NCBI GenBank assembly: GCA_015065165.1
Contig: SVQU01000004.1
Coordinates: 26,035-90,034 of the forward strand
Direction: 5' to 3'
Origin: Oscillospiraceae bacterium
GTDB taxonomy: Bacteria; Bacillota; Clostridia; Oscillospirales; CAG-382
Length of the DNA: 64,000 nucleotides
Below, piece after piece: positions 1-64,000 of the stretch. The notes beneath the pieces were generated by a model. The model had not been told where the DNA came from, did not search any database, and saw only the letters and a program-made list of their open reading frames with translations. The translations under genes and the position numbers were made by a program. How positions within the stretch are numbered: the stretch's first letter is position 1; every line of letters begins with the position of its first letter.

Positions 1-1
1 C

Positions 2-190
2 CTTAGAAAGTTCGGTCTTGACGACGAAACCTTCTGTCAGCGACTTCTTGATGAAAAAGGCTGTGCCATAGTTCCCGGCAGTGCCTTTGGTGAAAGCGGA
101 AAAGGCTTTGCGAGAATTTCTTATGCTTATTCTCCCAAGCATATAAATAAGGCTATCGAGCGTATCGAGGCGTTTATTAAAACCTTATGA
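2..190 (+). CDS. C-terminal fragment of a class I/II PLP-dependent aminotransferase (5' end outside window)
   Basis: The frame is open from the window edge and reads ...GCAIVPGSAFGESGKGFARISYAYSPKHINKAIERIEAF..., a typical aminotransferase C-terminus. The TGA stop at 188-190 overlaps the ispE ATG (ATGA). Confidence 0.6.
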   Translation, partial: LRKFGLDDETFCQRLLDEKGCAIVPGSAFGESGKGFARISYAYSPKHINKAIERIEAFIKTL

Positions 191-1026
191 TAATTAAGGC
201 ATTTGCAAAAATAAACCTTACTCTTGATATAACGGGTATTCTGCCGGGCGGCTATCACGCCCTGCGCTCGGTGATGGCACCTGTGTCCCTTTGTGATGAA
301 ATCACTTTGGAAAAATCCGATAAAACCGAATTTTTCTGCAATGTGGAATCTATTTCCACACCCGATAACCTTTGTGTCCGCGCCGCAAACGCCTTTTTGC
401 AAAAAGCAAATATAACCGGCGGTGTGGTGATTAAATTGCAAAAGAATATACCCTTTCCTGCGGGATTGGGCGGTGGCAGCTCGGATGCGGCGGCAGTGCT
501 AAGGGGGATGAACGAGCTTTACGGAAACCCCTTGACAAACGGAGATTTGTTTGCTCTCGCATCAAGTCTTGGCTCGGATATACCCTTTTGCTTGTTGGGT
601 AAACCCGCCCTTTGCGAGGGTAGGGGTGAAATTCTTACACCCCTAAAGGATGTTCCCATATTTACTGTGGTTATCGCTATCGGCGATGGACGTTTGCCCA
701 CCCCCGAGGTGTTTAAAAAGTACGATTCTATGAATCTGCCCGTCAGAAATGATACCGATAATTTCATTTCTGCCTTGGGCAATGGAATTAAAGAAGACAT
801 TGTCGCTTCTATGGGTAATGCCTTTACCTCCGTTGCCGAAGTGTTAGCACCCGAAACGAAAACACTTCGTGATGAAATGCTGTCCTGCGGTGCGCTTGCT
901 TCTCATTTGTCGGGAAGCGGACCTTCGGTTTATGGCATTTTTAAAAACCAAGACCAAGGTATAAAAGCGGCAGAAGCATTGAAAGCCAAAGGCTATTCGG
1001 CGTATGTTTGCGAAACCTTAAATTAA
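187..1026 (+). CDS. ispE: 4-diphosphocytidyl-2-C-methyl-D-erythritol kinase
   Basis: 279 aa. N-terminus MIIKAFAKINLTLDITG and the GHMP-kinase motif PFPAGLGGGSSDAAAVL. Confidence 0.9.
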   Translation: MIIKAFAKINLTLDITGILPGGYHALRSVMAPVSLCDEITLEKSDKTEFFCNVESISTPDNLCVRAANAFLQKANITGGVVIKLQKNIPFPAGLGGGSSDAAAVLRGMNELYGNPLTNGDLFALASSLGSDIPFCLLGKPALCEGRGEILTPLKDVPIFTVVIAIGDGRLPTPEVFKKYDSMNLPVRNDTDNFISALGNGIKEDIVASMGNAFTSVAEVLAPETKTLRDEMLSCGALASHLSGSGPSVYGIFKNQDQGIKAAEALKAKGYSAYVCETLN

Positions 1027-1096
1027 AAGTTAAATAAATGAATTATTCTCCTTTTCGTTGTCTATAATCAAGTCATCACGAAAAGGAGAATCTTAT

Positions 1097-1669
1097 ATGA
1101 AAACAAAATTAATCTGTCTGTTCTGTGCCTGCTTTATACTGCTTAACACCGTGGATATGCTTATCCCTCGAAGCGAGGCAAACATATTTGACAACGCAAT
1201 ACGTCTGCACGTTCTGGCAAACGATAACAGCCAAGAGGCACAAAGCGTAAAGCTTCTCGTTAGGGATGCAATTCTTGAAGAATGCGGCGATATGTTTTCA
1301 GAATGCGGAGACGTGATTTCCGCATCGGCTACAGTCGAGGAAAATATGCCGAAAATCGAATCGGTAGCCAACCGAGTTCTAAAAGAAAACGGTATGGAAT
1401 ATACCGCAAAGGCTTGCTGGGGATATGAAGAATACCCCACAAGGGTTTACGAAAGCTTCACACTTCCCGCAGGGACCTACCGTTCACTGCGCCTTGATTT
1501 GGGCGATGCAGAGGGTAACAATTGGTGGTGCGTTCTTTTTCCGCCGTTATGCACAGGCGCATCATCGGGTGAGAATTTAACTGCGGCGGATATAAACGAA
1601 AAGGATTCATCTGTGTTTACAAACAGAAAATATATTTTTAGGTTCAAATTGCTTGAACTGTTTTGGTGA
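1097..1669 (+). CDS. spoIIR: stage II sporulation protein R
   Basis: Signal-anchor N-terminus. Motifs IRLHVLANDNSQEAQ and NWWCVLFPPLC are typical of SpoIIR. I chose the ATG at 1097 because AAAGGAGA precedes it, rather than the track start at 1058. Confidence 0.85.
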   Translation: MKTKLICLFCACFILLNTVDMLIPRSEANIFDNAIRLHVLANDNSQEAQSVKLLVRDAILEECGDMFSECGDVISASATVEENMPKIESVANRVLKENGMEYTAKACWGYEEYPTRVYESFTLPAGTYRSLRLDLGDAEGNNWWCVLFPPLCTGASSGENLTAADINEKDSSVFTNRKYIFRFKLLELFW

Positions 1670-1673
1670 TATT

Positions 1674-4600
1674 ATGTTACATCGTATAATTGGCTGCTCG
1701 GGCAGCGGAAAAACCGAATATATGCTTTCCAAATTGGGCGAAGCAATAAAAAAGGGCAAAAACTGCTATTTAATCGTGCCCGAACAGCAATCTGTTGATT
1801 ACGAATCAATCCTTTGCGACCGCTTTGGAGACAGAGTAAATCTGTTTTGCGAAGTGCTTAATTTCGAAAGATTGCCAAACCGTATTGCCCGTGAATTCGG
1901 CGGGCTTGCGGTGAATAATATAGATAAAGGGGGGGCTTGCGCCCTCTTGTCCCTTATTGCGGAATCCTTAAAGCCGAAACTTAAGGAATATTCCGCCGTT
2001 GCCACCGAAACGGATTTTGCCGTTTCTCTGTTCGGGTTGATTTCCCGTATGAAAATGGCTATGATAACCCCCGAAATGCTTTTAAATGGGGCAAATAACC
2101 CTACTATTTCCGAAAATACGCGTTTGGTGTCGAAGCTTAACGATATCGCGCTTATTTACGGTGAATATGAAAAAACCTTCGGCAACGAGCTTTTAGACCC
2201 CCGTGATGCGCTGACACGTCTTTCCAAAGAACTTCCCGAAAAGCCATTTTTCGAAAATACCACCGTTTTTATCGACGGATATTATACCTTTACCCAGCAG
2301 GAATATGCCGTTATAAAGCATATTATTGACCAAAGCGAAGAAACTTATATTTCCTTTACCTACGAACAGCAACGGGAATTTTTCGAGGAAAATGAAAAGT
2401 GTGCAGAGCGTATCGGGAAAATCGCAAGAGGTAATTTTGACGATTACATAACAAATGCGCCTAACCGCACAAAATCCCAAAGCGTTGCCTTTATAGAGCG
2501 TAATATATGGAAAAGCCACACCGATAAATTAAATAATGATGACGGTTCTGTCCGCCTTGTTTGCGCTAAAAACCGCTTTGACGAGGTAGAGGCAGCAGCT
2601 TCCCAAATTCTCGATTTTGTTCGCAAGGGCAACCGTTTTGGAGATATAACAATTCTTACCAATAATACCGATAAATACGCATCTATCGTGGATGCGGTGT
2701 TTTCCCGCGGGGGAATTCCTTGTTATACCTCTGCAAAGGAATCACTGGTTACAAAACCCTTGTTTTCCTTCTTGTTCTCGAGCCTTTCGGTTATCATCGA
2801 GGATTTTTCTCTGCGCAGTGTGAAAAGCTATATAAAAAGCGGATATACCGACCTTACCTCTGCCGAAAGCGACGCTTTGTTAAATTACGCCACCTCTTGG
2901 AAATTAAGGGGTAAAAGCTGGTATTCCGAAAACGATTGGACGCTTGACCCCGCAGGTTACCGCGAGGGAGATATGACTGCCCGTTCTCAAAAACAGCTTG
3001 AAACGGCAAACCGGGCGAGATATAAGGTTGTAGAGCCTTTAACGGCACTAAAAGAAACCCTAAAATCAAAGGAGCTTACCGTTTCAATGGCGGTAAAAGC
3101 CTTGTATACCCACCTTATTTCTATGGGGGCGGACGAAAAACTGCGCCTTAAAGCCGAAAAGCTTCTTAACGAAGGCAGGCGCGAGGACAGCGAAAGAGAA
3201 ATCCAGCTTTGGAAGCATATTGTAAATCTTCTCGACCAATTGCATACTCTTTGCGGAGATTGGAAGATAACCCCCAAACGATTGCAGGGATTAATGCGCT
3301 TAATGTGCGATTGTTATTCCCTGGGCGCGATTCCGCCTTCGGCAGATTCCGTAACCTTCGGCTCGGCATCACTTATACGCGCGGGCGGAAGTAAAATGGT
3401 GGTAATTCTCGGCTGTTGCGATGGGGAATTTCCCGCCGCCGTGTCCAAGGGTGGTCTCTTTAATTCTGCCGAGGCTGTTGCCTTGGAGGATATCGATTTG
3501 GTACTTGCCGATACAATGCGAAAACAGCTTAACACAGCGCGGTTTTTCGTTTATTCCGCCCTTTCCGCCCCTGTGGAAAGGTTGGTGTTGCTTTGCCCCC
3601 GCGCCGAGCTGGCAGGCGGTGAATTGCGCCCTTCTTCCGCGTGGCTATCGGTTAAAAATATGTTGCCCGATATAAAGGAAATTGATTTTAAAGAATCGGA
3701 TTTGCTTTATTTCGCCGATGCGGTTGCTTCCAATTTCCCTATGCTTTCGGATAGTAGCCTAAAGAACGAAATCGAAGAAATACTTATTAAGAACAATTTG
3801 CCTTTCTTTAAGGATATCCCCGAAATAACCGATAAAGAATCCCGCGTGGATTATAAGGACGATGTTTTAAAGCTTTCGCCCTCTAAATTCGAAACCTATA
3901 TAAAATGCCCCTTTTCCTTCTTCGGTCAATACGTTTTAGGGCTTCAAACCAAAAAGAATAACGAATTTTCAATGTCCGAAATCGGTAATTTCGTTCACAA
4001 AATTTTGGATATGTTTATGCGCGAATGTGTTTCTACGGGTAAATTCGTGGCATTAGAGCCTGAAAAACGCAAAGAAACCGTAAACCGCTTGGCGCAGAAA
4101 TATCTTACCGATTATATAGGCGAAGAAGCGATGGCGGATAAACAGTTTATGCATATTTACGGCAATATGGTTAAAACCGTCGATTACGTTGCCGAAAGCC
4201 TTTGCAAGGAGTTTTCCGAAAGTAAATTTACGCCGAAGGGCTTCGAGTTTAAAATAGGAATGGGTAAGGATACCGATATCCCCGCCATTCAGTATAGTGT
4301 CGACGGCAAAACGGTTTACCTTCGCGGTTCTATCGATAGGGTAGATACCTATGAATTAAACGGAATAACCTATGTTCGCGTGGTGGATTATAAAACCTAT
4401 TCTAAAAAATTCTCTGCCGATTTGGTGGCATACGGAATCGATACCCAGCTTCTCCATTATCTTTTCGCCTATTGCGACAAAACAAATTCAATGCCTGCGG
4501 GCGCGTTGTATTACACCGTAACTCTACCCAACGTAAATATAAGCGGCTATGAAAACGAAGAAGATATAAAGAAACAACTGGAAAAACAACTCACCCGCAA

Positions 4601-4922
4601 CGGTATCGTTTTGGATAACGAGGAAATTGTTTATGCAATGAGCCCCGATTTGTCCTTTGTACCTGTAACCTATAATAAAACCGAGGGCAGATTAAAATCC
4701 AAATCCTTGCGTAGCGAGGAAGAGTTTAAGGACTTGTCCGAAAACCTGAAAACACAGGTGGAAAGCCTTGCAAACAACGTATTTTGCGGAAATATGGATA
4801 TAAATCCCAACGATTTCGACGGCAAAGCCGACGCTTGTAAATATTGCCCTCTTGGGGAATTTTGCCGCAATAAAGCTGTAAAGGAGGAAGATGAAAGTGA
4901 ACTTTACGACACAGCAGATTAA
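1674..4922 (+). CDS. addB: ATP-dependent helicase/deoxyribonuclease subunit B (AddB)
   Basis: Walker A GCSGSGKT at the N-terminus, RecB-type nuclease motif GSIDRVD...VVDYKT, and the AddB Fe-S cysteines (KCPFSFF ... CKYCPLGEFC). ATG 1674 follows GGTGA. The 3' end overlaps the addA start. Confidence 0.9.
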   Translation: MLHRIIGCSGSGKTEYMLSKLGEAIKKGKNCYLIVPEQQSVDYESILCDRFGDRVNLFCEVLNFERLPNRIAREFGGLAVNNIDKGGACALLSLIAESLKPKLKEYSAVATETDFAVSLFGLISRMKMAMITPEMLLNGANNPTISENTRLVSKLNDIALIYGEYEKTFGNELLDPRDALTRLSKELPEKPFFENTTVFIDGYYTFTQQEYAVIKHIIDQSEETYISFTYEQQREFFEENEKCAERIGKIARGNFDDYITNAPNRTKSQSVAFIERNIWKSHTDKLNNDDGSVRLVCAKNRFDEVEAAASQILDFVRKGNRFGDITILTNNTDKYASIVDAVFSRGGIPCYTSAKESLVTKPLFSFLFSSLSVIIEDFSLRSVKSYIKSGYTDLTSAESDALLNYATSWKLRGKSWYSENDWTLDPAGYREGDMTARSQKQLETANRARYKVVEPLTALKETLKSKELTVSMAVKALYTHLISMGADEKLRLKAEKLLNEGRREDSEREIQLWKHIVNLLDQLHTLCGDWKITPKRLQGLMRLMCDCYSLGAIPPSADSVTFGSASLIRAGGSKMVVILGCCDGEFPAAVSKGGLFNSAEAVALEDIDLVLADTMRKQLNTARFFVYSALSAPVERLVLLCPRAELAGGELRPSSAWLSVKNMLPDIKEIDFKESDLLYFADAVASNFPMLSDSSLKNEIEEILIKNNLPFFKDIPEITDKESRVDYKDDVLKLSPSKFETYIKCPFSFFGQYVLGLQTKKNNEFSMSEIGNFVHKILDMFMRECVSTGKFVALEPEKRKETVNRLAQKYLTDYIGEEAMADKQFMHIYGNMVKTVDYVAESLCKEFSESKFTPKGFEFKIGMGKDTDIPAIQYSVDGKTVYLRGSIDRVDTYELNGITYVRVVDYKTYSKKFSADLVAYGIDTQLLHYLFAYCDKTNSMPAGALYYTVTLPNVNISGYENEEDIKKQLEKQLTRNGIVLDNEEIVYAMSPDLSFVPVTYNKTEGRLKSKSLRSEEEFKDLSENLKTQVESLANNVFCGNMDINPNDFDGKADACKYCPLGEFCRNKAVKEEDESELYDTAD

Positions 4923-7900
4923 TGCTATCGAAACAAAAGAAAAAACTCTCCTTGTCAGCGCGGGCGCAGGTAGCGGTAAAACCACCGTTCTTACAAAACG
5001 CCTTATCGATTACGTTAAAAACGGCGGAAATATAACCCGTTTTTTGGTTGTTACCTTTATGAATGCCGCCGCGGCGGACGTAAAAGCCAAGCTTCAGGAT
5101 GCACTTCTAAAGGAACTTGCGGCAGACCCTGAAAACAAACATCTTTATAACCAAACTCAGCTTATTTCCGAGGCGAATATCTGCACGATTTCTTCCTATT
5201 GCTTGGGGCTTGTTAAAGAAAATTTTGCCCTTTTGGGTATATCTCCAAAGGTTCGCGTTTTGGATGAAACCGAAAGCGCTGTTATGCTTCGCCGTGTAAC
5301 CGACGGACTTATTAAAAAGGGTTATGATGAAGAAAACCCAAGCTTCCTTTTGCTTGCGGATAACTTTACGGGTGATAAAAACGACGAAAAGCTTGCAGAC
5401 GTTATGATGAACCTTTTTAAAACTCTGCAGGTTGTTTTGGACAGGGAAGAGCTGCTTAAAAATTGCGCCGAAAAACTAATTTCTGATGCCGAAATCATCC
5501 GAAATAAAGGTCTTTTCCAAAGCGAATTCGGCAAGGAACTAAAAGAACGTATGTCGTTTCTATATAACGAGCTTCTTGCCTCTGCCGAGGAAATATACAA
5601 CCTTGGCTGCACCTGCGGAGATGACAGATACGTAGCAAATCTTGATACACTTTACAATAAGTGTCAAAACGTGTGCAACGCCATCGATAAAGATTATGTA
5701 AACTATACCTCGGCGGCATACGATTCTTGTAAGCTTCCCACCTTTTATCAGTATAAGTGCGATAAGGAAACCCACGAATATATAAAGGTTGTGAAAAGCG
5801 ATATCGCCGATGCGCTTAAAAAATACTGCGCCGCCTATTGCTGTGGCAGTGAAACACTTATCGCTGAAAGCTTCGAAAAAACTGCCGAAATTATATATTC
5901 CGTCAATAAATTCATAAACGAAATGGAAGAAGAATTCAAAGCGGCTAAATTTGAAATTAACGCTTTGGATTATGCCGATTTCGAGCTTTTGGCGTTGGAA
6001 TTGCTTGAAACCACCGACGAAAAGGGGAATAAGGTCCCCACTGAATTGTGCCTCACAAAGCAAAAGGAATTCGATGAAATTCTTATTGACGAATATCAGG
6101 ACGTAAACCCCTTGCAGGATAAGCTTTTTGCCCTGCTTGCGGGTAAAAGCAACCGTTTTATGGTTGGGGACGTAAAGCAAAGTATTTACCGTTTCCGAAA
6201 TGCCTACCCCGGTATTTTCCTTAACTATAAAAAGGCTTTCCCCGAAATATCCAAATCAGAGGATAGCGAAACCGCTTGTATTTTCCTTCGCGAAAACTTC
6301 CGTTGCTCTAAAACGGTTATAAATTATGTAAACCACGTTTTCCAAACTGTAACGGAAAACACACCTTTTAGAGATGAATACGAGGATGAATGGCTTATTT
6401 ATCCCGAAAAAGGCGAAGAAGAAGCAAAAAAACTTCGTGAGTTTCCCGTTATTTTGGCAATTGCCGAAAAGGAAAAGGACAAGGCAAAGGAGGCTCGCCG
6501 TAACGAGGCAGAATATATCGCCCGGGAGATAACACGTCTTGTGCGAACCGAAACGTCAGCCGACGGAACACCTCTTAAATATTCGGATTTCGCCGTTATG
6601 ATGAGCGCCATGAAGGGTTATTCCTACGAATATGAAAAAGCCTTTAAAAAGTTCGGCGTGCCCTATAAAACCGCCGTATCCTCAAGCTTTTTGGATAACC
6701 CCATAGTAAGCCTTGCGGTTTCGGCATTAAAAACCATCGATGACCCCACAGACGATATATCCCTTTGCGCTTTGTTAAGAAGTCCTATCGGTAAATTTTC
6801 TTCCAACGACCTTTACCGTATACGCAACTTCTTGTTAAATACCGAATTTTATAACGCTCTTTGCAGTTATTCCATCTCAAAGCCCAAGGCGAAAGGGAAA
6901 ATCAAGGGCAAATTCACCTTTAAAAAGAGAATTTCCCCCAACCACACTCTTGCTGTTCGTTGCCGCGAATTTTTAAAGATTCTTGCCCTGTGGCGTGAGG
7001 AAAGCGTTGGTGTAACCTGTAGCGAATTTATAAAAAACTTCTTGGTTTCCTCGGGTTTACTTCGTATTGCCGCCGACGGCGGACGTTCAAGTCTGCTTTT
7101 GCTTTACGAATATTCAACCCATTACGAAAACTCCGTAAATTACGGTCTTTCGGGATTTCTGGATTATCTAAAGGAACTTGCTTCTTCGGGCAAGGAGATT
7201 GCGGACGTTGCCAACGTCGGCGAGGATGACGCGATTTCCTTTATAACCGTTCATAAATCCAAAGGTCTTGAATTTAAGGTGTGTTTCCTTGCGGGTACGG
7301 ATAAAAAATTCCGTTCCAATGCGTCAAATATCAATTTCCGCAGGGGCGAGGGGTTGTATTTCAAGCTTCGCGATAGAGCAAGATTAACCACCTATAACCC
7401 CATTTGCAATAAACTCGCAGTTGAAAAGGAAGCCGAGCAAATGCGCGGCGAGGAATTGCGAAAGCTTTACGTTGCACTTACCCGCGCCAAGGAAAGGCTT
7501 TATATAACAGGCTGTGTGTCCCCCGATAAATTAGAATCTACCTACACTCCGATGAATTCCAACAGCTGGCTGGAAATGCTTCTTTACGTAGATTCCAAGG
7601 GTGAATGCTCCTTTGCCGACAGAATAACCATCACCGAGGCAGAGGGTAAGCAAGGCTATCTTCTTCCCGAATTGAAGAAATACATTACACCTACCGAGGA
7701 AATGAAGGATATAATCAAATTCCGTTATCCTTACGAAACAGCTATAAAAACCGCGGCAAAGGTTTCGGTTTCCGAGCTTCGCGAGGGACTTTTAGAGGAT
7801 GATGAGTATAACCGCACCTATCTTTCAGTGCCCACCTCACGCGTTTCCTTAAAACCCTCCTTTGCAGGAGAGGAATTGGTTGGTGCTACCGATATAGGTA

Positions 7901-8361
7901 CTGCAAACCACCTTTTTATGCAGTTTTGCGATTTTGCATTGGCAGAAAAGGATATCAATGCTGAAATATCCCGCCTTGTGTCGGTTAAAATGCTTTCACA
8001 AAAACAGGCAGAAATGCTTGACGAAAAGGCTTTGAGCAAATTTTTCGCAAGTAACCTTTATATGCGTATTAAAGAATCGAAAAAGGTTTACCGCGAAAAA
8101 AGGTTTTCGGTAAAGGATATTTTCGGCGATAACCAATCGATTTTGGTTCAAGGTGTAATCGACTGCTTCTTCCAAAACCCCGACGGCAGTTATACCGTTG
8201 TGGACTATAAAACCGACCGAGTAAAAAGCTTTGACGAGCTTGCAAAACGCCACGGCATCCAACTTGATTGCTACCGCCGTGCCGTAGAGCGTATGACGGG
8301 CAGTGTGGTTAAAGAGGTTTTGCTTTATTCCTTCGCCTTGGGCGGTGAGGTTAGCGTATAA
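4891..8361 (+). CDS. addA: ATP-dependent helicase/nuclease subunit A (AddA, UvrD/Rep superfamily 1)
   Basis: Motifs GAGSGKT, DEYQDVN, VHKSKGLEF and YVALTRAKE, plus the C-terminal nuclease motif GVIDCFF...VVDYKTD. RBS AAGGAGG at 4881-4887. Confidence 0.92.
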   Translation: MKVNFTTQQINAIETKEKTLLVSAGAGSGKTTVLTKRLIDYVKNGGNITRFLVVTFMNAAAADVKAKLQDALLKELAADPENKHLYNQTQLISEANICTISSYCLGLVKENFALLGISPKVRVLDETESAVMLRRVTDGLIKKGYDEENPSFLLLADNFTGDKNDEKLADVMMNLFKTLQVVLDREELLKNCAEKLISDAEIIRNKGLFQSEFGKELKERMSFLYNELLASAEEIYNLGCTCGDDRYVANLDTLYNKCQNVCNAIDKDYVNYTSAAYDSCKLPTFYQYKCDKETHEYIKVVKSDIADALKKYCAAYCCGSETLIAESFEKTAEIIYSVNKFINEMEEEFKAAKFEINALDYADFELLALELLETTDEKGNKVPTELCLTKQKEFDEILIDEYQDVNPLQDKLFALLAGKSNRFMVGDVKQSIYRFRNAYPGIFLNYKKAFPEISKSEDSETACIFLRENFRCSKTVINYVNHVFQTVTENTPFRDEYEDEWLIYPEKGEEEAKKLREFPVILAIAEKEKDKAKEARRNEAEYIAREITRLVRTETSADGTPLKYSDFAVMMSAMKGYSYEYEKAFKKFGVPYKTAVSSSFLDNPIVSLAVSALKTIDDPTDDISLCALLRSPIGKFSSNDLYRIRNFLLNTEFYNALCSYSISKPKAKGKIKGKFTFKKRISPNHTLAVRCREFLKILALWREESVGVTCSEFIKNFLVSSGLLRIAADGGRSSLLLLYEYSTHYENSVNYGLSGFLDYLKELASSGKEIADVANVGEDDAISFITVHKSKGLEFKVCFLAGTDKKFRSNASNINFRRGEGLYFKLRDRARLTTYNPICNKLAVEKEAEQMRGEELRKLYVALTRAKERLYITGCVSPDKLESTYTPMNSNSWLEMLLYVDSKGECSFADRITITEAEGKQGYLLPELKKYITPTEEMKDIIKFRYPYETAIKTAAKVSVSELREGLLEDDEYNRTYLSVPTSRVSLKPSFAGEELVGATDIGTANHLFMQFCDFALAEKDINAEISRLVSVKMLSQKQAEMLDEKALSKFFASNLYMRIKESKKVYREKRFSVKDIFGDNQSILVQGVIDCFFQNPDGSYTVVDYKTDRVKSFDELAKRHGIQLDCYRRAVERMTGSVVKEVLLYSFALGGEVSV

Positions 8362-8765
8362 TGAGAAAAATCAAGGATTACCCGTTGGATTTTTCTTACA
8401 TAAGGGATTATCCTGACCGCGCAACCAAAACCTTTAAAAAAGCAAAACCGTATAAAGATACCTTTATCGGTCTTGCCGTTCTTGAGGGCTCCTTCCTTTG
8501 TGAAAATTCAAAGGAGATTTACGAATCTCTGCAAATCGGCGAAAAATTAATTGTCAAGCAGGTTGATGGACCAAGGCATAGCTTTCCGCCTTTGATGGTC
8601 TACCGCGAAAACAGCGAGGAAATCGGAAAAATTCCCTCTGCTCACAGCATTTTCCCCAACGTGCTTATAGACCGCGGAATATCCCTTTGGTGCTATGCCG
8701 AGGCAAAAAGCTTCGAATCGGATATTTTGGAAATTGCAGTTTCCATAAACTGCGAAAACTATTAA
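8361..8765 (+). CDS. small cytoplasmic protein, HIRAN-like domain (tentative)
   Basis: 134 aa. The ATG overlaps the addA stop (TAATG). The pattern LQIGEKLIVKQ...PLMVYRENSEEIGKIPSAHSIFPNVLIDRGIS resembles the HIRAN fold signature. This assignment has not been checked with an HMM. Confidence 0.5.
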   Translation: MRKIKDYPLDFSYIRDYPDRATKTFKKAKPYKDTFIGLAVLEGSFLCENSKEIYESLQIGEKLIVKQVDGPRHSFPPLMVYRENSEEIGKIPSAHSIFPNVLIDRGISLWCYAEAKSFESDILEIAVSINCENY

Positions 8766-8930
8766 ATTACCCCCAAAAATTCGTTCCTCATTTTCGGGGA
8801 CCCCATAATTACCCCAAAAATTCGTTCCTCATTTTCGGGGACCCCATAATTACCCCAAAAATTCGTTCCTCATTTTCGGGGACCCCATAATTACCCCAAA
8901 AATTCGTTCCTCATTTTCGGGGACCCCATA
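8766..8930. repeat. tandem repeat, 4 copies of a 41-bp unit (ATTACCCCAAAAATTCGTTCCTCATTTTCGGGGACCCCATA)
   Basis: Copies lie at 8766-8807 (one extra C), 8808-8848, 8849-8889 and 8890-8930. Copies 2-4 are identical. A truncated fifth start sits at 8931-8944. Confidence 0.97.
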
Positions 8931-8946
8931 TTTCACCCCAAAAAGA

Positions 8947-8987
8947 AATGTCAACCCCGATGATGAACGGGGTTGACATTTTTGTTT
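8947..8987 (+). terminator. rho-independent terminator of the addBA operon
   Basis: 13-bp stem AATGTCAACCCCG / CGGGGTTGACATT (8947-8959 / 8968-8980) with an 8-nt loop, followed by TTTGTTT. Confidence 0.8.
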
Positions 8988-9001
8988 ATAAATGCTATAT
9001 T
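8973..9001 (+). promoter_or_regulatory. sigma-A-type promoter for bioY
   Basis: TTGACA (8973-8978), a 17-bp spacer, then TATATT (8996-9001). It lies 25 nt upstream of the bioY ATG region. The -35 box sits inside the terminator stem. Confidence 0.55.
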
Positions 9002-9026
9002 GTAAAAAACAAAAGGAGGGTAGGGA

Positions 9027-9554
9027 ATGAAAGAAAAAACAAAGAAAATTACCTATGCGGCTCTCGGCGCAGTGCTTCTAACCATCGGTTCGTGGATAAC
9101 CGTTCCCTTTGCCATCCCCTTTACAATGCAAACCTTTGCTTTATTTTTCGTTCTCGGCGCTTTTGGTGGCAAAATCGGGGGTGTTTCGGTTTTCATTCAT
9201 ATTGCCCTCGGTTTGTTGGGCTTGCCCGTGTTTTCGGGCTTTCAATCGGGTATTTCTGCGCTGTTGAGTCCCACGGGTGGTTACGTTATTGGGTTTGCCC
9301 TCGCAGGAGCGCTCTATTTCGCCGTAAATTCGATTTTAAACAAAAACCGCATGTTGGATATTGCTCTGCCGTATATTTGTCTTGGAGCGTGTTATGCGTT
9401 TGGTACGGCGTGGTATATGCTTTTCGTTTCTGCCGAAGGACAAATAGGTCTTGTTTCCGCCCTTTCGGTGTGCGTTTTTCCTTATGTGATTCCTGACATA
9501 ATAAAGGTTACCCTGGCAAGGGTAACCTCTGAAAAATTAAAACGGTTAATTTAA
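9027..9554 (+). CDS. bioY: biotin transporter S-component BioY
   Basis: 175 aa polytopic protein. The signature TVPFAIPFTMQTFALFFVLGAFGG...GLPVFSGFQSG...SPTGGYVIGF matches the BioY family. RBS AAAGGAGGG. Confidence 0.9.
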   Translation: MKEKTKKITYAALGAVLLTIGSWITVPFAIPFTMQTFALFFVLGAFGGKIGGVSVFIHIALGLLGLPVFSGFQSGISALLSPTGGYVIGFALAGALYFAVNSILNKNRMLDIALPYICLGACYAFGTAWYMLFVSAEGQIGLVSALSVCVFPYVIPDIIKVTLARVTSEKLKRLI

Positions 9555-10507
9555 TTATTAAGCTTAACGCTTATCTCACCGCCGTTAAGGGCGATTTCTT
9601 CGCCGTCTTTGGTAATAACCAAAAGACTTCCGTCGTTGGAAATATCCCTTGCCGTAGCGATATAATCTCTGCCGTTTCGGGAAAATTCAACTTCTTTTCC
9701 GATAACTAAAGAATACTTCCTATAGTCGTCCATAAATTTTCGATCTGCAAGACTTTCACAGCCTGTTTTAAGGCGCTTGAATATTTCCGCCGTAAGATAA
9801 CAACGGTTAATGCTTCCCACCGAGCCTGCAATTTCAGAAATTTCTTCGGGGAAAAGGTCGGTGGTTAAATTTATGCCGATTCCTACGATAACAGCCTCAA
9901 CACGGTTTGCCTCAAAATCCGAAACCGCCTCGGTAAGTATACCGCAAACCTTTTTGTTATCAATAAAAATATCATTCACCCATTTAATCTTCGGGTGTTT
10001 TTTTGTTATCTCCGAAATAACGTCTGCTACAACCACCGCCGTTAAGGCTGTAATCCCCACCGAATCACTTAAAGATACGTCGGGATGTAATACTGCGGTG
10101 AAATACAAACCGCTTTTCTCGGGGGAATAAAAGCTTCTTCCGCGCCTGCCTCTGCCCGAGCTTTGTTGGTCGGCAACAAAGATGCCGTCCTTTGTCATAC
10201 CTTCGGCAATGGCGCGCTTTGCTTCGTTGTTGGTAGAATCAATAGTTTTAAAGGTTTTAATTTCAAGGTCAACGCTGTCGTTCAAAAATGCTCTTATGCC
10301 AAATTCCGAAAGAATATCGCTGTTTTCCAAAAGTCGGTGCCCCGAATTATTAACCGATTCTATCAAAAATCCTTCGTTTTTCAGAGAATGAATGGCTTTC
10401 GAAACCGCATTTCTCGAAACACCTGCCGATTTTGCAATTTCCTGTCCCGAAATAAAGCTTCCGCGTTTTTTCTCCAACTGATAAATAATGTTGTCTCTAA
10501 GTGTCAT
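9551..10507 (-). CDS. birA: bifunctional biotin-[acetyl-CoA-carboxylase] ligase / transcriptional repressor BirA
   Basis: N-terminal wHTH (ISGQEIAKSAGVSRNAVSKAIHSLK) plus the motifs QQSSGRGRRGRSF and KWVNDI. Confidence 0.92.
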   Translation of the reverse strand: MTLRDNIIYQLEKKRGSFISGQEIAKSAGVSRNAVSKAIHSLKNEGFLIESVNNSGHRLLENSDILSEFGIRAFLNDSVDLEIKTFKTIDSTNNEAKRAIAEGMTKDGIFVADQQSSGRGRRGRSFYSPEKSGLYFTAVLHPDVSLSDSVGITALTAVVVADVISEITKKHPKIKWVNDIFIDNKKVCGILTEAVSDFEANRVEAVIVGIGINLTTDLFPEEISEIAGSVGSINRCYLTAEIFKRLKTGCESLADRKFMDDYRKYSLVIGKEVEFSRNGRDYIATARDISNDGSLLVITKDGEEIALNGGEISVKLNN

Positions 10508-10520
10508 TTTTCACCTTTTA

Positions 10521-10556
10521 AAGAAAAAAGCCCCAAACAAAAGGGGGCTTTTTATT
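10521..10556 (-). terminator. hairpin plus U-tract between the 239-aa gene and birA (works on both strands)
   Basis: GCCCC / GGGGC stem (10530-10534 / 10544-10548) flanked by an A-run and a T-run. Confidence 0.55.
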
Positions 10557-11274
10557 AATCGACAATAATTCTTGCCTTGGTTGCGCTGTAATCCGAATTT
10601 TCGATGTCGCGTTCGTCAATGCTGAATTCGCCGACAAAATCTTCGGGCGCGAAGTATTCGAAGGTTTCAACGTAAATTTCGCTTAATCCCTCTGCAAGGA
10701 AACGTTCCTCCATAGAAACCTCTTCGGTTTCGCTGATTTCCGAATTAACAATAGGCTTAAGACCGTTAGTATTGGAATTCGGTGTGGTTTCGGGCTTTAC
10801 GTTGGGGATTTTGCTGTTTTCGGCGTTATTCTTATTAAACGCCTCGTTAAGATAAGCGTTGTAATTCTTTTCGGTAATATAGGTCATTTTGATGCGGTAT
10901 GTGCCGTTTGTCATACCTGCAATTTTATCTTCGGGAACGGAAACCTTCCAATTTTCACCGGGCTGAAGCTCGGCAAAGGTACCGCCGTATTCCGAAGAAA
11001 ATGCGCCTGTATTATATGCGGTGTAGCTGACGTCGCAATATTCAACCCAACCGCTGTCGCTTAAATATTCGATTTTGCCGGCTACCTCTGCGTTTTCATA
11101 AAACAAAAGGGTAGAGCCTGCTGTATTTAGAACCGAAATGGTAACTTCGTTTTTACCGTTGTCGCTTTCGCTGACGATGCTAACCGAGATATCTGCGCTT
11201 TGCCATAAAATAAGCTGAATTGCCAAAACAGAAAAGGCAATCATAACTATAAGCGCAAGGGAAAGAATAAGCAT
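10555..11274 (-). CDS. membrane-anchored hypothetical protein
   Basis: 239 aa with a single N-terminal TM segment (MLILSLALIVMIAFSVLAIQLIL), a beta-rich ectodomain and an acidic C-terminus. I recognised no family motif. Confidence 0.6.
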   Translation of the reverse strand: MLILSLALIVMIAFSVLAIQLILWQSADISVSIVSESDNGKNEVTISVLNTAGSTLLFYENAEVAGKIEYLSDSGWVEYCDVSYTAYNTGAFSSEYGGTFAELQPGENWKVSVPEDKIAGMTNGTYRIKMTYITEKNYNAYLNEAFNKNNAENSKIPNVKPETTPNSNTNGLKPIVNSEISETEEVSMEERFLAEGLSEIYVETFEYFAPEDFVGEFSIDERDIENSDYSATKARIIVD

Positions 11275-11400
11275 CGCTTTTGTCTTTCTGCGTTCTATTA
11301 CTTATCACCTCGAGTATATTATATTCAACCGTCCGAGTTAATTCACCTTAATATACCACTATATTTAGTGTTTGTAAATGGTTCTTTTACACAAAAATTC

Positions 11401-11427
11401 ACCTATTTTCATCCTGTGCATAGAATA
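11401..11427 (+). promoter_or_regulatory. possible mother-cell (sigma-K/sigma-E-like) promoter
   Basis: AC at 11401-11402, a 16-nt spacer, then CATAGAATA at 11419-11427. This fits the B. subtilis sigma-K consensus AC-N16/17-CATAnnnTA. Confidence 0.3.
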
Positions 11428-11484
11428 CTATTGATAATATCGTACAAAAAACGGTGTTATCCAAACAATTAAGGAGGAATTTCA

Positions 11485-12354
11485 ATGGTTGAAAGAAACA
11501 GCCCTTTGGGCGGACTTTGCGGTAACAAATCCGAACAGCTTTGCTGTGTAAGCGTAGATAAAGTTTTTGATTCCGCACGTGATAAAGATTGTCTCGAAGA
11601 CGTTCGTGTTCACCTTTGTGATATGGCGCAGGAAATCATCGATAAAGCCAGCGCCGTGAGATGTAAATGCGTTGAAGTTATAAACACCAATATCAATATC
11701 GAGCCTGTGCCCTTTAACAAAGGCTTCTATCAGGTAACTATCCGTTATTATTTCTGTATAACTCTGGAAGCATGCGTATGCGGCGGCAGAGTTCAAGAGG
11801 TTAAAGGTCTTGCTGCGTTTGACAAAAAAATTATTTTGTACGGCAGCGAAAAGAACGTTTCGGTGTTCACCTCTGACCCCGAGAAAAACAGCTTCTGCTT
11901 TGACGAGCAGGACCTTCGCTGCAACAGCGAGTCCACTTTGCCTACCGTTGTGGTAGAGGTGGCTTCTCCCATCTGTCTCGACAGCAAAATCGTAGAGCGT
12001 TGCCGCAAATTCGGTAACTGCTGTATGTGTATCGATGCAATTCCCGAAAAAATCCGCGCAAGATTCGACGGCAACTTTGTGGACGATGTAGGCGTTAACA
12101 ACGTTTACGTTACCATCGGTGTGTTCTCGGTTATCCGTATGGAACGCCGTGTTCAGCTTATGCTTCCCGTGGCTAACTTCTGTTTCCCCGAAAAGGACAG
12201 TAAGCCCTGCGGTAACGATGATCCCTGCTCTATCTTCGGCAAAATGCAGTTCCCTGTATCCGAATTTTATCCCTATGCCGACGACCGCTGTGATAACAAA
12301 TATGATAACTGTCAGCAGAATAACCGCAATTGCTGCGAAAAAAATTGTAAATAA
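11485..12354 (+). CDS. cysteine-rich protein (about 25 Cys in 289 aa), possible spore coat/exosporium component
   Basis: Strong RBS AAGGAGG 8 nt upstream and its own terminator. CC/CxC clusters (QLCCVSVDKVFDS, RCKCVEV, GNCCMCID, NCCEKNCK). The function is an inference. Confidence 0.7.
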   Translation: MVERNSPLGGLCGNKSEQLCCVSVDKVFDSARDKDCLEDVRVHLCDMAQEIIDKASAVRCKCVEVINTNINIEPVPFNKGFYQVTIRYYFCITLEACVCGGRVQEVKGLAAFDKKIILYGSEKNVSVFTSDPEKNSFCFDEQDLRCNSESTLPTVVVEVASPICLDSKIVERCRKFGNCCMCIDAIPEKIRARFDGNFVDDVGVNNVYVTIGVFSVIRMERRVQLMLPVANFCFPEKDSKPCGNDDPCSIFGKMQFPVSEFYPYADDRCDNKYDNCQQNNRNCCEKNCK

Positions 12355-12369
12355 CGTTGAAAACACAAC

Positions 12370-12395
12370 GAGGGAGGAAACTCCCTCTTTTTTTA
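12370..12395 (+). terminator. rho-independent terminator
   Basis: GAGGGAG-GAAA-CTCCCTC followed by TTTTTTTATTTT. Confidence 0.8.
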
Positions 12396-12416
12396 TTTTA
12401 AAATTTTAAATATCTG

Positions 12417-12445
12417 TTGAACCGTATATATATTTATGCTATAAT
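12417..12445 (+). promoter_or_regulatory. sigma-A-type promoter
   Basis: TTGAAC (12417-12422), a 17-bp spacer, then TGcTATAAT with the hexamer at 12440-12445. Confidence 0.55.
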
Positions 12446-12500
12446 GTGCAAAACGTATGAATCAACGTAAAAAATAAAAAAACAGAGGTGTTTTTAAATT

Positions 12501-13331
12501 ATGGAAAATATCGAGGTTGTTCATCAGTATGCACATATGCAAGGCTTTTCAAGCAGCAAAGAAAATATGTATTGGTCTTTCACTACGGCTCTTGCAAAAA
12601 CAACGCTTACGGGCACAATGAAGGCTCAGGTTGAGGTTCACGGCGGACACCTTGGCGATTGTGATTATCACAACGGTAAAATTTACGCATCCTACCTTGG
12701 AAACGCTCTTCCCGGCCACGATTGGAACGATTGGACAAGCTTCAAGCTTTACGTGTTCGATGCAGAGGATTTGAGGGTTCTCGATATAATCAACCTTGAT
12801 ATCTGCGATGAATATAAGCGCATCACCTGCACTCCCGAGGATACCCGCGGCTTCCAAGCGGTGGACGGCGTTACAATTGCCCCCGACCCTGTTTCGGGCG
12901 AAGACAGAATTTTTGTTGCCTGCGCTCTTTATAACGGCGAAAAGTATTCAAACCAAATTATTCTTCAGTTTACTATGGACGGTAAGTATGAGACCGAATA
13001 TCACATCCCTACGGGAAATACGGTTTTCGGCATACAAAACCTCGATTACGATTGGGAAAACAAAGAATTTTGGTTTACTACCTACGGCGCGTCCGAACCC
13101 TATCAGGCAAAAGAAATGCTGTTTTGCGTTTCCCACGATTTCAAGGAAATCAAGCGTAAATATCATTTTGCTACTCCTTACGGTCTTGACTGCCTTGGTA
13201 AGGAAGGCTTTTGGGCATCCTGCCACACCGGTGTAAGGTTCGATTGCGGCGGTGTTGCCTACCGTTGTACAGAGGATTTGTTCGAAACTCCTATGAACCA
13301 AAACCAAATAAAAGAAATGCTCGGCAAATAA
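12501..13331 (+). CDS. hypothetical protein (276 aa, cytoplasmic, Trp/Tyr/Cys-rich)
   Basis: Long ORF with ordinary codon usage, a promoter upstream and a terminator downstream. I recognised no family motif. Confidence 0.65.
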   Translation: MENIEVVHQYAHMQGFSSSKENMYWSFTTALAKTTLTGTMKAQVEVHGGHLGDCDYHNGKIYASYLGNALPGHDWNDWTSFKLYVFDAEDLRVLDIINLDICDEYKRITCTPEDTRGFQAVDGVTIAPDPVSGEDRIFVACALYNGEKYSNQIILQFTMDGKYETEYHIPTGNTVFGIQNLDYDWENKEFWFTTYGASEPYQAKEMLFCVSHDFKEIKRKYHFATPYGLDCLGKEGFWASCHTGVRFDCGGVAYRCTEDLFETPMNQNQIKEMLGK

Positions 13332-13360
13332 TTCCTAATATAAATCATAATATAAAACCA

Positions 13361-13396
13361 AAACCCTGCGGAGAATATGTTTCCGCAGGGTTTTCT
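13361..13396. terminator. bidirectional terminator between convergent genes
   Basis: 12-bp stem AAACCCTGCGGA / TCCGCAGGGTTT with an A-run on the 5' side and a T-run on the 3' side. Confidence 0.8.
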
Positions 13397-13407
13397 GTAG
13401 TTAAAAA

Positions 13408-16164
13408 CTAGTTATTCGCTTGCTCGTCAGTATCCGTAACTTCGGTTTCGGATTCTGAAATCTCTGAAGCTTCAACTGCTTTGGTTTGGCAAGCAACGGG
13501 CATATCAAATCCCGCACCGCAATCGTCGTAATCGTCAAAGCTGAAGAAATCGCATCTTGCTTTGTGCTTCTTGTATTTGAATACAAAGAACATATAGCCG
13601 ATGAAAATCACAAGCGCGCCCAAAGACCACCAAAGACCGCCGGGCATACTAAATTGAGTTTCGCCAACGGTAAGCTCGCAGGGAACTCTAAAGCCGGGTG
13701 TGCTGTAATCGAATACAATCTCGTTTTCGCCTGCTTCACATTCAACTGCCACAAAGCCGAAGGTTACCTTCAAAACCTCGGTTTCCTTGCCGTTAACGGT
13801 TGCACTCCAGCCGTTTGTTTCATAGGGAACGCTGAAATATACAACGTTGGGGCTGTCGAGGGTGATTTTTGCATCGAAGCCTTGGCTTGTATAGTTGAAA
13901 TCGCTGCAACACATAGACTTGCGATCGTCTACCGATTTTTCAAACATAGCCTTTGTGGTTGCCGCGCCGTCGGTAACGCGTGTCATAAACTGAGAATAAT
14001 AATCCGCCTTATCGTCGGGAACAACAAGATATTTACACAAAACAATGTGTCTGTCTTCTTCTTTATAGCACTTTTCAAAATCGGTTTCTGTCATAAATTC
14101 GGTATAAACGAAGCCCATAGGTATATAATTGGTGTTTTCGTATATATCAAATCCGTTCTGAGAATCGATTTTTTCGAAGCCGTAGGTGTTGTGAGCCTCG
14201 GTATACTTGGTAACCTTTGAGGTTTTTCCTGTTTCAGGGTCGGTTGAGTTAACCGTTGTCTTAACCTGATTCTTGTTGGTGGGTATAACGGAATACTTAA
14301 CCGAAGTAAACGCGCGCAATCCGTATACCTCGCTCAAAACTCTCGAAGCAACGTTTCTCGTGATGCCCAAGTGAGGATAAAATTCCATAATGGACGGAGG
14401 AACAACGGTGTGGAAGTTTTGAATAGTGGGATAATCCCAAGAAATACCAAGGTTGTCCACGGTGGATTTGCTGTTGGACTTATACTGGTCGATTCGGTAA
14501 AATTCTTCGTGAGGGTCGGGCAGCTCAATTCTGCCTTCGATAACCTGGTCAACCAAAAATTTACTGTCGTCGCCGTATTGCTTACCGTTGGAGATGTGGA
14601 TGCAGGCATAGAGAATAATCATACCCGAAACACCCAAAAGAATTGCTTTTTCGAACACCTTTGTGCCGCGGTATTTGCGAATCAAGTATGCGGTAAGCAT
14701 AATGCCAAGGAACGCAAGCGCAACGTAAATCCAGAATCTTAATCTATAAGGGGGATAACCCAATTCCAATACCTCTGACCAATTCAGAGTATCCTTCTTT
14801 TCAATCAATTCGGATAAATCTACGTTTTCGTGCCAAACCAAGCCCAAAGGAACTGCCACAACGGTACAGAAGAAGGTCATTAACGCCGTGGGTATCTTCC
14901 AATTCGACCGTGTGTCCTCAAGCATAACCGTAGTCGCCAAGGAGAACATCAAAATCATCATATACAACCATCTTGCATAATAGGATGAATTGAAGAGGAA
15001 GAACATGCTGTTTAAAATCGGAACGAATGAAGAAAGTATTAATATACCGATTAATACCTTAAGCCAGGTGCGTTTCTTAACCGTGAACAACGAGAACACA
15101 CCCGCCATGCCAAACATGGGAAGATACATAGAAATAGATGCCCAGCGTGTTGCATGTCCGTCGAAGAAGTTCACGCGGGAAGGAATATCGGGCGGGAAGA
15201 AGTAGGATTCAAAAATCTGTCCGTAGCGCTGCCAATAATAATTACTGCCGCTTCTCCAAACAAACAAGCTTCTGATAGACTTAAAGGCTTGGTCTTTTTC
15301 GCCTGCAGCGCGCTGTTCAAAATAATCGCTAAGGGTAGATAAATAAGACCTTTCGATACGTGAGTTGCCCATCAAAGCCGTAGCGGCGGGTAAGAAAATA
15401 AACCACGCCATAACAAAGCCGATAACAGCCTCGAAGGCTAAGCCTGCAAACTTCTTCAAATCGATTCTAAAGGATTTACAGCAAATTCTTGCAAAGAAGT
15501 AAATAACGCAGAATACCACCTGACCTGCAAACATAAAATAGTTTATCATTGCGTTAAGGGTAACTGCAATTGCAAACAAACCTCTTCTGTCGTTCTGAAC
15601 GTATTCTTCAATACCTATAAGCAGCAAGGGGAAGAATGCAACAACGTCGTGGAACTGGTTGAAAAAGGTGTTGTAAATCTGGAAACCCGAGAAAGAATAA
15701 AGCAAGGCGCCGATAACGGCGTAATTCTTGTTCTTTACAAAGCGTTGCAAATAAGCATACGCCAAAACTGCGGCAACCATATATTTTACCATATACATAG
15801 GAGCCATCAAATAAGGTATCCAGGTAGAGGGGAAAAGACACATTATCCAGAAAAAGGGGCTTCCCAGCATATAATAGGAATAGCTTCCCACAAAGTTCGA
15901 GCCCATATCGGTAACCCAGTCCCAACCGAAGTTACCGTCGTGTACCATAGCTACACAGTGCTCGTAGAAAGGAATCTGCTGTCCGTTATAGTCGCCGTAG
16001 TATAAGAATATAGCAGATCCTGTCTTGATCCATTCCACGATAATAAAGGGAATGGTAATACAAGCCGAAACCACGAAAGACCACAAAAGAACCTTTCTGT
16101 AAAAGTACCAAGGGCTTTCTTTGTCAAATTTGAATTTATTTCTCAAAATTCTGATTGCATCCAA
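13408..16164 (-). CDS. YfhO-family polytopic membrane protein (envelope polymer glycosylation family)
   Basis: 918 aa with many TM segments. The N-terminal signature YYGDYNGQQIPFYEHCVAMVHDGNFGWDWVTDMGSNFVGSYSYYMLGSPFFW is typical of YfhO. Confidence 0.8.
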   Translation of the reverse strand: MDAIRILRNKFKFDKESPWYFYRKVLLWSFVVSACITIPFIIVEWIKTGSAIFLYYGDYNGQQIPFYEHCVAMVHDGNFGWDWVTDMGSNFVGSYSYYMLGSPFFWIMCLFPSTWIPYLMAPMYMVKYMVAAVLAYAYLQRFVKNKNYAVIGALLYSFSGFQIYNTFFNQFHDVVAFFPLLLIGIEEYVQNDRRGLFAIAVTLNAMINYFMFAGQVVFCVIYFFARICCKSFRIDLKKFAGLAFEAVIGFVMAWFIFLPAATALMGNSRIERSYLSTLSDYFEQRAAGEKDQAFKSIRSLFVWRSGSNYYWQRYGQIFESYFFPPDIPSRVNFFDGHATRWASISMYLPMFGMAGVFSLFTVKKRTWLKVLIGILILSSFVPILNSMFFLFNSSYYARWLYMMILMFSLATTVMLEDTRSNWKIPTALMTFFCTVVAVPLGLVWHENVDLSELIEKKDTLNWSEVLELGYPPYRLRFWIYVALAFLGIMLTAYLIRKYRGTKVFEKAILLGVSGMIILYACIHISNGKQYGDDSKFLVDQVIEGRIELPDPHEEFYRIDQYKSNSKSTVDNLGISWDYPTIQNFHTVVPPSIMEFYPHLGITRNVASRVLSEVYGLRAFTSVKYSVIPTNKNQVKTTVNSTDPETGKTSKVTKYTEAHNTYGFEKIDSQNGFDIYENTNYIPMGFVYTEFMTETDFEKCYKEEDRHIVLCKYLVVPDDKADYYSQFMTRVTDGAATTKAMFEKSVDDRKSMCCSDFNYTSQGFDAKITLDSPNVVYFSVPYETNGWSATVNGKETEVLKVTFGFVAVECEAGENEIVFDYSTPGFRVPCELTVGETQFSMPGGLWWSLGALVIFIGYMFFVFKYKKHKARCDFFSFDDYDDCGAGFDMPVACQTKAVEASEISESETEVTDTDEQANN

Positions 16165-16249
16165 TAGAAGTTCACCTCACGGATAAATTTATCTAACCTA
16201 TATTATACGATTTTTTCTGCTTAAAGTCAATAACAAATCCTTTAATATA

Positions 16250-16286
16250 AAATAAAAACAGACTTATCTTTTGGAAAAGTCTGTTT
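16250..16286 (-). terminator. rho-independent terminator of the Na/Pi cotransporter gene
   Basis: On the minus strand, AACAGACTT ... AAGTCTGTT followed by TTTTATTTT. Confidence 0.75.
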
Positions 16287-16298
16287 TATTTTTACTAA

Positions 16299-18056
16299 TT
16301 AAGCCAAAGCATATTTGGTTTTGTATTCTTCATATTCTCTGCGGAATCTTTCGTCGTTACCACTTTTAATATCGTTAAGATATTTGTGAGTATCAAAGGC
16401 GCCCTCGGCAACCTCGATAATTGTAACGGCGATGTTCGAGCAGTGGTCGGAAATTCTTTCCATACCGTTTATAAGGTCGGAAAGAATAAAGCCCAATTCG
16501 ATGGTGCAGGTACCTGCCTGAAGCCTTAAAATATGGTTTGCGCGCATCTGAATTGCCAAGCCGTCGATAACCTGCTCTAAAGGCTCGACCTTTCTTGCCA
16601 AATCGGTGTCGCCTGTTTCAAATGCGGTAAAGGTGATGTTGATAATTTCGCGCAACGCGCCTTCAAGCACAGCAACCTCTTTTTGTGCTTCTGCCGAGAA
16701 GCTAAGCTTCTTGTCGTGAAGTTCTTCGGCGGTCTTGACAATTTCAACCGCGTGGTCGCTTATTCTTTCAAAGTTGCCGATGGAGTGAAGCATTGTAGAA
16801 ACGCTTTGCGAGTCTTTTTCGTTAATTCCCGCGCCGGAAAGCTTAACAAGATAAGTGCCCAATTCGTCCTCGTATCTGTCAACCACGCCTTCGGCTTCTT
16901 CAACCTGCACTGCGAGCTCCTTGTTATAGCTGTCAAGCACGTCAAGAGATTGAATAAGAGCATCCTTGGCGAGAGAACTCATTTTAATGGTAAGGTTGTT
17001 GCAGTGTGCAACTGCCATGGAAGGTGTGTCCAACAAGCGGGTGTCCAACAGGATTTCATTTTCTTGTTCTTCTTTGTTATCGGTAACAATTTTGTTGGCG
17101 AGGGTAACAAGCGTATTCGAAAAGGGAAGAAGTACAACCGTTGTTGCGAGGTTAAACAGCATATGGCAAAGAGCGATACCAACGGGGTTTATCGTATTTG
17201 CCAGGATAGAAAAGTGCAAAAATGCATTTAAACCGTAGAATACGATTAAGAATATAACCGTACCGATGATGTTAAACAAAATATGTACCGCGGCAACGCG
17301 CTTTGCATTTCTGTTAACGCCAAAACTGGAAATAACCGCAGTTACGCAGGTACCGATGTTCTGACCCATAATAATAGGCAACGCCATACCGTAGGTAAGA
17401 CCGCCCGAGAGGGATATACCCTGCAAAATACTAACCGAAGCCGCCGAGCTTTGGATAATACCTGTGAAGATAGCGCCAACCGCAACACCTAAAATGGGGT
17501 TGTTAAAGGCGGTGAGCATAGATTTGAACTGCTCGTTTTCTTCAAGACCGCTAACCGAATCGCCCATAAGGCCCATACCGCACATAAGTATGGCAAAACC
17601 TACCAGAATGTTACCGATATCTTGCTTTTTCTTGTTTTTGCCCATAACAAGCAAAACGCCAACCAAAGCGAAAATAAGCGAAAAGTTTGCAGGCTTAAGC
17701 AAATCGGTAAAGCTAAAACCGCTTCCGCTGCTTTCGATACCGATAAGAGAGGTAAGCCAAGCGGTAAGGGTTGTACCTATGTTGGAGCCCATAATAAGCC
17801 CAACGGTTTGGTTAAGACTCATAATTCCCGAGTTAACCAAGCCAACCAGCATAACCGTCATTGCCGAGGAGGATTGGATAGCAATGGTAATACCCGCGCC
17901 AAGAGCCAAGCTCTTAAAGGGGTTGGAGGTCATCTTCTTAAGTGTTGACTCCAATTTGCCGCCCGACATTTTTTCCAAACCGTTAGACATAATCGTCATA
18001 CCGTAAAGGAAAAATGCGACGCCGCCGATTAGGGTGATGATTTCAATAATACCCAT
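16299..18056 (-). CDS. Na/Pi cotransporter family protein with C-terminal PhoU-like repeats
   Basis: 585 aa. The signature GLEKMSGGKLESTLKKMTSNPFKSLALGAGITIAIQSSSAMTVMLVG plus a soluble helical C-terminal half (ERISDH motif present twice). Confidence 0.9.
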   Translation of the reverse strand: MGIIEIITLIGGVAFFLYGMTIMSNGLEKMSGGKLESTLKKMTSNPFKSLALGAGITIAIQSSSAMTVMLVGLVNSGIMSLNQTVGLIMGSNIGTTLTAWLTSLIGIESSGSGFSFTDLLKPANFSLIFALVGVLLVMGKNKKKQDIGNILVGFAILMCGMGLMGDSVSGLEENEQFKSMLTAFNNPILGVAVGAIFTGIIQSSAASVSILQGISLSGGLTYGMALPIIMGQNIGTCVTAVISSFGVNRNAKRVAAVHILFNIIGTVIFLIVFYGLNAFLHFSILANTINPVGIALCHMLFNLATTVVLLPFSNTLVTLANKIVTDNKEEQENEILLDTRLLDTPSMAVAHCNNLTIKMSSLAKDALIQSLDVLDSYNKELAVQVEEAEGVVDRYEDELGTYLVKLSGAGINEKDSQSVSTMLHSIGNFERISDHAVEIVKTAEELHDKKLSFSAEAQKEVAVLEGALREIINITFTAFETGDTDLARKVEPLEQVIDGLAIQMRANHILRLQAGTCTIELGFILSDLINGMERISDHCSNIAVTIIEVAEGAFDTHKYLNDIKSGNDERFRREYEEYKTKYALA

Positions 18057-18200
18057 CGAAAAAAATTTCTCCTGTCTGTCATCTCGCTTCTTAATTTCTT
18101 CAAAGCGGGTTTAACGGCCGGCAGAAGACTGCTTCGGCTGTGGGATGATAATCGCAAACCGGAATACTTTCGTCGTTTTTTGCGATTTCCCTCGAAAATA

Positions 18201-18229
18201 ATACTATCATAGATGTTGTCAACTGTCAA
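18201..18229 (-). promoter_or_regulatory. sigma-A-type promoter of the Na/Pi cotransporter gene
   Basis: On the minus strand, TTGACA (18229-18224), a 17-bp spacer, then TAGTAT (18206-18201). This leaves a leader of about 140 nt. Confidence 0.5.
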
Positions 18230-18291
18230 TCAATATTTTTGCACAAATTATTTTCGCTGCCAAGCGTTAGCAAGTGGAAATTCACAAAACC

Positions 18292-18322
18292 AAAAAGGAA
18301 AAGACGGTAAAACCGTCTTTTC
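18292..18322 (-). terminator. rho-independent terminator of the ABC fusion gene
   Basis: On the minus strand, GAAAAGACGG-TTTTA-CCGTCTTTTC followed by CTTTTT. Confidence 0.8.
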
Positions 18323-18330
18323 TAAAATGC

Positions 18331-21018
18331 TTATTCTGTTCTTAATGCAACCACGGGGTCCTTCTTGGATGCCACTCTCGAGGGGATAAGTCCTGCAAAC
18401 CAGGTTAAAACCATACTGATAACAACCAAAGCAATTGCGCCCCAGATAGGCAGCTTCGAAACGTTCTGTATGTCGCCGAAGGCGTAAATTACAGCGTTTA
18501 TGGGGAAGTTAAGCAAAATTGTTGTCAAAATACCCAAAGCACCTGCCACAAATCCCACAATAATGGTTTCTGCGTTGAACACACGGGTGATATCCTTCTT
18601 GGAAGCACCTATGGCGCGAAGGATACCTATTTCCTTGGTCCTTTCCAAAACCGAAATGTAGGTAATAATGCCTATCATAATGGAGGAAACCACAAGGGAA
18701 ATGGAAACGAATGCAATGAGCACGTAGGAAATAACGTCGATAATGGTGCTTATCGAGCTCATCATAATGCCGATAAGGTCGGTGTAACGAATAACCTTTT
18801 CTTCTTCTCCTCCGTCTTCCGCCGCTTTGTTATAATCGTCTATAAAGGATGCTATGGAATCCTTGGATTCGAAGTCCTTTGCATAGATATTAATGGTATT
18901 GGGGGTGTCCAATTCCGCCGCGCCAAGCTTAATAAGGTTGGTTTTTAGCGTTGCCATGGTGGTTTCGGTGTTTTTATTAAGCTCCTTGCTGAATATTTCA
19001 ATAATCTGCTCGTCGGTCATCTGTCCCATCTGCTGTGCAAGCATCTGTTGCTGTTCGGCAGGTAGGGTGGCGATATATGCGTGGACGTCCTCGATGGTGA
19101 TATCCTTGGTTTCGGGGGTGTATCCAAAGGGAATTCCCGTAAAGATATCCACCTCGCAGAATTTATATTCCGCACCGTATTTTTTCGAGGTCAGCGTGTC
19201 GATTTCTTCGCTTAACTGTTGTTTAACAATGGGAGAATCGTTGTTAAGGGTAATGCAATGCTCGGTAAGTGCGTGGGTATAACCGATCATACTTGTTGCG
19301 CTGGTGGCAGTTGCGGATTCCTTGGGACGCATAATGCCTACGATTTTAATATCAACGCCTTTGTTGATATTATTCTTCATATGAAGCTCGTCCTTGCTTT
19401 TGTTTTCCCAAATTCCCGTTTCTTCATTCTTAACGTAATGAGCCGAAGCGGGCACCAAGCTAAACTCCAAGCCGAGAATTTCTTCATAGCTATAGCTGGT
19501 CATTTCCTCGGCAACGGGTTTGCCGTTTTGGATATCACTCATCATCTGATAAACACTGCCTTGGTCTATCAAACCCAGACCGCAAAGGATATAATCGTTA
19601 ATTTCGTTGTTTTCGTCTACAAACAGTACAACCTCGTTATAAGCCTCGGGCCATTTACCGTCTACGATATCGTATTGCGAATCCAAAAGTTCTCGGTTGT
19701 CAAGAAGCTCGTTCCAAACGTTGGATGAACTCATTCCGCCCATCATCATGGCGCTGCTGTCGGTACCGCCCATCATGGCGTTGAAAACCTCCATGGGGTT
19801 AACCTTTATAACACCCTTGGAGGTGTCCTTGGAGTAAACGTCAAGGTTAACGCCGTAGGTATATTTGATGTCGGTGATATATTGATCAAGCGTTTCTTTG
19901 TTATCTTCGATATGATTCTTAAACGCTTTCAAATCGTTGCTCTGAATTTCGGACATCATAGTATTAATAAGCTTGCCGAAAATCGGGCGCGCATAAACCT
20001 TGTCAAGCTCGTGGTTATATTCACCGCTTGCGCCCGTAAGTTCGGTTAAAACGCTTGTCATATCAAGGGTTTCCGAGGTGATTTGTATAGGATAGGTGGA
20101 TAAGGTATCCTCCTGCACCTTGTTTATATAAGCCTTGAATCCGCTGGAAAGCGAAAGTATCAATGCAATACCGATAATACCGATACTGCCCGCAAAGCTG
20201 GTCAAAACCGTTCTGGTTTTCTTTGTCATAAGGTTGTTAAGAGAAAGAGAAAGGGCGGTGAAGAAGGACATCGAGGTTTTTGCTGTCTTTCTGCCTTTTT
20301 TCTTTTCCTTTTTCGGCTTTTCTTCGGGGATTTCCTCTATAATAACGGGGTTGGCATCCGAAATAATTTCGCCGTCCTTAAGGTTAACGATACGAGTGGC
20401 GTAATCGTTCGCCAATTCTGGGTTGTGGGTAACCATAATAACCAGCTTTTCCTTTGAAATCTCTTTCAAAAGCTCCATAATCTGAACGCTGGTTGCGGTA
20501 TCAAGAGCACCCGTGGGCTCATCGGCAAGTAAAATATCAGGGTTGTTCACCAAAGCTCTGGCAATGGCAACTCTTTGCATCTGTCCGCCCGAAAGCTGAT
20601 TGGGCTTCTTCTTCGCCTGGTCTGCGATACCAACCTTCCCCAATGCCTCCAAAGCCCTTGCTTTTCTTTCGCTTTTGCTTACGCCCGAAAGAGTTAAAGC
20701 CAATTCAACGTTGGCTAAAACCGTCTGGTGGGGAATAAGGTTGTAGGATTGGAAAACAAAGCCGATAGAATGGTTTCTGTAAGAATCCCAATCCGAATCT
20801 TTATATTCCTTTGTAGAGCGTCCGTTTATAATAAGGTCGCCGCTGTCATATTGGTCTAAACCGCCGATTACGTTAAGTAACGTGGTTTTACCACAACCCG
20901 ACGGACCGAGAATAGCGACGAATTCGCTTTTGCGAAAGCTAACCGAAACGCCCTTTAAAGCGGTGGTAACAGTGTCGCCGATTGCATACGACTTCTTGAT
21001 ATCTCGAAGCTGAAGCAT
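18331..21018 (-). CDS. MacB-type ABC transporter, fused ATP-binding and FtsX-like permease domains
   Basis: 895 aa. N-terminal Walker A GPSGCGKTT, signature LSGGQMQRVAIARAL and Walker B LLADEPTGALD. Then a large extracytoplasmic region and a C-terminal FtsX-type 3-TM bundle. Confidence 0.9.
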   Translation of the reverse strand: MLQLRDIKKSYAIGDTVTTALKGVSVSFRKSEFVAILGPSGCGKTTLLNVIGGLDQYDSGDLIINGRSTKEYKDSDWDSYRNHSIGFVFQSYNLIPHQTVLANVELALTLSGVSKSERKARALEALGKVGIADQAKKKPNQLSGGQMQRVAIARALVNNPDILLADEPTGALDTATSVQIMELLKEISKEKLVIMVTHNPELANDYATRIVNLKDGEIISDANPVIIEEIPEEKPKKEKKKGRKTAKTSMSFFTALSLSLNNLMTKKTRTVLTSFAGSIGIIGIALILSLSSGFKAYINKVQEDTLSTYPIQITSETLDMTSVLTELTGASGEYNHELDKVYARPIFGKLINTMMSEIQSNDLKAFKNHIEDNKETLDQYITDIKYTYGVNLDVYSKDTSKGVIKVNPMEVFNAMMGGTDSSAMMMGGMSSSNVWNELLDNRELLDSQYDIVDGKWPEAYNEVVLFVDENNEINDYILCGLGLIDQGSVYQMMSDIQNGKPVAEEMTSYSYEEILGLEFSLVPASAHYVKNEETGIWENKSKDELHMKNNINKGVDIKIVGIMRPKESATATSATSMIGYTHALTEHCITLNNDSPIVKQQLSEEIDTLTSKKYGAEYKFCEVDIFTGIPFGYTPETKDITIEDVHAYIATLPAEQQQMLAQQMGQMTDEQIIEIFSKELNKNTETTMATLKTNLIKLGAAELDTPNTINIYAKDFESKDSIASFIDDYNKAAEDGGEEEKVIRYTDLIGIMMSSISTIIDVISYVLIAFVSISLVVSSIMIGIITYISVLERTKEIGILRAIGASKKDITRVFNAETIIVGFVAGALGILTTILLNFPINAVIYAFGDIQNVSKLPIWGAIALVVISMVLTWFAGLIPSRVASKKDPVVALRTE

Positions 21019-21147
21019 ATATTTTCCTCCGTGAAAACAACTTAATACATTATATAATATATTTTTGCCAATTTTCTGTCAATTAATAAACTGTAAACAT
21101 TTTTGCTTTAACTCTAAAAATAACCGTGTTTTTAAGCTTGAAACAAC

Positions 21148-21178
21148 GAAAAAAGGCGGATTTATGAAAATCCGCCTC
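21148..21178 (-). terminator. rho-independent terminator
   Basis: On the minus strand, AGGCGGATTT-TCAT-AAATCCGCCT followed by TTTTTT. Confidence 0.8.
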
Positions 21179-21184
21179 TTGAAA

Positions 21185-22906
21185 TTATTTATTCAACAAT
21201 AAATTACAGCTTTCAATGCACTTTGATGTCTTTTCTTCTGCATCGCTTTCGCTTTCTGCACGAACGAGTATGTACGCCTTAATTTTAGGCTCTGTACCCG
21301 AAGGACGTATAATAACCGCCGAGCCGCCCTCAAGCTCGTAATAAAGCATATTGCTTGTGGGAAGTCCCGTGCCCTTTTCCTGTCCGCAAGCATATTTGAT
21401 AATTCCGGTGGAATAATCGCGCACTGCGGTAACCTTCATTCCGCCGATTGTATCGATAGCGGTGCTTCTTATTCCCGCCATAATCTCACCCATAAGTCCC
21501 ATGGGGTCAATACCGGTAATCTTAACGTTCAAAACGCTTTCGCGGAAAATACCGTATTCGCGGTAGATTTCCTGCAACGCTTCATAAACGCTTCTGCCCT
21601 CAGCATAATGTCTGCAAACCATTTCAGCCGCCAAAACGCTTGCGCCAACGGCATCCTTATCTCTTGCATAACCCGCCGAGAGATAGCCCTGGCTTTCCTC
21701 GTAACCGAAAATAAAGGTGTTGCTGCCGTCAGCCGCCCATTCCTTGATCTTCTCGCCGATGTATTTAAAGCCGGTAAGAACGCTTATGTGTCTAACACCG
21801 TTCTTTTCGCAAATTGCATCGAAAAGGTTAGAGGACACAACCGATTTGATAGCGCAGGCATTTTCGGGAAGACAATTGTTTTTCTTCCTTATTTTAATAA
21901 TATGGTCGATAAGAAGTGCGCCTATCTGGTTACCGCTAAGGGCAAAGAATTCGCCCTTGTCGTTCTTAATCGCAAGACCGATTCTGTCCGCATCGGGGTC
22001 GGTAGCAATAATTGCGCCGCAATCAACACCCAATTCGTCAATTTTCTTTATTGCTTCTTCAAAGCATTCTCTGTTTTCGGGGTTGGGGGATGCAACGGTG
22101 GGGAAGTCTCCGTCGGGAATCATCTGGCTGTCGATGGTAATCAGCTTGTCGATGCCGCAACGCTTTAAAGCTTCGGGAACAAGCTTATAACCCGTTCCGT
22201 GAAGCGCGGTATATGCCAAACCAACCTCGTTGCCGTATTTGGCTGTGTTTTCGGCATCCAATCTGCAATCCAAAACGGCTTTAAGAAATGCCTCGTCGCA
22301 TTCCTCGCCGATCATAACCAACAAGCCTTTTTCCTTGGCTTCTTCAAGACACATCTTTTTAACGCCGTCAAAAATGTCGGTTGCCGCCGCCTTTTCCGAA
22401 ACAACGCTTGCGTGCTCGGGAGGAAGCTGTGCGCCGTCATCCCAATAAACCTTATATCCGTTGTATTCCTTGGGGTTGTGGGATGCGGTAACGTTAATAC
22501 CTGCAATGCAGTTGTAGTAAAGTATAGAGAAAGAAAGCTCGGGTGTGGGGCGCATACCGTCGAAAAGGTAAACCTTAATTCCGTTAGCGGTCAAAACACT
22601 TGCCGCTGTTTTTGCAAACAATTCCGAGTTGTTTCTGCTGTCATAACAAACCGAAACGCCTCTTTCTGCGCCGTTTGCAGAAATAATAAGTTCTGCCAAG
22701 CCTTGGGTGGTTTGTCCAACGGTGTAAACGTTCATTTTAGAAATGCCCACGTCCATAGTGCTTCTAAGCCCTGCTGTACCAAAGCTCATGGGGATAGCAA
22801 ATCTTTCCGCAATAGCGGTTTCGTCATCCTTAATTTTGTTAAGTCTGCTTTTGGAAGCTTCATCAAGCTTGTCCGAATTAAGCCATCTGAGAAATTCGTT
22901 ATTCAT
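21185..22906 (-). CDS. phospho-sugar mutase (alpha-phosphoglucomutase/phosphomannomutase family)
   Basis: 573 aa. Motifs FGTAGLRS and the active-site loop TASHNPKEYNGYK. RBS AAGGAGA. Confidence 0.9.
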   Translation of the reverse strand: MNNEFLRWLNSDKLDEASKSRLNKIKDDETAIAERFAIPMSFGTAGLRSTMDVGISKMNVYTVGQTTQGLAELIISANGAERGVSVCYDSRNNSELFAKTAASVLTANGIKVYLFDGMRPTPELSFSILYYNCIAGINVTASHNPKEYNGYKVYWDDGAQLPPEHASVVSEKAAATDIFDGVKKMCLEEAKEKGLLVMIGEECDEAFLKAVLDCRLDAENTAKYGNEVGLAYTALHGTGYKLVPEALKRCGIDKLITIDSQMIPDGDFPTVASPNPENRECFEEAIKKIDELGVDCGAIIATDPDADRIGLAIKNDKGEFFALSGNQIGALLIDHIIKIRKKNNCLPENACAIKSVVSSNLFDAICEKNGVRHISVLTGFKYIGEKIKEWAADGSNTFIFGYEESQGYLSAGYARDKDAVGASVLAAEMVCRHYAEGRSVYEALQEIYREYGIFRESVLNVKITGIDPMGLMGEIMAGIRSTAIDTIGGMKVTAVRDYSTGIIKYACGQEKGTGLPTSNMLYYELEGGSAVIIRPSGTEPKIKAYILVRAESESDAEEKTSKCIESCNLLLNK

Positions 22907-22929
22907 AATCTATTCTCCTTGATTAAAAA

Positions 22930-23199
22930 TCAAACCCTTGCAGTCTGCAATTTTTCCAATGCTTCTTCCAACGCCAATGCCAATTGGTCGGGGCAGGAGG
23001 TGGATTTAAAGCCACAGCGTATGCCCTTGCATCTTCTTATGATATCTTCTGCATTTTGCCCTTCGCATAAAGCCGCAATGCCTTTAAGGTTACCGTTACA
23101 GCCGCCTTCAAAGGAAACACCGGTGATAATTTTGTTGTCGTCTATGTTAAAGCTGACACTTCTCGAACAGGTTCCGCTGTTCTTTCTGGTGATATTCAT
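22930..23199 (-). CDS. TSCPD-domain protein (TIGR03905-like, 4-Cys)
   Basis: 89 aa with EGGCNGN ... KSTSCPDQLA motifs. Confidence 0.75.
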   Translation of the reverse strand: MNITRKNSGTCSRSVSFNIDDNKIITGVSFEGGCNGNLKGIAALCEGQNAEDIIRRCKGIRCGFKSTSCPDQLALALEEALEKLQTARV

Positions 23200-23394
23200 T
23201 CAAAAAAACCTTCCTTTATATTATATATACAGCACGTATTAATTATAACGAATTTATTGCGTTTGTAAATCCCTTTTTGGAAAAAAATTCAAAAACATAT
23301 TTTTTATATATGACGAATAGGGGAATCAACAATTATTAATAAAAATGAATATTTTGTTCACAATTTGTTTACAAATCAATTTCAACAATTTCTA

Positions 23395-23423
23395 TTGATT
23401 TTTTTTGTACAATGTGTTACAAT
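23395..23423 (+). promoter_or_regulatory. sigma-A-type promoter of the S10 operon
   Basis: TTGATT (23395-23400), a 17-bp spacer, then TGtTACAAT with the hexamer at 23418-23423. Confidence 0.5.
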
Positions 23424-23487
23424 CGATTCGCTTGGTGTGCGATGAAGTTATAGATTGCTGCTTTTTGGCAGGTAACTATGACAGAGT

Positions 23488-23524
23488 ATGTCCGAAAATC
23501 GGGCGCAGGCTTCGGGCATTTTTT
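23488..23524 (+). promoter_or_regulatory. terminator-like hairpin in the rpsJ leader (possible attenuator)
   Basis: 9-bp stem AUGUCCGAA / UUCGGGCAU (one G.U pair) with a 14-nt loop, then UUUUUU. It lies 85 nt upstream of the rpsJ ATG. Confidence 0.35.
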
Positions 23525-23608
23525 AAGGGTGTTATACGAAACACCCGGCGCAGTGTCCGCAGTACTGCCGTCAAAACATTACATTATTATATTTGGAGGC
23601 AAAAACCA

Positions 23609-23920
23609 ATGGCAAAGAAAGACAAGATCAGAATTCGTCTTAAGAGCTACGACCACACCCTTATCGACCGCGCAGCGGAAAAGATCGTTGAAACCGCAAA
23701 GCGTAACGGCGCTACCGTTTCCGGTCCCATTCCTCTTCCTACCGATAAGGAAATCGTAACCATCCTTCGCGCAGTTCACAAGTATAAGGACAGCCGCGAA
23801 CAGTTCGAATACCGTACTCACAAGCGTCTTATCGACATCATTAAGCCCTCTAAGGCTTGTGTTGAAGCACTTATGAGCACCGATCTCCCCGCCGGCGTTG
23901 ATTTCAACGTTGAGCTCTAA
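23609..23920 (+). CDS. rpsJ: 30S ribosomal protein S10
   Basis: [20 protein letters not shown]... from an internal ATG of track ORF 23405..23920, preceded by GGAGG. Confidence 0.95.
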
Positions 23921-23992
23921 TTCACATCGTATCAAATTAAGGTTACGTTGATGTGCAAAGGGCATGTCAACCAATGACCTAAGGAGGATAAT

Positions 23993-24622
23993 ATGAAAAA
24001 AGGCATTATCGGCAGAAAACTCGGTATGACCCAGCTCTTTGATGATAAGGGCAAGGTTATCCCTGTAACTGTCATCAACGCAGGTCCCTGCGTTGTCGTT
24101 CAGAAGAGAACGAACGAAAAGAACGGCTACGAAGCAGTTCAGCTCGGCTTCTCGGACATCCCCGAGAGAAAGCTTAACAAGCCCGAGAAAGGCGTTTTCG
24201 CTAAGGCAGAGGTAGGCTTTAAGAGATATCTTAAAGAATTCCGCCTTGACGATTCCGCTTCTATGAACGTTGGCGACGTAATCACAGCAGACACCTTTGA
24301 AGCCGGCGAAAAGGTCGACATCACTGGTATCACAAAAGGTCATGGCTTCTCCGGCGTAATTAAGAGATGGGGCTGCCACAGACTTAGAATGACTCACGGT
24401 ACAGGTCCTGTACACCGTCAGGCTGGTTCTATGGGCGCGAACAGCGATCCTTCCAGAATCTTCAAGAACAAGAAGATGGCCGGTCAGTACGGTAACGAAC
24501 AGGTTACCATGCTTAACCTTGAGATCATCAAGATTGACCCCGACAACAACCTTATCGCTGTTAAGGGCGCGGTTCCCGGTGCAAAGGGCGGAATCGTATA
24601 CCTCCGCAGCACTGTGAAATAA
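23993..24622 (+). CDS. rplC: 50S ribosomal protein L3
   Basis: [17 protein letters not shown]... Conserved operon position. Confidence 0.96.
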
Positions 24623-24641
24623 GCGGAAGGAGGAGTAAGAA

Positions 24642-25265
24642 ATGCCTACAGTAAATGTTTACAATATGGAAGGAAAGGCTTGCGGTACAGTTGAGCTTTC
24701 CGAAAAGATTTTTGCTGCTGAAATCAATAACGCAGCAGTGCATTCCGTTGTAAGAGCATATTTGCTCAATCAGCGTCAGGGTACACAGTCTACTCTCACC
24801 AGAAGCGAAGTTCGCGGTGGTGGTAAGAAGCCTTGGCGTCAGAAGGGTACAGGTAGAGCAAGACAAGGTTCTATCCGTTCTCCTCAGTGGACCCACGGTG
24901 GTATCGCTCTCGGTCCCAAGCCCAGAAGCTATCGTGTAAGCATCAACAAGAAGCTTAAGCAGGTTGCTTTGTTCTCGGCTCTCACTTCTAAAGTAGTTTC
25001 GGATGAATTGATTGTTATCGACAATATCGCACTCGATTCCTACAAGACCAAGAACATGATCAACTTCCTTAAGGCTATCAACGTTGAAGGCAAAGCAATG
25101 ATCGTTACTGCAGACGTAAACAACTACGTGGTTGGTTCCGCTGCTAACATCCCCGGTGTAATTACCGCACCTGTAAACACTATTAACGTTTACGACATCC
25201 TTAAGTATGACAAAATGGTTATCTCTAAGGATGCTCTTGCAAAACTCGAGGAGGTATATGCATAA
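24642..25265 (+). CDS. rplD: 50S ribosomal protein L4
   Basis: GGGKKPWRQKGTGRARQGSIRSPQW motif. Confidence 0.96.
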   Translation: MPTVNVYNMEGKACGTVELSEKIFAAEINNAAVHSVVRAYLLNQRQGTQSTLTRSEVRGGGKKPWRQKGTGRARQGSIRSPQWTHGGIALGPKPRSYRVSINKKLKQVALFSALTSKVVSDELIVIDNIALDSYKTKNMINFLKAINVEGKAMIVTADVNNYVVGSAANIPGVITAPVNTINVYDILKYDKMVISKDALAKLEEVYA

Positions 25266-25558
25266 TGAAAACAGTTTACGACATTATCAGAGAACCTGTT
25301 ATCACTGAAGCCTCTATCAAGAATATGCAGGATAAAAAATACACCTTCAAGGTTCCCGCTGATGCAAACAAGGTGGAAATCAAAAAGGCAGTTGAAGAAA
25401 TCTTCAAGGTAGAGGTTGAAAAGGTTTACACCATCACCATGAAGAGAAAAACAAAGCGCGTTGGCTACCACATCGGCAAAACTTCCGAATGGAAGAAGGC
25501 TATTGTTAAGCTCACCGCAGATTCTAAGACCATCGAATTCTTCGATAGCTTGATGTAA
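25265..25558 (+). CDS. rplW: 50S ribosomal protein L23
   Basis: 97 aa, [13 protein letters not shown]... The start overlaps the rplD stop. Confidence 0.95.
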
Positions 25559-25577
25559 GAAAGGAGACCAAGTAGAA

Positions 25578-26411
25578 ATGGCTGTAAAGACATATAAACC
25601 GACTACACCTTCCCGTAGAAATATGGCTACTCCCTCCTTTGCGGAAATCACTAAGAAGACTCCCGAAAAGTCTCTTATTACTATCCTGAAGAAAAACGCA
25701 GGTAGAAATAATACGGGTAGAATCACCGTTCGTCATCACGGCGGCGGCAACAAAAAGAAGTACAGAATTATCGACTTCAAGCGTGCATATAAGAACGAAG
25801 CGAGCAAGGTTATCGGTATCGAATACGACCCCAACCGTACCGCTTATATCATGCTTCTCGAGGATGAAAACGGCAAGAAGAGCTACGCTCTCGCTCCCGA
25901 TGGAGTTACCGTTGGCACTCTCCTTTATTCCGGTGAACATGCCGATATCAAACCCGGTAACGTTCTCCCCATCAGCGCAATTCCCGTTGGTACCATTATC
26001 CACTCTGTTGAGCTTTATCCTGGCCGCGGCGCACAGCTCGTTCGTTCCGCAGGTGCTGCAGCTCAGCTTATGGCTAAGGAAAACGGAATGGCACAGGTAA
26101 GACTTCCTTCCGGCGAAGTTCGCTTGGTTCGCCTCGACTGCCGTGCAACAATCGGTCAGGTAGGTAACCTCGAACACGAAAACATCAAAATCGGTAAAGC
26201 CGGTAAGAAGAGACACATGGGCATTCGTCCTACCGTTCGCGGTTCTGTAATGAACCCCTGCGACCACCCTCACGGTGGTGGTGAAGGCCGTTCGCCTATC
26301 GGTCGTCCCGGTCCTGTTACCCCTTGGGGTAAGCCTGCTCTTGGCTATAAGACGAGAAACAAGAAGGCTCGCACCAACAAGTTTATCGTTAAGAGAAGAA
26401 ATGACAGATAA
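25578..26411 (+). CDS. rplB: 50S ribosomal protein L2
   Basis: [14 protein letters not shown]... and the HPHGGGEGR motif. Confidence 0.97.
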
Positions 26412-26428
26412 GAGGAGGATAAATAACT

Positions 26429-26704
26429 ATGAGCAGAAGTGTTAAAAAAGGCCCTTTTGTCGAAGCTAAGCTTTACGCTAGAATCGAAGACATGAACGCT
26501 AAGGGCGAAAAAAGAGTTATCAAAACCTGGTCTCGTGCGTCCACTATCTTCCCCGAATTTGTAGGTCATACGATCGCTGTTCACGACGGAAAGAAACACG
26601 TGCCCGTATATGTCGTAGAAGACATGGTTGGACATAAGCTTGGCGAGTTCGCTCCCACAAGACGTTTCCCCGGACACTCCGGATCCAAGACTTCCAATAA
26701 CTAA
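26429..26704 (+). CDS. rpsS: 30S ribosomal protein S19
   Basis: [11 protein letters not shown] ... [11 protein letters not shown]. Confidence 0.96.
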
Positions 26705-26727
26705 TGGGCTTGAAAGGAGAATTAACT

Positions 26728-27081
26728 GTGGAAAATAGAGAATCCAGAGCTTATCTCAGACAGCTCCGTGTTACACCGAGAAAAGTTAAGATAGTGCTCG
26801 ACCTCATCAGAGGCAAAGACGTTGCAAAAGCATTTGCAATCCTTAAAAACACTAACAAGTTGGTATGCGAGGACATCGAAAAGCTCCTCAAATCCGCTGT
26901 TGCTAATGCCGATCACAACTACGGCATGGATCTTGAAAAGCTCTATGTTGCAGAATGTTTCGTAACCCCCGGCATTCTTAAAAATATGAAGAGAGTTCGT
27001 CCCCGCGCTCAGGGCAGAGCCTTCCGCGTTATTAAGAGAACCTCTCATGTAACTATCGTACTCAGAGAAAAGGAGGCGTAA
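26728..27081 (+). CDS. rplV: 50S ribosomal protein L22
   Basis: I chose the GTG at 26728 because AAAGGAGA lies 7 nt upstream (the track ORF starts at 26704). Sequence AYLRQLRVTPRKVKIVLDLIRGK. Confidence 0.9.
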   Translation: MENRESRAYLRQLRVTPRKVKIVLDLIRGKDVAKAFAILKNTNKLVCEDIEKLLKSAVANADHNYGMDLEKLYVAECFVTPGILKNMKRVRPRAQGRAFRVIKRTSHVTIVLREKEA

Positions 27082-27084
27082 ACA

Positions 27085-27765
27085 ATGGGACAGAAAGTTA
27101 ATCCTCACGGTCTCCGTGTTGGTATAATCAAAGATTGGAGCTCCCGTTGGTATTCCAAGGATGAAACCTTCGGCGATACCATCGTCTCTGACTACAATCT
27201 CAGAAAGTACCTTAAAAAACGCCTTATGCAGGCCGGCGTTCCTTCTATCGAAATCGAACGCGACAACAGCCGTGTAAGAGTTATCGTTTACTGTGCAAAG
27301 CCCGGTATCGTTATCGGTAAGGGCGGCGCTGAAATCGAAAAGCTTAAGAAGGATATCGCAGATTTCCTTAAGGTTCCCGCAAACGTTGTTGTTGACGTTA
27401 AGGTTATCGAAGTTAAGCAGCCCGACCTCAACGCTCAGCTCGTTGCTGAAAATATCGCAGCACAGCTCGAAAAGAGAATTTCCTTCCGCCGTGCTATGAA
27501 GCAGTCCATCGGTAGAACCATGAGACTTCAGGCGAAGGGTATCAAAATCTGCGTTTCCGGCCGTCTCGGCGGTGCTGAAATCGCAAGAAGCGAACACTAT
27601 CATGAAGGTACAATTCCCCTTCAGACTCTTAGAGCCGACATCGATTACGGCTTCTGGGAAGCAAACACCACCTACGGTAAGATCGGTATCAAGGTATGGA
27701 TCTACAAGGGTGAGGTTCTCCCCGAAGTTAAGCGTTCCTCGGCACGCGAAGGAGGTAAGCGCTAA
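27085..27765 (+). CDS. rpsC: 30S ribosomal protein S3
   Basis: [14 protein letters not shown]... with KH and S3-C domains. Confidence 0.97.
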
Positions 27766-28184
27766 TGTTAATGCCTAAAAGAGTTAAATACAGACGCGTA
27801 CAAAGAGGTAGATTGACCGGTAGAGCTTACAGAGGCAACAAGATCAGCAATGGTTCTTTCGGTCTCGTAGCTATGGAACCCGCTTGGGTTACCAGCAACC
27901 AGATTGAGGCTGCCCGTATCGCGATGACCCGTTACGTTAAGCGTGGCGGTAAGGTTTGGATTAAGATATTCCCCGATAAGCCTGTTACCGAAAAGCCTGC
28001 TGAAACCCGTATGGGTTCCGGTAAGGGTTCTCCCGAATACTGGGTAGCAGTTGTTAAACCGGGTAGAGTAATGTTCGAGATGGACGGCGTTGAAGAAGCA
28101 CAGGCTCGCGAAGCTATGCGTCTTGCAATGCACAAGCTTCCTCTCAAATGTAAGTTCGCCACTAAGGCTGACCTCGAGAAATAG
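27765..28184 (+). CDS. rplP: 50S ribosomal protein L16
   Basis: [16 protein letters not shown]... Confidence 0.97.
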
Positions 28185-28200
28185 GAGGTAGAAGATAATT

Positions 28201-28401
28201 ATGAATATTAAAGAAATCAGAGAAATGCCGATTTCCGAGCTGCAGAAGAATATCGCAGAACAGAAGGAAGCGCTCTTCAACCTTCGTTTCCAGCATTCTA
28301 TCAACCAGCTCGATAATCCCATGAAGATTGTCGAAACCAAAAAGACTATTGCGAGACTTCTCTCGGTTCTCCGTGAAAAAGAACTCGCAGAAAAAGCATA
28401 A
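28201..28401 (+). CDS. rpmC: 50S ribosomal protein L29
   Basis: 66 aa, LFNLRFQHSINQLDNP. Confidence 0.95.
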   Translation: MNIKEIREMPISELQKNIAEQKEALFNLRFQHSINQLDNPMKIVETKKTIARLLSVLREKELAEKA

Positions 28402-28416
28402 GGAGGATAACGAACA

Positions 28417-28671
28417 ATGGAAAGAGCACTTAGAAAAACCAGAGTCGGCATCGTTGTTTCCGACAAGATGGATAAAACCATCGTTGTTGCAATCCGCGAT
28501 AACGTAAAGCATCCTCTTTATAAAAAGATCATTAAAAGAACTGTTCGTTTCAAAGCGCACGACGAAAACAATATTGCCGGCATTGGCGATAAGGTTATGA
28601 TTATGGAAACCCGTCCGCTTTCGAAGGACAAGAACTGGCGTCTCGTTGAAATCATCGAGAAGGCTAAGTAA
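28417..28671 (+). CDS. rpsQ: 30S ribosomal protein S17
   Basis: 84 aa, [14 protein letters not shown]...HPLYKK. Confidence 0.95.
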
Positions 28672-28687
28672 TTAGGAGGTACACACA

Positions 28688-29056
28688 ATGTTACAGCAAG
28701 AGTCCCGTCTTAAGGTAGCTGACAACACTGGCGCAAAAGAATTGTTGTGCATCCGAGTTCTTGGCGGCACCGGCAGACGCTATGCAGGAGTTGGCGACGT
28801 TATCGTTTGCTCCGTTAAAAAGGCTGCTCCCGGCGGAGTAGCAAAGAAGGGCGACGTTGTTAAAGCAGTAGTTGTTAGAACCGTACAGCCCACCAGAAGA
28901 AGCGACGGATCTTACGTTCGTTTCGACGACAATGCAGCTGTTCTCGTAAAAGAGGATAAGGACCCCGTAGGTACTCGTATCTTTGGTCCGGTTGCTAAAG
29001 AACTGCGTGAAAAAGGATATATGAAAATCCTCTCCCTCGCGCCCGAAGTGGTTTAA
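28688..29056 (+). CDS. rplN: 50S ribosomal protein L14
   Basis: [27 protein letters not shown]. Confidence 0.97.
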
Positions 29057-29070
29057 GGAGGCAGTAGACA

Positions 29071-29400
29071 ATGAGTAAAATGCATGTAAAGACCGGCGAT
29101 ACCGTAGTAGTAATCTCCGGTAAATACGCAAACGGCAAGGAAAAGACTGTTGGTAAGGTAATCGGCGTATCCCCCTCTGAAGGTAAGGTTATCGTTGAAG
29201 GCGTACACATCGTTTCCAAGCACGTTAAACCCAGAAGACAGGGCGAAACCGGTGGTATCGTTAAGACCGAAGGCGCTATCTACGCCAGCAAGGTTATGCT
29301 TTACTGCCCCACCTGCGAAGCAGGTCGTCGTGTTAAGCACGTACGTAACGCTGATGGCGAAAGAAGCCGTGTATGCGTTAAATGCGGCGCAAATCTTTAA
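29071..29400 (+). CDS. rplX: 50S ribosomal protein L24 (with C-terminal CxxC...CxxC)
   Basis: MHVKTGDTVVVISGK KOW motif. C-terminal CPTCEAG...CVKCGANL. Confidence 0.95.
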   Translation: MSKMHVKTGDTVVVISGKYANGKEKTVGKVIGVSPSEGKVIVEGVHIVSKHVKPRRQGETGGIVKTEGAIYASKVMLYCPTCEAGRRVKHVRNADGERSRVCVKCGANL

Positions 29401-29416
29401 TGCAGGAGGTTAAACA

Positions 29417-29959
29417 ATGTCCAGACTTAAAGAATTCTATAATAGCGATGTTGCTCCTGCGTTGATGAAAAAGTTCAACTACAAGAGCCCTATGCAGATT
29501 CCCCGCCTCGAAAAGGTAATTATCAACTGCTGCGACAGCGAAGCAAAGGATAACAGCAAGATTATCGATAACATCATCAATGATCTTTCTATCATTACCG
29601 GTCAGAAGGCAATCCCCACTCTCGCAAAGAAGTCGGTATCCAACTTCAAGCTCAGAGCTGGTATGAAAATCGGTGCAAAGGTAACTCTCAGATCCGAAAA
29701 TATGTACGAATTTGTTGATAAGTTCTTCAACCTTGCACTTCCTCGTGTAAGAGACTTCAAGGGTATCAACCCCAACGCCTTCGACGGCAGAGGTAACTAC
29801 TCTATGGGTCTTAAGGAACAGCTCATATTCCCCGAAATCGAATATGATAAGATCGACAAAATCCGTGGTATGGATATCATCTTTGTAACCACCGCGAAGA
29901 CCGACGAAGAAGCTAAGGAATTGCTTACGCTTCTCGGCGCACCTTTCGCAAAAGCATAA
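29417..29959 (+). CDS. rplE: 50S ribosomal protein L5
   Basis: [34 protein letters not shown]. Confidence 0.97.
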
Positions 29960-29974
29960 GGGAGGAGAATAACG

Positions 29975-30160
29975 ATGGCAAAGAAAGCAATGGTGCTCAA
30001 GCAGCAGAAAAAACAGAAATTTTCCACCCGCGAATATAACAGATGTAAAATTTGTGGCAGACCTCACGCATATCTCCGCAAATACGGTATCTGCCGTATC
30101 TGCTTCCGTGAACTCGCTTATAAGGGCGAAATTCCCGGCGTGAAGAAAGCCAGCTGGTAA
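29975..30160 (+). CDS. rpsN: 30S ribosomal protein S14 type Z (zinc form)
   Basis: 61 aa with [10 protein letters not shown]...CRICFRE. Confidence 0.95.
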
Positions 30161-30175
30161 GAGGAGGAGAGAAAA

Positions 30176-30574
30176 ATGCAGATTACCGATGTAGTAGCAG
30201 ATATGCTAACCAGAATCCGCAATGCTAATACAGCAAAGCACGAAACTGTTGAAATCCCCGCCTCCAACTTGAAAAAGGCAATTGCACAGATCCTTCTTGA
30301 CGAAGGCTATGTAAAGTCCTTTGAAGTTATTGATGACGGCAAGCAGGGCATCATCAAGGTTGCCCTCAAGTATGGCGAAAACAAACAGAGAATTATCCAA
30401 GGTCTTCGCAGAGTTTCCAAGCCCGGTCTTCGTATCTATGCGGCAAGTCAGGATCTTCCCAAGGTAAAGAACGGCCTCGGCGTAGCGATCATTTCTACCT
30501 CCAAGGGTATTATGACCGACAAAGAAGCTCGTAAGCAGAACATCGGCGGCGAAGTACTTGCGTTCGTATGGTAA
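30176..30574 (+). CDS. rpsH: 30S ribosomal protein S8
   Basis: [13 protein letters not shown] motif. Confidence 0.97.
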
Positions 30575-30586
30575 GGAGGTAACGAC

Positions 30587-31126
30587 ATGTCCAGAATAGG
30601 AAGAATGACAATTACCGTCCCCGCGGGCGTAAAAATCGAAGTTAGCGAAGCTAACCTCGTAACCGTAACCGGTCCTAAAGGTACGCTTTCCGAACAGATC
30701 AGCCCTGCGATGATCATCGAAAATGATGGCGCAGTTCTCACTGTTAAGCGTCCTGATGATTCTAAAGAAAACAAATCGCTTCACGGTCTTTCCAGAACCC
30801 TTATCAACAATATGGTTGTAGGTGTTACCGAAGGCTACAAGAAGCAGCTCGAAATCAACGGTGTTGGTTACAGAGCAGCTAAGAACGGCAACAAGCTTGA
30901 ACTCGGTCTTGGCTATTCTCACCCCGTTATTTTCGAAGAACCCGCAGGTATCACCTTCGAGGTTCCCAATGCAAACACCATTATCGTTTGCGGCGCAAAT
31001 AAACAGCAGGTTGGCCAGTTGGCATCCGAAATCAGAGGAAAGAGACCTCCCGAACCTTATCTTGGCAAGGGTATTAAGTATTCTGATGAAAAGATCCGTC
31101 GTAAGGCCGGCAAAGCAGGTAAATAA
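30587..31126 (+). CDS. rplF: 50S ribosomal protein L6
   Basis: MSRIGRMTITVPAGV... Confidence 0.97.
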   Translation: MSRIGRMTITVPAGVKIEVSEANLVTVTGPKGTLSEQISPAMIIENDGAVLTVKRPDDSKENKSLHGLSRTLINNMVVGVTEGYKKQLEINGVGYRAAKNGNKLELGLGYSHPVIFEEPAGITFEVPNANTIIVCGANKQQVGQLASEIRGKRPPEPYLGKGIKYSDEKIRRKAGKAGK

Positions 31127-31146
31127 GGGTAAAGGAGTAAATTAAC

Positions 31147-31509
31147 ATGGTAAGTCGCGCAGATAAGAACGCAAAGAGACTTTACAGACATAAAAGAGTC
31201 AGAGCCAAAATCTCCGGTACTCCCGTAAGACCTCGCTTTTGCGTTTACAGATCTAATGATAACATCTATGTTCAGGTTATCGACGATACCGTTGGTAACA
31301 CCCTCGTAACTGCTTCTAGCACCGAAAAGGCATTCGATAAGAATGAAGGCGGTAACGTTGAAGCAGCAGCAAAAGTAGGCAAGCTCGCAGCTGAAAGAGC
31401 CCTTGAAAAAGGCATCACCGAAGTCGTATTCGACAGAGGCGGTTACCTCTATCACGGACGTGTAAAAGCTCTCGCAGAAGCTGCAAGAGAAGCTGGCCTT
31501 AAGTTCTAA
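31147..31509 (+). CDS. rplR: 50S ribosomal protein L18
   Basis: [20 protein letters not shown] ... [23 protein letters not shown]. Confidence 0.96.
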
Positions 31510-31519
31510 GGAGGGAATT

Positions 31520-32014
31520 ATGAAGATAGATTACAGCAAACTCGAACTTAAAGAAACCCTCATTGATACTAAGAGAGTTTCTAAAACCGTAAAAGGCGGT
31601 CGTATTGCTCGTTTCTCCGCATTGGTTGTGGTAGGCGACGGTGCAGGTCATATCGGTTACGGCGTTGGTAAGGCAGCAGAAGTTCCTGATGCAATCAGCA
31701 AAGCAATCGAAGCCGCTAAGAAGAATGTTGTAGAGGTTGCCCTCAAAGGTACAACTATTCCTCACGAAGTTATCGGCGAGTACGGCGCAGGCAGAGTTCT
31801 TCTCAAGCCCGCTGCTGTCGGTACCGGTATCATTGCAGGCGGTACAGTACGTGCTGTCCTCGAAAGTGCAGGCATTCGTGATATCCGTGCAAAATCTCTT
31901 CGCTCCGGTAACAAGGCAAACGTTGTTAAGGCGACCTTCGAAGCTCTTAAGGAACTTCGTACCGCAGAAGAAGTTGCAAAAATGCGCGGTATCAGCGTTG
32001 ATGCATTGAACTAA
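31520..32014 (+). CDS. rpsE: 30S ribosomal protein S5
   Basis: [22 protein letters not shown] motif. Confidence 0.97.
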
Positions 32015-32027
32015 GGAGGGTGTAAAA

Positions 32028-32210
32028 ATGGCTAAAGTCAAAATCACTCTTAAAAAGAGCCTTATCGGCCGTAAGAAGAATCATATTCTTACCGCTAATT
32101 CGCTCGGTTTAAAGAAAATCAACGATTTCAAGATCGTTGAAAAGGATGTTGCTATCGAAGGCAAGATCAGTCTCATTTCTCACCTTATCAGTGTCGAAGA
32201 TGCTGAATAA
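32028..32210 (+). CDS. rpmD: 50S ribosomal protein L30
   Basis: 60 aa, KITLKKSLIGRKKNH. Confidence 0.93.
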   Translation: MAKVKITLKKSLIGRKKNHILTANSLGLKKINDFKIVEKDVAIEGKISLISHLISVEDAE

Positions 32211-32244
32211 CTCGAATAATTTTAAAGATTAGGAGGATAAAGTT

Positions 32245-32688
32245 ATGAAGCTTCATGAGCTTTCTCCGGCAGCCGGCTCCACCAAGGCAAACTTCAGAAA
32301 AGGCCGTGGTGCAGGTAGCGGTAACGGTAAGACAGCAGGTAAAGGACACAAAGGTCAGAACGCTCGTTCCGGCGGCGGTGTCAGACCCGGCTTCGAGGGA
32401 GGACAGCTTCCGCTGTACAGAAAACTCCCCAAGAGAGGCTTTACCAATCACTTTGCAAAGCAGTATGCAATTGTTAACCTCGAAACTCTCGAGAACAAGT
32501 ATGCCAATGGTGCAGTGATCGATATCGATACTCTCATCAATGATAAAGTTATCAAAAACAAATTCGATGGACTCAAAGTCCTCGCCAACGGAGAAATTAC
32601 CAAGGCACTTACCGTTAAAGCAGCTGTTTTCTCGGCTTCGGCAAAAGAGAAGATAGAAGCAGCAGGCGGAAAGGCTGAGGTGGTATAA
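32245..32688 (+). CDS. rplO: 50S ribosomal protein L15
   Basis: [12 protein letters not shown]...[23 protein letters not shown]. Confidence 0.96.
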
Positions 32689-33986
32689 TGCTTCGCGTAT
32701 TCGGTAACGCGTGGAAGATACCCGAACTTAAGAAGAAGATTCTCTTCACCATCTTAGTTATCGTATTGTACAGAATTGGCTCTGCCATTCCTGTACCTTA
32801 CGTTAACGGTGATGCACTTTCTGAAATGATGACAAAGAATAGTGAAACGCTCTTCGGCTACTTCAATATGTTGTCCGGTTATGCGTTTTCACAGGGTACG
32901 ATTTTCGCGCTCGGCGTTAGCCCCTACATTACAGCATCTATCGTTATCCAGTTGCTTACCATTGCAATCCCTGCTCTTGAACGTATGTCTAAGAGCGGTC
33001 CTGAAGGTCAAGCAAAGATCAGCAAGATCACTCGTTGGATAACTGTTGTACTTGCAGTAATCACAGGTTATGGCTACTATATCACCATCAATAATACCTA
33101 TCCCGGCCTCATTCAGGCTGGCACATTCCCCGCAATCGTTATCGTTGTATGTCTTACAGCGGGCGCTTCCTTGGTAATGTGGACCGGTGAACAGATTGAT
33201 GAAAAGGGTATCGGTAACGGTATCTCTATGATACTCTTTGCCAATATCGTTTCCAGAGGCGCATCCCTCTTTACCACTATGTACACCCTCATTAAAGAAG
33301 GCTTTGCCGCTGGTACTGCTCTTTCTTCTATCATCTGGGTTGTAGTGGCAATCATCACAATGCTCCTCATCATCACCCTTACCGTATTCTTCTCCAACTC
33401 CGAAAGACGTCTTAACGTTCAGTACGCAAAGCGTCAGGTTGGTCGTAAGATGTACGGTGGTACAAGCACAAACCTTCCCATTAAGGTTCTTATGAGCGGT
33501 GTAATGCCCATCATCTTCGCAAATGCGATCGTTATGATGCCCGCAACACTCGCAATGATATTCCCCTCGTGGGAAGCAGGTGTTAGAGATTATTTCTCTA
33601 CAACATCTAAATATCCCTTCTATGTAATCACCTTGTTCGTTCTTATCATTGCTTTTGCATACTTCTACCTCTCCATTTCTTTCAATGCGGTTGAAGTTGC
33701 AAACAACCTTAAGAAGAACGGTGGTACAATCCTCGGTTACCGTCCCGGTAAACCCACTTCCGACTATATTAAGAAGGTAGTGAACAGAGTTACCCTTATG
33801 GGTGCGGTATTCCTTTCCTTTATGGCAATTCTTCCCGTCCTCCTCGCGTGGACAGGTAAGGACGCTCTCACTTACTTGGTGTTCGGCGGTACTTCGATGA
33901 TAATTCTTGTCAGCGTTGCCCTCGAAACAACACGTCAGCTTGAAAGCGAAATCACGATGCGCCATTATAAGGGTTTCCTTGATTAA
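32688..33986 (+). CDS. secY: preprotein translocase subunit SecY
   Basis: 432 aa with 10 TM segments. Starts LKKKILFTILVIVLYRIGSAIPVPY and ends ...MRHYKGFL. Confidence 0.97.
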   Translation: MLRVFGNAWKIPELKKKILFTILVIVLYRIGSAIPVPYVNGDALSEMMTKNSETLFGYFNMLSGYAFSQGTIFALGVSPYITASIVIQLLTIAIPALERMSKSGPEGQAKISKITRWITVVLAVITGYGYYITINNTYPGLIQAGTFPAIVIVVCLTAGASLVMWTGEQIDEKGIGNGISMILFANIVSRGASLFTTMYTLIKEGFAAGTALSSIIWVVVAIITMLLIITLTVFFSNSERRLNVQYAKRQVGRKMYGGTSTNLPIKVLMSGVMPIIFANAIVMMPATLAMIFPSWEAGVRDYFSTTSKYPFYVITLFVLIIAFAYFYLSISFNAVEVANNLKKNGGTILGYRPGKPTSDYIKKVVNRVTLMGAVFLSFMAILPVLLAWTGKDALTYLVFGGTSMIILVSVALETTRQLESEITMRHYKGFLD

Positions 33987-34000
33987 GGAGTTCGCGAATT

Positions 34001-34633
34001 ATGAATATCATTCTGTTTGGCCCTCCCGGTGCGGGTAAGGGCACCCAGGCGGATATCATATCCGACGAAATGAAAATACCTACTCTTTCCACCGGCGCAA
34101 TGCTCCGCGAGGCTATGAAGGCAGGCACTCCTATGGGTCTTGCCGCAAAGTCCGCTATTGAAGCAGGCTCGTTGGTATCCGACGAAGTCGTTATCGGCAT
34201 CGTTAAGGAAAGAATAGCTCAGGACGACTGCAAGGGAGGCTTCATTCTTGATGGCTTCCCCCGCACGATTCCTCAGGCTGAAGCTTTGGATGCAATGGGT
34301 ACCAAAATTGATATCGTTCTTGATATCGAGGTTCCCGATGAAGCAATCGTCGAACGTATGAGTGGCAGAAGACTCTGCTCCGCATGCGGCGCAAGCTATC
34401 ACGTAAAGTTTAACCCCTCTGAAGACGGCGAAAACTGTGATAAGTGCGGCGCGCCCCTTACACTTCGTAAGGACGATGCTCCCGAGGTTGTTCAGCATAG
34501 GTTGGGCGTTTATCACGCCGAAACCGAACCGCTTATCGGTTACTATAAAAACAAGAATCTTCTCGTAACTGTCGATGGACAGCAAACACCTGCAGAAGTT
34601 ACCGCTTCTGTAAAGAAGGTTCTCGGAATATGA
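34001..34633 (+). CDS. adk: adenylate kinase (Zn-lid form)
   Basis: GPPGAGKGTQ P-loop. Lid cysteines CSACGASYH...CDKCG. Confidence 0.97.
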   Translation: MNIILFGPPGAGKGTQADIISDEMKIPTLSTGAMLREAMKAGTPMGLAAKSAIEAGSLVSDEVVIGIVKERIAQDDCKGGFILDGFPRTIPQAEALDAMGTKIDIVLDIEVPDEAIVERMSGRRLCSACGASYHVKFNPSEDGENCDKCGAPLTLRKDDAPEVVQHRLGVYHAETEPLIGYYKNKNLLVTVDGQQTPAEVTASVKKVLGI

Positions 34634-35382
34634 TTACTTTGAAATCGGGTGAGGAAATCATCCGTATGCGCGATGCCGGCAGGATTGCTGCGATCGCACG
34701 TGAGATCGGCGGTGAATACGTCAAAGAGGGCGTAACCACCGCGCAGATCGATCGCGAGATAAAAAAATCCATCCTGTCTCACGGAGCAAAACCGTCCTTC
34801 CTCGGATACGGCGGCTTTCCGGCATCAGCGTGTATCAGTGTAAATGAGGAGATCATTCACGGAATCCCTTCCTCAAACAAGGTGCTGAAAAACGGTGATA
34901 TCGTTTCAATCGACGTTGGTGCTTATTATAAAGGCTATCACGGCGATTGCGCGGCAACGTTTATTGTCGGTACAGGCACAGAGGAAGCGAAAAAGCTCGT
35001 TGACGTTACCAAGCAAAGCTTCTTCGAGGGTATCGCCGCTATCGGCGAGGGCGCTCGTATAGGCGATATAGGTTTCGCAATACAGAGCTATGTTGAAAGG
35101 TTCGGCTTCTCAGTGGTTAAGGAATATATCGGCCACGGTATAGGAAAGAACCTCCATGAGGACCCCGAGGTTCCCAATTACGGAAAGGCAGGCTACGGCC
35201 CGCGCCTCCGCGAGGGAATGACAATAGCGATCGAGCCCATGGTCAATGCAGGCGATTGGCAGGTACGTGTGTTGGAGGATAAATGGACGGTGGTAACCAA
35301 AGACGGTTCGCTGTCTGCCCATTACGAAAACACCGTAGCTATAACCCCCAACGGCGTCCTGATATTGACGGATCCGTCTTAA
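34630..35382 (+). CDS. map: type I methionine aminopeptidase
   Basis: Metal ligands in DIVSIDVGA..., GHGIG and EPM contexts. The start overlaps the adk stop. Confidence 0.95.
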   Translation: MITLKSGEEIIRMRDAGRIAAIAREIGGEYVKEGVTTAQIDREIKKSILSHGAKPSFLGYGGFPASACISVNEEIIHGIPSSNKVLKNGDIVSIDVGAYYKGYHGDCAATFIVGTGTEEAKKLVDVTKQSFFEGIAAIGEGARIGDIGFAIQSYVERFGFSVVKEYIGHGIGKNLHEDPEVPNYGKAGYGPRLREGMTIAIEPMVNAGDWQVRVLEDKWTVVTKDGSLSAHYENTVAITPNGVLILTDPS

Positions 35383-35394
35383 AGAGGTTGTTAA

Positions 35395-35655
35395 ATGAAT
35401 GACTTGTTAGGACATTTGGTCGTTTCTTTGGCAGGACGCGATAAGGATTGCGTATGTGCTGTCGTCGGAATTTCCGATGATGAAGGCTACGTTCTCATAG
35501 CAGACGGAAGAATCCGCAAGGTTGAATCTCCAAAGAAGAAAAAACTCAAACACCTTAAACCGATTGACTGTTCACCTCTCTCTGCCGAAAAGCTCACAAA
35601 CCGCTTTATACGCGAAGCAGTGAACGAATATAAGGCAATGCAGGAAACGGTCTGA
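35395..35655 (+). CDS. KOW-domain small RNA-binding protein (map-infA spacer gene)
   Basis: 86 aa, [20 protein letters not shown]...[10 protein letters not shown]. In my recollection this map-infA position is conserved in Clostridia. Confidence 0.75.
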
Positions 35656-35671
35656 CAAAGGAGGAATTATT

Positions 35672-35890
35672 CTGGCTAAAAGCGATGTAATCGAATGCGA
35701 GGGCATTGTTACAGAGGTACTGCCCAATACCGTATTCAAAGTAAAACTTACAAATGGACATATAGTAACAGCGCATATTTCAGGAAAAATGCGTATGAAC
35801 TATATTAAAGTAGTTCCCGGCGATAAAGTTACTGTTGAAGTATCAATATACGACTTGTCTCAGGGACGTATAACTTTCAGAGCAAAGTAA
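35672..35890 (+). CDS. infA: translation initiation factor IF-1 (apparent CTG start; absent from ORF track)
   Basis: Translates as (M)[78 protein letters not shown] at 35658-35664 lies 7 nt before the CTG. There is no in-frame ATG/GTG/TTG between the SD and GCT. Confidence 0.9.
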
Positions 35891-35908
35891 TTTGAATGGA
35901 GGTAAAAA

Positions 35909-36022
35909 ATGAAAGTAAAACCTTCCGTAAAGAAAATATGCGAAAAGTGCAAAATCATTAAGCGCAAGGGCAAAGTTATGGTCATTTGCGAAAACCCCAA
36001 GCACAAGCAGAAACAAGGATAG
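35909..36022 (+). CDS. rpmJ: 50S ribosomal protein L36 (zinc form; below the ORF-track length cutoff)
   Basis: [37 protein letters not shown], preceded by GGAGG. Confidence 0.95.
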
Positions 36023-36033
36023 GAGAGTAAAAT

Positions 36034-36402
36034 ATGGCTCGTATTTCCGGTGTAGATCTTCCCAACGCTAAAAGAGTAGAGATCGGCCTTACCTATATTT
36101 ACGGTATCGGCAGAGCACGCTCTAACGAGATCCTTGAAAAAACCGGTATCAACCCTGATACCCGTGTTAAGGACCTCACCGAGGAAGATGTAGCAAAACT
36201 CCGTGACGTTATCGAAAACGACTACGTTGTAGAAGGCGACCTCAGAAGAGAAGTAGCCCTCAACATTAAGAGAATGGTTGAAATCGATTGCTATCGCGGT
36301 AAAAGACACAAAGCAGGTCTCCCCGTTCGCGGTCAGAGAACCAAAACCAACGCAAGAACTCGCAAGGGTCCTGTAAAGACCATCGCAAACAAGAAGAAGT
36401 AA
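36034..36402 (+). CDS. rpsM: 30S ribosomal protein S13
   Basis: [26 protein letters not shown]. Confidence 0.97.
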
Positions 36403-36418
36403 AGGAGGATATCGAACA

Positions 36419-36817
36419 ATGGCAAAAGTACAGAAAAAGACAGCTGTCAAGAGACGTCGCGAAAGAAAGAATGTCGAAAGAGGCCAGGCTCATATCCAGT
36501 CTAGCTTCAACAATACCATCGTTACCATCACCGATACCAAGGGTAATGCAATTTCTTGGGCATCTGCTGGTGAACTTGGTTACAGAGGTTCGAGAAAATC
36601 CACTCCTTTTGCAGCACAGATGGCTGCTGAAACTGCCGCAAAGGCCGCTATGGAACACGGTATGAAGACTGTTGAAGTTTTCGTTAAGGGTCCCGGTCAG
36701 GGTAGAGAAGCCGCAATCCGTTCGCTTCAGGTTGCAGGTCTCGACATCACACTTATTAAAGACGTTACGCCGATCCCTCACAACGGTTGCAGACCGCCTA
36801 AGAGACGTCGCGTATAA
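36419..36817 (+). CDS. rpsK: 30S ribosomal protein S11
   Basis: [18 protein letters not shown] ... [13 protein letters not shown]. Confidence 0.97.
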
Positions 36818-36835
36818 CATTAAACGGAGGAAATT

Positions 36836-37468
36836 ATGGCAAGATATACTGGACCTTCCTGCCGCCTTTGCCGCAGAGAAGGCTGCAAGCTTTATCTCAA
36901 GGGTGAAAGATGCACCAGCGATAAGTGCGCACTTTCCCGCAGAGCTCAGGCTCCCGGCCAGCACGGCGCAGGCAGCGGTAGAAGAAGAGTCAAGGAATAT
37001 AGCCTTCAGCTTCGCGAAAAGCAGAAAGCTAAAAGGTACTATGGCATTCTGGAAAAGCAGTTTGAAAACTACTTTAAAAAGGCCGATAGAAAAGAAGGCC
37101 AGACCGGTGAGAACCTTCTCACTATGATCGAGCGCAGACTTGATAACGTAGTTTACCGTATGGGTATGGCAGACAGCCGTAAGGAAGCTCGCCAGCTCGT
37201 ACTTCACGAACACTTCACCGTAAACGGCAAGAAGGTAAACATTCCTTCTTACGAAGTACGTAAGGGTGATGTAATCGCACTTAAGGACGCTAGCCGTAAG
37301 AGCGAAAAGTTCAAGGTGCTTATCGAGAATATCACCGCAAGGACAGTACCTTCCTGGATGGAAGTTGACAAGCAGAACATTGTTTGCACCATCAAGGAAC
37401 TTCCTAAGAGAGAAGATGTAGATTTCCCCTTCGAGGAACACCTCATCGTCGAGCTCTATTCGAAATAA
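36836..37468 (+). CDS. rpsD: 30S ribosomal protein S4 (N-terminal Cys4)
   Basis: [31 protein letters not shown]. Confidence 0.97.
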
Positions 37469-37515
37469 TCACTTCTGCATAGCAGAGGTCTCAACTATAA
37501 GAGGAGGAAAACAGA

Positions 37516-38466
37516 ATGATCGAAATCGAAAGACCGAATATCGTAACTGCCGAACTCAGCGAAGACGGAAAACACGGCTTGTTCGTTGTAGAACCGCTTG
37601 AAAGAGGCTACGGCATCACACTCGGTAACTCTCTCCGTCGTGTACTTCTCAGCTCGCTTCCCGGTGTGGCAGCGTCCAGCGTAAAGATCGATGGTGTTCT
37701 CCATGAGATATCCACCGTTCCCGGCGTAACCGAGGATGTACCCGAAATCATTCTTAACGTTAAAGGTATTGTGGCAAAGTTGTATTGCCAACAGCCCAAG
37801 ACCTGTGTTATCGATGTTCGCGGCGGCGAAGTAACCGCAGGCGACATTCAGGTGGATTCGGATATTGAAATTTTAAATCCCGATCACCACATTGCAACGG
37901 TAGAAACCGGTGCGCCCTTCTTCATGGAGATTACTTTCGAACATGGCAGAGGATACGTTTCCTCGGAGAAGAACAAAGCCGCGGTTGAAAACCCTGTAAT
38001 CGGCACCATTTACACCGATTCTATCTTCACCCCGGTTCTTAAAGCTAATTTCACAGTATCTAACACCCGTGTCGGCAACATTACCGACTATGATAAGCTC
38101 GAGCTCGACGTTACCACAAACGGTACCATCGATGCAAAAGACGCTGTATCTCTCGCTTCGAAGATACTTAACGAACACCTCAACCTCTTTATCGACCTTT
38201 CGGACGAAGCAAAGAACAGAGAAATTCTTGTAGACCGTCCCGAGGCTAAGAAGGAAAAGGTTCTCGAAATGACTATCGAAGAACTCGATATGTCTGTTCG
38301 TAGCTTCAACTGCTTGAAGAGAGCAGGTATCGATACTGTTGAAGATCTTACCAACAGAACCGAGGAAGATATGATTAAAGTCAGAAACCTCGGCAAAAAA
38401 TCGCTTGAAGAAGTTATCCAAAAGCTTCAGTCTCTCGGCTTGTCGCTTAAAAAATCGGATGACTAA
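37516..38466 (+). CDS. rpoA: DNA-directed RNA polymerase subunit alpha
   Basis: 316 aa. N-terminal domain [17 protein letters not shown] and C-terminal domain with [17 protein letters not shown]. Confidence 0.97.
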
Positions 38467-38500
38467 ATCGGCGTACCATTAAAATAAGGAGGCAAAGGAA

Positions 38501-38965
38501 ATGCCCGGAACAAGAAAATTAGGCAGACCTACTGCACATAGAATGTCTATGCTCAGAGGTATGGTTACCTTCCTTCTCGAAAAGGGAAGAATCGAAACCA
38601 CCGTTACCCGTGCTGCCGAAGTCAGCGCACTTGCTGATAAAATGATCACTCTCGGCAAGAAGAATACCCTTGTCGCTAAAAGACAGGCTATCGCATTCCT
38701 CAAGAAGGAAAGCGTAGTTTATAAACTCTTCACCAAGATCGCTCCTCTCTATGATGAAAGAAACGGCGGTTACACCCGTGTTCTTAAAATCGGTCCCAGA
38801 CGTGGCGACGGTGCTGAAATGGCAATCATCGAACTCGTTGGTGCTGAATCTCTCTTCACCACTGTTGAAGAAAAGAAGGAAGAGCCCAAGGCTGAAGAAA
38901 AGAAGCCTGCTAAGAAGGCTGCAAAGAAAGCTGCTCCCAAAAAGGAAGAAGCTGCTGCTGAATAA
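38501..38965 (+). CDS. rplQ: 50S ribosomal protein L17 with a K/A/E-rich C-terminal tail
   Basis: [17 protein letters not shown]... The last ~35 aa read [32 protein letters not shown]. Confidence 0.95.
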
Positions 38966-38980
38966 TTCAGTGTTAAATTT

Positions 38981-39014
38981 AAACAGAGTGTATGAAAATG
39001 CACTCTGTTTTTTC
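38981..39014 (+). terminator. rho-independent terminator closing the ribosomal supercluster
   Basis: AAACAGAGTG / CACTCTGTTT 10-bp stem followed by a T-run. Confidence 0.85.
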
Positions 39015-39023
39015 TATATTCAA

Positions 39024-39052
39024 TTGACAAAACGGTTCAAATGTGCTATGGT
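39024..39052 (+). promoter_or_regulatory. sigma-A-type promoter of the sugar operon
   Basis: TTGACA (39024-39029), a 17-bp spacer, then TGcTATGGT with the hexamer at 39047-39052. Confidence 0.5.
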
Positions 39053-39093
39053 GTATTTGATGTCAAAAATGTAAATTTTGGAGGTTTTTCGTT

Positions 39094-40143
39094 ATGGAAA
39101 AATTGAGAATTGGCGTTGTGGGCGCAGGTAATATTTCGGCTTACGGCCACCTTCCCGCATACAAAAAATGTAAAAATGCTGTTCCCGTTGCTATCTGTGA
39201 TATCGATTTCGAACGTGCAAAACGTGTTGCAGAAGAAAACGGTATTCCCGAAGTATATGCATCTATCGAAGAAATGCTTGAAAAGGCAGACATTCAGGCT
39301 GTTGATATCTGCACCTGGAATAATGCTCACTGCCCCTGCTTAATCGCGGCGGCAAAAGCAGGTAAACACGTGCTTTGCGAAAAGCCCTTGGCAATGAATA
39401 TTGACGATGCCCTTAAAATGGAAGAAGCTGTTAAGGAAAATAATGTTATTTTCCACCTTGCTGTTCCTTCTCGCTTCGGCTATGAAAATATGTATCTTCG
39501 CGATTTGCTCGACCGTGGCGAATTGGGTGATGTTTACTATGCAAAAACCTCTAACGTTCGTCGCCGTGGTACTCCTCTTGGTTGGTTTACCGATAAAAAG
39601 ACCTCCGGCGGCGGTCCTATCATCGATATCGGCGTTCACCGTATAGATGCCGCTTGGTACCTTATGGGTAACCCCAAGCCCGTTCGTGTTTCTGCAAACG
39701 TGTTCAATCCTCACGGTGATTATAAAACCAAGGGTGTTACACGCTGGCACGGTAAATCCTGCCCCGATAATCAGTTCGACTGTGAAGATTCCGGCGCAGG
39801 TGTAATCCATTTCGATAACGGCGCAACTATGGTGTTCGAAGCAAGCTGGGCAATGAACGCTCCCGATAAGAGCGAAACTCTCATCGTTGGTACTAAAGCA
39901 GGCGCAACCGTAGAACCTCTTGTAATCTATGGCGAACGTAACGATTATCTCTCCGACGATAAGGTTACCGTTCTTCAGAATAACGATAAAATGCAGCTTC
40001 AGATCGAGCATTTTGCCGATTGCGTTCTTAATAACAATCACAATACCAATTATCCTATCGAGCAGGCAGTAGATATGCAGAGAATTCTTCAGGCTATCTA
40101 CGATTCTGCAGAATCCGGCAAGGAAATAATTATAGGTGAATAA
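39094..40143 (+). CDS. Gfo/Idh/MocA family NAD(P)-dependent oxidoreductase
   Basis: LRIGVVGAGNISAYGHLPAY Rossmann N-terminus and the EKPLA motif. Confidence 0.85.
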   Translation: MEKLRIGVVGAGNISAYGHLPAYKKCKNAVPVAICDIDFERAKRVAEENGIPEVYASIEEMLEKADIQAVDICTWNNAHCPCLIAAAKAGKHVLCEKPLAMNIDDALKMEEAVKENNVIFHLAVPSRFGYENMYLRDLLDRGELGDVYYAKTSNVRRRGTPLGWFTDKKTSGGGPIIDIGVHRIDAAWYLMGNPKPVRVSANVFNPHGDYKTKGVTRWHGKSCPDNQFDCEDSGAGVIHFDNGATMVFEASWAMNAPDKSETLIVGTKAGATVEPLVIYGERNDYLSDDKVTVLQNNDKMQLQIEHFADCVLNNNHNTNYPIEQAVDMQRILQAIYDSAESGKEIIIGE

Positions 40144-40144
40144 T

Positions 40145-41020
40145 ATGAAGAGTTGTATCAGCACTTACAGTTTTCATAAGCTTTACGGTAAAGACGGCTT
40201 TACCCATTTTGATGCAATAGACAAAACCAAAGAGCTTGGTTGCGAGGGTGTAGAATTCGTCCTTGACGATACCACTCCCGATGGCAGCACTCCTTTGGAA
40301 TTTGCAAAGAATTTAACCGAGCATGCAAAGGAAAAGGGCTTGGAAATACCTATTTACACCACCGGTGCAAACTTCTTCCAGCCTACCGACCCCGAACGCG
40401 AGGTAGAACGTCTTTGTAAGCATATCGATATCGCTTCCGAATGCGGAATTCCCCTTATGCGCCACGACGTAACCTGGAGCTATCATAACGAATATGAGGG
40501 CGTAAAGACCTATCAAAAGATTATCGAAATTATCGCTCCCTATATTTCCAAGGTTGCGGATTATGCAAAATCCAAGGGCGTAAAAACCTGCTCTGAAAAC
40601 CACGGCAGATTGTTTCAGGATAGCGCAAGAATGGTAGATTTGTTTACTGCTGTAAACAATACCAACTACGGCTTCCTCTGCGATATGGGTAACTTCGGCG
40701 GTGTAGACGAAAACTGCGCTACCGCTGTTTCCAGCCTTCTCGACCTTATCGTGCATGTTCACGCCAAGGATTGCTTCACCCGTTCGGGTATGTCCTATAA
40801 CCCCGGCAGAGGCTTTAATTCTTCCCGTGGCGGTAATTACAGACGCGGCACAATCTTCGGCCATGGCGACGTTCCTACCTTCCAGATTCTTCGCGCTGTT
40901 AAAAATTCGGGTTACGACGGATTCGTTTCTCTTGAATTCGAAGGTATGGAGGATACTATCGAGGGTATCTCCATCGGTATAGAAAACCTCCAACGTATGA
41001 TTCGCGATCTCGAGGGTTAA
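40145..41020 (+). CDS. sugar phosphate isomerase/epimerase (xylose-isomerase-like TIM barrel)
   Basis: About 291 aa from the ATG at 40145 (the track starts at GTG 40136). The family assignment rests on overall composition: EFV...ENH...HVHAKD metal-ligand-like spacing. Confidence 0.7.
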   Translation: MKSCISTYSFHKLYGKDGFTHFDAIDKTKELGCEGVEFVLDDTTPDGSTPLEFAKNLTEHAKEKGLEIPIYTTGANFFQPTDPEREVERLCKHIDIASECGIPLMRHDVTWSYHNEYEGVKTYQKIIEIIAPYISKVADYAKSKGVKTCSENHGRLFQDSARMVDLFTAVNNTNYGFLCDMGNFGGVDENCATAVSSLLDLIVHVHAKDCFTRSGMSYNPGRGFNSSRGGNYRRGTIFGHGDVPTFQILRAVKNSGYDGFVSLEFEGMEDTIEGISIGIENLQRMIRDLEG

Positions 41021-41026
41021 TAATTG

Positions 41027-42145
41027 ATGAAAATTATCAACGGCACCGTTTTATGCGGTGCCGAAAACTCATTTAAACAAGTAAATATAGAGATAGAAAA
41101 CGATAAAATCCTGTCTTTCACTAACGATATAGCCTCCGATGAAGTATTTAACGCCGAGGGTTTATTCGTTATCCCCGGATTTATCGATACCCATATCCAC
41201 GGCTGTGTGGGTGATGAATTTGCATCACGGGACGAATCCTTCGAGAGATCCCGTAAATGGCTCGCAAGCGAGGGTATTACCGCCTTTGCGCCTACAATAC
41301 GTTCGCTTCCGCCCGAGGATATAATTAGTGCCGAGCAGAATATAGTTCGCCAGTCGAAGATAGATTGCCTTGGCGCAAAAATTTGCGGTATTAATATCGA
41401 GGGTCCTTTCGTATCTAAATCGGGGGTTATGGTACCTCCCGATATCACCTGCGAACCTTCTTGGATTACCCAATTCGTTTCGGCAGGGGAGGGTATGTTA
41501 AAGATAATGACACTCGCCCCAGAGCGTGAAAATTCAACCGAAACGATTATAGAAGCGGTAAAGCAGGGCGTTAATATCTCTATCGGACATACCGATGCAA
41601 CCTATGCAACCACTATGGAATCAATTAACGCAGGCGCAACCCGCGCAACCCACGCGTTTAATGCTATGCGCCCCTTTTCTCACCGCGAAACGGGTGTTTT
41701 GGGCGCGGTGCTTACCGATGAAAGAATAAATTGCGAAATGATTTGCGATTTGGTTCATCTCGACGAAGCAACTATAAAAGTTTTGTATCTTACCAAGGGC
41801 TATAAAAACCTAACCCTAATAAGCGATACGGGTGTTATGTCGGGCTTGGGCGACGGAGAATTTATTGTAAACGGTAAAAAACGAACCGTAAAGGACGGAA
41901 TCTGCCGTAACACCGAGGGAAGAATTGCGGGTAGCTGCTTCAGTATGCTTGCAGGTGCACGAAATCTGCTTAAAATGGGTATCCCCTTGGAGGAAATCTC
42001 CGTAATGGCATCTTTAAATCCCGCAAAAGCACTTGCTGTTGATAACGAAACGGGCAGTATTGAAATAGGCAAATATGCAGATTTAATCGTCTGCGATAAA
42101 GAACTTAATATAAAAGCCGTGTTTGTAAACGGCAAAAGGATATAA
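41027..42145 (+). CDS. nagA: N-acetylglucosamine-6-phosphate deacetylase
   Basis: GFIDTHIHGCVG and HAFNAM motifs. I preferred the ATG at 41027 over the TTG at 41024. Confidence 0.85.
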   Translation: MKIINGTVLCGAENSFKQVNIEIENDKILSFTNDIASDEVFNAEGLFVIPGFIDTHIHGCVGDEFASRDESFERSRKWLASEGITAFAPTIRSLPPEDIISAEQNIVRQSKIDCLGAKICGINIEGPFVSKSGVMVPPDITCEPSWITQFVSAGEGMLKIMTLAPERENSTETIIEAVKQGVNISIGHTDATYATTMESINAGATRATHAFNAMRPFSHRETGVLGAVLTDERINCEMICDLVHLDEATIKVLYLTKGYKNLTLISDTGVMSGLGDGEFIVNGKKRTVKDGICRNTEGRIAGSCFSMLAGARNLLKMGIPLEEISVMASLNPAKALAVDNETGSIEIGKYADLIVCDKELNIKAVFVNGKRI

Positions 42146-42148
42146 TTT

Positions 42149-43060
42149 ATGGAATACAGAATCGGCGTTGATATAGGCGGTACAAGTGTTAAGCTTGCCG
42201 TTGTGGATAGCGATTTCAAGGTTATAAACAAACTTCGCTTTCCCACAGGGGAAGAAGCTACCTCCCAAGGTATAATCGACGGAATAATCGAAAATTGCCG
42301 TACACTTATGGAAGATTATCCTATAACTGCTGTCGGTATCGGCTCGGCGGGTAGGGTAGACCAAAAGGCGGGCACGGTGGTTGTGGCAGGTAACCTGCCT
42401 TTCCGTAACGAGCCTGTCGTAGAAAAGGTATCAACTGCTTTGGGTGTGCCCGTGTTTATCGATAACGACGGTTATACCGCCCTTATCGGTGAAATCGCCG
42501 CAGGTGTTTGTAAGGGCTGTCAGGATGCACTTATAATCACAATAGGTACAGGCATCGGCGGTGCAATACTTTTAGAAGGCAGACTTATCCGCGGCAGAGA
42601 AAACCGCGCGGGTGAATTAGGACATTTTATCGTTAAAATGGACGGCATACAATGCGAATGCGGTTTAAAAGGCTGCTTCGAGCGTTATGCTTCCGCAACG
42701 GGGCTTATCGAGCAAACCGAAGAAGCGGTTAAAAATAATCCCGAAAGTATTCTTGCCCTTGAAGCTAAAAACGGCATAAACGGAAAAACTCCCTTTGATG
42801 CAAAAGAAAAGGGTTGCCCCGTTGCAACCGAGCTTCTTTCCGAATACGGTCGTATTTTCGCCGCAGGTCTAAACAGTCTTATCCATATCTTCCAACCCGA
42901 GGTAATCGCTCTTTCGGGCGGTGTTTCCAACCAAGGCGATAATCTGTTAGACCTTATCAAACCCCACCTTTTGCCTAATGCAAACGTAAAGGTAACCACA
43001 CTTCAAAGCAACGGCGGTATAATCGGCGCGGCACTTTTAGGAACCGAATACGCTGAATAA
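42149..43060 (+). CDS. ROK family sugar kinase
   Basis: GVDIGGTSVKLAVVD N-terminus, and GELGH...CECGLKGCFE (the ROK zinc motif). Confidence 0.85.
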   Translation: MEYRIGVDIGGTSVKLAVVDSDFKVINKLRFPTGEEATSQGIIDGIIENCRTLMEDYPITAVGIGSAGRVDQKAGTVVVAGNLPFRNEPVVEKVSTALGVPVFIDNDGYTALIGEIAAGVCKGCQDALIITIGTGIGGAILLEGRLIRGRENRAGELGHFIVKMDGIQCECGLKGCFERYASATGLIEQTEEAVKNNPESILALEAKNGINGKTPFDAKEKGCPVATELLSEYGRIFAAGLNSLIHIFQPEVIALSGGVSNQGDNLLDLIKPHLLPNANVKVTTLQSNGGIIGAALLGTEYAE

Positions 43061-43063
43061 ATG

Positions 43064-43098
43064 AAAAAAACGAGCAGGATTCCTGCTCGTTTCTTTTT
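43064..43098. terminator. bidirectional terminator between convergent genes
   Basis: AAACGAGCAGGA-T-TCCTGCTCGTTT flanked by an A-run and a T-run. Confidence 0.85.
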
Positions 43099-44017
43099 AA
43101 TTCAACATTTCGTTCAAATCGTAAGGTGTATTTTGATATACAAAATAGTTAAGCCAGTTTGCATAAAGCAAATGGGCGTGGGCTTTCCAAGTGCTTATAG
43201 GTTCTTTTGTGGGGTCGTCGTCAGGGAAGTAATGCTTGGGAATTTCGGGGTTAATGCCCTTTGCAAGGTCGCGCTGATATTCGGTGCGAAGCGTGTCGAA
43301 ATCATATTCGCAATGTCCCGTAACAAAAAATTCTCTGCCGTTTTTGTTTGCCACAAGATAAATACCCGCTTCGTCGGATTCTGCAAGAATAATCAAATCC
43401 TCGCATTTTTCAATATCCTCGCGCTTAACACCCGAATATCTTGAGTGAGGCGCGGAAAATTCCTTGTTAAATCCTCTTACAAGGGGATATTCGGGGCGTA
43501 AATTCTTGTGTCTGAAAACCCCCGAAACCTTTGTTTCAAGGTTCTGCTTTTCAATGCCGTGGTTGATATAAAGCCCTGCAAAAGCGCCCCAACAAACGTA
43601 CATTGTGGAATAAACGTTTTTGTGCGCCCATTCAACAACCTCGCAAAGCTCGTCCCAGTAATCAACGTCCTTAAATTCAAGGGATTCCACGGGCGCACCC
43701 GTAATAATCAAGCCGTCAAATTTTTCGTGTTTAACCTCGTCAAAGGTCTTGTAAAAGGTCGCCAAATGCTCTTCGCTGGTGTTTTTAGAGGTGTGGGATG
43801 CGGTGTTCAATAAAGTGATATCTATCTGTAAGGGTGTGTTTGAAAGCAAACGCAAAAACTGTGTTTCGGTAACAATCTTCGTGGGCATAAGGTTCATTAT
43901 GGCAATCTTAAGAGGACGGATGTCCTGTCTGATTGCGCGCGCCTCGTCCATAACGAAAATATTTTCCTTAATCAAAGCCTCTGCCGCAGGCAAAGCCATA
44001 GGTATTTTAATAGGCAT
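43097..44017 (-). CDS. metA: homoserine O-acyltransferase (MetA family)
   Basis: [45 protein letters not shown] is canonical MetA. Confidence 0.93.
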
Positions 44018-44049
44018 ATTTAAACCTCCATTGGATTTCGGTCTTATAG

Positions 44050-44078
44050 ATTATACCAAAGAAAAAGCGTTTATTCAA
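44050..44078 (-). promoter_or_regulatory. sigma-A-type promoter of metA
   Basis: On the minus strand, TTGAAT (44078-44073), a 17-bp spacer, then TGgTATAAT with the hexamer at 44055-44050. The leader is only about 25 nt. Confidence 0.55.
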
Positions 44079-44147
44079 TAGTTTTTTCGCTTAAACTATG
44101 GAAAATAAAGGTTAATTGTGCTACAATGCTTTTTAGAGGTGAGAAAT

Positions 44148-44783
44148 ATGGGAAAAGTGTATGCTTGTGATAGTTCCGAAAATATAAAAACCGCAGTGTC
44201 AAAATGTGTAGAAGCATTAAAAAACGGCGGTCTTGCCGTGTTTCCCACCGAAACCGTTTATGGTATCGGGGTGGATGCGTTAAATGAAGAAGCGGTAAAA
44301 TCCCTTTACGAAAAGAAACAACGCCCCTACGATAAACCCTTGTTAATGCATATTTCCTCCCTTGAAATGGCAGAGGAAATCGCGGTTTTAGACGATAATG
44401 CCCGCCATCTTATAAAAAAATACACCCCCGGTCCGTTGACCTTGGTGGTAAAACGAAAGCCTGTTCTTCCGTCAATTGCTGTTTCGGGTGGCGACACAGT
44501 GGGGTTGAGATTTCCCTCGAACAAAATTTTTCTCGAAATATCCAAAGCCTTTGGCAAACCTATTGCCGCCACAAGCGCAAATATTTCGGGTGAAAAAAGC
44601 GTTGCCCGTGCTCAGGAGTTAAAAAGTATTTCGGACGTTGCCGACGTTATAATCGACGGCGGCGAATGTGAATTGGGATTAGAATCCACCATTGTTTCCT
44701 TGGTAGGGGAAAAGGCGAAAATACTTCGCCTCGGCTCTTTCCCCAAAGAAAAGGTTTCGGAGGTGCTTGGCGAATGCGATTAA
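44148..44783 (+). CDS. tsaC: L-threonylcarbamoyladenylate synthase (TsaC/YwlC/Sua5 family)
   Basis: GGLAVFPTETVYGIGVDA and KPLLMH motifs. ATG 44148 follows AGAGGTGA. Confidence 0.88.
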   Translation: MGKVYACDSSENIKTAVSKCVEALKNGGLAVFPTETVYGIGVDALNEEAVKSLYEKKQRPYDKPLLMHISSLEMAEEIAVLDDNARHLIKKYTPGPLTLVVKRKPVLPSIAVSGGDTVGLRFPSNKIFLEISKAFGKPIAATSANISGEKSVARAQELKSISDVADVIIDGGECELGLESTIVSLVGEKAKILRLGSFPKEKVSEVLGECD

Positions 44784-45358
44784 TCGGTGTATGCGGCAGA
44801 AGCGGTTGCGGAAAAAGCATTTTCTGCGATATCGCCCGCCAAAAAGGCTTGGTGGTGATAGATTGCGATAAGGTTTATAGAGAGCTTGTTTCAAAGCCCT
44901 CCCAATGCCTTGCCGAGCTTGAAATAGCCTTCGGGAACGATATAATCGAAAACGGCGCGTTAAACCGCAAAAAGCTTGCTTCTATCGTGTTTAATTCTGC
45001 CGAAAAGCTTGCTCTTCTAAACGAAATCACCCATAAGCATATAATTGACCGTGTGGATGAAATTCTTTCAACCTGCGCCGAGGATTCTGTGGTGCTTCTT
45101 GATGCGCCCACCCTTTTCGAAAGCGGAATTTCCGATAGATGCGAGCTTATTATAGGTATCACCGCCTCGGACGAAGCGTGTGTGTCGAGAATTACGGAAA
45201 GGGATAATCTTACCGAAACCCAAGCATTAGAACGACTTTCAAACCAAAAGTCAACCGAATTTTTCCTTGAAAACTGCGATATAATTATTTATAACGAAAC
45301 CACGCTGACCGATTTCAAAACCGCTTCCGAGGAAGTGTTAGAGGAGTTGATGCAGTGA
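44774..45358 (+). CDS. coaE: dephospho-CoA kinase
   Basis: MRLIGVCGRSGCGKS P-loop. 194 aa. Confidence 0.9.
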   Translation: MRLIGVCGRSGCGKSIFCDIARQKGLVVIDCDKVYRELVSKPSQCLAELEIAFGNDIIENGALNRKKLASIVFNSAEKLALLNEITHKHIIDRVDEILSTCAEDSVVLLDAPTLFESGISDRCELIIGITASDEACVSRITERDNLTETQALERLSNQKSTEFFLENCDIIIYNETTLTDFKTASEEVLEELMQ

Positions 45359-45918
45359 TAAAACGCAGCAGAATTTTAATAGGAATAATTGCCCTTGTTA
45401 TATTTGCAGTTGCGGCAATTAAGATAATTCCCTATATAAAAAAGGACTTGTATCCAAGAGAATACAGCGAATACGTAACCCTTTATTCGAAGGAATATAA
45501 TGTCCCCGAACACTTGATTTATGCGGTTATTCATTCCGAAAGCGGCTTCGATAAGGATGCTGTTTCCTCGGTGGGCGCGATGGGATTAATGCAATTAATG
45601 CCCGATACCTTTCAATGGATCGCCAAACGTATAGATGTGGATTTCGAGAATTTAGATATAACCGACCCTGAAACCAATATAAAATGCGGGACCTACTATC
45701 TAAATTATCTCTACCAAAGGTTCGAAAATTGGCAAACCTGCCTTGCCGCATATAACGCAGGTCCTAACAAGGTTGCAAATTGGCTTTTGGACAGCAGATA
45801 TTCTGATGACGGAAAAAGCCTTAAAAATATTCCGATAACAGAAACGTATAATTATGTAAACCGAGTTTTTTCAGCAGAAAAAGAATACATAAAGCTTTAT
45901 TATAAAGGAGACGATTAA
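45355..45918 (+). CDS. membrane-anchored lytic transglycosylase (SLT domain)
   Basis: N-terminal TM segment, then IHSESGFDKDAVSSVGAMGLMQLMPDT and AAYNAGPNKV. The GTG start overlaps the coaE stop (GTGA). Confidence 0.88.
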   Translation: MIKRSRILIGIIALVIFAVAAIKIIPYIKKDLYPREYSEYVTLYSKEYNVPEHLIYAVIHSESGFDKDAVSSVGAMGLMQLMPDTFQWIAKRIDVDFENLDITDPETNIKCGTYYLNYLYQRFENWQTCLAAYNAGPNKVANWLLDSRYSDDGKSLKNIPITETYNYVNRVFSAEKEYIKLYYKGDD

Positions 45919-45920
45919 AA

Positions 45921-47294
45921 ATGGAAAGAAAAGATGCGGAAAAATTGCAATATAAACAAAAAAGCTCAATCCCCGAAAGCGTGGCAGAGCAGGTTAAGGT
46001 TGACGAATTTATAAAGGGTTACCGCCACTTTATCGATAACGCAAAAACCGAAAGAACCGCAACCCGCTATGCCGAGGGCGAGGCTATCGCCGCGGGCTTT
46101 AAGCCCTATACCTTCGGCGATAAGCTTAAGGCAGGGGATAGAATATGTTATGTAAACCACGAAAAGAGCCTTATCTTGGCTGTTATCGGTGAAAAGCCTC
46201 TTGATGAGGGCGCACGTATCGTGGCATCCCATATAGATTCTCCTCGCTTGGATTTAAAGCCCCGCCCCTTGTATGAAAACAGCGATATCGCATATTTCAA
46301 AACTCACTATTACGGCGGAATTAAAAAATATCAATGGACAACCGTTCCTCTTGAGCTTCACGGCGTTGTCTATCGTCAGGACGGAACACGTATAGATATC
46401 AACATCGGCGCAGACCCTCAGGACCCGGTGTTCTATATCAGCGATCTTATGCCCCATATCGGCAAGGACCAAATGAGCAAGGTTGCCTCCGAGGTAATTA
46501 CAGGCGAAGGCTTGAACATTATCAGCGGTTCTATGCCTATCGATGCCGACGGCGGTGTTAAATTAAAGGTTCTTTCTATCCTTAACGAAAAGTACGGTAT
46601 AACCGAACGCGACCTTATAACCGCCGAGCTTACAGCAGTTCCCGCAATAATGTCCCGCGAGGTTGGGTTCGATAGATCTCTTATCGCCGCCTATGGCCAC
46701 GATGACAGAATCTGTGCATATCCCTCCTTCAACGCGCTGTTTAATCTTGAAATTCCCCAGCATACTGCTGTGGTTATCCTTGCGGATAAAGAGGAAATCG
46801 GTTCCTATGGCATAACAGGCTTGGGAAGCGAAACCTACCCCGATTTCATAAAATCCCTTTGCGATTCAACGGGTGCCGATTATCTTGCCTGCAAGCGAAA
46901 CAGCGTTTGCCTTTCTGCCGATGTTGGAGGTGCTTATGACCCTTGCTTTGCCGATGCTTACGAGGCAAATAACTCCTGCTATATAAACCGCGGTGTTGTT
47001 ATCAGTAAATATACAGGCTCTCGCGGTAAAAGCGGCAGCTCGGATGCTTCTGCCGAAACCTTGGCAAAGCTTTGCACTATGTTCGATGCTGAAAACGTTG
47101 CTTGGCAGGTTGGCGAATATGGCAAGGTTGACCAAGGCGGTGCAGGTACGGTTTCCTCCGAAATCGCTCATTTCGGCATAGAGGTTATCGACTGCGGTGT
47201 GCCCATACTTTCCATGCACTCTATAACCGAGCTTGCATCCAAATACGATATCTACGAAATGTTCCGCGCTTGTGCTGCCTTCTTTAAAAGTTAA
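45921..47294 (+). CDS. M18 family aminopeptidase
   Basis: 457 aa with HIDSPRLDLKPRP, GHDDR and DKEEIGS motifs. Confidence 0.85.
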   Translation: MERKDAEKLQYKQKSSIPESVAEQVKVDEFIKGYRHFIDNAKTERTATRYAEGEAIAAGFKPYTFGDKLKAGDRICYVNHEKSLILAVIGEKPLDEGARIVASHIDSPRLDLKPRPLYENSDIAYFKTHYYGGIKKYQWTTVPLELHGVVYRQDGTRIDINIGADPQDPVFYISDLMPHIGKDQMSKVASEVITGEGLNIISGSMPIDADGGVKLKVLSILNEKYGITERDLITAELTAVPAIMSREVGFDRSLIAAYGHDDRICAYPSFNALFNLEIPQHTAVVILADKEEIGSYGITGLGSETYPDFIKSLCDSTGADYLACKRNSVCLSADVGGAYDPCFADAYEANNSCYINRGVVISKYTGSRGKSGSSDASAETLAKLCTMFDAENVAWQVGEYGKVDQGGAGTVSSEIAHFGIEVIDCGVPILSMHSITELASKYDIYEMFRACAAFFKS

Positions 47295-47310
47295 ATAATA
47301 TAAAACCTTT

Positions 47311-47341
47311 GTCGGAGTCAATTTTGACTCCGACTTTTTTA
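47311..47341 (+). terminator. rho-independent terminator
   Basis: GTCGGAGTCAA-TT-TTGACTCCGAC followed by TTTTTT. Confidence 0.88.
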
Positions 47342-47399
47342 TGTTTTCGGTGCCAAAAAATCAACGCTTTTCATATTCTGTAACAGGGAGTGAAAAACT

Positions 47400-47621
47400 A
47401 TGAAAACAGTAATCGTACTTTCCTCAATAACCTATGCTCTCAAGGCTCAGGAATTACTGAAAAATAACGGAATATACGCCAATATAACCCGTTCCAAGGC
47501 TGTCAGAGGCATCCGCGGATGCGGTTATGGCTTGCAGTTCGACCAAATGCTCGAGGAAAAGGCAAAGGGGATTCTGGTTGCCGCGGGTATTCCGATTGTT
47601 GGGAGCACCGAAGAAAAATGA
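47400..47621 (+). CDS. DUF3343-like small protein (putative S/Se carrier-type)
   Basis: 73 aa with the pattern SITYALKAQELLKNNGI...RGCGYGL. It is coupled (ATGA) to the desulfurase gene. Confidence 0.65.
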   Translation: MKTVIVLSSITYALKAQELLKNNGIYANITRSKAVRGIRGCGYGLQFDQMLEEKAKGILVAAGIPIVGSTEEK

Positions 47622-48739
47622 TATATTTCGATAATGCCGCCACCGCACTGCCAAAAGCAAAATCTGTTGCCGATGCTATGAAAAATGCGCTTGAAATATG
47701 CGGAAATCCGGGGCGAAGCGGTCATGTATATTCAATGAAATCCGCCGAAATAATATATGAATGCCGCAAAAAACTTGCATTAATGTTTAACACCCGCCCC
47801 GAATGTGTAATTTTTACTTCGGGCGCGACGGAATCGTTAAATATAGCCATAAAAGGAACAAACCGCCCCGGCGGTGTTACCGTTGTTTCTTCGATGGAGC
47901 ACAATTCGGTTCTCCGTCCGCTGAATTCCTTGCGCCGCTTGGGCGAAACTGTTTTGCGGCAGTTTTTGGTGGACGTAAAAAGCGATGCGAGAACACTTGA
48001 TAACTTTTCGACGGTTTCGCGGTCGGCAACCTCGGTGGTGATAACCCACGCTTCAAACGTTTGCGGCAGAATACTCCCTGTGCGACAAATGCGCTCTCTT
48101 GTGGACAATGAGGTTGTATTTATCCTTGATGCATCACAAACCGCAGGGCATATACCCTTGGATATAATAGATCTCGGGGTTGACATAATGTGCATACCCG
48201 CCCATAAAGGACTTTGCGGACCTATGGGGGTGGGGGCGTTGATTATCAATCCTTACAGCGATATAATAATCGATTCGCTTATAGAGGGTGGAACGGGAAC
48301 GAACTCAAAATCCCTTGATATGCCGGAATATTACCCTGAACGTTTGGAAGCGGGTACCCTTAACGTTTGCGGTATAGCAGGCTTTTCGGCGGCGTTGGAC
48401 GAATTCGACTTTTGCCAATCCGAGAAAGACATTTATTCGTTTCTTGTAAATGAAATGGACAATCGGGTTGACATAACGTTGCACGGAGCTCATGCGGAAG
48501 GCTCTGCTGAAAATTACGTTCCTGTTATTTTGTTTAACAAAAAAAGGTTAGATTGCGAAACTGTCGCCTCAATCCTTTCAGAAAAGGGCTTTGCGCTGAG
48601 GGCGGGATTTCATTGTGCGCCCCATGCTCACCGAACGCTCGGTACCTTCGAAACGGGCGGTGTGCGTCTTTCCTTGGGTAAAGTCAATACTCTTGATGAA
48701 GCGAAATTGTTTTTAAAAGCTCTCGACGAAATTAAATAG
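47618..48739 (+). CDS. class V aminotransferase / cysteine desulfurase family protein
   Basis: MIYFDNAATALPK N-terminus, the PLP-lysine context IPAHKGLCGPMG, and a C-terminal GFHCAPHAH loop. I preferred the ATG at 47618 over the track start at 47519. Confidence 0.85.
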   Translation: MIYFDNAATALPKAKSVADAMKNALEICGNPGRSGHVYSMKSAEIIYECRKKLALMFNTRPECVIFTSGATESLNIAIKGTNRPGGVTVVSSMEHNSVLRPLNSLRRLGETVLRQFLVDVKSDARTLDNFSTVSRSATSVVITHASNVCGRILPVRQMRSLVDNEVVFILDASQTAGHIPLDIIDLGVDIMCIPAHKGLCGPMGVGALIINPYSDIIIDSLIEGGTGTNSKSLDMPEYYPERLEAGTLNVCGIAGFSAALDEFDFCQSEKDIYSFLVNEMDNRVDITLHGAHAEGSAENYVPVILFNKKRLDCETVASILSEKGFALRAGFHCAPHAHRTLGTFETGGVRLSLGKVNTLDEAKLFLKALDEIK

Positions 48740-48742
48740 GAG

Positions 48743-48778
48743 AACGGTTTGGGTAAAAGAAAACCCAAACCGTTTTTT
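48743..48778 (+). terminator. rho-independent terminator
   Basis: AACGGTTTGGGT / ACCCAAACCGTT followed by TTTTT. Confidence 0.88.
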
Positions 48779-48843
48779 GCTTTTTAAACATTTTTCCTAT
48801 TTGTTAATTATTCATAAATATAATTCAGTTTGGGTTTTACCCC

Positions 48844-48872
48844 TTGACACAGTATATAATTACATATATAAT
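48844..48872 (+). promoter_or_regulatory. consensus sigma-A promoter of the large lipoprotein gene
   Basis: TTGACA (48844-48849), a 17-bp spacer, then TATAAT (48867-48872). Confidence 0.65.
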
Positions 48873-48902
48873 ATAAAAGATAATTAATTTGGAGGACAAA
48901 TT

Positions 48903-51900
48903 ATGAAAAGATTAATTGCAATCCTGCTTTCTGTTTTGTTCGTTCTCACCGCGTGTGGAACCGACGGTAACGAAAGCTCCTCTGCAAACAGCTCTGCCGA
49001 ACAATCTCAAAGCGGCACAGTTTCTGCAGACAGAAAAACCACAGTGATTTCCAACGGCGCGTTTTATACAGCCGCATCTCCCGCTTCGGATAACCACGCC
49101 GACAGCTTCGGTGCAGAATTGACCGACGGTGTCGACACCTCCGACGTAGAGGCGTATAACGATTCTCGCCTTTCCGGTTTCCAGATGAAAACCGTAACCA
49201 TCGTTATCGACCTTGGTGAAGAATGCGAAAAAATCTACGGCGCTGCTGTGTCCTATTTCCCCCACGACGGCCAAGGCTTAAGCCAAACCCTTAAGATTGA
49301 CGTTGCAAGCTCTTCCGATGGCAAAAAATGGACTCCCTATGCGTTCTATGATACCACCGCAGAACCTGAACTTGATAAGGTTAACCGTGCAGAATTTATT
49401 AAGGATTCTTACGTTAGCGGTCGTTACGTAAGATTTAAGGTTACAGGTAACGAAAGCTGGGTATTCCTTTCCGAGCTCGAAGTTATCGCTGACGTTGAAC
49501 CCAAGGCAGGCATCAGCTACCTTGACAGAGTATACGAGGAATATACAAACGTTGGCACAGTAACCGCCCCTACTAACGGCACTGACGTTAATAAAGAATT
49601 CAACAAGATTCTTATTTCCAAGGGCTGCACTTATAAGTTCGATGCTAAAATCGAAACCGATAATCCCGACGTTAACACCGTTTTGACCGATGGTAACAAG
49701 CCCGGCGATTATGTTTTCGGTTCTTATGTAGGTTTCATCGGTAACGGCGAAACCGCAAAAATCACCATCGATTTAGGTCAGGAGGCCGCTGATATTGGTG
49801 CGATTGAAGCTAACTTTATGTACAATCCCACCTCCCGTATCCACCTTCCTCTTTCGTTAACGGTTACCGCTATCGATGCTTCTAACAACCGTACCGACCT
49901 TGGCGTGCTTTATGGTACACAAATCGAGCAAATCGGCGGTTTCACCTTCTCGCTTCCTCTTAAGAAAACCGCTTCTGCAAGATATATCGAGCTTTCCTTT
50001 AAAACCATCGACGGTATGAAGCACTTTATCGAAGAAATTTCGGTATATTCCTACCGCGATTCTATGGAACAAAGCTCTTTGTATCCTCAGGTTATCATCG
50101 AAAAGGGCGAAGCCGCTGAAAAAGAAGGCGCTACTTCCGATTATAAAAACCTTATTCTTAAGCAGCCTCAGATGATTTTTATGCCCGTTAACGAAAACGC
50201 TAAGCCTGAAAACAACTCTAAGGCAAACAACCCTGTTCTTACCGACGGCGTATTCTCTACCGTTGGCGAAGCATATGATATTCACAACGGCAAGTTCTTC
50301 AAATTCAATGCGGGCGATGTTCGTTACATCATCTACGATTTGAAAAACCTGTCCGCAGTAGATTGTTTCAAGGGCAGCTTCTGTAAAGAACAGTCCTGGG
50401 GTATCGGCGCACCCGAAACCGTTTCGGTTCTTCTTTCCGCAAACGGCGAGGATTGGTACGACGCAGGCTCCTTCGCTTTGACAGCAACTCAGTATAACGG
50501 TATCGTTCGCGGCGAACTTAAGCTTAAAAAGGCTGTTCAGGCTCGCTATGTAGTGTTCACCTTTGCAGTTGGCCAGTGGGTAGGTTGTGATGAATTGGAA
50601 GCCTACGGTACCGAAGCAATCGCTAATTCCGTAGCTCTTGCAGATTCCGGTCTCGGTCTTGCAGGCGGCGATTCCGTAAACGGTTCCAGAATCGAACCTT
50701 CTGCAGATTTGCTTGACGGCGCAAAAGACCTTTGCTTGATGTATCAAAACTGCAACAACACCGGTTATACTAAAGAAGAACTTTTACCCTACGTTGCATA
50801 TCTTAACGAGGATTTGGAAATTAAAGACACTATGTTCGACAGCTTCCTCTTCCTCTATGCAAATACAAATATGCCCAGTGGCGCATATCCTTACAGCCAA
50901 AACTTCAAGAGCGACTGGCAGTGGTGTATCGACGACCTGTTCGGCGAAGACATCAACCTTAACGCTCTCGAGCAGGCTGCAGGCGAAACCAAAGCGGCCC
51001 TTAACCTTGCCGATGATTTCACCTATAAGATTACCGTTTCTATCAACTATCCTCACAAGAATCAAAAGAACTTCGGCGACGTTGACGGCGACGGCGTAAG
51101 CGAAGACCTTACCGTATATGCAAACCGTATGAAGGTCTGCAAGTGGTTTGTTGACGAAGTTGCCCGCAGATTTGATGAAGCAAACTTCAAAAACATCGAG
51201 CTTGTCGGCTACTACTGGTGGCACGAACAAATCGATGACGAATCCGACCCCGACAGCGTAAAGCTTATCAAAGAATTGGGCGATTACATTCACTCTCTCG
51301 ATTACGACTACACCTGGATTCCTTACTTCAACTCTAACGGCTATGACAGATGGGAAGAATTGGGCTTCGACGTTGCTTGCTTACAGCCCAACTACGTATT
51401 TAACCTTGAAGCACCTCTCAGCAACATCTACAATGTTGATAAGTATACCAAAGAACTTGGTATGGGCGTTGAAATGGAACTTCACGGCGGCTGCCTTAAG
51501 GAATATTCCTACTTCAAACGCTATATGGAATATATCACCTTGGGCGCAGAGCTTGGTTATATGGACGACACCGTTCTTATGTACTATCAGGATTACACCG
51601 TGTTCTATAGCGCGGCACATTCCGGTACCTACTTCGGACGTACTATCTACGATAGCACCTACCACTTTATGAAGGGCGACCTCAAGAACGTTCCCGACAC
51701 AATGGAAGGTATTGCTTACGAGGGCGAAGCAAACAAGCCTATCTTTGGCAAGATTGAACTTCCCGAAGATAAGAGGTGCGAAATCCAGATCTCCGCATTG
51801 CCTGAAAACGGCACTGTAGTTATGGGTAACGACGGCAGCTTCGCGTTCTACCCTGCAAAGGATTTCAAGGGTGAAACCTCCTTCAGCTTCATCTATAACG

Positions 51901-51950
51901 AAATGCTTTCTTGGTCCGAAGATTGCACTGTAACCGTTACAGTTAAATAA
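48903..51950 (+). CDS. surface lipoprotein: three discoidin (F5/8 type C)-like modules plus a C-terminal glycoside-hydrolase-like (DUF4855-like) domain
   Basis: Lipobox LTAC at residues 15-18. Three modules each start with xLTDG and end with ARYV/I..F..(S/D)E(L/I). The C-terminal region carries the GYYWWHE, WIPYFNSNGY and QPNY motifs. Confidence 0.7.
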   Translation: MKRLIAILLSVLFVLTACGTDGNESSSANSSAEQSQSGTVSADRKTTVISNGAFYTAASPASDNHADSFGAELTDGVDTSDVEAYNDSRLSGFQMKTVTIVIDLGEECEKIYGAAVSYFPHDGQGLSQTLKIDVASSSDGKKWTPYAFYDTTAEPELDKVNRAEFIKDSYVSGRYVRFKVTGNESWVFLSELEVIADVEPKAGISYLDRVYEEYTNVGTVTAPTNGTDVNKEFNKILISKGCTYKFDAKIETDNPDVNTVLTDGNKPGDYVFGSYVGFIGNGETAKITIDLGQEAADIGAIEANFMYNPTSRIHLPLSLTVTAIDASNNRTDLGVLYGTQIEQIGGFTFSLPLKKTASARYIELSFKTIDGMKHFIEEISVYSYRDSMEQSSLYPQVIIEKGEAAEKEGATSDYKNLILKQPQMIFMPVNENAKPENNSKANNPVLTDGVFSTVGEAYDIHNGKFFKFNAGDVRYIIYDLKNLSAVDCFKGSFCKEQSWGIGAPETVSVLLSANGEDWYDAGSFALTATQYNGIVRGELKLKKAVQARYVVFTFAVGQWVGCDELEAYGTEAIANSVALADSGLGLAGGDSVNGSRIEPSADLLDGAKDLCLMYQNCNNTGYTKEELLPYVAYLNEDLEIKDTMFDSFLFLYANTNMPSGAYPYSQNFKSDWQWCIDDLFGEDINLNALEQAAGETKAALNLADDFTYKITVSINYPHKNQKNFGDVDGDGVSEDLTVYANRMKVCKWFVDEVARRFDEANFKNIELVGYYWWHEQIDDESDPDSVKLIKELGDYIHSLDYDYTWIPYFNSNGYDRWEELGFDVACLQPNYVFNLEAPLSNIYNVDKYTKELGMGVEMELHGGCLKEYSYFKRYMEYITLGAELGYMDDTVLMYYQDYTVFYSAAHSGTYFGRTIYDSTYHFMKGDLKNVPDTMEGIAYEGEANKPIFGKIELPEDKRCEIQISALPENGTVVMGNDGSFAFYPAKDFKGETSFSFIYNEMLSWSEDCTVTVTVK

Positions 51951-51982
51951 TCAATCTAAATTAAAACGAACCCCTGCGATTA

Positions 51983-52019
51983 GCCCAAGTGTCCTTCAGG
52001 ACACTTGGGCAGTTTTATT
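51983..52019 (+). terminator. rho-independent terminator of the lipoprotein gene
   Basis: Perfect 12-bp stem GCCCAAGTGTCC-TTCA-GGACACTTGGGC followed by AGTTTTATT. Confidence 0.8.
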
Positions 52020-52185
52020 CGCCTTTCGGCGAGTGATATTGCTACGCAGTGATATTTGGACTAAAGTCCAAGTGATATTGCCTTCGGCAGTTAATGGCGA
52101 ATGAAATATCACTGAAATCGCAAGATTTCAATATCACTTCCCGAAAGGGAAATATCACTCTGTGCGTAAAGCACAGAATATCACT
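52011..52185. repeat. array of identical 9-mers (AGTGATATT x3 plus one 7/9 copy, then the reverse complement AATATCACT x4) separated by unrelated short hairpins
   Basis: Forward copies are at 52032, 52048 and 52071, with a degenerate copy at 52011. Reverse copies are at 52105, 52130, 52151 and 52177. Every spacer is self-complementary (see findings). Confidence 0.95.
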
Positions 52186-52199
52186 ATATAAAAGGTACT

Positions 52200-52241
52200 A
52201 CCCGAAAAAGAGTTTTGTTTTCTCTTCTTCGGGTGGTTTTG
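52200..52241 (+). terminator. second plus-strand hairpin with a U-rich tail, downstream of the array
   Basis: CCCGAAAAAGAG-TTTTGTTTT-CTCTTCTTCGGG (12 bp with 1 mismatch) followed by TGGTTTTGTC. Confidence 0.5.
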
Positions 52242-52302
52242 TCTTATACTGTTACAAGCAGGGGTTTTTGTGTGCAGCGTCTTATTAATGTACTTCGTCT
52301 CA

Positions 52303-52332
52303 TAAAAGAAACCCCGCAATTATTTGCGGGGC
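52303..52332 (-). terminator. rho-independent terminator of the ABC importer operon
   Basis: On the minus strand, CCCCGCAA-ATAA-TTGCGGGG followed by TTTCTTTT. Confidence 0.85.
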
Positions 52333-52338
52333 TTTTTG

Positions 52339-53943
52339 TTATGCTTGTTCTTTTCTGTTTATAAAGAAAACAACGGTTTTGATAATAAGGTTGATTGCAA
52401 GAATAATAATCGAAACCACAGCGGCATATTCAATCTGCATCTGAGCTTCGAATTGATTAATCATAAGCGAAACCGGCTTGTTTGCGGTGGTTGCCAAGAA
52501 GGATACCGCCGAAATAGTCATCATACAGTTAACAAAGAAATAAGAAAACATTTCGCAAATCGTGCCCTTGCATTGGGGAATCAAAACGTCCTTGATCAAA
52601 TGAATTCTGTTAATGCCAAGGGTTTGCGCCGTGCCCTCAAGATTCTCGTTAATCTTGGATAACGAGTTGTACATCATCAAATAGGGCGAAGAAATAAAGT
52701 GGATAATGTTAACCATTATCAAAATTATAATCGTACCGTAAATGGGTGTTTTGTTAAAGGTCAAAACGTAGGAAAGACCTAAAACCACACCGGGTATAGC
52801 GGCAGAAGTCATAGCGGAAAGATGTAAAAATCTCGATGCGGGAGATTTCATTCTTGCCGATAGATAAGCCGCCGTAAACGCAATGCAAACACCGATTGCG
52901 GCGGATGCCAAAGCAATTATAACCGAGTTGAATAAATAAGAATCTGCCTTTAAATTTAAGGTTTTAACAATGTTGTCAAAGGTAAAGGTCAGGTCCTGAG
53001 GATACCTTTTAGCGAATGCTAAAATAATAAAAGCAACAATAGGAAGAAGGGTTAAAAGTGAAACAATACCGCAATAGGAATAAGAGCAAAGCTTTGCAAA
53101 AAATCCGTCCGCTTGCTTGCAGGGCTTTGTAACAAAGGTGGATTTGCCCTTGTCCTTGTTCAAAAAGTCAATAATAAATGCGATAACCGCGGGGATAAGC
53201 AATAAACAACCATAAGCGGCACCCTTGCCGAAGTTAAGCTGACCAATAACCTCTTGATACATAACGGTGGCAACGGTGGTATATTTACCGCCAACCATAA
53301 GGGGCACACCATAGTCGGTAACGATAAGTGTGAAAATCGCAAATACAACGCTGATAAGAGGCTTGCGTAAATAGGGAAGTGTGATAGCGGTAAACTGTCT
53401 TGCCTTTGGAATCCCCAAAACCTCTGCGGCTTCATAGGGCGAGCCGTCCTCGTAACGTATAACGTCGGACAGCATAAGGAAAGCTACGGGGAAGGCATAT
53501 ATCACCGAACCGATAACAATGCCCCACAGACCGTAAATATTGCCCTCTAAATGCAACAAACGTGTTATTATACCGTTGTTACCTAAAAGTATAATTAAAC
53601 CCATACCGCTTGAAATAGAGGGTATCAGCATCGGTAGGGTAAGGATTATACCGAAAAGACCTTTAAACTTGATTTTGGTTCTTTGAATTGCGATAGCAAG
53701 AACAAAAGCGATAACAATTGTGATAACCGTTGCAACCAAAGCCGATGTAAGTGAATTTATGATAGCTTGAACAAAAACAGGGGAATCTACAACCTTTTTA
53801 ATGCTCTCTCCGTCCAGATATAAAAACATTCTTAACAGAGGGATAAATACCAAGGCGATAAATACTGCCGAAAGCAAAAGCTTTGTTAAATCCGAGCCTC
53901 GCTTTGTCTTTCCGCCGCCCTTTGAAATAACCTTAGAATTCAT
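52339..53943 (-). CDS. ABC transporter permease, duplicated (2 x 6 TM) Fe3+/thiamine/2-aminoethylphosphonate type
   Basis: 534 aa with two internal MalFG-type permease repeats, each carrying an EAA-like loop (YEAAEVLG.. and LEGTAQTLG..). Confidence 0.85.
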   Translation of the reverse strand: MNSKVISKGGGKTKRGSDLTKLLLSAVFIALVFIPLLRMFLYLDGESIKKVVDSPVFVQAIINSLTSALVATVITIVIAFVLAIAIQRTKIKFKGLFGIILTLPMLIPSISSGMGLIILLGNNGIITRLLHLEGNIYGLWGIVIGSVIYAFPVAFLMLSDVIRYEDGSPYEAAEVLGIPKARQFTAITLPYLRKPLISVVFAIFTLIVTDYGVPLMVGGKYTTVATVMYQEVIGQLNFGKGAAYGCLLLIPAVIAFIIDFLNKDKGKSTFVTKPCKQADGFFAKLCSYSYCGIVSLLTLLPIVAFIILAFAKRYPQDLTFTFDNIVKTLNLKADSYLFNSVIIALASAAIGVCIAFTAAYLSARMKSPASRFLHLSAMTSAAIPGVVLGLSYVLTFNKTPIYGTIIILIMVNIIHFISSPYLMMYNSLSKINENLEGTAQTLGINRIHLIKDVLIPQCKGTICEMFSYFFVNCMMTISAVSFLATTANKPVSLMINQFEAQMQIEYAAVVSIIILAINLIIKTVVFFINRKEQA

Positions 53944-53945
53944 AT

Positions 53946-54722
53946 TTAAGACCTCACGTATTTAGCCAAAGAATCGATTTTGGTCTTAAGGTTGTTCAAA
54001 ACGAATTCTTCAACGTAATCGTTGGCGGGGTTGGAAATGATGTTTTCGGGAGTGTCAAGCTGTTCCACGTTTGCTTCTCTCATAACCATAATTCTGTCGG
54101 ACATAGCAAAGGCTTCCTCTTGGTCATGGGTGATGTAAATCATAGTAGTGCCGAACTCAGCCTGAATACGCTTAAGCTCATCGCGAAGTGAAAGTCTTGT
54201 GGCAACGTCCAAAGCCGACATAGGCTCGTCAAAGAGAATGATTTCGGGGTTCATAACCAAGGTTCTTGCGATAGCAACTCTTTGCTGCTGACCGCCCGAA
54301 AGTGCGGTGGGGAGCTTGTCCGTGTGCTCGGACAAGCCCATATTTTCAATTGCCGCCAAGGCTTTTTGCCTAACCTCTGCGCGGGCAGATTTCGATTTGT
54401 TTTCCTTGCGTATCTTTAAAGCGTATTCCACGTTTTCAAGAACCGTCATATTTTCAAACAAGGCATAGTTCTGAAAAACGATACCCATACTTCTTTTCGA
54501 GGGATGTGCATAGGTTATGTCCTCGCCGTCCTTAAAAACGTTGCCGCTTGTGGGCTTTAAAAGACCAATCAAAATACGCAAAATAGTGGTTTTTCCGCAT
54601 CCCGAAGGACCTAATATAGAAAGGAATTCGCCGTTCTTAACGTCAAAATTAACACTGTTAAGGGTGCATTTTCCGTCGAATACCATCTTCAAATCTTTAA
54701 TAATCAATTTTGTATCTGTCAT
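53946..54722 (-). CDS. ABC transporter ATP-binding protein
   Basis: GPSGCGKTT, LSGGQQQRVAIARTL and ILFDEPMSALD motifs. I chose the ATG at 54722; the ORF could extend to the TTG at 54755. Confidence 0.9.
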   Translation of the reverse strand: MTDTKLIIKDLKMVFDGKCTLNSVNFDVKNGEFLSILGPSGCGKTTILRILIGLLKPTSGNVFKDGEDITYAHPSKRSMGIVFQNYALFENMTVLENVEYALKIRKENKSKSARAEVRQKALAAIENMGLSEHTDKLPTALSGGQQQRVAIARTLVMNPEIILFDEPMSALDVATRLSLRDELKRIQAEFGTTMIYITHDQEEAFAMSDRIMVMREANVEQLDTPENIISNPANDYVEEFVLNNLKTKIDSLAKYVRS

Positions 54723-54779
54723 ATTAATACTAAAAGTTCCTTTCGGGGAGTTCAATAAATCAATACGTCTAAATCTGAA

Positions 54780-55772
54780 TTAATACTTCCACATAGCCAA
54801 AAGTCTGTCTTTTTCGGCAATAGAGTTGTTGCTCATATCGCTGTATTTAATATCGGTGGGGAAGTTTTCCATTTTATAAGCTTTGTCCTTGAAAAGTGCT
54901 TCGGGACCGAATTTTTCGTTATATCTGTATCCGTATTCCTTAACCATATAATCGAATACTTCCTTAACACATTCTCTGGTTTCCTTGCCGGAAACCATAG
55001 CCTGACCGTAAATGGTAAAGGGCGAGCCTTCTTCAAAGTAAACAATCTTAAAGGGTGCGCCTTCGTTAATCTTAATAACCGTCTGCGCGGTCATACCCAA
55101 GCCGATAACAGCCTCGTTCTGAAGCAAAGCGTTAACGGGGCCGGAACCGGAGGAGGTGTATTGAAGAATATTTTCGGTAAGCTTATCGAAATAATCAAAA
55201 GCCTTTTCTTCGCCCCAATTGTTAACTAAGCTCTTAAGGAACATATAGCCTGTACCCGAGGATTTGGGGTTGGGCATAGAGATAAGACCCTTAAATTCGG
55301 GCTTGAGCAAATCTTCATAGCTCTTAGGCTCTTCCAAACCCTTCTGCTTTAACAAATCGGTGTTAATAATAACTGCACCGCCGCTGCGAAGGTGGGGGAT
55401 ATAGTTTTCATTTTCAATCAAATCGTTGTAATAAATGCCCTTGTCATAAGAGGAAAGGTCTGCAAGAATCTTCTTTTCGTCCAACTGTGCGAGGTAAGCG
55501 TATTCAAGGTCATAAATAATGTCGCATTCGGTGCCTGTACCTTCGGCAAGAAGCTTTGCCGCGTGGTTACCGGTGGACATATATTCAATAGTGATGTCAT
55601 AATCGGGGAATTTCTCTTTAAGACTTGCGGAAAGGTCTTCCACAACGTAGTCTTCAATACTGGTGTAAATGATGATTTTTTCTTTTTTGCTGCCGCAACC
55701 GCAAAGCAAAACGGAAAGCAAAATGCCGCATACTAAAAGCAACGCCAAGGATTTTGAAAGTCTGTTTTTCAT
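54780..55772 (-). CDS. ABC transporter substrate-binding lipoprotein (Fe3+/phosphonate-type SBP fold)
   Basis: I chose the ATG at 55772, which gives MKNRLSKSLALLLVCGILLSVLLCGCGS (lipobox). Mature part IIIYTSIEDY... The track ORF extends to 55856. Confidence 0.8.
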   Translation of the reverse strand: MKNRLSKSLALLLVCGILLSVLLCGCGSKKEKIIIYTSIEDYVVEDLSASLKEKFPDYDITIEYMSTGNHAAKLLAEGTGTECDIIYDLEYAYLAQLDEKKILADLSSYDKGIYYNDLIENENYIPHLRSGGAVIINTDLLKQKGLEEPKSYEDLLKPEFKGLISMPNPKSSGTGYMFLKSLVNNWGEEKAFDYFDKLTENILQYTSSGSGPVNALLQNEAVIGLGMTAQTVIKINEGAPFKIVYFEEGSPFTIYGQAMVSGKETRECVKEVFDYMVKEYGYRYNEKFGPEALFKDKAYKMENFPTDIKYSDMSNNSIAEKDRLLAMWKY

Positions 55773-55852
55773 AATAAACCTCTCTGTTTTTTTATGTATT
55801 ATTACCGAAGATAATGCTGTGTAGGATTTTACACAACTCTTTTCGGTTATAA

Positions 55853-56734
55853 TCAACGGTATGTTTTATCTAATTTCTTTAAATCTGCAAAGCTGTCAAT
55901 TTCGATAATGTCATCAAAGGTACAATCGCGAACCTCAACGGCATAATTGTCTGCGCAGTATTCCAAAGCGACCTGGTCCCAATATCTTTCCTTGCCGCCG
56001 GGCATTTCATAAACCTTTTTAATGTCCTCATACAGTTTTTCGCCGTCGTCTTCGTTCCAATAGGAAATACCGTATAAGTGATGGCAGTTTGTACCGCCGA
56101 TTTTAAGACCTGTAATAATACGGTTCTTGGTTTCCAAGCACCAGTCGTCTGTGGTTTCAACGGGAACTCCTAAATAGTTAGAGGTGTACTGATATTTGGA
56201 AATAAGGTTTTTGTTGTATAAAACCAAATCCGCTTCCATAACGTAAGCGTTTTTAATAAATTCACGGGCAAGCAAAGCCGAGGAAATGTTGTTTGCTTCA
56301 CCGTATAGATTGTTGTCGATAAACTTAATGTTGGGGTATTTGTAAAGCAATTGGTCAAACTGCTCGCCCAAATAACCTCTGACAATATAAATTTCCTCAA
56401 TTCCCGCTTCCACAACAGCATCCAAAAGAGTGTCAATCATTCTGGTGCCGTGAACACGAACCAAAGGCTTGGGAGTATTAAGGGTTATAGGAATAAGTCG
56501 CGAGCCAAACCCCGCCGCAATAAAAATTGCGCGCTTTACTCTGTAAGGCTCAAGCGCTTTATATCCTTCCTCGGTGATTCCACTGTCGGAAATATAACCG
56601 CTTTCCCCAAGGGTTGCCAAAACCTTGTTGACCGTGCCCGCAGACATATTTGTGCCTTCTGCAATGGCTCTTTGGGTAAGCTTTCCGTTTTTTTCAATAA
56701 ACGTAAGTACGTCGAACTGTTTTCTCTGTAACAT
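55853..56734 (-). CDS. winged-HTH domain fused to a LicC-like (phosphocholine/phosphonate) cytidylyltransferase
   Basis: The N-terminal 60 aa are MarR-like (LTQRAIAEGTNMSAGTVNKVLATL). Next comes AIFIAAGFGSRLIPITLNTPKPLV (NTP-transferase G-loop), then YWDQV and EIDSFADLKKL, as in LicC. Confidence 0.8.
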   Translation of the reverse strand: MLQRKQFDVLTFIEKNGKLTQRAIAEGTNMSAGTVNKVLATLGESGYISDSGITEEGYKALEPYRVKRAIFIAAGFGSRLIPITLNTPKPLVRVHGTRMIDTLLDAVVEAGIEEIYIVRGYLGEQFDQLLYKYPNIKFIDNNLYGEANNISSALLAREFIKNAYVMEADLVLYNKNLISKYQYTSNYLGVPVETTDDWCLETKNRIITGLKIGGTNCHHLYGISYWNEDDGEKLYEDIKKVYEMPGGKERYWDQVALEYCADNYAVEVRDCTFDDIIEIDSFADLKKLDKTYR

Positions 56735-56771
56735 CTCTGTTCACTTTCTTGTGTTTTGTTCAATATGCTTT

Positions 56772-56800
56772 ATTTTACATCAAAAAATGAACAAAGTCAA
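56772..56800 (-). promoter_or_regulatory. sigma-A-type promoter of the wHTH-LicC/ABC operon, overlapped by inverted repeats
   Basis: On the minus strand, TTGACT (56800-56795), a 17-bp spacer, then TAAAAT (56777-56772). The spacer contains TTGTTCA. Confidence 0.5.
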
Positions 56801-56920
56801 GGGTGATGACACAAAAATGTATTATTGTTCAAAAACACTGTGGATTGAACATTGAATTGTTGCATATTCACTATAAAAATCATTTTCTTGTTAAAACTGC
56901 GTTCGTTTTTCTTTAATATA

Positions 56921-56974
56921 AAACAAAAACCCTTAAAACTCATCACGCTTTTGTGATTTGTCTTAAGGGTTTTA
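56921..56974 (-). terminator. compound rho-independent terminator
   Basis: On the minus strand, AACCCTTAA ... TTAAGGGTT encloses the inner hairpin ATCAC/GTGAT and is followed by TTTTTGTTTT. Confidence 0.75.
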
Positions 56975-56983
56975 TTTGTTCAA

Positions 56984-59107
56984 TTATTCGCCGTCTGCGT
57001 TGTCATTTGCTTCGCTTTCGGTTGAAGCGATATTGTTGCGGTTAAGACGTTCGATAATATAATCTGCCGCCGCCTCGCCGCTGGAACCAAGATTGTAGAA
57101 ATAGCTGTGCTTCAATTCATCAATCTGCTCGTAATAATTGTCCTTGTTGGCAATTAAGTTGTCAACAACGCTTGCGATATTCTTTGCTTCGTCCTTTTCA
57201 ATGGAAATACCAATGGTATCTCTTGCGGTAATATCAAAGGGCTTAAGCTTAATCTTTTGATAATCCTTGTTAACAACCTTCATTTCGGTGTTGATAAACA
57301 AGGTGGGCTTGTTGGTGGTAAAGCTGAATTCATAAGCAATCGCCGACCAGTCGGTGATAACCAAATCCGCTGTGTAAATGGTTACGTTAGAGGAAAAGTC
57401 GGTTTCGATGGAAAAGTCAGGTCCAAACTTGTCCTTGTATTTTTCAATAATAGATTCTATCTGCAAGGGGAATCTGCGGATATACTGGGGGTGAGGACGA
57501 ACGATAACGCGATATTTGTCGCAAATCAAGCTTTCCAGCATATCGTCAAGACAGCTGTCAAGAAGGTTATCGTACTGCCAGGAGGGTGCAACCAAAATGG
57601 TAGGCTTTTCGTTCTCCTTCTTTTCGCTTCCCTCGTATGCGGCAATCATATTGTCGATAAGACCGTAACCAATCTTAACAATACGCTTTTTCTTGGTGTT
57701 TCTCAGCTGTTCCATCTGGCGAACCTCAACACCCTGCTGACGGCTAACCGCAAAAATGGTGTCAAAGTAGTCAAATGCACCTGTTCTGTAGGTAAGGTTC
57801 AACGAAGTACATCCGTGGTCGGTGTAAACGTATTCGATGTTGGGATTCATTTTCGAACGCTTGATGTGGTATTTCTCAAGGTCGGGTGTGGTCATAACCA
57901 CCATCTTACATTCAAGCTTCATCATCAAGGCAATCAATTGGTTGCCGCTGATGTAATAGGGCTTAATCTGGTCAATACCGCATTCGAAAATCTTATCCTT
58001 GGGGTCGCTTGTGATGTAATAAATAGGCTCGTCGGTTTTTTCAAGCAAAGCCTTAATAATATTTTCAAAATACTTATAAAAACCGCTTTGCTCGGAATAG
58101 AACATAAGGTTCATTTTTTGCAAAGTGTCGCCCTTGCACAATTCCTTGTAATGCTGCTTTGAAAGCTTTTTGTTCTGCTTTTCAATTTCTGCATTTTCCT
58201 TGGCTTTCGCCTTCATTTTGTTCAACGTGTCGTAATCAATGTATTCCTTGGGACTGTACATCCAGTTCATAAGATACATAACGGGGATAGAAAAGAGGTT
58301 ACCGAATATCCAGTAAATACCGATAGCAGCGGGAACGAGAAAAGCAAAGTAAGCGGAGAAGGCAATCATAAAAATTGTCATACCCCATTGAGAAGCCGCG
58401 TTTTGCTCTATCTGAAGAACGTTAATTTTGTTCTGGATAATGCACATTATAAGCGCGCTTAAGCCCGCAAAAACAGGTACAAGGAACAAAAGGGTTAAAC
58501 CCCACTGGGGAATAGCAGAAAGGTCGATTCCCAAGAAATTCATCTTAATAGAGTTCATTTGCTCAAGGAATCCGCCAACGTCCATACCCGAAAGGGCATC
58601 GCTCTGCAAGGATAAAAATGCATCCTTGTGCTCGCTCTGCGCCGCTAAACGCATAGCCACCAATTCGGGGGAAGAACCCAAATCGGTTGTGCCCATAATG
58701 GCCGACGCTTTGTTAACAAAAGCATCAATAACATGCTGGGGAAAATGAAGTATATGCTTCATCGGGCGGTAAACAACGTCGATAAGACCGAAAATCAAGG
58801 GCAACTGAATCAAAAGAGGAATAACACCCATAATAGGGCTGTATTTTTCCTTTTTATAAAGCTCGCTCTGTGCATCGATAAAAGCGTCCTTATCGTCAAC
58901 GTAGCGATACTTCAAGGCTTCCAGCTCAGGCTTCATTTTAATCATTTTAATGGAATTCTTCTGCACCAAAATGTTAATGGGCATAAGAATCACCTTTGTG
59001 AGCAACGTGAAAACTATGATAGCAATACCGTAATTCTTAATTATATCATAGCAAAATTTCATAAGGTATCCCAAAGGAGTACCCAAAAGATTACTGATAA
59101 AATCCAT
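56984..59107 (-). CDS. fusion protein: N-terminal YidC/Oxa1-type membrane insertase domain plus C-terminal CDP-glycerol glycerophosphotransferase (TagB/TagF)-like domain
   Basis: aa 1-300: YGIAIIVFTLLTKVILMPI..., MKPELEALKYRY, PLLIQLPLIFGL and GIYWIFGNLFSIP (YidC signatures). aa ~335-700: ILVAPSWQYDN, VRPHP and LVITDWSAIAYEFSFTTNKPTLFI (TagF-like signatures). Confidence 0.75.
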   Translation of the reverse strand: MDFISNLLGTPLGYLMKFCYDIIKNYGIAIIVFTLLTKVILMPINILVQKNSIKMIKMKPELEALKYRYVDDKDAFIDAQSELYKKEKYSPIMGVIPLLIQLPLIFGLIDVVYRPMKHILHFPQHVIDAFVNKASAIMGTTDLGSSPELVAMRLAAQSEHKDAFLSLQSDALSGMDVGGFLEQMNSIKMNFLGIDLSAIPQWGLTLLFLVPVFAGLSALIMCIIQNKINVLQIEQNAASQWGMTIFMIAFSAYFAFLVPAAIGIYWIFGNLFSIPVMYLMNWMYSPKEYIDYDTLNKMKAKAKENAEIEKQNKKLSKQHYKELCKGDTLQKMNLMFYSEQSGFYKYFENIIKALLEKTDEPIYYITSDPKDKIFECGIDQIKPYYISGNQLIALMMKLECKMVVMTTPDLEKYHIKRSKMNPNIEYVYTDHGCTSLNLTYRTGAFDYFDTIFAVSRQQGVEVRQMEQLRNTKKKRIVKIGYGLIDNMIAAYEGSEKKENEKPTILVAPSWQYDNLLDSCLDDMLESLICDKYRVIVRPHPQYIRRFPLQIESIIEKYKDKFGPDFSIETDFSSNVTIYTADLVITDWSAIAYEFSFTTNKPTLFINTEMKVVNKDYQKIKLKPFDITARDTIGISIEKDEAKNIASVVDNLIANKDNYYEQIDELKHSYFYNLGSSGEAAADYIIERLNRNNIASTESEANDNADGE

Positions 59108-59128
59108 AATTAACCTTCACTTTAAAAA

Positions 59129-59665
59129 TCAATTAAATCCGAAAATCATCTTTCCGTAAATTTCTTCAAATTCCACTTCGGGTTTTTCCCAAAAACGCGA
59201 ATCGTTGGATTTTGCTCGGTTGTCCCCCAAAAGGAAATATCCGTTTTCTGTCAGTACAATCGGACCGAAGTTGTCATCCTCGTCAAAAACAAAGTAATCA
59301 TCGTCAATTGCGCTTCCGTTTATAAAAACTCTGCCACCGCGAATCTCAACCGTTTCGTTAGGAAGTCCTATAACACGTTTAACGATGTGTCCCTTTGTGA
59401 TAGCTTCTCGCTGAAAAACAATCACGTCTCCGCGCTTTGGCGTTTCGTTTTTATAAGGAATGGAGGAAACCAGAATAAAATCTCCGTCTGAAAGAGTGGG
59501 GGACATAGAATCCCCGCTAACTCTGGTAAGTCGAAAGAGAAGAAAACTGCATATAAAGGCAAGCGCAAGCGCCGCCGAAACTAAAATCAAAAATTTATAT
59601 TCCGGATTCAAACGCTTGCGGTGTCTGTCAGAAGAATTATTCTTCGCCTTCGTTATCAAAATCAT
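59129..59665 (-). CDS. lepB: signal peptidase I
   Basis: VSGDSMSPTL (catalytic Ser), VKRVIGLP (Lys) and GDNRAKSNDSR boxes. The start is uncertain: ATG 59665 or TTG 59704. Both overlap the upstream gene. Confidence 0.85.
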   Translation of the reverse strand: MILITKAKNNSSDRHRKRLNPEYKFLILVSAALALAFICSFLLFRLTRVSGDSMSPTLSDGDFILVSSIPYKNETPKRGDVIVFQREAITKGHIVKRVIGLPNETVEIRGGRVFINGSAIDDDYFVFDEDDNFGPIVLTENGYFLLGDNRAKSNDSRFWEKPEVEFEEIYGKMIFGFN

Positions 59666-59930
59666 CAAATTCGCCGTTGTCGTCGATTTCTTCGGTCTGT
59701 TCAACGGGTGCTACAGGCTTGCTTTCGTCCTTGTTGCGACGAAGCTTTCTCTTGATTTTGTTAAAGTAGAAACCAAGAGTAGCACCGCTGACAACAACGA
59801 TACCAACCACAACCTGAACGATGTAGGTCATAGCCGAGGGGTCGATATATGCGCCGGCAGTCAACGCCATTGCAATCATACCCATTACGAAAAACAAACA
59901 AAAGGTAAGGATAGATAAAGCTTTTTTCAT
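59637..59930 (-). CDS. small two-TM membrane protein with an acidic C-terminal tail
   Basis: 97 aa. RBS AGAGG. Two hydrophobic helices, then KIKRKLRRNK and EEIDDNGEFDDFDNEGEE. Confidence 0.6.
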   Translation of the reverse strand: MKKALSILTFCLFFVMGMIAMALTAGAYIDPSAMTYIVQVVVGIVVVSGATLGFYFNKIKRKLRRNKDESKPVAPVEQTEEIDDNGEFDDFDNEGEE

Positions 59931-59951
59931 AATAAAACCTCTTTGTATATA

Positions 59952-61844
59952 TTAATAAAATTTATTCTTGTCGTCGGTGATGTCGTGGGTTTCAATTAAC
60001 TTCCAGTTGTCGAAATCCGCCGCGTTGCCGATGATTTCATATACGTAATACTTAACTTCGTCATAACTGCCGCTGGAGGATGCCGACTTGTAATAATAAC
60101 GTACTACTTCATCGTTTTCGCCGATTTCGTCCAAGGGCGTGCCGTACAAGCTGTAATCGCCGCCCACGCTCTTAATAAGAGTAGCGGGGATGTTGTCTGT
60201 GCAAACAGGCGCCGAGGACCAGGTCAATTTCGTACCCGAGCTTTTCGAGGGTTTATAGAATAAACCAAGTCTTGTTGCCGCCAAAACAGGCTTCTTGTCC
60301 CCTTGGTGCATACCGTGGTCGCCGGTGATGATAATTGTTGCATCATCGTAAATGCCCAATTCCTTCATTCTGTCAAAGGTGGCGTAAAGAATATTCATAC
60401 AACCCATCAACTGTTCGGTAACCGAGGTTTCGGTTTCGCTTAACTTACCCTCCGATGTCAAGGTGTAGGGAGCGTGAGGTCCGTTAAAGTGATAGAACTT
60501 AAAGTTGCTTTGATTTCTGTCCGCAACGGCGGTTTTAAATCCGTCTGCATATTCGTGGTCGGCAAAAACGTAGGTTTTTGAATCGTCCGAAACCAAAACG
60601 TCTTGGTTGAAATAGTTGGTGTCTGCCCAATAGAAGGGTTTAAGGTTAATTGGCAAATAGCGGTAAGCGGAAAGCTCCAATAATTTGCTTAACATCACCT
60701 TTTTGTTAATTTCCTTGGGCGCGCCCGATTGAGAGTTAATTACGTATTGTGCAACGTAATCGGGGTCGGAGAAGAGGGAATAAACGTCGGTGTAAAATTC
60801 AGAGGTGAATCCTGCGCCCGAAAGGTCTCTTAACAAATCCTTGCCGTCCTGCTTCCAGGAATCCTTATAGAATTTCTCGGTGGGGACGTTATATGCAAGG
60901 TCCTCACAGCCTGTCAACATCTGGTTAAGTGCAGGCTGAGTTCTTGCAAATGCAGAGATAGCGTTGTTATATCCGGTAAATCCGTCTAACGGCTCGAGAA
61001 AATCGGGGTCTTCGTCAAGAACGCGCTGTATGTAATCAAAATCCAATCTGTCTAAAACAAAAACAAATACGTTGTCTTTAGAGGAATATTCGTACATACC
61101 CTTTGTGGTAAGCTGGCACTCCTCCATTTCCACGTTGCCCATATCGTAAAGCCCTGCGAATATACCCACAGAGGAGAAAAATTGAATAAAAATGATAAAC
61201 GCAGAAACGTAATATATTGCGTTGGTCCACATTTTGCGGTTGAGATACATCAAAAGATAAAATGCTGCGTAAACGATAAACCAAACCGCAACACTCCAAA
61301 TCATTTCGCTGCGCATTTCCGCCCAAGGGATGGCATCTCCCGTAAGTGCGCCCAGCGAACCGTTAAGAAACATAGATTGAATGTATGCCGCAACGGTAGA
61401 TGAGAAAATAAAACCGACGATATAGTTAAATATCTTTCCCTTTAAAAGCGACAGCAGAAGCGAAAGAACCGCCGTTACTGCCAGCATGGTTGTAACCAAC
61501 AGCCATACGATGTCCTTATAACCGAACACCAAGGAATCACCGCTGAAAGCCACCAATTCCAAAGGACCGAAGAATATAAAGGTAAAGCATGCGGCGAATA
61601 TAGCCACTGCAGATATCAAAAGACGCTTTCGATAGCTTCTTTTGTCTGTCCATAATGCAGAAAGCTTTTTTGAAAGTTGTGATTTTTCTTTGGGTTTCAA
61701 GTTGTCTTTGTTTGTAACCTCTGTTTTTTTACAGGAAGCATCGTTTGCATCATCTGCGCCCGAGGTTCTGTTTACAATTTCGTTGTCCGAGGAGGTGTTT
61801 TCAACCTCGGTTTCCGAAACGTTTGTGTCCATTTCGTTATTCAA
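59952..61844 (-). CDS. LtaS-like (sulfatase/alkaline-phosphatase superfamily) polytopic membrane protein
   Basis: A ~75-aa hydrophilic N-terminus, five TM helices, then an extracytoplasmic domain with FVFVLDRLDFDY, FARTQPAL and IIITGDHGMH. The TTG start at 61844 lies 9 nt after GGGAGA. Confidence 0.75.
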   Translation of the reverse strand: MNNEMDTNVSETEVENTSSDNEIVNRTSGADDANDASCKKTEVTNKDNLKPKEKSQLSKKLSALWTDKRSYRKRLLISAVAIFAACFTFIFFGPLELVAFSGDSLVFGYKDIVWLLVTTMLAVTAVLSLLLSLLKGKIFNYIVGFIFSSTVAAYIQSMFLNGSLGALTGDAIPWAEMRSEMIWSVAVWFIVYAAFYLLMYLNRKMWTNAIYYVSAFIIFIQFFSSVGIFAGLYDMGNVEMEECQLTTKGMYEYSSKDNVFVFVLDRLDFDYIQRVLDEDPDFLEPLDGFTGYNNAISAFARTQPALNQMLTGCEDLAYNVPTEKFYKDSWKQDGKDLLRDLSGAGFTSEFYTDVYSLFSDPDYVAQYVINSQSGAPKEINKKVMLSKLLELSAYRYLPINLKPFYWADTNYFNQDVLVSDDSKTYVFADHEYADGFKTAVADRNQSNFKFYHFNGPHAPYTLTSEGKLSETETSVTEQLMGCMNILYATFDRMKELGIYDDATIIITGDHGMHQGDKKPVLAATRLGLFYKPSKSSGTKLTWSSAPVCTDNIPATLIKSVGGDYSLYGTPLDEIGENDEVVRYYYKSASSSGSYDEVKYYVYEIIGNAADFDNWKLIETHDITDDKNKFY

Positions 61845-62015
61845 AACATCATCTCCCTATTATATTAATCCAAACATAATCATAATACCACAAAACAAAG
61901 ATAAATGCAATAGAAAACAGAAATTTGTCAAACTGCGATAGACGGTTGCAAAAGGATTCTGCATATGCTATAATACCGAAACAAAACTATAAATAAAAAC
62001 AGGGAAAACACAGTG

Positions 62016-62537
62016 ATGAATTTACGCCTTGCAACAATTGAAGAATTCGAAAATATACGTGCCTTTTATCATCATATAACCGATTGGCTTGATACCGTCC
62101 CCTACGGCCCCGGATGGAAAAAGGACATTTACCCATCCCCCGAGGAATTAACCGATGCGTTAACCAAAAACGAACTGTGGGTGTATGAGCTCAACGGTGA
62201 ATATGCGGGAGCAATGGTGGTAAACAGCGCATCCAACGAGGGTTATTCCCAAGTGAAATGGCACGTAGATGCAAAGGATAACGAAATAACCTTAATTCAC
62301 GCCCTTGGTGTAAAGCCGGAATATCAGGGCAGGGGAATCGCATCGGAAATGGTAAAGCACGCCATCGACCTTGCCAAATCAAAAAAACACAAGGCTTTGC
62401 GCTTGGATGTCCTCCAAGGAAACCTCCCCGCCGAAAGACTCTATCCAAAGCATGGCTTCGTCTATGTTGATACCGTAGAAATGTTCTATGAAGATACAGG
62501 ACTTGCCAATTACGAGCTTTACGAATTGCCCCTTTAA
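62016..62537 (+). CDS. GNAT family N-acetyltransferase
   Basis: GVKPEYQGRGIASEMVKHAIDLAK (acetyl-CoA motif A). Confidence 0.85.
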   Translation: MNLRLATIEEFENIRAFYHHITDWLDTVPYGPGWKKDIYPSPEELTDALTKNELWVYELNGEYAGAMVVNSASNEGYSQVKWHVDAKDNEITLIHALGVKPEYQGRGIASEMVKHAIDLAKSKKHKALRLDVLQGNLPAERLYPKHGFVYVDTVEMFYEDTGLANYELYELPL

Positions 62538-62548
62538 AAAAGCATACA

Positions 62549-62581
62549 AAAAACACCGCAGAATTTTCTGCGGTGTTTTTT
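62549..62581. terminator. bidirectional terminator between convergent genes
   Basis: AAACACCGCAGA / TCTGCGGTGTTT flanked by an A-run and a T-run. Confidence 0.85.
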
Positions 62582-62604
62582 ACGTATTAATTGTTTTGCG
62601 TTAA

Positions 62605-63591
62605 TTAGTCAGCGAGAGTCAAGCCAACGTAGTGAGCAAAGTTCTTGCCGTTGTTGATGCCTGCGCCAAAGCCTGCATATACAGCGTTTTCGTCTTCGCC
62701 CTGTTCAACGGTGATGTCAACTTCTTCACATGCAGCAGAGAAAGCATAACCGATTACGTTGCCTGCTTTAGCTTCATAACCGATACCGCCTGCGATTGCA
62801 GTCCAGGGAATTGCCTGTTCGTAAATTTCGTTGTCGAAGCCGCCGAGCTTGATTTCATATTTGTAAGCAGGGTCAGCGGTAACAGCGCCGAAGTGGTCAG
62901 CACAAATTTTGTCGCCGTTGGGTTGAGCAGTGTTGGTCCATTCGCTTGCAAAGCCTGCGTTGTAAGCATCGCCCCATTCCCAAGAAGCGCCAACGGGAGG
63001 AATGTATTTGGGATCGGTAGGATCGCCGAGAATAACCGCGCTCATAACGTGTCTTCTGTCGAAGATGTAAGGACGAACGGTAAGATAGTCGGTGTTTTCA
63101 TAGGTTCTGGGCTTGCCGGAGCCAAGAGAAACAGCGGTGTAAAGATAGGTTTCATCCCAAGAAATGTAAAGCTTGGGTTCATAGTCTGCAGCGGTTTCGG
63201 TAGAACCGATGTTCCAGATAAGCTCGTCTGCGTCAAATTCGAAAACGGTTTCGTATTCGTCAGCGGAAATTACACCGTCAACTTCAACTGCGCCGGGAGC
63301 CTTTTTGATTTCGTAATCATCGTATTCAACGGGTTCGAAAACTTCGGGTTCTTCTTCTTCTTCGGAAGATTCATCGCCAGAAGATTCAACAGTAGAAGAT
63401 TCAACAGTAGAAGATTCAACAACGGAAGATTCAACAACAGAAGATTCAACGGTGGAAGAAGAAACCTTGGATTCTTCCTTGGGTGCGGAATTTGCATTAG
63501 AGAATGCGGGGGTGCTGCTTTCATCGGAACCTCCGCAAGCAACAAGGGAAAATACTAAAAGCAGTGTCAAGAGTAAAGTTAAAAATCTCAT
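62605..63591 (-). CDS. lipoprotein with a Ser/Glu/Val repeat linker and a CBM9/DOMON-like carbohydrate-binding domain
   Basis: I chose the ATG at 63591 after GGAGG, giving MRFLTLLLTLLLVFSLVACGG (lipobox). The linker is VESS(V/T) x5 plus an EEEEE run. The C-terminal domain has KLYISWDETYLYTAVSL. Confidence 0.7.
   Translation of the reverse strand: MRFLTLLLTLLLVFSLVACGGSDESSTPAFSNANSAPKEESKVSSSTVESSVVESSVVESSTVESSTVESSGDESSEEEEEPEVFEPVEYDDYEIKKAPGAVEVDGVISADEYETVFEFDADELIWNIGSTETAADYEPKLYISWDETYLYTAVSLGSGKPRTYENTDYLTVRPYIFDRRHVMSAVILGDPTDPKYIPPVGASWEWGDAYNAGFASEWTNTAQPNGDKICADHFGAVTADPAYKYEIKLGGFDNEIYEQAIPWTAIAGGIGYEAKAGNVIGYAFSAACEEVDITVEQGEDENAVYAGFGAGINNGKNFAHYVGLTLAD
63364..63453. repeat. 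in-frame 15-bp tandem repeat (about 6 units) inside the lipoprotein gene
   Basis: Units of (A/G)GAAGATTCAAC(A/G)(A/G)(T/C) at 63379, 63394, 63409, 63424 and 63439, plus a degenerate unit at 63364. Confidence 0.9.
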
Positions 63592-63852
63592 AAAGTCCTC
63601 CATAAAAAATTTGTTCAAATTAAGTTTTTTGCAACGTTAATTTGACGACTGCATTACTGTATAATTTTATCATCAAATGTTATTTCTTTCAATTGGCATT
63701 TTGACAAATCTTTATGTTCAATTTAGTGTGTTTTTAACAAATGATATTAACAGTTTGAAAACGGTTGTTATATGCTGTTATATAAACTTGTAAAATATAA
63801 GTTGTTATGATATAATATGGTGAAAGTGAAAGAAAAAAGGAGGTTATACGCA

Positions 63853-64000
63853 ATGCTTAAGTTTTTAAAGAAAAATAAAGAAAAAATCAGCGAAAAACTT
63901 CTTTGTGATATAGAAGAATATATAGATGAGCATTTCCTTGATATACAAGAGTATCTGGATGAACACCTAATTAAGTATAATCATCGTATTCGTGCATCAC
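63853..64000 (+). CDS. N-terminal fragment of a hypothetical protein (3' end outside window)
   Basis: An ATG preceded by AAAGGAGG. The frame is open to the window edge (MLKFLKKNKEKISEKLLCDIEEYIDEHF...). Confidence 0.45.
   Translation, partial: MLKFLKKNKEKISEKLLCDIEEYIDEHFLDIQEYLDEHLIKYNHRIRAS

Follow-up and report, generated by a model that had tools for sequence, protein, structure and literature searches.

Bacterial genomes carry several kinds of non-autonomous repeat, among them MITEs, the structured intergenic ERIC, BOX, RUP and Correia elements, and REP/BIME clusters. Such repeats are ∼0.2–0.4 kb long, non-coding, multi-copy and intergenic, are structured when single-stranded, are variably present in close relatives, and often lie at gene ends, where they can serve as terminators; REP units consist of a short conserved head and a palindrome in alternating orientation. 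Folded hairpins are recognized by group IIC introns, IS1111-attC elements and integron attC sites, and the intervening sequences (IVS) of 23S rRNA known from the Leptospira literature, which have a four-helix-bundle ORF (PF05635/TIGR02436), insert in a pre-existing hairpin loop. CRISPR arrays are built of direct repeats of ∼21 nt or more, with unique, non-palindromic spacers that are similar in length.

The Gut-1 RNA motif (Rfam RF01706; Weinberg et al. 2010, Genome Biol 11:R31, PMC2864571), of unknown function, was described as a 77-nt three-hairpin unit, was rated ‘certainly RNA’ on covariation, and is classed in Rfam as an sRNA gene; a literature search for Gut-1 found nothing beyond the 2010 paper. 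Within the 64,000-nucleotide stretch of DNA analysed here (the window), the RF01706 covariance model matches the + strand at 52010–52083 with 53.5 bits (gathering score 50; E = 8.9e-8 for the whole window), and a weak reverse-strand match in the right arm at 52126–52194 scores 38.4 bits, below the gathering score. No other Rfam family, group II introns included, matches in the window. As in Gut-1, the left arm is a series of hairpins on GUGAAAU-like linkers that scores above the curated threshold, its stems undergo compensatory change, and its relatives were sampled from the human gut, other guts and the rumen. The linker itself differs, being GUGAUAU in the window and not GUGAAAU (GTGATAT or GTKNTAT as DNA). 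The opposed right arm, a long-range helix (P1) and a 5′ terminator hairpin are absent from the Gut-1 description, as are mobility, insertion into terminator loops and a link to a four-helix-bundle gene. The flanks of the published seed members BAAZ01000095.1 and BAAZ01025322.1 nevertheless contain the terminator hairpin, the apex, the centre and the opposed AUAUCAC block. The original prediction, made from the window alone, held that no described element class has this architecture; this was mistaken, as Gut-1 was published in 2010 with the opposed block already in the flanks of its alignment. Of its hypotheses, a structured non-coding RNA came nearest to the evidence, given the Gut-1 match and the compensatory change in the hairpins. 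Judged by sequence comparison, the true Gut-1 unit is two-armed and ∼175–430 nt long, with a covarying long-range helix, and the element is widespread among gut and rumen Clostridia of the Oscillospirales type. The features of the window copy are the following:

51969–51979, + strand: left half-stem AACCCCTGCGA of the original intrinsic terminator of the DUF4855 gene, now parted from its partner
51980–52257, + strand: whole inserted module, 278 nt (5′ hairpin, two-armed array, 3′ hairpin, tail)
51983–52010, + strand: 5′ GC-rich hairpin, 12 bp, loop TTCA (terminator scan)
52012–52078, + strand: left arm, linkers U1–U4 (GTTTTAT, then GTGATAT three times); the Rfam Gut-1 match
52012–52023, + strand: 5′ strand of P1 (U1 GTTTTAT and the hp1 5′ half TCGCC)
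52019–52032, 52040–52048 and 52056–52071, + strand: left-arm hairpins hp1, hp2 and hp3 (covariation)
52079–52089, + strand: apex hairpin hp4, TGCC-TTC-GGCA
52096–52107, + strand: 3′ strand of P1, GGCGAATGAAAT
52106–52184, + strand: right arm, linkers R5–R8 (ATATCAC four times)
52113–52130, 52138–52151 and 52159–52177, + strand: right-arm hairpins hp5 (loop GCAA), hp6 (GAAA) and hp7 (GTAAA) (strong covariation)
52200–52243, + strand: 3′ hairpin ACCCGAAAAAGAG-TTTTGTTTT-CTCTTCTTCGGGT, then GGTTTTGTC (alignment of 12 related loci, fold)
52244–52257, + strand: tail TTATACTGTTACAA, the end of the insert (conserved in 10 related loci)
52258–52274, + strand: right half-stem and T-run GCAGGGGTTTTTGTGTG of the original host terminator, identical to GCAGGGGTTTTTGT at the empty sites L121 and L176

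The array had been reported as seven exact 9-mers in two opposed blocks with hairpins for spacers, and its coordinates and strings are correct base for base: AGTGATATT starts on the + strand at 52032, 52048 and 52071, AATATCACT at 52105, 52130, 52151 and 52177, a 7/9 copy AGTTTTATT lies at 52011, and each spacer between the 9-mers is self-complementary. These are the only exact copies of the 9-mer in the whole 64 kb, in which ∼0.5 exact matches to one 9-mer are expected by chance on both strands (arithmetic), and the fold of the array region has z scores of −11.8 (+ strand) and −11.2 (− strand). The feature extends further than was first described, in that the conserved inserted block spans 51980–52257 and includes the hairpins at 51983–52010 and 52200–52234. 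Two independent metagenome assemblies (L122, JGI; L123, ENA) contain an identical 295-nt block together with both flanking genes, which, along with more than 100 homologous copies elsewhere, argues that the array is not an assembly artefact. A one-off local origin, be it repeated palindrome insertion that duplicates a 9-bp target, palindromic duplication in place or misassembly, is refuted. It would fit the identical 9-mers beside unrelated hairpins, a number of units that tandem duplication can alter (L093 has at least five copies of GTGATATTGCCTGACGGCA), and the short-read contigs that break (L125, L126) or change context (L124) within the element. However, the hairpins are homologous position by position in more than 100 copies, the array thus being passed on as one block, the independent assemblies, which include both flanks, agree in sequence, and contig breaks are expected of a multi-copy repeat. 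Palindrome insertion as the origin of the array, one of the earlier hypotheses, is thus not supported, though the whole unit is itself an insertion. For annotation, the caution follows that such arrays disrupt short-read assemblies and can yield chimeric joins. The array also differs from CRISPR, its repeats being 7–9 nt long and in two orientations, with spacers that are hairpins homologous between loci.

The conserved linker is a 7-mer, GTGATAT/ATATCAC, and not a 9-mer; the flanking A and T, which complete the 9-mer, form the closing pairs of the adjoining hairpins, all of which are T...A. Compensatory change in the hairpins, for which a test had been suggested, is found in 27 of 37 pairs as double changes, with a covariation of 0.375 versus 0.107. 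The apex hairpin hp4, which served as the search signature for relatives, is invariant across the family, all 4 pairs being unchanging in 37 sequences. The original prediction had taken the 16 nt that follow the apex for a decayed central copy, but they are no remnant of a repeat: GGCGAATGAAAT (52096–52107) complements GTTTTATTCGCC (52012–52023), and this pairing covaries family-wide. The resulting 12-bp long-range helix, P1, closes the left domain. It is paired in 99.1% of cells, 5 of its 12 pairs have double changes (pair 4 is AT 49 times and TA 30 times), and its covariation of 0.141 stands against 0.049 when shuffled (0/500 shuffles as high) and ≤0.03 in slid controls. RNAalifold predicts P1 independently, a divergent subfamily keeps the pairing with other sequence (TAAATAAATCC/GGATTTATTTA), and the middle unit of L069 has a P1 hairpin capped with GACA in place of the left domain. 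As both draw on the same 5′ strand, P1 and hairpin 1 are alternative pairings.

Nested pairing of left and right motifs into stacked four-way junctions had also been envisaged, and the window copy can form these (MFE), but evolution has not maintained them. Left:right motif pairing is 92.1%, versus 91.2% with partners shuffled, any left motif fitting any right motif equally; 21 of 37 sequences fail to form the third pair of U2:R7, and all three inner left:right helices are perfect in only 11 of the 59 canonical copies. Nested left:right helices were rejected for want of register-specific complementarity or compensation, RNAalifold picking P1 instead. Kissing loops between left and right hairpins were also discarded, there being no consistent partner; hp3/hp6 loop complementarity alone lies above partner shuffling (0.49 versus 0.28), an excess that we attribute to shared ancestry. 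The idea of a central internal promoter, TTGCCT-N18-TAAAAT, was dropped because the sequence of the centre is already explained by P1, and its spacing is not conserved (21 nt in the long-apex subfamily). What the covariation and the wobble pairs of the right arm show, at the level of sequence, is a fold of one strand (+) kept by selection. It begins with a long 5′ hairpin, for which the first linker serves as U-tract; next comes a domain closed by P1, in which GUGAUAU linkers connect small hairpins, and then a tail of three longer hairpins with mostly GNRA or GNA loops and AUAUCAC linkers.

These properties bear on whether the array is a protein-binding site in duplex DNA (iteron, centromere or operator), in which GTGATAT would be read in both orientations and the terminators would insulate, a reading that we regard as very improbable. 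It would account for the motif occurring in direct and inverted blocks, for both arms shifting together by lineage (GTGAAAT/ATTTCAC in L069, GTTATAT/ATATAAC in L104), for 13 of 83 copies having a conserved promoter whose −35 box adjoins the final right motif, and for terminator-like hairpins flanking the module on both sides. It leaves the covariation of P1 without explanation, however, and motif spacing in the window is irregular (16–34 bp between starts) and set by covarying hairpins that a duplex site does not need. The omega-type (inc18) operator suggested in the original prediction is not supported either. It shares with the array a short ATCAC-containing motif in direct and inverted arrays, as do iterons and centromeres, but omega heptads are contiguous, the variants ATAACAC, ATACCAC and ATTTCAC violate WATCACW, the window context is chromosomal, and no RHH or Rep gene is associated with the element at 103 loci. 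At these 103 loci no DNA-binding gene family recurs nearby, save XRE genes at 5.

The position of the module within its locus was established from two orthologous sites that lack it. In L121 (an 88% protein-identity ortholog) and L176 (64%), which have the same synteny, an intact terminator palindrome CCCCTGCGA-loop-TCGCAGGGG followed by a T-run occupies the place at which the window has two separated half-stems. The absence of the array from relatives that keep both flanking genes had been named beforehand as a sign against it; it was looked for and found, and it shows mobility rather than an artefact. Since the sites are empty in two orthologs of the same synteny, the polarity is that of an insertion, and sequence comparison shows a 278-nt module to have entered the DUF4855 gene's intrinsic terminator at the loop. 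At its 5′ end, the hairpin and the U-rich first linker form an intrinsic-terminator-like signal for the upstream gene (terminator scan), and the 3′ hairpin (52200–52243) is terminator-like in both directions and conserved within the subfamily of the window. With these terminator-like hairpins of its own at both ends, the module probably keeps termination between the two convergent genes. The tail segment TTATACTGTTACAA is inverted in L023. There is no conserved promoter inside the module; the sequence upstream is unconserved, and the module opens with the terminator-like hairpin.

The grammar of short motif and hairpin, which was to be sought in related genomes, recurs in gut and rumen Clostridia, from which 112 distinct two-armed copies were collected, 59 of them with the canonical four left and four right linkers. 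Similarity of the window to other loci in blastn (80–92%) is confined to ∼51980–52275 with unrelated flanks, near-identical copies with unrelated flanks occur on one contig (L054, L018), and several copies may share a contig or MAG (L018/L050, L054, L020, L069, L246). A perfect hairpin (stem ≥6 bp, mostly 10–16 bp) ends ≤3 nt before U1 in 67 of 83 copies. Split-terminator flanks like those at the window locus recur at nine or more other loci: perfect complementarity of at least 12 nt between the left flank and downstream sequence is seen at 9 of 71 loci and in 1 of 344 controls, and the cases differ in sequence, each with an A-run/T-run signature. Empty-site evidence pertains to the window locus only, and the other split terminators are inferred from flank complementarity. 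No literature on terminator-loop-targeting repeats in Clostridia was found.

Signs of a known mobilization machinery were sought around these copies. Inspection by eye revealed no target-site duplication at the junctions of the window or at others, and beyond the 9-mer motif there are no clear terminal inverted repeats, the ends of the core being the imperfectly inverted AGTTTTATT and AATATCACT. Among the genes lying up to 3.5 kb from 103 loci there is no recurrent recombinase, transposases and integrases included, and an autonomous parent with cargo between the arms is not seen as a layout in the 8-kb loci. Phage and plasmid origins were rejected, as all 48 IMG/VR matches are chance matches in coding DNA and PLSDB contains no copy; the lone GenBank match named ‘Bacteriophage sp.’ (MT835815.1, unverified) is an ordinary locus of tRNA, element and four-helix-bundle gene. 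A tRNA or tmRNA gene lies 33–38 nt upstream in 11 of 111 copies. The element does not behave as an integrative element at tRNA att sites, given this share of tRNA-linked copies and the absence of integrase near the 103 loci, and integrase-type att duplication was rejected since a downstream repeat of the tRNA end occurs in the tandems L020 and L069 only.

The best explanation, to which we assign a probability of roughly 60%, is that the array forms the core of a repeat that is dispersed in multiple copies and whose left half is Gut-1, and that this repeat is a non-autonomous, largely selfish terminator-loop cassette. The single-stranded fold and the repeated 7-mers would be cis-signals for spread by a putative trans-acting factor, terminator hairpins would be the preferred landing sites, and the element would be tolerated because termination is restored; the folded strand would act either as a read-through ‘Gut-1 RNA’ or as single-stranded DNA. 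Like the MITE/REP class, the element is short, non-coding, multi-copy and intergenic, with presence and absence between related genomes (L121 and L176 empty). Unlike that class, it comprises eight position-specific hairpins rather than one long or one repeated palindrome and inserts into terminator-hairpin loops, and no target-site duplication, cognate transposase or RAYT, or long terminal inverted repeats were found for the window element. With group IIC introns, IS1111-attC and attC sites it shares a preference for terminator-like stem-loops and a structure conserved above sequence, but no integrase or reverse transcriptase lies near the 103 loci, and the module sits inside the loop as well as after the hairpin. 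Some observations speak against a selfish cassette: neither a recurrent recombinase, a target-site duplication, clear terminal inverted repeats nor an autonomous parent was found; the compensatory change in seven hairpins and P1 exceeds that of most selfish repeats and fits a functional RNA; and single-armed Gut-1 copies resemble ordinary sRNA genes.

The latter points lead to the possible, though doubtful, reading that Gut-1 is a two-domain sRNA gene transcribed from the + strand, whose P1 and hairpins would form a scaffold or sponge and whose copies would be paralogous genes. A possible partner would be the adjoining four-helix-bundle protein, or else the RNA would base pair via its four AUAUCAC and three GUGAUAU linkers. 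The Rfam class, the rating of Weinberg et al. (2010) and the strong covariation of hairpins and P1 are in line with this, as are GNRA tetraloops and the right-arm wobble excess on the + strand (unique hairpins: G.T 24 versus A.C 5). Rho-independent terminators follow the right arm (window 52200–52243; L054, L018) and also the single-armed relatives, on their GUGAAAU strand, and 11 copies lie just after highly expressed tRNA/tmRNA genes. On the other hand, there is no conserved promoter, and the opening hairpin with its U-tract should stop incoming transcription; terminator-loop insertion and presence/absence in close relatives are unusual for sRNA paralogs; and G.T wobbles and GNRA/GNA loops stabilize single-stranded DNA too, so that they are no proof of RNA. 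The wobble pairs of the left arm are symmetric (G.T 5 versus A.C 4) and its loop spectrum is the mirror image of that of the right arm, which is not what a single-transcript model would lead one to expect. Divergent transcription from the centre, an idea suggested by the mirrored spectra, is perhaps less likely, there being no − strand terminator after the left arm in the subfamily of the window.

Among relatives, a promoter and then a four-helix-bundle gene (PF05635/TIGR02436, 23S rRNA intervening-sequence protein) often succeed the right arm, and in at least 20 of them the gene stands immediately behind this arm; no literature tying this family to such repeats was found. A possible likeness to 23S IVS is that the window insert too lies in a hairpin loop and that the same protein family is encoded after these relatives, whereas the window copy has no four-helix-bundle ORF and its site is a terminator and not an rRNA helix. 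A bolder reading, which we consider unlikely, is that two-armed Gut-1 is the cis part of mobile cassettes homing into DNA-encoded hairpin loops, with the IVS protein as cargo or cofactor. Landing sites would be intrinsic terminators and, by extension, the rRNA helices carrying intervening sequences, and the alternation of P1 and hairpin 1 together with the 7-mer linkers would constitute a recognition code on the folded single strand. Were this so, two orphans, the Gut-1 motif and the PF05635 family, would be united by one function, and the origin of rRNA intervening sequences would be accounted for. For the terminator-loop cassette that we prefer, the consequence concerns Gut-1 itself. Since 2010 it has stood in Rfam as an orphan ‘sRNA’ with no assigned function and a 77-nt model, known from gut metagenomes only, and the picture may now be extended to that of a unit that behaves as mobile, with landing sites inside terminator hairpins or just behind them, and that has a recurrent link to a promoter and a four-helix-bundle (IVS/Avd-like) gene.

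The array at 52011-52185 has the composition described in the original prediction, with three copies of the 9-mer AGTGATATT on the + strand, four of its reverse complement AATATCACT, a copy at 52011 (AGTTTTATT) matching at 7/9 positions, and self-complementarity in every interval between motifs. Beyond these seven, no exact copy of the 9-mer occurs in the 64 kb window. The array region folds far better than its shuffles on the two strands (z = -11.8 and -11.2) and lies, as also predicted, between convergent genes:

51950 (+ strand), end of the stop codon of the left neighbour, encoding a 1015-aa DUF4855/F5_F8-type-C protein
51980-52257, inserted module of 278 nt that contains the array
52339 (- strand), end of the right neighbour, encoding an ABC-transporter permease

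Two assemblies obtained independently from the same organism (L122, L123) contain a 295-nt block identical to that of the window, together with the two flanking genes; an assembly artefact, a concern of the original prediction, is excluded.

An Rfam scan assigns 52010-52083 (+ strand) to Gut-1 RNA (RF01706) with 53.5 bits (gathering score 50), the sole family reaching threshold across the whole window, and the right block gives a weaker Gut-1 match on the reverse strand (38.4 bits). Gut-1 was reported as a candidate non-coding RNA found in human-gut metagenomes only, with no function proposed (Weinberg et al. 2010, PMC2864571). In the published Gut-1 Stockholm file (PMC2864571), the flanks of BAAZ01000095.1 and BAAZ01025322.1 hold all parts of the window array, in this order:

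terminator hairpin, then CAGUUAUAUUCGCC
hairpin-plus-GUGAUAU unit, three times
apex AUUGCCUGCGGCAGUU, then GCGAAUAUAAUAUCAC
hairpins with AUAUCAC between them

As these flanks hold the opposed block, many Gut-1 loci normally include it, outside the modelled region. The array, its left block scoring above the Rfam threshold, forms the core of a repeat module of the Gut-1 family; the view that it matches no described element class falls, and it adds a further example to a known, functionally orphan motif instead of founding a new class.

A signature scan of GTDB genomes with the pattern GTGAWATTGCCN{2,8}GGCAGTT gave at least 120 loci, and a metagenome scan with the centre sequence 120 more. Most loci listed from the GTDB scan were judged true elements on reading, nearly all in gut or rumen Clostridia MAGs; carrier groups among the matches listed are Acutalibacteraceae, Ruminococcus, Oscillospiraceae, Christensenellaceae, Faecousia and Ruminiclostridium. 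At least 112 distinct two-armed elements were parsed from the matches listed, 59 of them in the canonical layout of four linkers per arm, and a one-off local product is likewise excluded. The linker proper is a 7-mer, and T opens and A closes every hairpin of the element, which on the + strand consists of left-arm linkers (U1-U4), right-arm linkers (R5-R8) and intervening hairpins (hp1-hp7, hp4 being the apex):

long perfect hairpin (stem at least 6 bp, mostly 10-16 bp) ending at most 3 nt before U1
U1, GTTTTAT or GTTATAT
hp1, TCGCC-loop-GGCGA
U2, hp2 (TGC-TWC-GCA), U3, hp3 (variable), U4
apex hairpin, invariant
GTT-nnn-GGCGAATAWA
R5, hp5, R6, hp6, R7, hp7, R8

A perfect hairpin directly precedes U1 in 67/83 copies. 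The motif switches in both arms together (GTGAAAT/ATTTCAC in L069, GTTATAT/ATATAAC in L104), the right arm of L112 (1130-1350) is an inverted left-type arm, L093 (1-330) has its apex unit expanded in tandem to at least five copies of GTGATATTGCCTGACGGCA, and a Ruminiclostridium variant carries single-armed GTGAAAT copies followed by a rho-independent terminator. A one-orientation array of seven AGTTATATT units with hairpins lies near a four-helix-bundle gene in a Bacteroidaceae MAG (L014:1250-1420).

When 7 kb of the window was compared with all loci by blastn, identity of 80-92% was limited to ∼51980-52275, with unrelated flanks. The array is absent from two relatives that keep the flanking genes, an absence the original prediction took as a sign against it and that we read as insertion. 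L121 has a DUF4855 ortholog with 88% identity and shared synteny to either side; its convergent genes are just 89 nt apart and separated by an intact terminator palindrome, AAAACGAACCCCTGCGA-AAT-TTCGCAGGGGTTTTTGTGT. This terminator is equally intact in L176, whose ortholog is further removed (64%). Its two half-stems stand apart in the window, the left one ending at 51979 and the right one beginning at 52258, so that the intervening 278 nt represent a gain and the module an insertion into the terminator loop. Flanks of this pattern recur at other loci: in 9/71 loci (controls 1/344), the left flank is perfectly complementary over 12-15 nt to sequence just right of the module, with a sequence that differs case by case and is marked by an A-run before the module and a T-run after it. 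Near-identical copies on one contig (L054, L018) have unrelated flanks, and 11/111 copies sit 33-38 nt past a tRNA or tmRNA gene. No target duplication was found at the module junctions, no recombinase near the element, no autonomous parent element, and no copies in viral or plasmid collections.

Several observations touch on the junctions and neighbouring repeats. Comparison with L121 and L176 marks the right junction TTACAA|GCAGGGGTTTTTGTGTGC (52252-52275) as host terminator sequence; it closely resembles a module-internal stretch, TTACAAGCAGGGAATTTGTGTGCC, of longer modules (L034, L086, L029, L107 and others). This likeness may be coincidental, may stem from a shared core or from microhomology employed during integration, or may reflect captured flanks. 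The ABC permease gene has a bidirectional terminator of its own at 52309-52334 (AAACCCCGCAATTATTTGCGGGGCTTT), with a left half similar to that of the split DUF4855 terminator (51963-51979); the hairpin at the equivalent position in L121 is a different one. At L124:6038-6647, the DUF4855 protein and the left arm are identical to those of the window, and from the element centre on the sequence is a diverged copy set among other genes, suggestive of either recombination at the repeat or a chimeric join. Logan contigs L125 and L126 end inside hp1; the element behaves as an assembly-breaking repeat. L020:900-1830 runs tRNA-Ala, terminator, element, promoter, short ORF and a 34-nt 3′ tRNA-Ala fragment, the entire 413-bp unit being repeated and ending in the same fragment, an arrangement that resembles either a tandemly copied miniature integrative unit or simple tandem duplication. 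L069:2900-4700 (- strand) holds three tandem units of promoter, tRNA-Thr, tRNA-Tyr, terminator and GTGAAAT/ATTTCAC-type element, the middle one with a GACA-capped P1 helix in place of the whole left domain. Extra hairpin-forming inserts within loops of the element's own hairpins (hp1 in L109; hp6 in L017 and L038, with a linker-like 7-mer, ATATCTC, in that of L017) hint that loops are preferred insertion points at smaller scale too.

Many relatives carry TTGAAA-N17-TATAAT directly after the last right linker, followed by a strong ribosome-binding site and a small gene; the window copy is without cargo. The sole recurrent cargo family is a 116-aa four-helix-bundle protein (TIGR02436, E = 3e-31; PF05635, 23S_rRNA_IVP, 3e-28) with weak, sub-threshold similarity to DGR Avd, represented by:

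L030:3904-4251, four-helix-bundle gene (TIGR02436/PF05635) directly after the right arm, ribosome-binding site AGAGGTGAT

The same arrangement occurs in L010, L051, L081, L092, L100, L193, L175 and others, in all at least 20 loci whose upstream genes are unrelated and which share the conserved TTGAAA-N17-TATAAT promoter. By tblastn, about 25-30 of the ∼240 loci listed have the gene, which starts ∼160 nt past the apex (10 loci where both features could be located) and is truncated and remnant-like in several copies. Other cargo comprises small membrane proteins, a DMP19-like protein and XRE regulators.

In a 37-sequence alignment, the spacer hairpins show the compensatory change expected of maintained pairing, with changes on both sides in 27/37 pairs and a covariation of 0.375 (shuffled 0.107; slid controls at most 0.107). 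The segment originally taken for a decayed central copy is instead the 3′ strand of P1, a 12-bp helix (52012-52023 with 52096-52107) formed with U1 and the 5′ half of hp1. P1 is paired in 99.1% of cells, with double changes in 5/12 pairs and a covariation of 0.141 (shuffled 0.049, 0/500 shuffles as high; slid controls at most 0.03); its pair 4 is split between A-U (19 sequences) and U-A (17), or 49 to 30 in 85 parsed copies, and unguided RNAalifold predicts P1 and the hairpins. Three natural variants support P1: hp1 and centre changed together in L069 (CCGTC/GACGG/GACGGATTT), P1 alone is kept, capped by GACA, in the L069 middle unit, and Christensenellaceae-type copies have the same design with TAAATAAATCC/GGATTTATTTA. 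hp1 and P1 share one strand, and since hp1 of L023 shows local compensation together with loss of the terminal P1 pair (GG at that pair), both states seem to matter. The nested left:right pairing into four-way junctions can be formed by the window copy, but fails across the family: all three inner helices are perfect in only 11/59 canonical copies, window copy included, each U pairs about equally well with each R (92.1% vs 91.2% shuffled), and the third U2:R7 pair is broken in 21/37 sequences. It was rejected as a maintained fold on partner-shuffling and compensation tests, and no consistent loop-loop complementarity was seen between arms. The conserved fold is a 5′ hairpin, a P1-closed left domain and right-arm hairpins.

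Wobble pairs in unique right-arm hairpins (G.T 24 vs A.C 5 on the + strand), their mostly GNRA or GNA loops on that strand, the mostly G.U non-Watson-Crick pairs of P1 and the terminator on the GUGAAAU strand of single-armed relatives indicate that the folded strand is most likely the + strand, as RNA or single-stranded DNA. The left arm lacks this asymmetry (5 vs 4), and its loops (TTC, TAC, TTGC, TTAC) mirror those of the right arm. A duplex protein-binding array, one of the hypotheses of the original prediction, is unlikely beside the compensated pairing. Mini-hairpins of the d(GCGNAGC) type are unusually stable in DNA; hp2 (52040-52048), which reads TGCTACGCA in the window and TGCTTCGCA in the majority of copies, corresponds to the reverse complement of this type, and the motif itself lies on the + strand in right-arm hairpins such as TGCGAAGCA, a placement that may bear on RNA or single-stranded DNA as the active form.

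The main rival is a genuine two-domain sRNA, a reading with the conserved fold on its side and the insertion into terminator loops against it. On the favoured reading, the element would be a non-autonomous cassette, spread by a trans-acting factor and preferring terminator hairpins. It would be tolerated because it supplies terminator-like signals at both ends: to the left a hairpin whose U-tract is U1, to the right another terminator-like hairpin. The Gut-1 family is richer than its database entry.

What the first reader, a model, noticed from the sequence alone, without database searches (positions are those of the whole stretch)
56984..59107. Single polypeptide fusing a complete YidC/Oxa1 insertase to a TagF-like glycerophosphotransferase domain
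- The first ~300 aa carry the YidC hallmarks: the amphipathic and TM2 region YGIAIIVFTLLTKVILMPINILVQ, then MKPELEALKYRY, PLLIQLPLIFGL and AAIGIYWIFGNLFSIP.
- A Lys-rich linker follows.
- A ~370-aa cytoplasmic domain then shows the CDP-glycerol glycerophosphotransferase family signatures: PTILVAPSWQYDN, VRPHPQY and ADLVITDWSAIAYEFSFTTNKPTLFINTE.
- The frame is continuous, with no stop or obvious frameshift. The fusion is therefore genuine if the sequence is correct.
- I am not aware of a characterised YidC-TagF fusion.
- It suggests either a YidC-fold domain recruited as a membrane anchor or lipid-scramblase-like partner for polyol-phosphate polymer synthesis, or coupling of insertase activity to teichoic-acid-type assembly.
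Basis: partly seen in the sequence, partly recalled or inferred. Interest (0 to 1): 0.65.

Follow-up and report, generated by a model that had tools for sequence, protein, structure and literature searches.

The report
YidC fused to TagF-like transferase
This is a real, widespread but unstudied membrane protein that joins a YidC-type insertase fold to a TagF-like phosphotransferase, and its neighbours suggest it is the enzyme that attaches aminoethylphosphonate or phosphocholine to the cell envelope of gut Clostridia.

Summary
The ORF exists as described, on the minus strand (56984-59107, 707 aa). Both domains pass Pfam's curated cut-offs. AlphaFold gives a confident YidC core joined by one long helix to a GT-B domain whose best PDB matches are TagF structures.

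It is not an artefact. Three metagenome assemblies reproduce it without a gap. A related strain differs by 25 synonymous and 2 non-synonymous changes. At least 568 species-representative genomes encode relatives, including Roseburia inulinivorans DSM 16841.

It is not the housekeeping yidC. It never lies near rpmH, and it is 22% identical to a canonical Oscillospiraceae YidC.

The conserved neighbours are an LtaS-like 5-TM enzyme, a procoat-like microprotein with an invariant YxDP motif after an AxA site, often signal peptidase I, and interchangeable donor-supply modules. These modules are a choline kinase with LicC, PEP mutase with Ppd, a PntC-aminotransferase fusion, or (as here) a PhnS2T2U2-like importer with a MarR-fused cytidylyltransferase.

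Best reading: the TagF-like domain transfers a phosphocholine or aminoethylphosphonate head group from a cytidine nucleotide (here probably CMP-AEP) to a membrane-bound acceptor. The role of the YidC fold is unresolved. No paper found describes this.

The parts
56984..59107 (-). YidC-TagF-like fusion gene (707 aa)
   Evidence: ORF. Pfam PF02096 and PF04464 both above their cut-offs. AF2 mean pLDDT 84.8.
58253..59107 (-). YidC/Oxa1 core, aa 1-285: N-terminal amphipathic helix, TM1 with groove Lys38, cytoplasmic hairpin, TM2, insertion, TM3-TM5
   Evidence: Profile match to E. coli YidC 5MG3/3WVF at E about 1e-22, with K38 aligned to R366. Foldseek match to B. halodurans YidC 3WO7, TM-score 0.66 on the target. 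Helices from the AF2 model.
58523..58765 (-). About 75-80-aa extracytoplasmic insertion between TM2 and the FLGIDLS motif (aa about 115-195)
   Evidence: Absent from the ~625-aa relatives. Shared with the canonical Oscillospiraceae YidC. It is the fastest-evolving part (dN 0.21-0.46).
58118..58252 (-). Linker, aa 286-330: conserved PKxYIDY motif followed by one long Lys-rich helix (aa 292-324)
   Evidence: AF2 secondary structure. P286, Y289, I290, D291 and Y292 are invariant in A1.
57038..58117 (-). Cytoplasmic TagF-like GT-B domain, aa 331-690. Invariant residues: H431, S509, N514, R537-H539-P540, D586-W587-S588, E593, K610, R629
   Evidence: Foldseek top hits are TagF 3L7I-L, Cps3D 8QOY and Bcs3 8A0C. 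The profile aligns to TarL 8VA1 over the APTFR / MHP / DYSS..E motifs. Invariant columns.
56920..56981 (-). Intrinsic-terminator-like hairpin plus U-run directly after the fusion's stop codon
   Evidence: -26.1 kcal/mol, z = -7.6, no shuffle of 200 folds as well. Sequence read.
59129..59704 (-). Signal peptidase I (S26), ending 22 nt upstream of the fusion's start codon
   Evidence: PF10502 at 123 bits, TIGR02227 at 125.7 bits. Present in 28 of 54 fully flanked loci. Fused to YidC-TagF in P0123.
59637..59930 (-). Procoat-like microprotein (97 aa): signal peptide, AxA site, invariant Y-I-D-P motif, one TM helix, basic stretch, acidic tail
   Evidence: All 56 orthologs have Y[ILVF]DP. Position -1 is Ala in 47 of 56, and position -3 is A/V/S in 52 of 56. 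Present in 45 of 54 fully flanked loci. Divergent copies occur in L006 and L091.
59952..61844 (-). LtaS/PbgA/EptA-like enzyme: 5 TM helices plus an extracytoplasmic alkaline-phosphatase-fold domain. Invariant T290, T302, H452, H457, D509-H510
   Evidence: Profile match to S. aureus LtaS 2W5Q at E=1.7e-8. AF2 pLDDT 86.5, pTM 0.82. Foldseek hits PbgA 6XLP, phosphonate monoester hydrolase 2VQR and LtaS 2W5R. Present in 43 of 54 fully flanked loci, 41 of them on the same strand. Fused to YidC-TagF in P0121, P0140, P0141 and P0159.
55853..56734 (-). MarR-type wHTH fused to a LicC/PntC-like cytidylyltransferase
   Evidence: PDB 1JYK LicC at E=4e-31 and 6PD1 Tde-PntC at E=4e-12. Pfam. Glu at the LicC-D105 position and Asp at the D192 position.
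52339..55856 (-). ABC importer: binding protein 54780-55856, ATPase 53946-54755, double permease 52339-53943. Best matches are PhnS2/PhnT2/PhnU2
   Evidence: NCBIfam TIGR03261 at 210 bits, TIGR03265 at 298 bits and TIGR03262 at 385 bits. Each is the best hit but lies below its equivalog cut-off. A terminator-like site lies at 52334-52309.

Best explanation
The gene encodes the membrane-embedded transferase of a Lic/Pnt-type cell-envelope head-group decoration pathway. It is not the housekeeping insertase and not a classical teichoic-acid polymerase.

Proposed sequence in this window:
1. A PhnS2T2U2-like ABC importer takes up 2-aminoethylphosphonate (AEP) or a close analogue. This step is inferred.
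2. The MarR-fused LicC/PntC-like enzyme converts it with CTP to CMP-AEP. This step is inferred.
3. The cytoplasmic TagF-like GT-B domain attacks the activated phosphorus with a hydroxyl of a membrane-bound acceptor and releases CMP. This is the same chemistry TagF performs with CDP-glycerol. The step is inferred, and the acceptor is unknown.
4. The YidC-fold half is tied to the enzyme by a single long helix. It holds the active site at the cytoplasmic mouth of its hydrophilic groove. It most likely passes the small zwitterionic, now decorated moiety across the membrane. That moiety could be a lipid head group or the short hairpin loop of the co-encoded procoat-like microprotein. This step is speculative.
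5. Outside the membrane, the LtaS-like enzyme hands the head group on through a Thr nucleophile, and signal peptidase I processes the microprotein. This step is speculative.

Sister clades run the same machine on CDP-choline (choline kinase plus a LicC of the D/D type) or on AEP made in the cell (PEP mutase, Ppd, aminotransferase).
For: Domain identity and integrity.

Both halves are under purifying selection. The X7 strain shows 25 synonymous against 2 non-synonymous changes. Against orthologs dS is saturated while dN is 0.08-0.26.

The groove cation is kept as K or R in all 31 diverse members.

The TagF-family donor motifs and two His residues are invariant, even in ~30%-identical stand-alone relatives.

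Neighbourhoods of 80 species-level loci contain: LtaS-like 56, microprotein 59, SPase 36, LicC-like 41, PntC-aminotransferase fusion 10, choline kinase 17, PhnS2-like binding protein 14, PEP mutase plus Ppd 8. In the 54 loci with at least 5 kb on each side the counts are 43, 45 and 28 for the first three, and 41 have a cytidylyl-donor gene.

Multi-domain relatives link the parts: Sulfatase-YidC-TagF in both orders, SPase-YidC-TagF, and YidC-TagF-choline kinase.

Unfused versions keep the same parts: L091, L090, L006 and L009.

In R. inulinivorans DSM 16841 the order is fusion, microprotein, aminotransferase, CTP_transf-PEP mutase, Ppd, all in one orientation. RNA-derived contigs cover the cluster.

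Donor assignment: the two specificity positions of Rice et al. 2019 (PMC6697681) sort by context. They are D/D in 12 of 12 free-standing LicC-like enzymes next to a choline kinase, E/E in 10 of 10 aminotransferase-fused enzymes, and E/D in 18 of 18 ABC-linked enzymes including the window's.

The window's TagF-like domain clusters with PntC- and PepM-linked systems. The choline-kinase-linked systems form a separate clade.

YidC lipid scrambling has been shown in vitro (PMC11047089).

The gene is not the housekeeping copy. None of 89 loci has rpmH within 10 kb. Canonical Oscillospirales yidC lies in dnaA-rpmH-rnpA-yidD-yidC-jag and is 22% identical. L004 has two tandem paralogs.
Against: No biochemical data exist for any member. 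The acceptor is unknown.

The ABC transporter scores lie below NCBIfam's equivalog cut-offs. The cytidylyltransferase is more similar overall to LicC than to Tde-PntC, and only one of its two specificity positions is PntC-like. Phosphocholine, phosphoethanolamine or another small phospho-compound therefore remains possible as the cargo.

Thirteen of 54 fully flanked loci have no donor gene within 10 kb.

Stand-alone TagF-like relatives work without a nearby YidC (L006, L090), so the YidC fold is not indispensable to the chemistry.

The inter-domain geometry rests on one AF2 model with pTM 0.66, and its coordinates could not be inspected.

No RNA run holds the window's own gene. RNA-derived contigs can also contain DNA.
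Confidence: 0.55

Rival explanations
1. Anchor only. The YidC fold has lost any transport role and merely tethers the TagF-like enzyme to the membrane. The enzyme decorates an undecaprenyl-linked glycan or a glycolipid at the cytoplasmic face, and an unrelated flippase exports the product.
For: TagF-family enzymes act on lipid-linked acceptors at the cytoplasmic face (established knowledge of the family). Stand-alone relatives sit in ordinary polysaccharide clusters with Bac_transf, GT2 and LCP genes and no YidC (L006). Some fusions lie beside GT-C-like or glycosyltransferase genes (L007).
Against: A simple anchor needs no conserved hydrophilic groove. Yet the K/R of TM1 and polar TM residues (Q101, Q225, N229, N270) are invariant or nearly so across 32-63%-identical members, and the YidC half is under purifying selection. 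L091 and L009 keep a separate YidC gene inside the cluster, and a covalent anchor cannot work from a separate gene. The LtaS-like partner is fused to YidC-TagF in either order.
Confidence: 0.2
2. Dedicated insertase. The YidC half is a true protein insertase reserved for the module's own membrane proteins. Its main client would be the procoat-like microprotein, which signal peptidase I then cleaves, and possibly also the 5-TM LtaS-like enzyme. The TagF-like domain is fused only so that the complex assembles in one place.
For: The microprotein has the layout of a classic YidC-plus-leader-peptidase substrate: a signal peptide, a loop of about 9 residues containing an acidic residue, a second hydrophobic helix and a basic tail (own knowledge of M13 procoat). 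Its AxA site is canonical. SPase I is in half of the loci and is fused to YidC-TagF in P0123. The YidC core is complete and passes TIGR03592.
Against: An insertase acts transiently on newly made protein, so a permanent fusion to an enzyme in more than 500 species is hard to explain by biogenesis alone. The microprotein also occurs next to stand-alone TagF-like genes with no YidC nearby (L006), so it follows the enzyme and not the insertase. Housekeeping YidC and SPase should be able to handle such a client.
Confidence: 0.2
3. Classical teichoic-acid enzyme on the housekeeping insertase. The gene is the cell's only YidC, carrying a CDP-glycerol poly(glycerol-phosphate) primase or polymerase.
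For: Pfam names the C-terminal domain as CDP-glycerol:poly(glycerophosphate) glycerophosphotransferase. TagF and TarL are its best structural and sequence relatives. A TagD-like gene lies near 8 of 80 loci. NCBI's pipeline names the protein YidC.
Against: There is no TagD-like gene near the gene in the window. The Pfam match is weak and partial (31.5 bits, profile positions 146-349 of 367). No NCBIfam TagF/TarL model matched. Donor genes are overwhelmingly of the LicC/PntC/PepM type. The gene is never at the rpmH-rnpA-yidC-jag site, is 22% identical to a canonical Oscillospiraceae YidC, and occurs in tandem copies in L004.
Confidence: 0.05
4. Artefact. Two adjacent genes were joined by a sequencing or assembly error.
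For: None found.
Against: Three independent assemblies are identical across the junction with no gap, and a related strain has no indels. The same architecture occurs in hundreds of species down to 34% identity. An RNA-derived contig spans the whole ortholog in R. inulinivorans.
Confidence: 0.01

Closest known systems
YidC/Oxa1/Alb3 insertases (E. coli YidC, B. subtilis SpoIIIJ/MisCA, B. halodurans YidC2)
   Same: It has the five-TM core with a cytoplasmic helical hairpin, a conserved cation in TM1 (K38 aligned to E. coli R366), and the LLIQxP and YWxxxN motifs. It passes PF02096 and TIGR03592. It shares the TM2/TM3 insertion and the groove Lys with canonical Oscillospiraceae YidC.
   Different: It carries a 380-aa cytoplasmic enzyme domain where YidC2 and Oxa1 carry a ribosome-binding tail. 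It is never at the rpmH-rnpA-yidD-yidC-jag locus. It is only 22% identical to the canonical YidC of the same family. It has a family-specific QNxxNVLQxEQ motif after TM3. It is embedded in an accessory envelope-decoration operon.
TagF/TagB/TarL CDP-polyol phosphotransferases (PF04464) and TagF-like capsule polymerase domains (Cps3D, Bcs3)
   Same: It has the GT-B-like two-Rossmann fold and these are its best PDB matches. It shares the APxW/F, (R/K)xHP and D(W/Y)S..E motifs and has two invariant His residues.
   Different: It is a divergent subfamily. The Pfam match is weak and partial, and single-sequence PDB and NCBIfam searches give no hit. The donor-supply genes point to CDP-choline or CMP-AEP and not to CDP-glycerol or CDP-ribitol. 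Those head groups have no free hydroxyl, so a polymerase role is unlikely. The membrane attachment comes from a YidC fold or a separate microprotein and not from TagF's own membrane-binding helices.
Lic pathway (LicA choline kinase, LicC, LicD phosphocholine transferase) and Pnt pathway (PntC; Rice et al. 2019, PMC6697681)
   Same: The logic is the same: a small aminoalkyl phosph(on)ate is cytidylylated by a LicC/PntC enzyme and then transferred to an envelope acceptor. LicA-, LicC- and PntC-type genes are the commonest neighbours.
   Different: No LicD-type transferase was seen in the operon among the neighbours scanned. A TagF-like domain occupies that place. An LtaS-like enzyme, a microprotein, SPase and a YidC fold are added. 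In the window, import replaces both biosynthesis and the kinase step.
LtaS / EptA (MCR-1) / PptA / PbgA: 5-TM alkaline-phosphatase-fold membrane proteins
   Same: The partner protein has the same architecture and fold. LtaS is its best sequence match and PbgA its best full-length fold match. A Thr lies at the start of a helix, and the DH metal ligands are invariant. From my own knowledge, these enzymes move phospho-head groups from lipids to acceptors outside the membrane, and S. aureus LtaS is cleaved by signal peptidase.
   Different: This comparison concerns the neighbour and not the finding itself. Its donor and acceptor are unknown. It is fused to YidC-TagF in some species, which is not known for LtaS or EptA.
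Three-component extracytoplasmic modification systems (GtrB/CsbB - GtrA - GtrC/YfhO; DltA-D with the DltX microprotein)
   Same: The proposed logic matches: a cytoplasmic charging enzyme, a membrane passage, and a transferase outside. The Dlt system also uses a small membrane microprotein with a conserved Tyr (own knowledge).
   Different: There is no homology to any of these components. The resemblance is one of logic only and was not tested here.
M13 procoat / Pf3 coat insertion by YidC and leader peptidase
   Same: The microprotein has the procoat layout and a canonical AxA site, and it is encoded next to a YidC fold and an SPase I.
   Different: It is a cellular microprotein with an invariant YxDP mature N-terminus. 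It also occurs where there is no dedicated YidC.

Membership tests
YidC/Oxa1/Alb3 insertase family | Match to the family profile above the curated threshold | tested here: met
   PF02096 at 112.6 bits (cut-off 35). TIGR03592 at 105.4 bits (cut-off 84.3).
YidC/Oxa1/Alb3 insertase family | Five-TM core with a cytoplasmic coiled-coil hairpin between TM1 and TM2 | tested here: met
   AF2 helices 26-40, 42-68/73-86, 96-113, 206-228, 237-257 and 260-283. Foldseek match to 3WO7 with TM-score 0.66 on the target.
YidC/Oxa1/Alb3 insertase family | Conserved positive charge in the hydrophilic groove (E. coli R366, B. halodurans R72) | tested here: met
   K38 aligns with R366. The position is K or R in all 31 members of A2. 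The canonical Vescimonas YidC also has Lys there.
YidC/Oxa1/Alb3 insertase family | Housekeeping gene position rpmH-rnpA-(yidD)-yidC-jag | tested here: not met
   No L34 gene lies within 10 kb in any of 89 loci. Canonical Oscillospirales genes do lie there.
YidC/Oxa1/Alb3 insertase family | Insertase activity on client proteins | not testable with these tools
   This needs a depletion and complementation experiment or a reconstitution.
TagF/TarL CDP-polyol phosphotransferases (PF04464) | Match to the family profile above the curated threshold | tested here: met
   31.5 bits against a cut-off of 22.1, but only profile positions 146-349 of 367 are covered. Relatives score up to 60.9 bits.
TagF/TarL CDP-polyol phosphotransferases (PF04464) | GT-B-like fold closest to TagF | tested here: met
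   Foldseek ranks 1-6 are TagF 3L7I-L and Cps3D 8QOY, with E about 1e-9 and TM-score 0.55-0.60 on the TagF targets.
TagF/TarL CDP-polyol phosphotransferases (PF04464) | C-terminal-lobe nucleotide-binding motifs, including the His equivalent to TagF H584 | tested here: met
   APSWQ, RPHP and DWS..E align with TarL APTFR, KMHP and DYSS..E. H539, D586, S588 and E593 are invariant. Equating H539 with TagF H584 rests on my own knowledge.
TagF/TarL CDP-polyol phosphotransferases (PF04464) | N-terminal-lobe catalytic His (TagF H444) | tested here: inconclusive
   H431 is invariant and lies in the N-terminal lobe after strand 425-429. No residue-level alignment to TagF was obtained.
TagF/TarL CDP-polyol phosphotransferases (PF04464) | CDP-glycerol or CDP-ribitol as donor (a tagD/tarIJ supply gene) | tested here: not met
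   The window has no TagD-like hit, and only 8 of 80 loci have one. The donor genes are of the LicC, PntC and PepM type. A tagD gene elsewhere in the genome cannot be excluded.
Lic/Pnt head-group tailoring pathways | LicC/PntC-type cytidylyltransferase in the cluster | tested here: met
   Match to 1JYK at E=4e-31. A LicC-like enzyme or a PntC-aminotransferase fusion occurs in most loci.
Lic/Pnt head-group tailoring pathways | LicD-type transferase | tested here: not met
   None of the window's neighbouring proteins hit a LicD family in Pfam or NCBIfam. The TagF-like domain is the only candidate transferase.
Lic/Pnt head-group tailoring pathways | Phosphonate or phosphocholine actually present on the envelope | not testable with these tools
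   This needs 31P-NMR or mass spectrometry of the cell envelope.

The most novel reading that the evidence does not exclude
The YidC fold is used here as the membrane-crossing step of a small-molecule decoration pathway and not for general protein biogenesis. In this reading, the fused TagF-like domain loads AEP or phosphocholine onto a carrier at the cytoplasmic mouth of the groove. The carrier would be either a lipid such as diacylglycerol or the hairpin loop of the YxDP microprotein. The groove then carries the decorated head group or loop to the outside. There signal peptidase and the LtaS-like enzyme complete the relay. This would be the first YidC-family member with a dedicated translocation role for a non-protein cargo or a modified peptide. 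It would also identify the missing transferase that consumes CMP-AEP.
Probability: 0.3. Interest if true: 0.9.

Novelty: new variant of a known kind. Interest (0 to 1): 0.7.

Why it matters
Rice et al. 2019 showed that most bacterial phosphonate biosynthesis passes through CMP-AEP and left the later steps open. In the searchable library that is the only paper that mentions CMP-AEP. This protein family is a concrete candidate for the step that consumes it, and for a LicD-independent route to phosphocholine decoration. The candidate is very common and can be tested in cultured strains.

The carriers are abundant gut and rumen Clostridia (Roseburia, Ruminococcus, Oscillospiraceae), whose surface zwitterions are relevant to host immunity.

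For YidC biology, the family offers a natural fusion in which the groove is permanently coupled to an enzyme. That is a clean system for testing whether Oxa1-family grooves move cargo other than nascent proteins, as the in-vitro scrambling data suggest.

It also exposes an annotation problem. Hundreds of these genes are labelled simply 'membrane protein insertase YidC'.

Tried and rejected
- Single-sequence PDB search with the C-terminal domain found nothing useful. A profile was needed.
- Single-sequence PDB search with the LtaS-like partner gave no hit. A profile and a fold search were needed.
- Literature searches for the fusion, for a TagF-like phosphocholine transferase, for AEP in Clostridial teichoic acids, and for YidC together with glycerophosphotransferase found nothing relevant. 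The supplements of the two phosphonate surveys hold no mention of the domains or are not held.
- PADLOC gave no anti-phage defence match for the fusion, the microprotein or the partner.
- No RNA run holds the window's own gene.
- The question of a second, canonical yidC in the same genome could not be answered directly. The only genome-contig scan went to mapping distribution and context. The loci held reach only 10 kb from the gene. The plasmid collection gave canonical yidC loci only from relatives that lack the fusion. The evidence on this point is therefore indirect.
- dN/dS against orthologs could not be given as a number because dS is saturated.
- The idea that the ~75-aa insertion is special to the fusion was rejected. 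Canonical Oscillospiraceae YidC has it too.
- The idea that Lys in place of Arg in the groove marks loss of function was rejected for the same reason.
- I first took T290 for the partner's nucleophile. The AF2 model places T302 at the start of a helix, as in LtaS, so both residues are reported.


Full report
THE OBSERVATION. The ORF is real and lies on the minus strand at 56984..59107. It has an ATG start and encodes 707 aa. The plus strand at those coordinates is full of stops. Pfam finds 60KD_IMP at aa 26-281 (112.6 bits, cut-off 35) and Glyphos_transf at aa 462-669 (31.5 bits, cut-off 22.1). NCBIfam finds yidC_oxa1_cterm above its cut-off and no TagF/TarL model.

The AlphaFold2 model, built on 48 homologs, has mean pLDDT 84.8 and pTM 0.66. 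It shows an N-terminal amphipathic helix, TM1, a cytoplasmic helical hairpin, TM2, a helical insertion of about 80 residues, and TM3-TM5. One 33-residue Lys-rich helix (aa 292-324) follows, and then a two-lobed Rossmann domain. The best PDB matches by Foldseek are the TagF structures 3L7I-L and the TagF-like domains of the capsule polymerases Cps3D and Bcs3. The N-terminal half matches B. halodurans YidC. A family profile aligns to E. coli YidC at E about 1e-22, placing Lys38 on Arg366.

NOT AN ARTEFACT. Three faecal-metagenome runs each hold an 11,093-nt contig identical to 56900-59200 with no gap, at about 12-13x depth. A related strain shows substitutions only. Of the 27 substitutions inside the ORF, 25 are synonymous, and they are spread over both halves. 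Against orthologs dS is saturated while dN is 0.08-0.26 in both halves.

The architecture is common. The 120 best clusters (60-98% identity) are nearly all about 700 aa, and most carry both Pfam domains. An exhaustive search of 1.84 billion representatives finds full-length relatives down to 34% identity. They include cultured Roseburia inulinivorans DSM 16841, Bittarella massiliensis and Waltera hominis. Where a source names the protein, it calls it 'membrane protein insertase YidC'.

NOT THE HOUSEKEEPING YIDC. None of 89 loci has an L34 gene within 10 kb. In related Oscillospirales (Vescimonas, Monoglobus) the canonical gene lies in dnaA-rpmH-rnpA-yidD-yidC-jag. The Vescimonas protein is only 22% identical to the fusion's YidC half. 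It does share the TM2/TM3 insertion and the groove Lys, so neither feature is peculiar to the fusion. One genome has two tandem copies of the fusion. I could not show directly that a carrier genome also has a canonical yidC.

THE NEIGHBOURHOOD. In the window the gene is the last of a four-gene unit on the minus strand. The unit runs: a 630-aa sulfatase-family protein (59952-61844), a 97-aa membrane protein (59637-59930), signal peptidase I (59129-59704), then the fusion. A strong hairpin with a U-run ends the unit (-26.1 kcal/mol, z = -7.6). After a promoter-like site comes a second unit: a MarR-wHTH fused to a nucleotidyltransferase, then an ABC importer.

The importer's three parts each match NCBIfam's 'putative 2-aminoethylphosphonate' PhnS2, PhnT2 and PhnU2 best, though below the equivalog cut-offs. 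The nucleotidyltransferase matches S. pneumoniae LicC over its full length (1JYK, E=4e-31). The next match is the PntC domain of T. denticola Tde1415.

Across 80 species-level loci, tblastn finds the sulfatase-like gene in 56, the microprotein in 59, SPase in 36, and a LicC-like gene in 41. It also finds a PntC-aminotransferase fusion in 10, a choline kinase in 17, the PhnS2-like binding protein in 14, and PEP mutase with phosphonopyruvate decarboxylase in 8. Among the 54 loci with at least 5 kb on both sides, the figures are 43 for the sulfatase-like gene, 45 for the microprotein, 28 for SPase and 41 for a cytidylyl-donor gene. Nearly all are on the same strand as the fusion.

FUSED AND UNFUSED VERSIONS. 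Longer relatives join the parts in one chain. These are Sulfatase-YidC-TagF and YidC-TagF-Sulfatase, SPase-YidC-TagF, and YidC-TagF-choline kinase. All are topologically compatible with a YidC that has its N-terminus outside and its C-terminus inside.

Unfused versions also exist. L091 has, in order, a sulfatase, a microprotein, a stand-alone 199-aa YidC, CTP_transf-PEP mutase, Ppd, Fe-ADH and a stand-alone TagF-like gene. L090 has a PntC-aminotransferase, a TagF-like gene and a sulfatase. L006 (Natronincola) has a microprotein directly upstream of a stand-alone TagF-like gene in a PEP-mutase and polysaccharide cluster, with no YidC nearby.

In R. inulinivorans the order is fusion, microprotein, aminotransferase, CTP_transf-PEP mutase, Ppd. 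RNA-derived contigs cover the cluster. One 2,278-nt contig spans the whole fusion gene and runs into the microprotein gene.

WHICH DONOR. Rice et al. 2019 (PMC6697681) showed that LicC prefers phosphocholine and PntC prefers AEP. They noted that Spn-LicC has Asp at positions 105 and 192, where Tde-PntC has the bulkier Glu. In the neighbours of the fusion these two positions sort cleanly by context. They are D/D in all 12 free-standing LicC-like enzymes next to a choline kinase. They are E/E in all 10 aminotransferase-fused enzymes. They are E/D in all 18 ABC-linked MarR-fused enzymes, including the window's. PEP-mutase-linked enzymes are E/D, E/E or H/E.

A neighbour-joining ordering of the TagF-like domains places the window's clade among PntC- and PepM-linked systems. 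The choline-kinase-linked systems form their own clade. I therefore think the window's system scavenges AEP and makes CMP-AEP, at about 50-55% confidence. Sister systems would use CDP-choline or AEP made in the cell. The TagF-like domain keeps the family's donor-binding motifs and two invariant His residues, even in stand-alone relatives of about 30% identity. Catalytic competence is therefore likely.

THE PARTNERS. A profile of 23 orthologs of the sulfatase-like protein matches the extracellular domain of S. aureus LtaS best (E=1.7e-8). Its AlphaFold model (pLDDT 86.5, pTM 0.82) has five TM helices and an extracytoplasmic alkaline-phosphatase-fold domain. The best fold matches are PbgA over the full length, phosphonate monoester hydrolases, sulfatases and LtaS. 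T290, T302 (at the start of a helix, as Thr300 is in LtaS by my own knowledge), H452, H457 and D509-H510 are invariant. There is no Cys/Ser-x-Pro-x-Arg sulfatase motif around them. A phosphotransferase of the LtaS/EptA kind is therefore more likely than a sulfatase.

The microprotein is a signal peptide of median 27 residues ending in a canonical AxA site. Position -1 is Ala in 47 of 56 orthologs, and position -3 is A/V/S in 52 of 56. An invariant Y-x-D-P follows, then one TM helix, a basic stretch and an acidic tail. By my own knowledge, this is the layout of M13 procoat, the textbook substrate of YidC and leader peptidase.

MECHANISM: WHAT IS SHOWN AND WHAT IS INFERRED. Shown here:
- the domain identities and the integrity of the fusion;
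- purifying selection on both halves;
- the conserved gene set and the fused and unfused versions of it;
- the alternation of donor-supply modules.

Inferred:
- The TagF-like domain transfers the phospho- or phosphono-head group from the cytidine nucleotide to a membrane-bound hydroxyl.
- The LtaS-like enzyme acts on the outside.

Speculative: what the YidC fold does. Three readings remain.
1. It carries the decorated moiety across the membrane. E. coli YidC scrambles phospholipids in vitro and B. subtilis MisCB does so in simulations (PMC11047089). The procoat-like loop is also natural YidC cargo.
2. It is a dedicated insertase for the module's own membrane proteins.
3. It is only an anchor.

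Two observations weigh against reading 3: the conserved groove, and the separate YidC genes kept in L091 and L009. One observation weighs against reading 2: the microprotein follows the TagF-like enzyme even where no YidC is near. I favour reading 1, but only modestly.

COMPARISON WITH WHAT IS KNOWN, AND NOVELTY. The protein is a member of the YidC/Oxa1 family by profile, by fold and by the groove residue, but not by genomic position. It is a divergent member of the TagF family by fold and motifs, but not by donor supply. The system works like the Lic and Pnt pathways but lacks LicD. Its partner resembles LtaS, EptA and PbgA.

No paper in the library describes the fusion or any enzyme that consumes CMP-AEP. 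The architecture is already catalogued in the protein databases, so the novelty lies in the functional reading. I rate it a new variant of a known kind. If the YidC groove proves to be the translocation step, it would deserve a higher rating.

Noticed in passing
window 59637-59930 (-): A 97-aa microprotein with a signal peptide, a canonical AxA site, an invariant Y-I-D-P mature N-terminus, one TM helix, a basic stretch and an acidic tail. It has no Pfam or NCBIfam family. It accompanies the TagF-like subfamily even where no YidC is present (L006, L091).
   Followed up: yes
window 55853-56734 (-): A MarR-type winged-helix domain is fused to the N-terminus of a LicC/PntC-like cytidylyltransferase. 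All 18 ABC-linked examples have Glu at the LicC-D105 position and Asp at the D192 position. The fusion may act as both enzyme and regulator.
   Followed up: partly
P0121, P0123, P0129, P0140, P0141, P0159: Multi-domain relatives exist: Sulfatase-YidC-TagF in both orders (1200-1545 aa), SPase-YidC-TagF (861 aa) and YidC-TagF-choline kinase (905 aa). I did not check whether any of them is a gene-calling or assembly artefact of a metagenome.
   Followed up: partly
L004 4822-6708 (-) and 8001-9875 (+): Two YidC-TagF-like paralogs lie in one locus. One is beside a TagD-like cytidylyltransferase and a TylF-type methyltransferase. The other is beside a radical-SAM/CTP_transf protein, Ppd and CTP_transf-PEP mutase. 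This suggests two different head groups in one organism.
   Followed up: no
L092 3968-5074 (Vescimonas) and L093 3980-5014 (Monoglobus): Canonical Oscillospirales YidC proteins (344-368 aa) already carry the ~75-aa extracytoplasmic insertion between TM2 and TM3, and the Vescimonas protein has Lys in place of the groove Arg. These large replicons carry dnaA-rpmH-rnpA-yidD-yidC-jag although they are filed as plasmids.
   Followed up: partly
window 13408-16164 (-): A 918-aa YfhO-family (GT-C) protein. By my own knowledge of the family it glycosylates teichoic-acid-type polymers outside the membrane. This suggests the organism has such polymers, and they are possible final acceptors.
   Followed up: no
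window 48903-51950 (+): A 1015-aa protein with F5/8 type C, DUF4855 (338 bits) and cadherin-like domains. It is probably a secreted or surface carbohydrate-binding protein.
   Followed up: no
window 62605-63618 (-): A 337-aa protein with a lipoprotein-like N-terminus (LVACGG) and a run of (S/T)VESS repeats. It has no Pfam match.
   Followed up: no
window 36266-37441 (-): A 391-aa ORF with no Pfam match lies on the opposite strand in the SecY-Adk-Map-RpoA ribosomal gene region. It is probably not a real gene.
   Followed up: no
L049, L067, L069, L024: Some loci come from bins labelled Barnesiella, Caulobacteraceae, Treponema or Selenomonadaceae, and P0169 comes from Deferribacterales. This reflects either horizontal spread beyond Clostridia or binning contamination.
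   Followed up: no
P0113 (608 aa): This protein is identical to P0044 until residue ~586 and then diverges into unrelated sequence inside the DWS motif. It looks like a frameshifted or mis-assembled copy.
   Followed up: no
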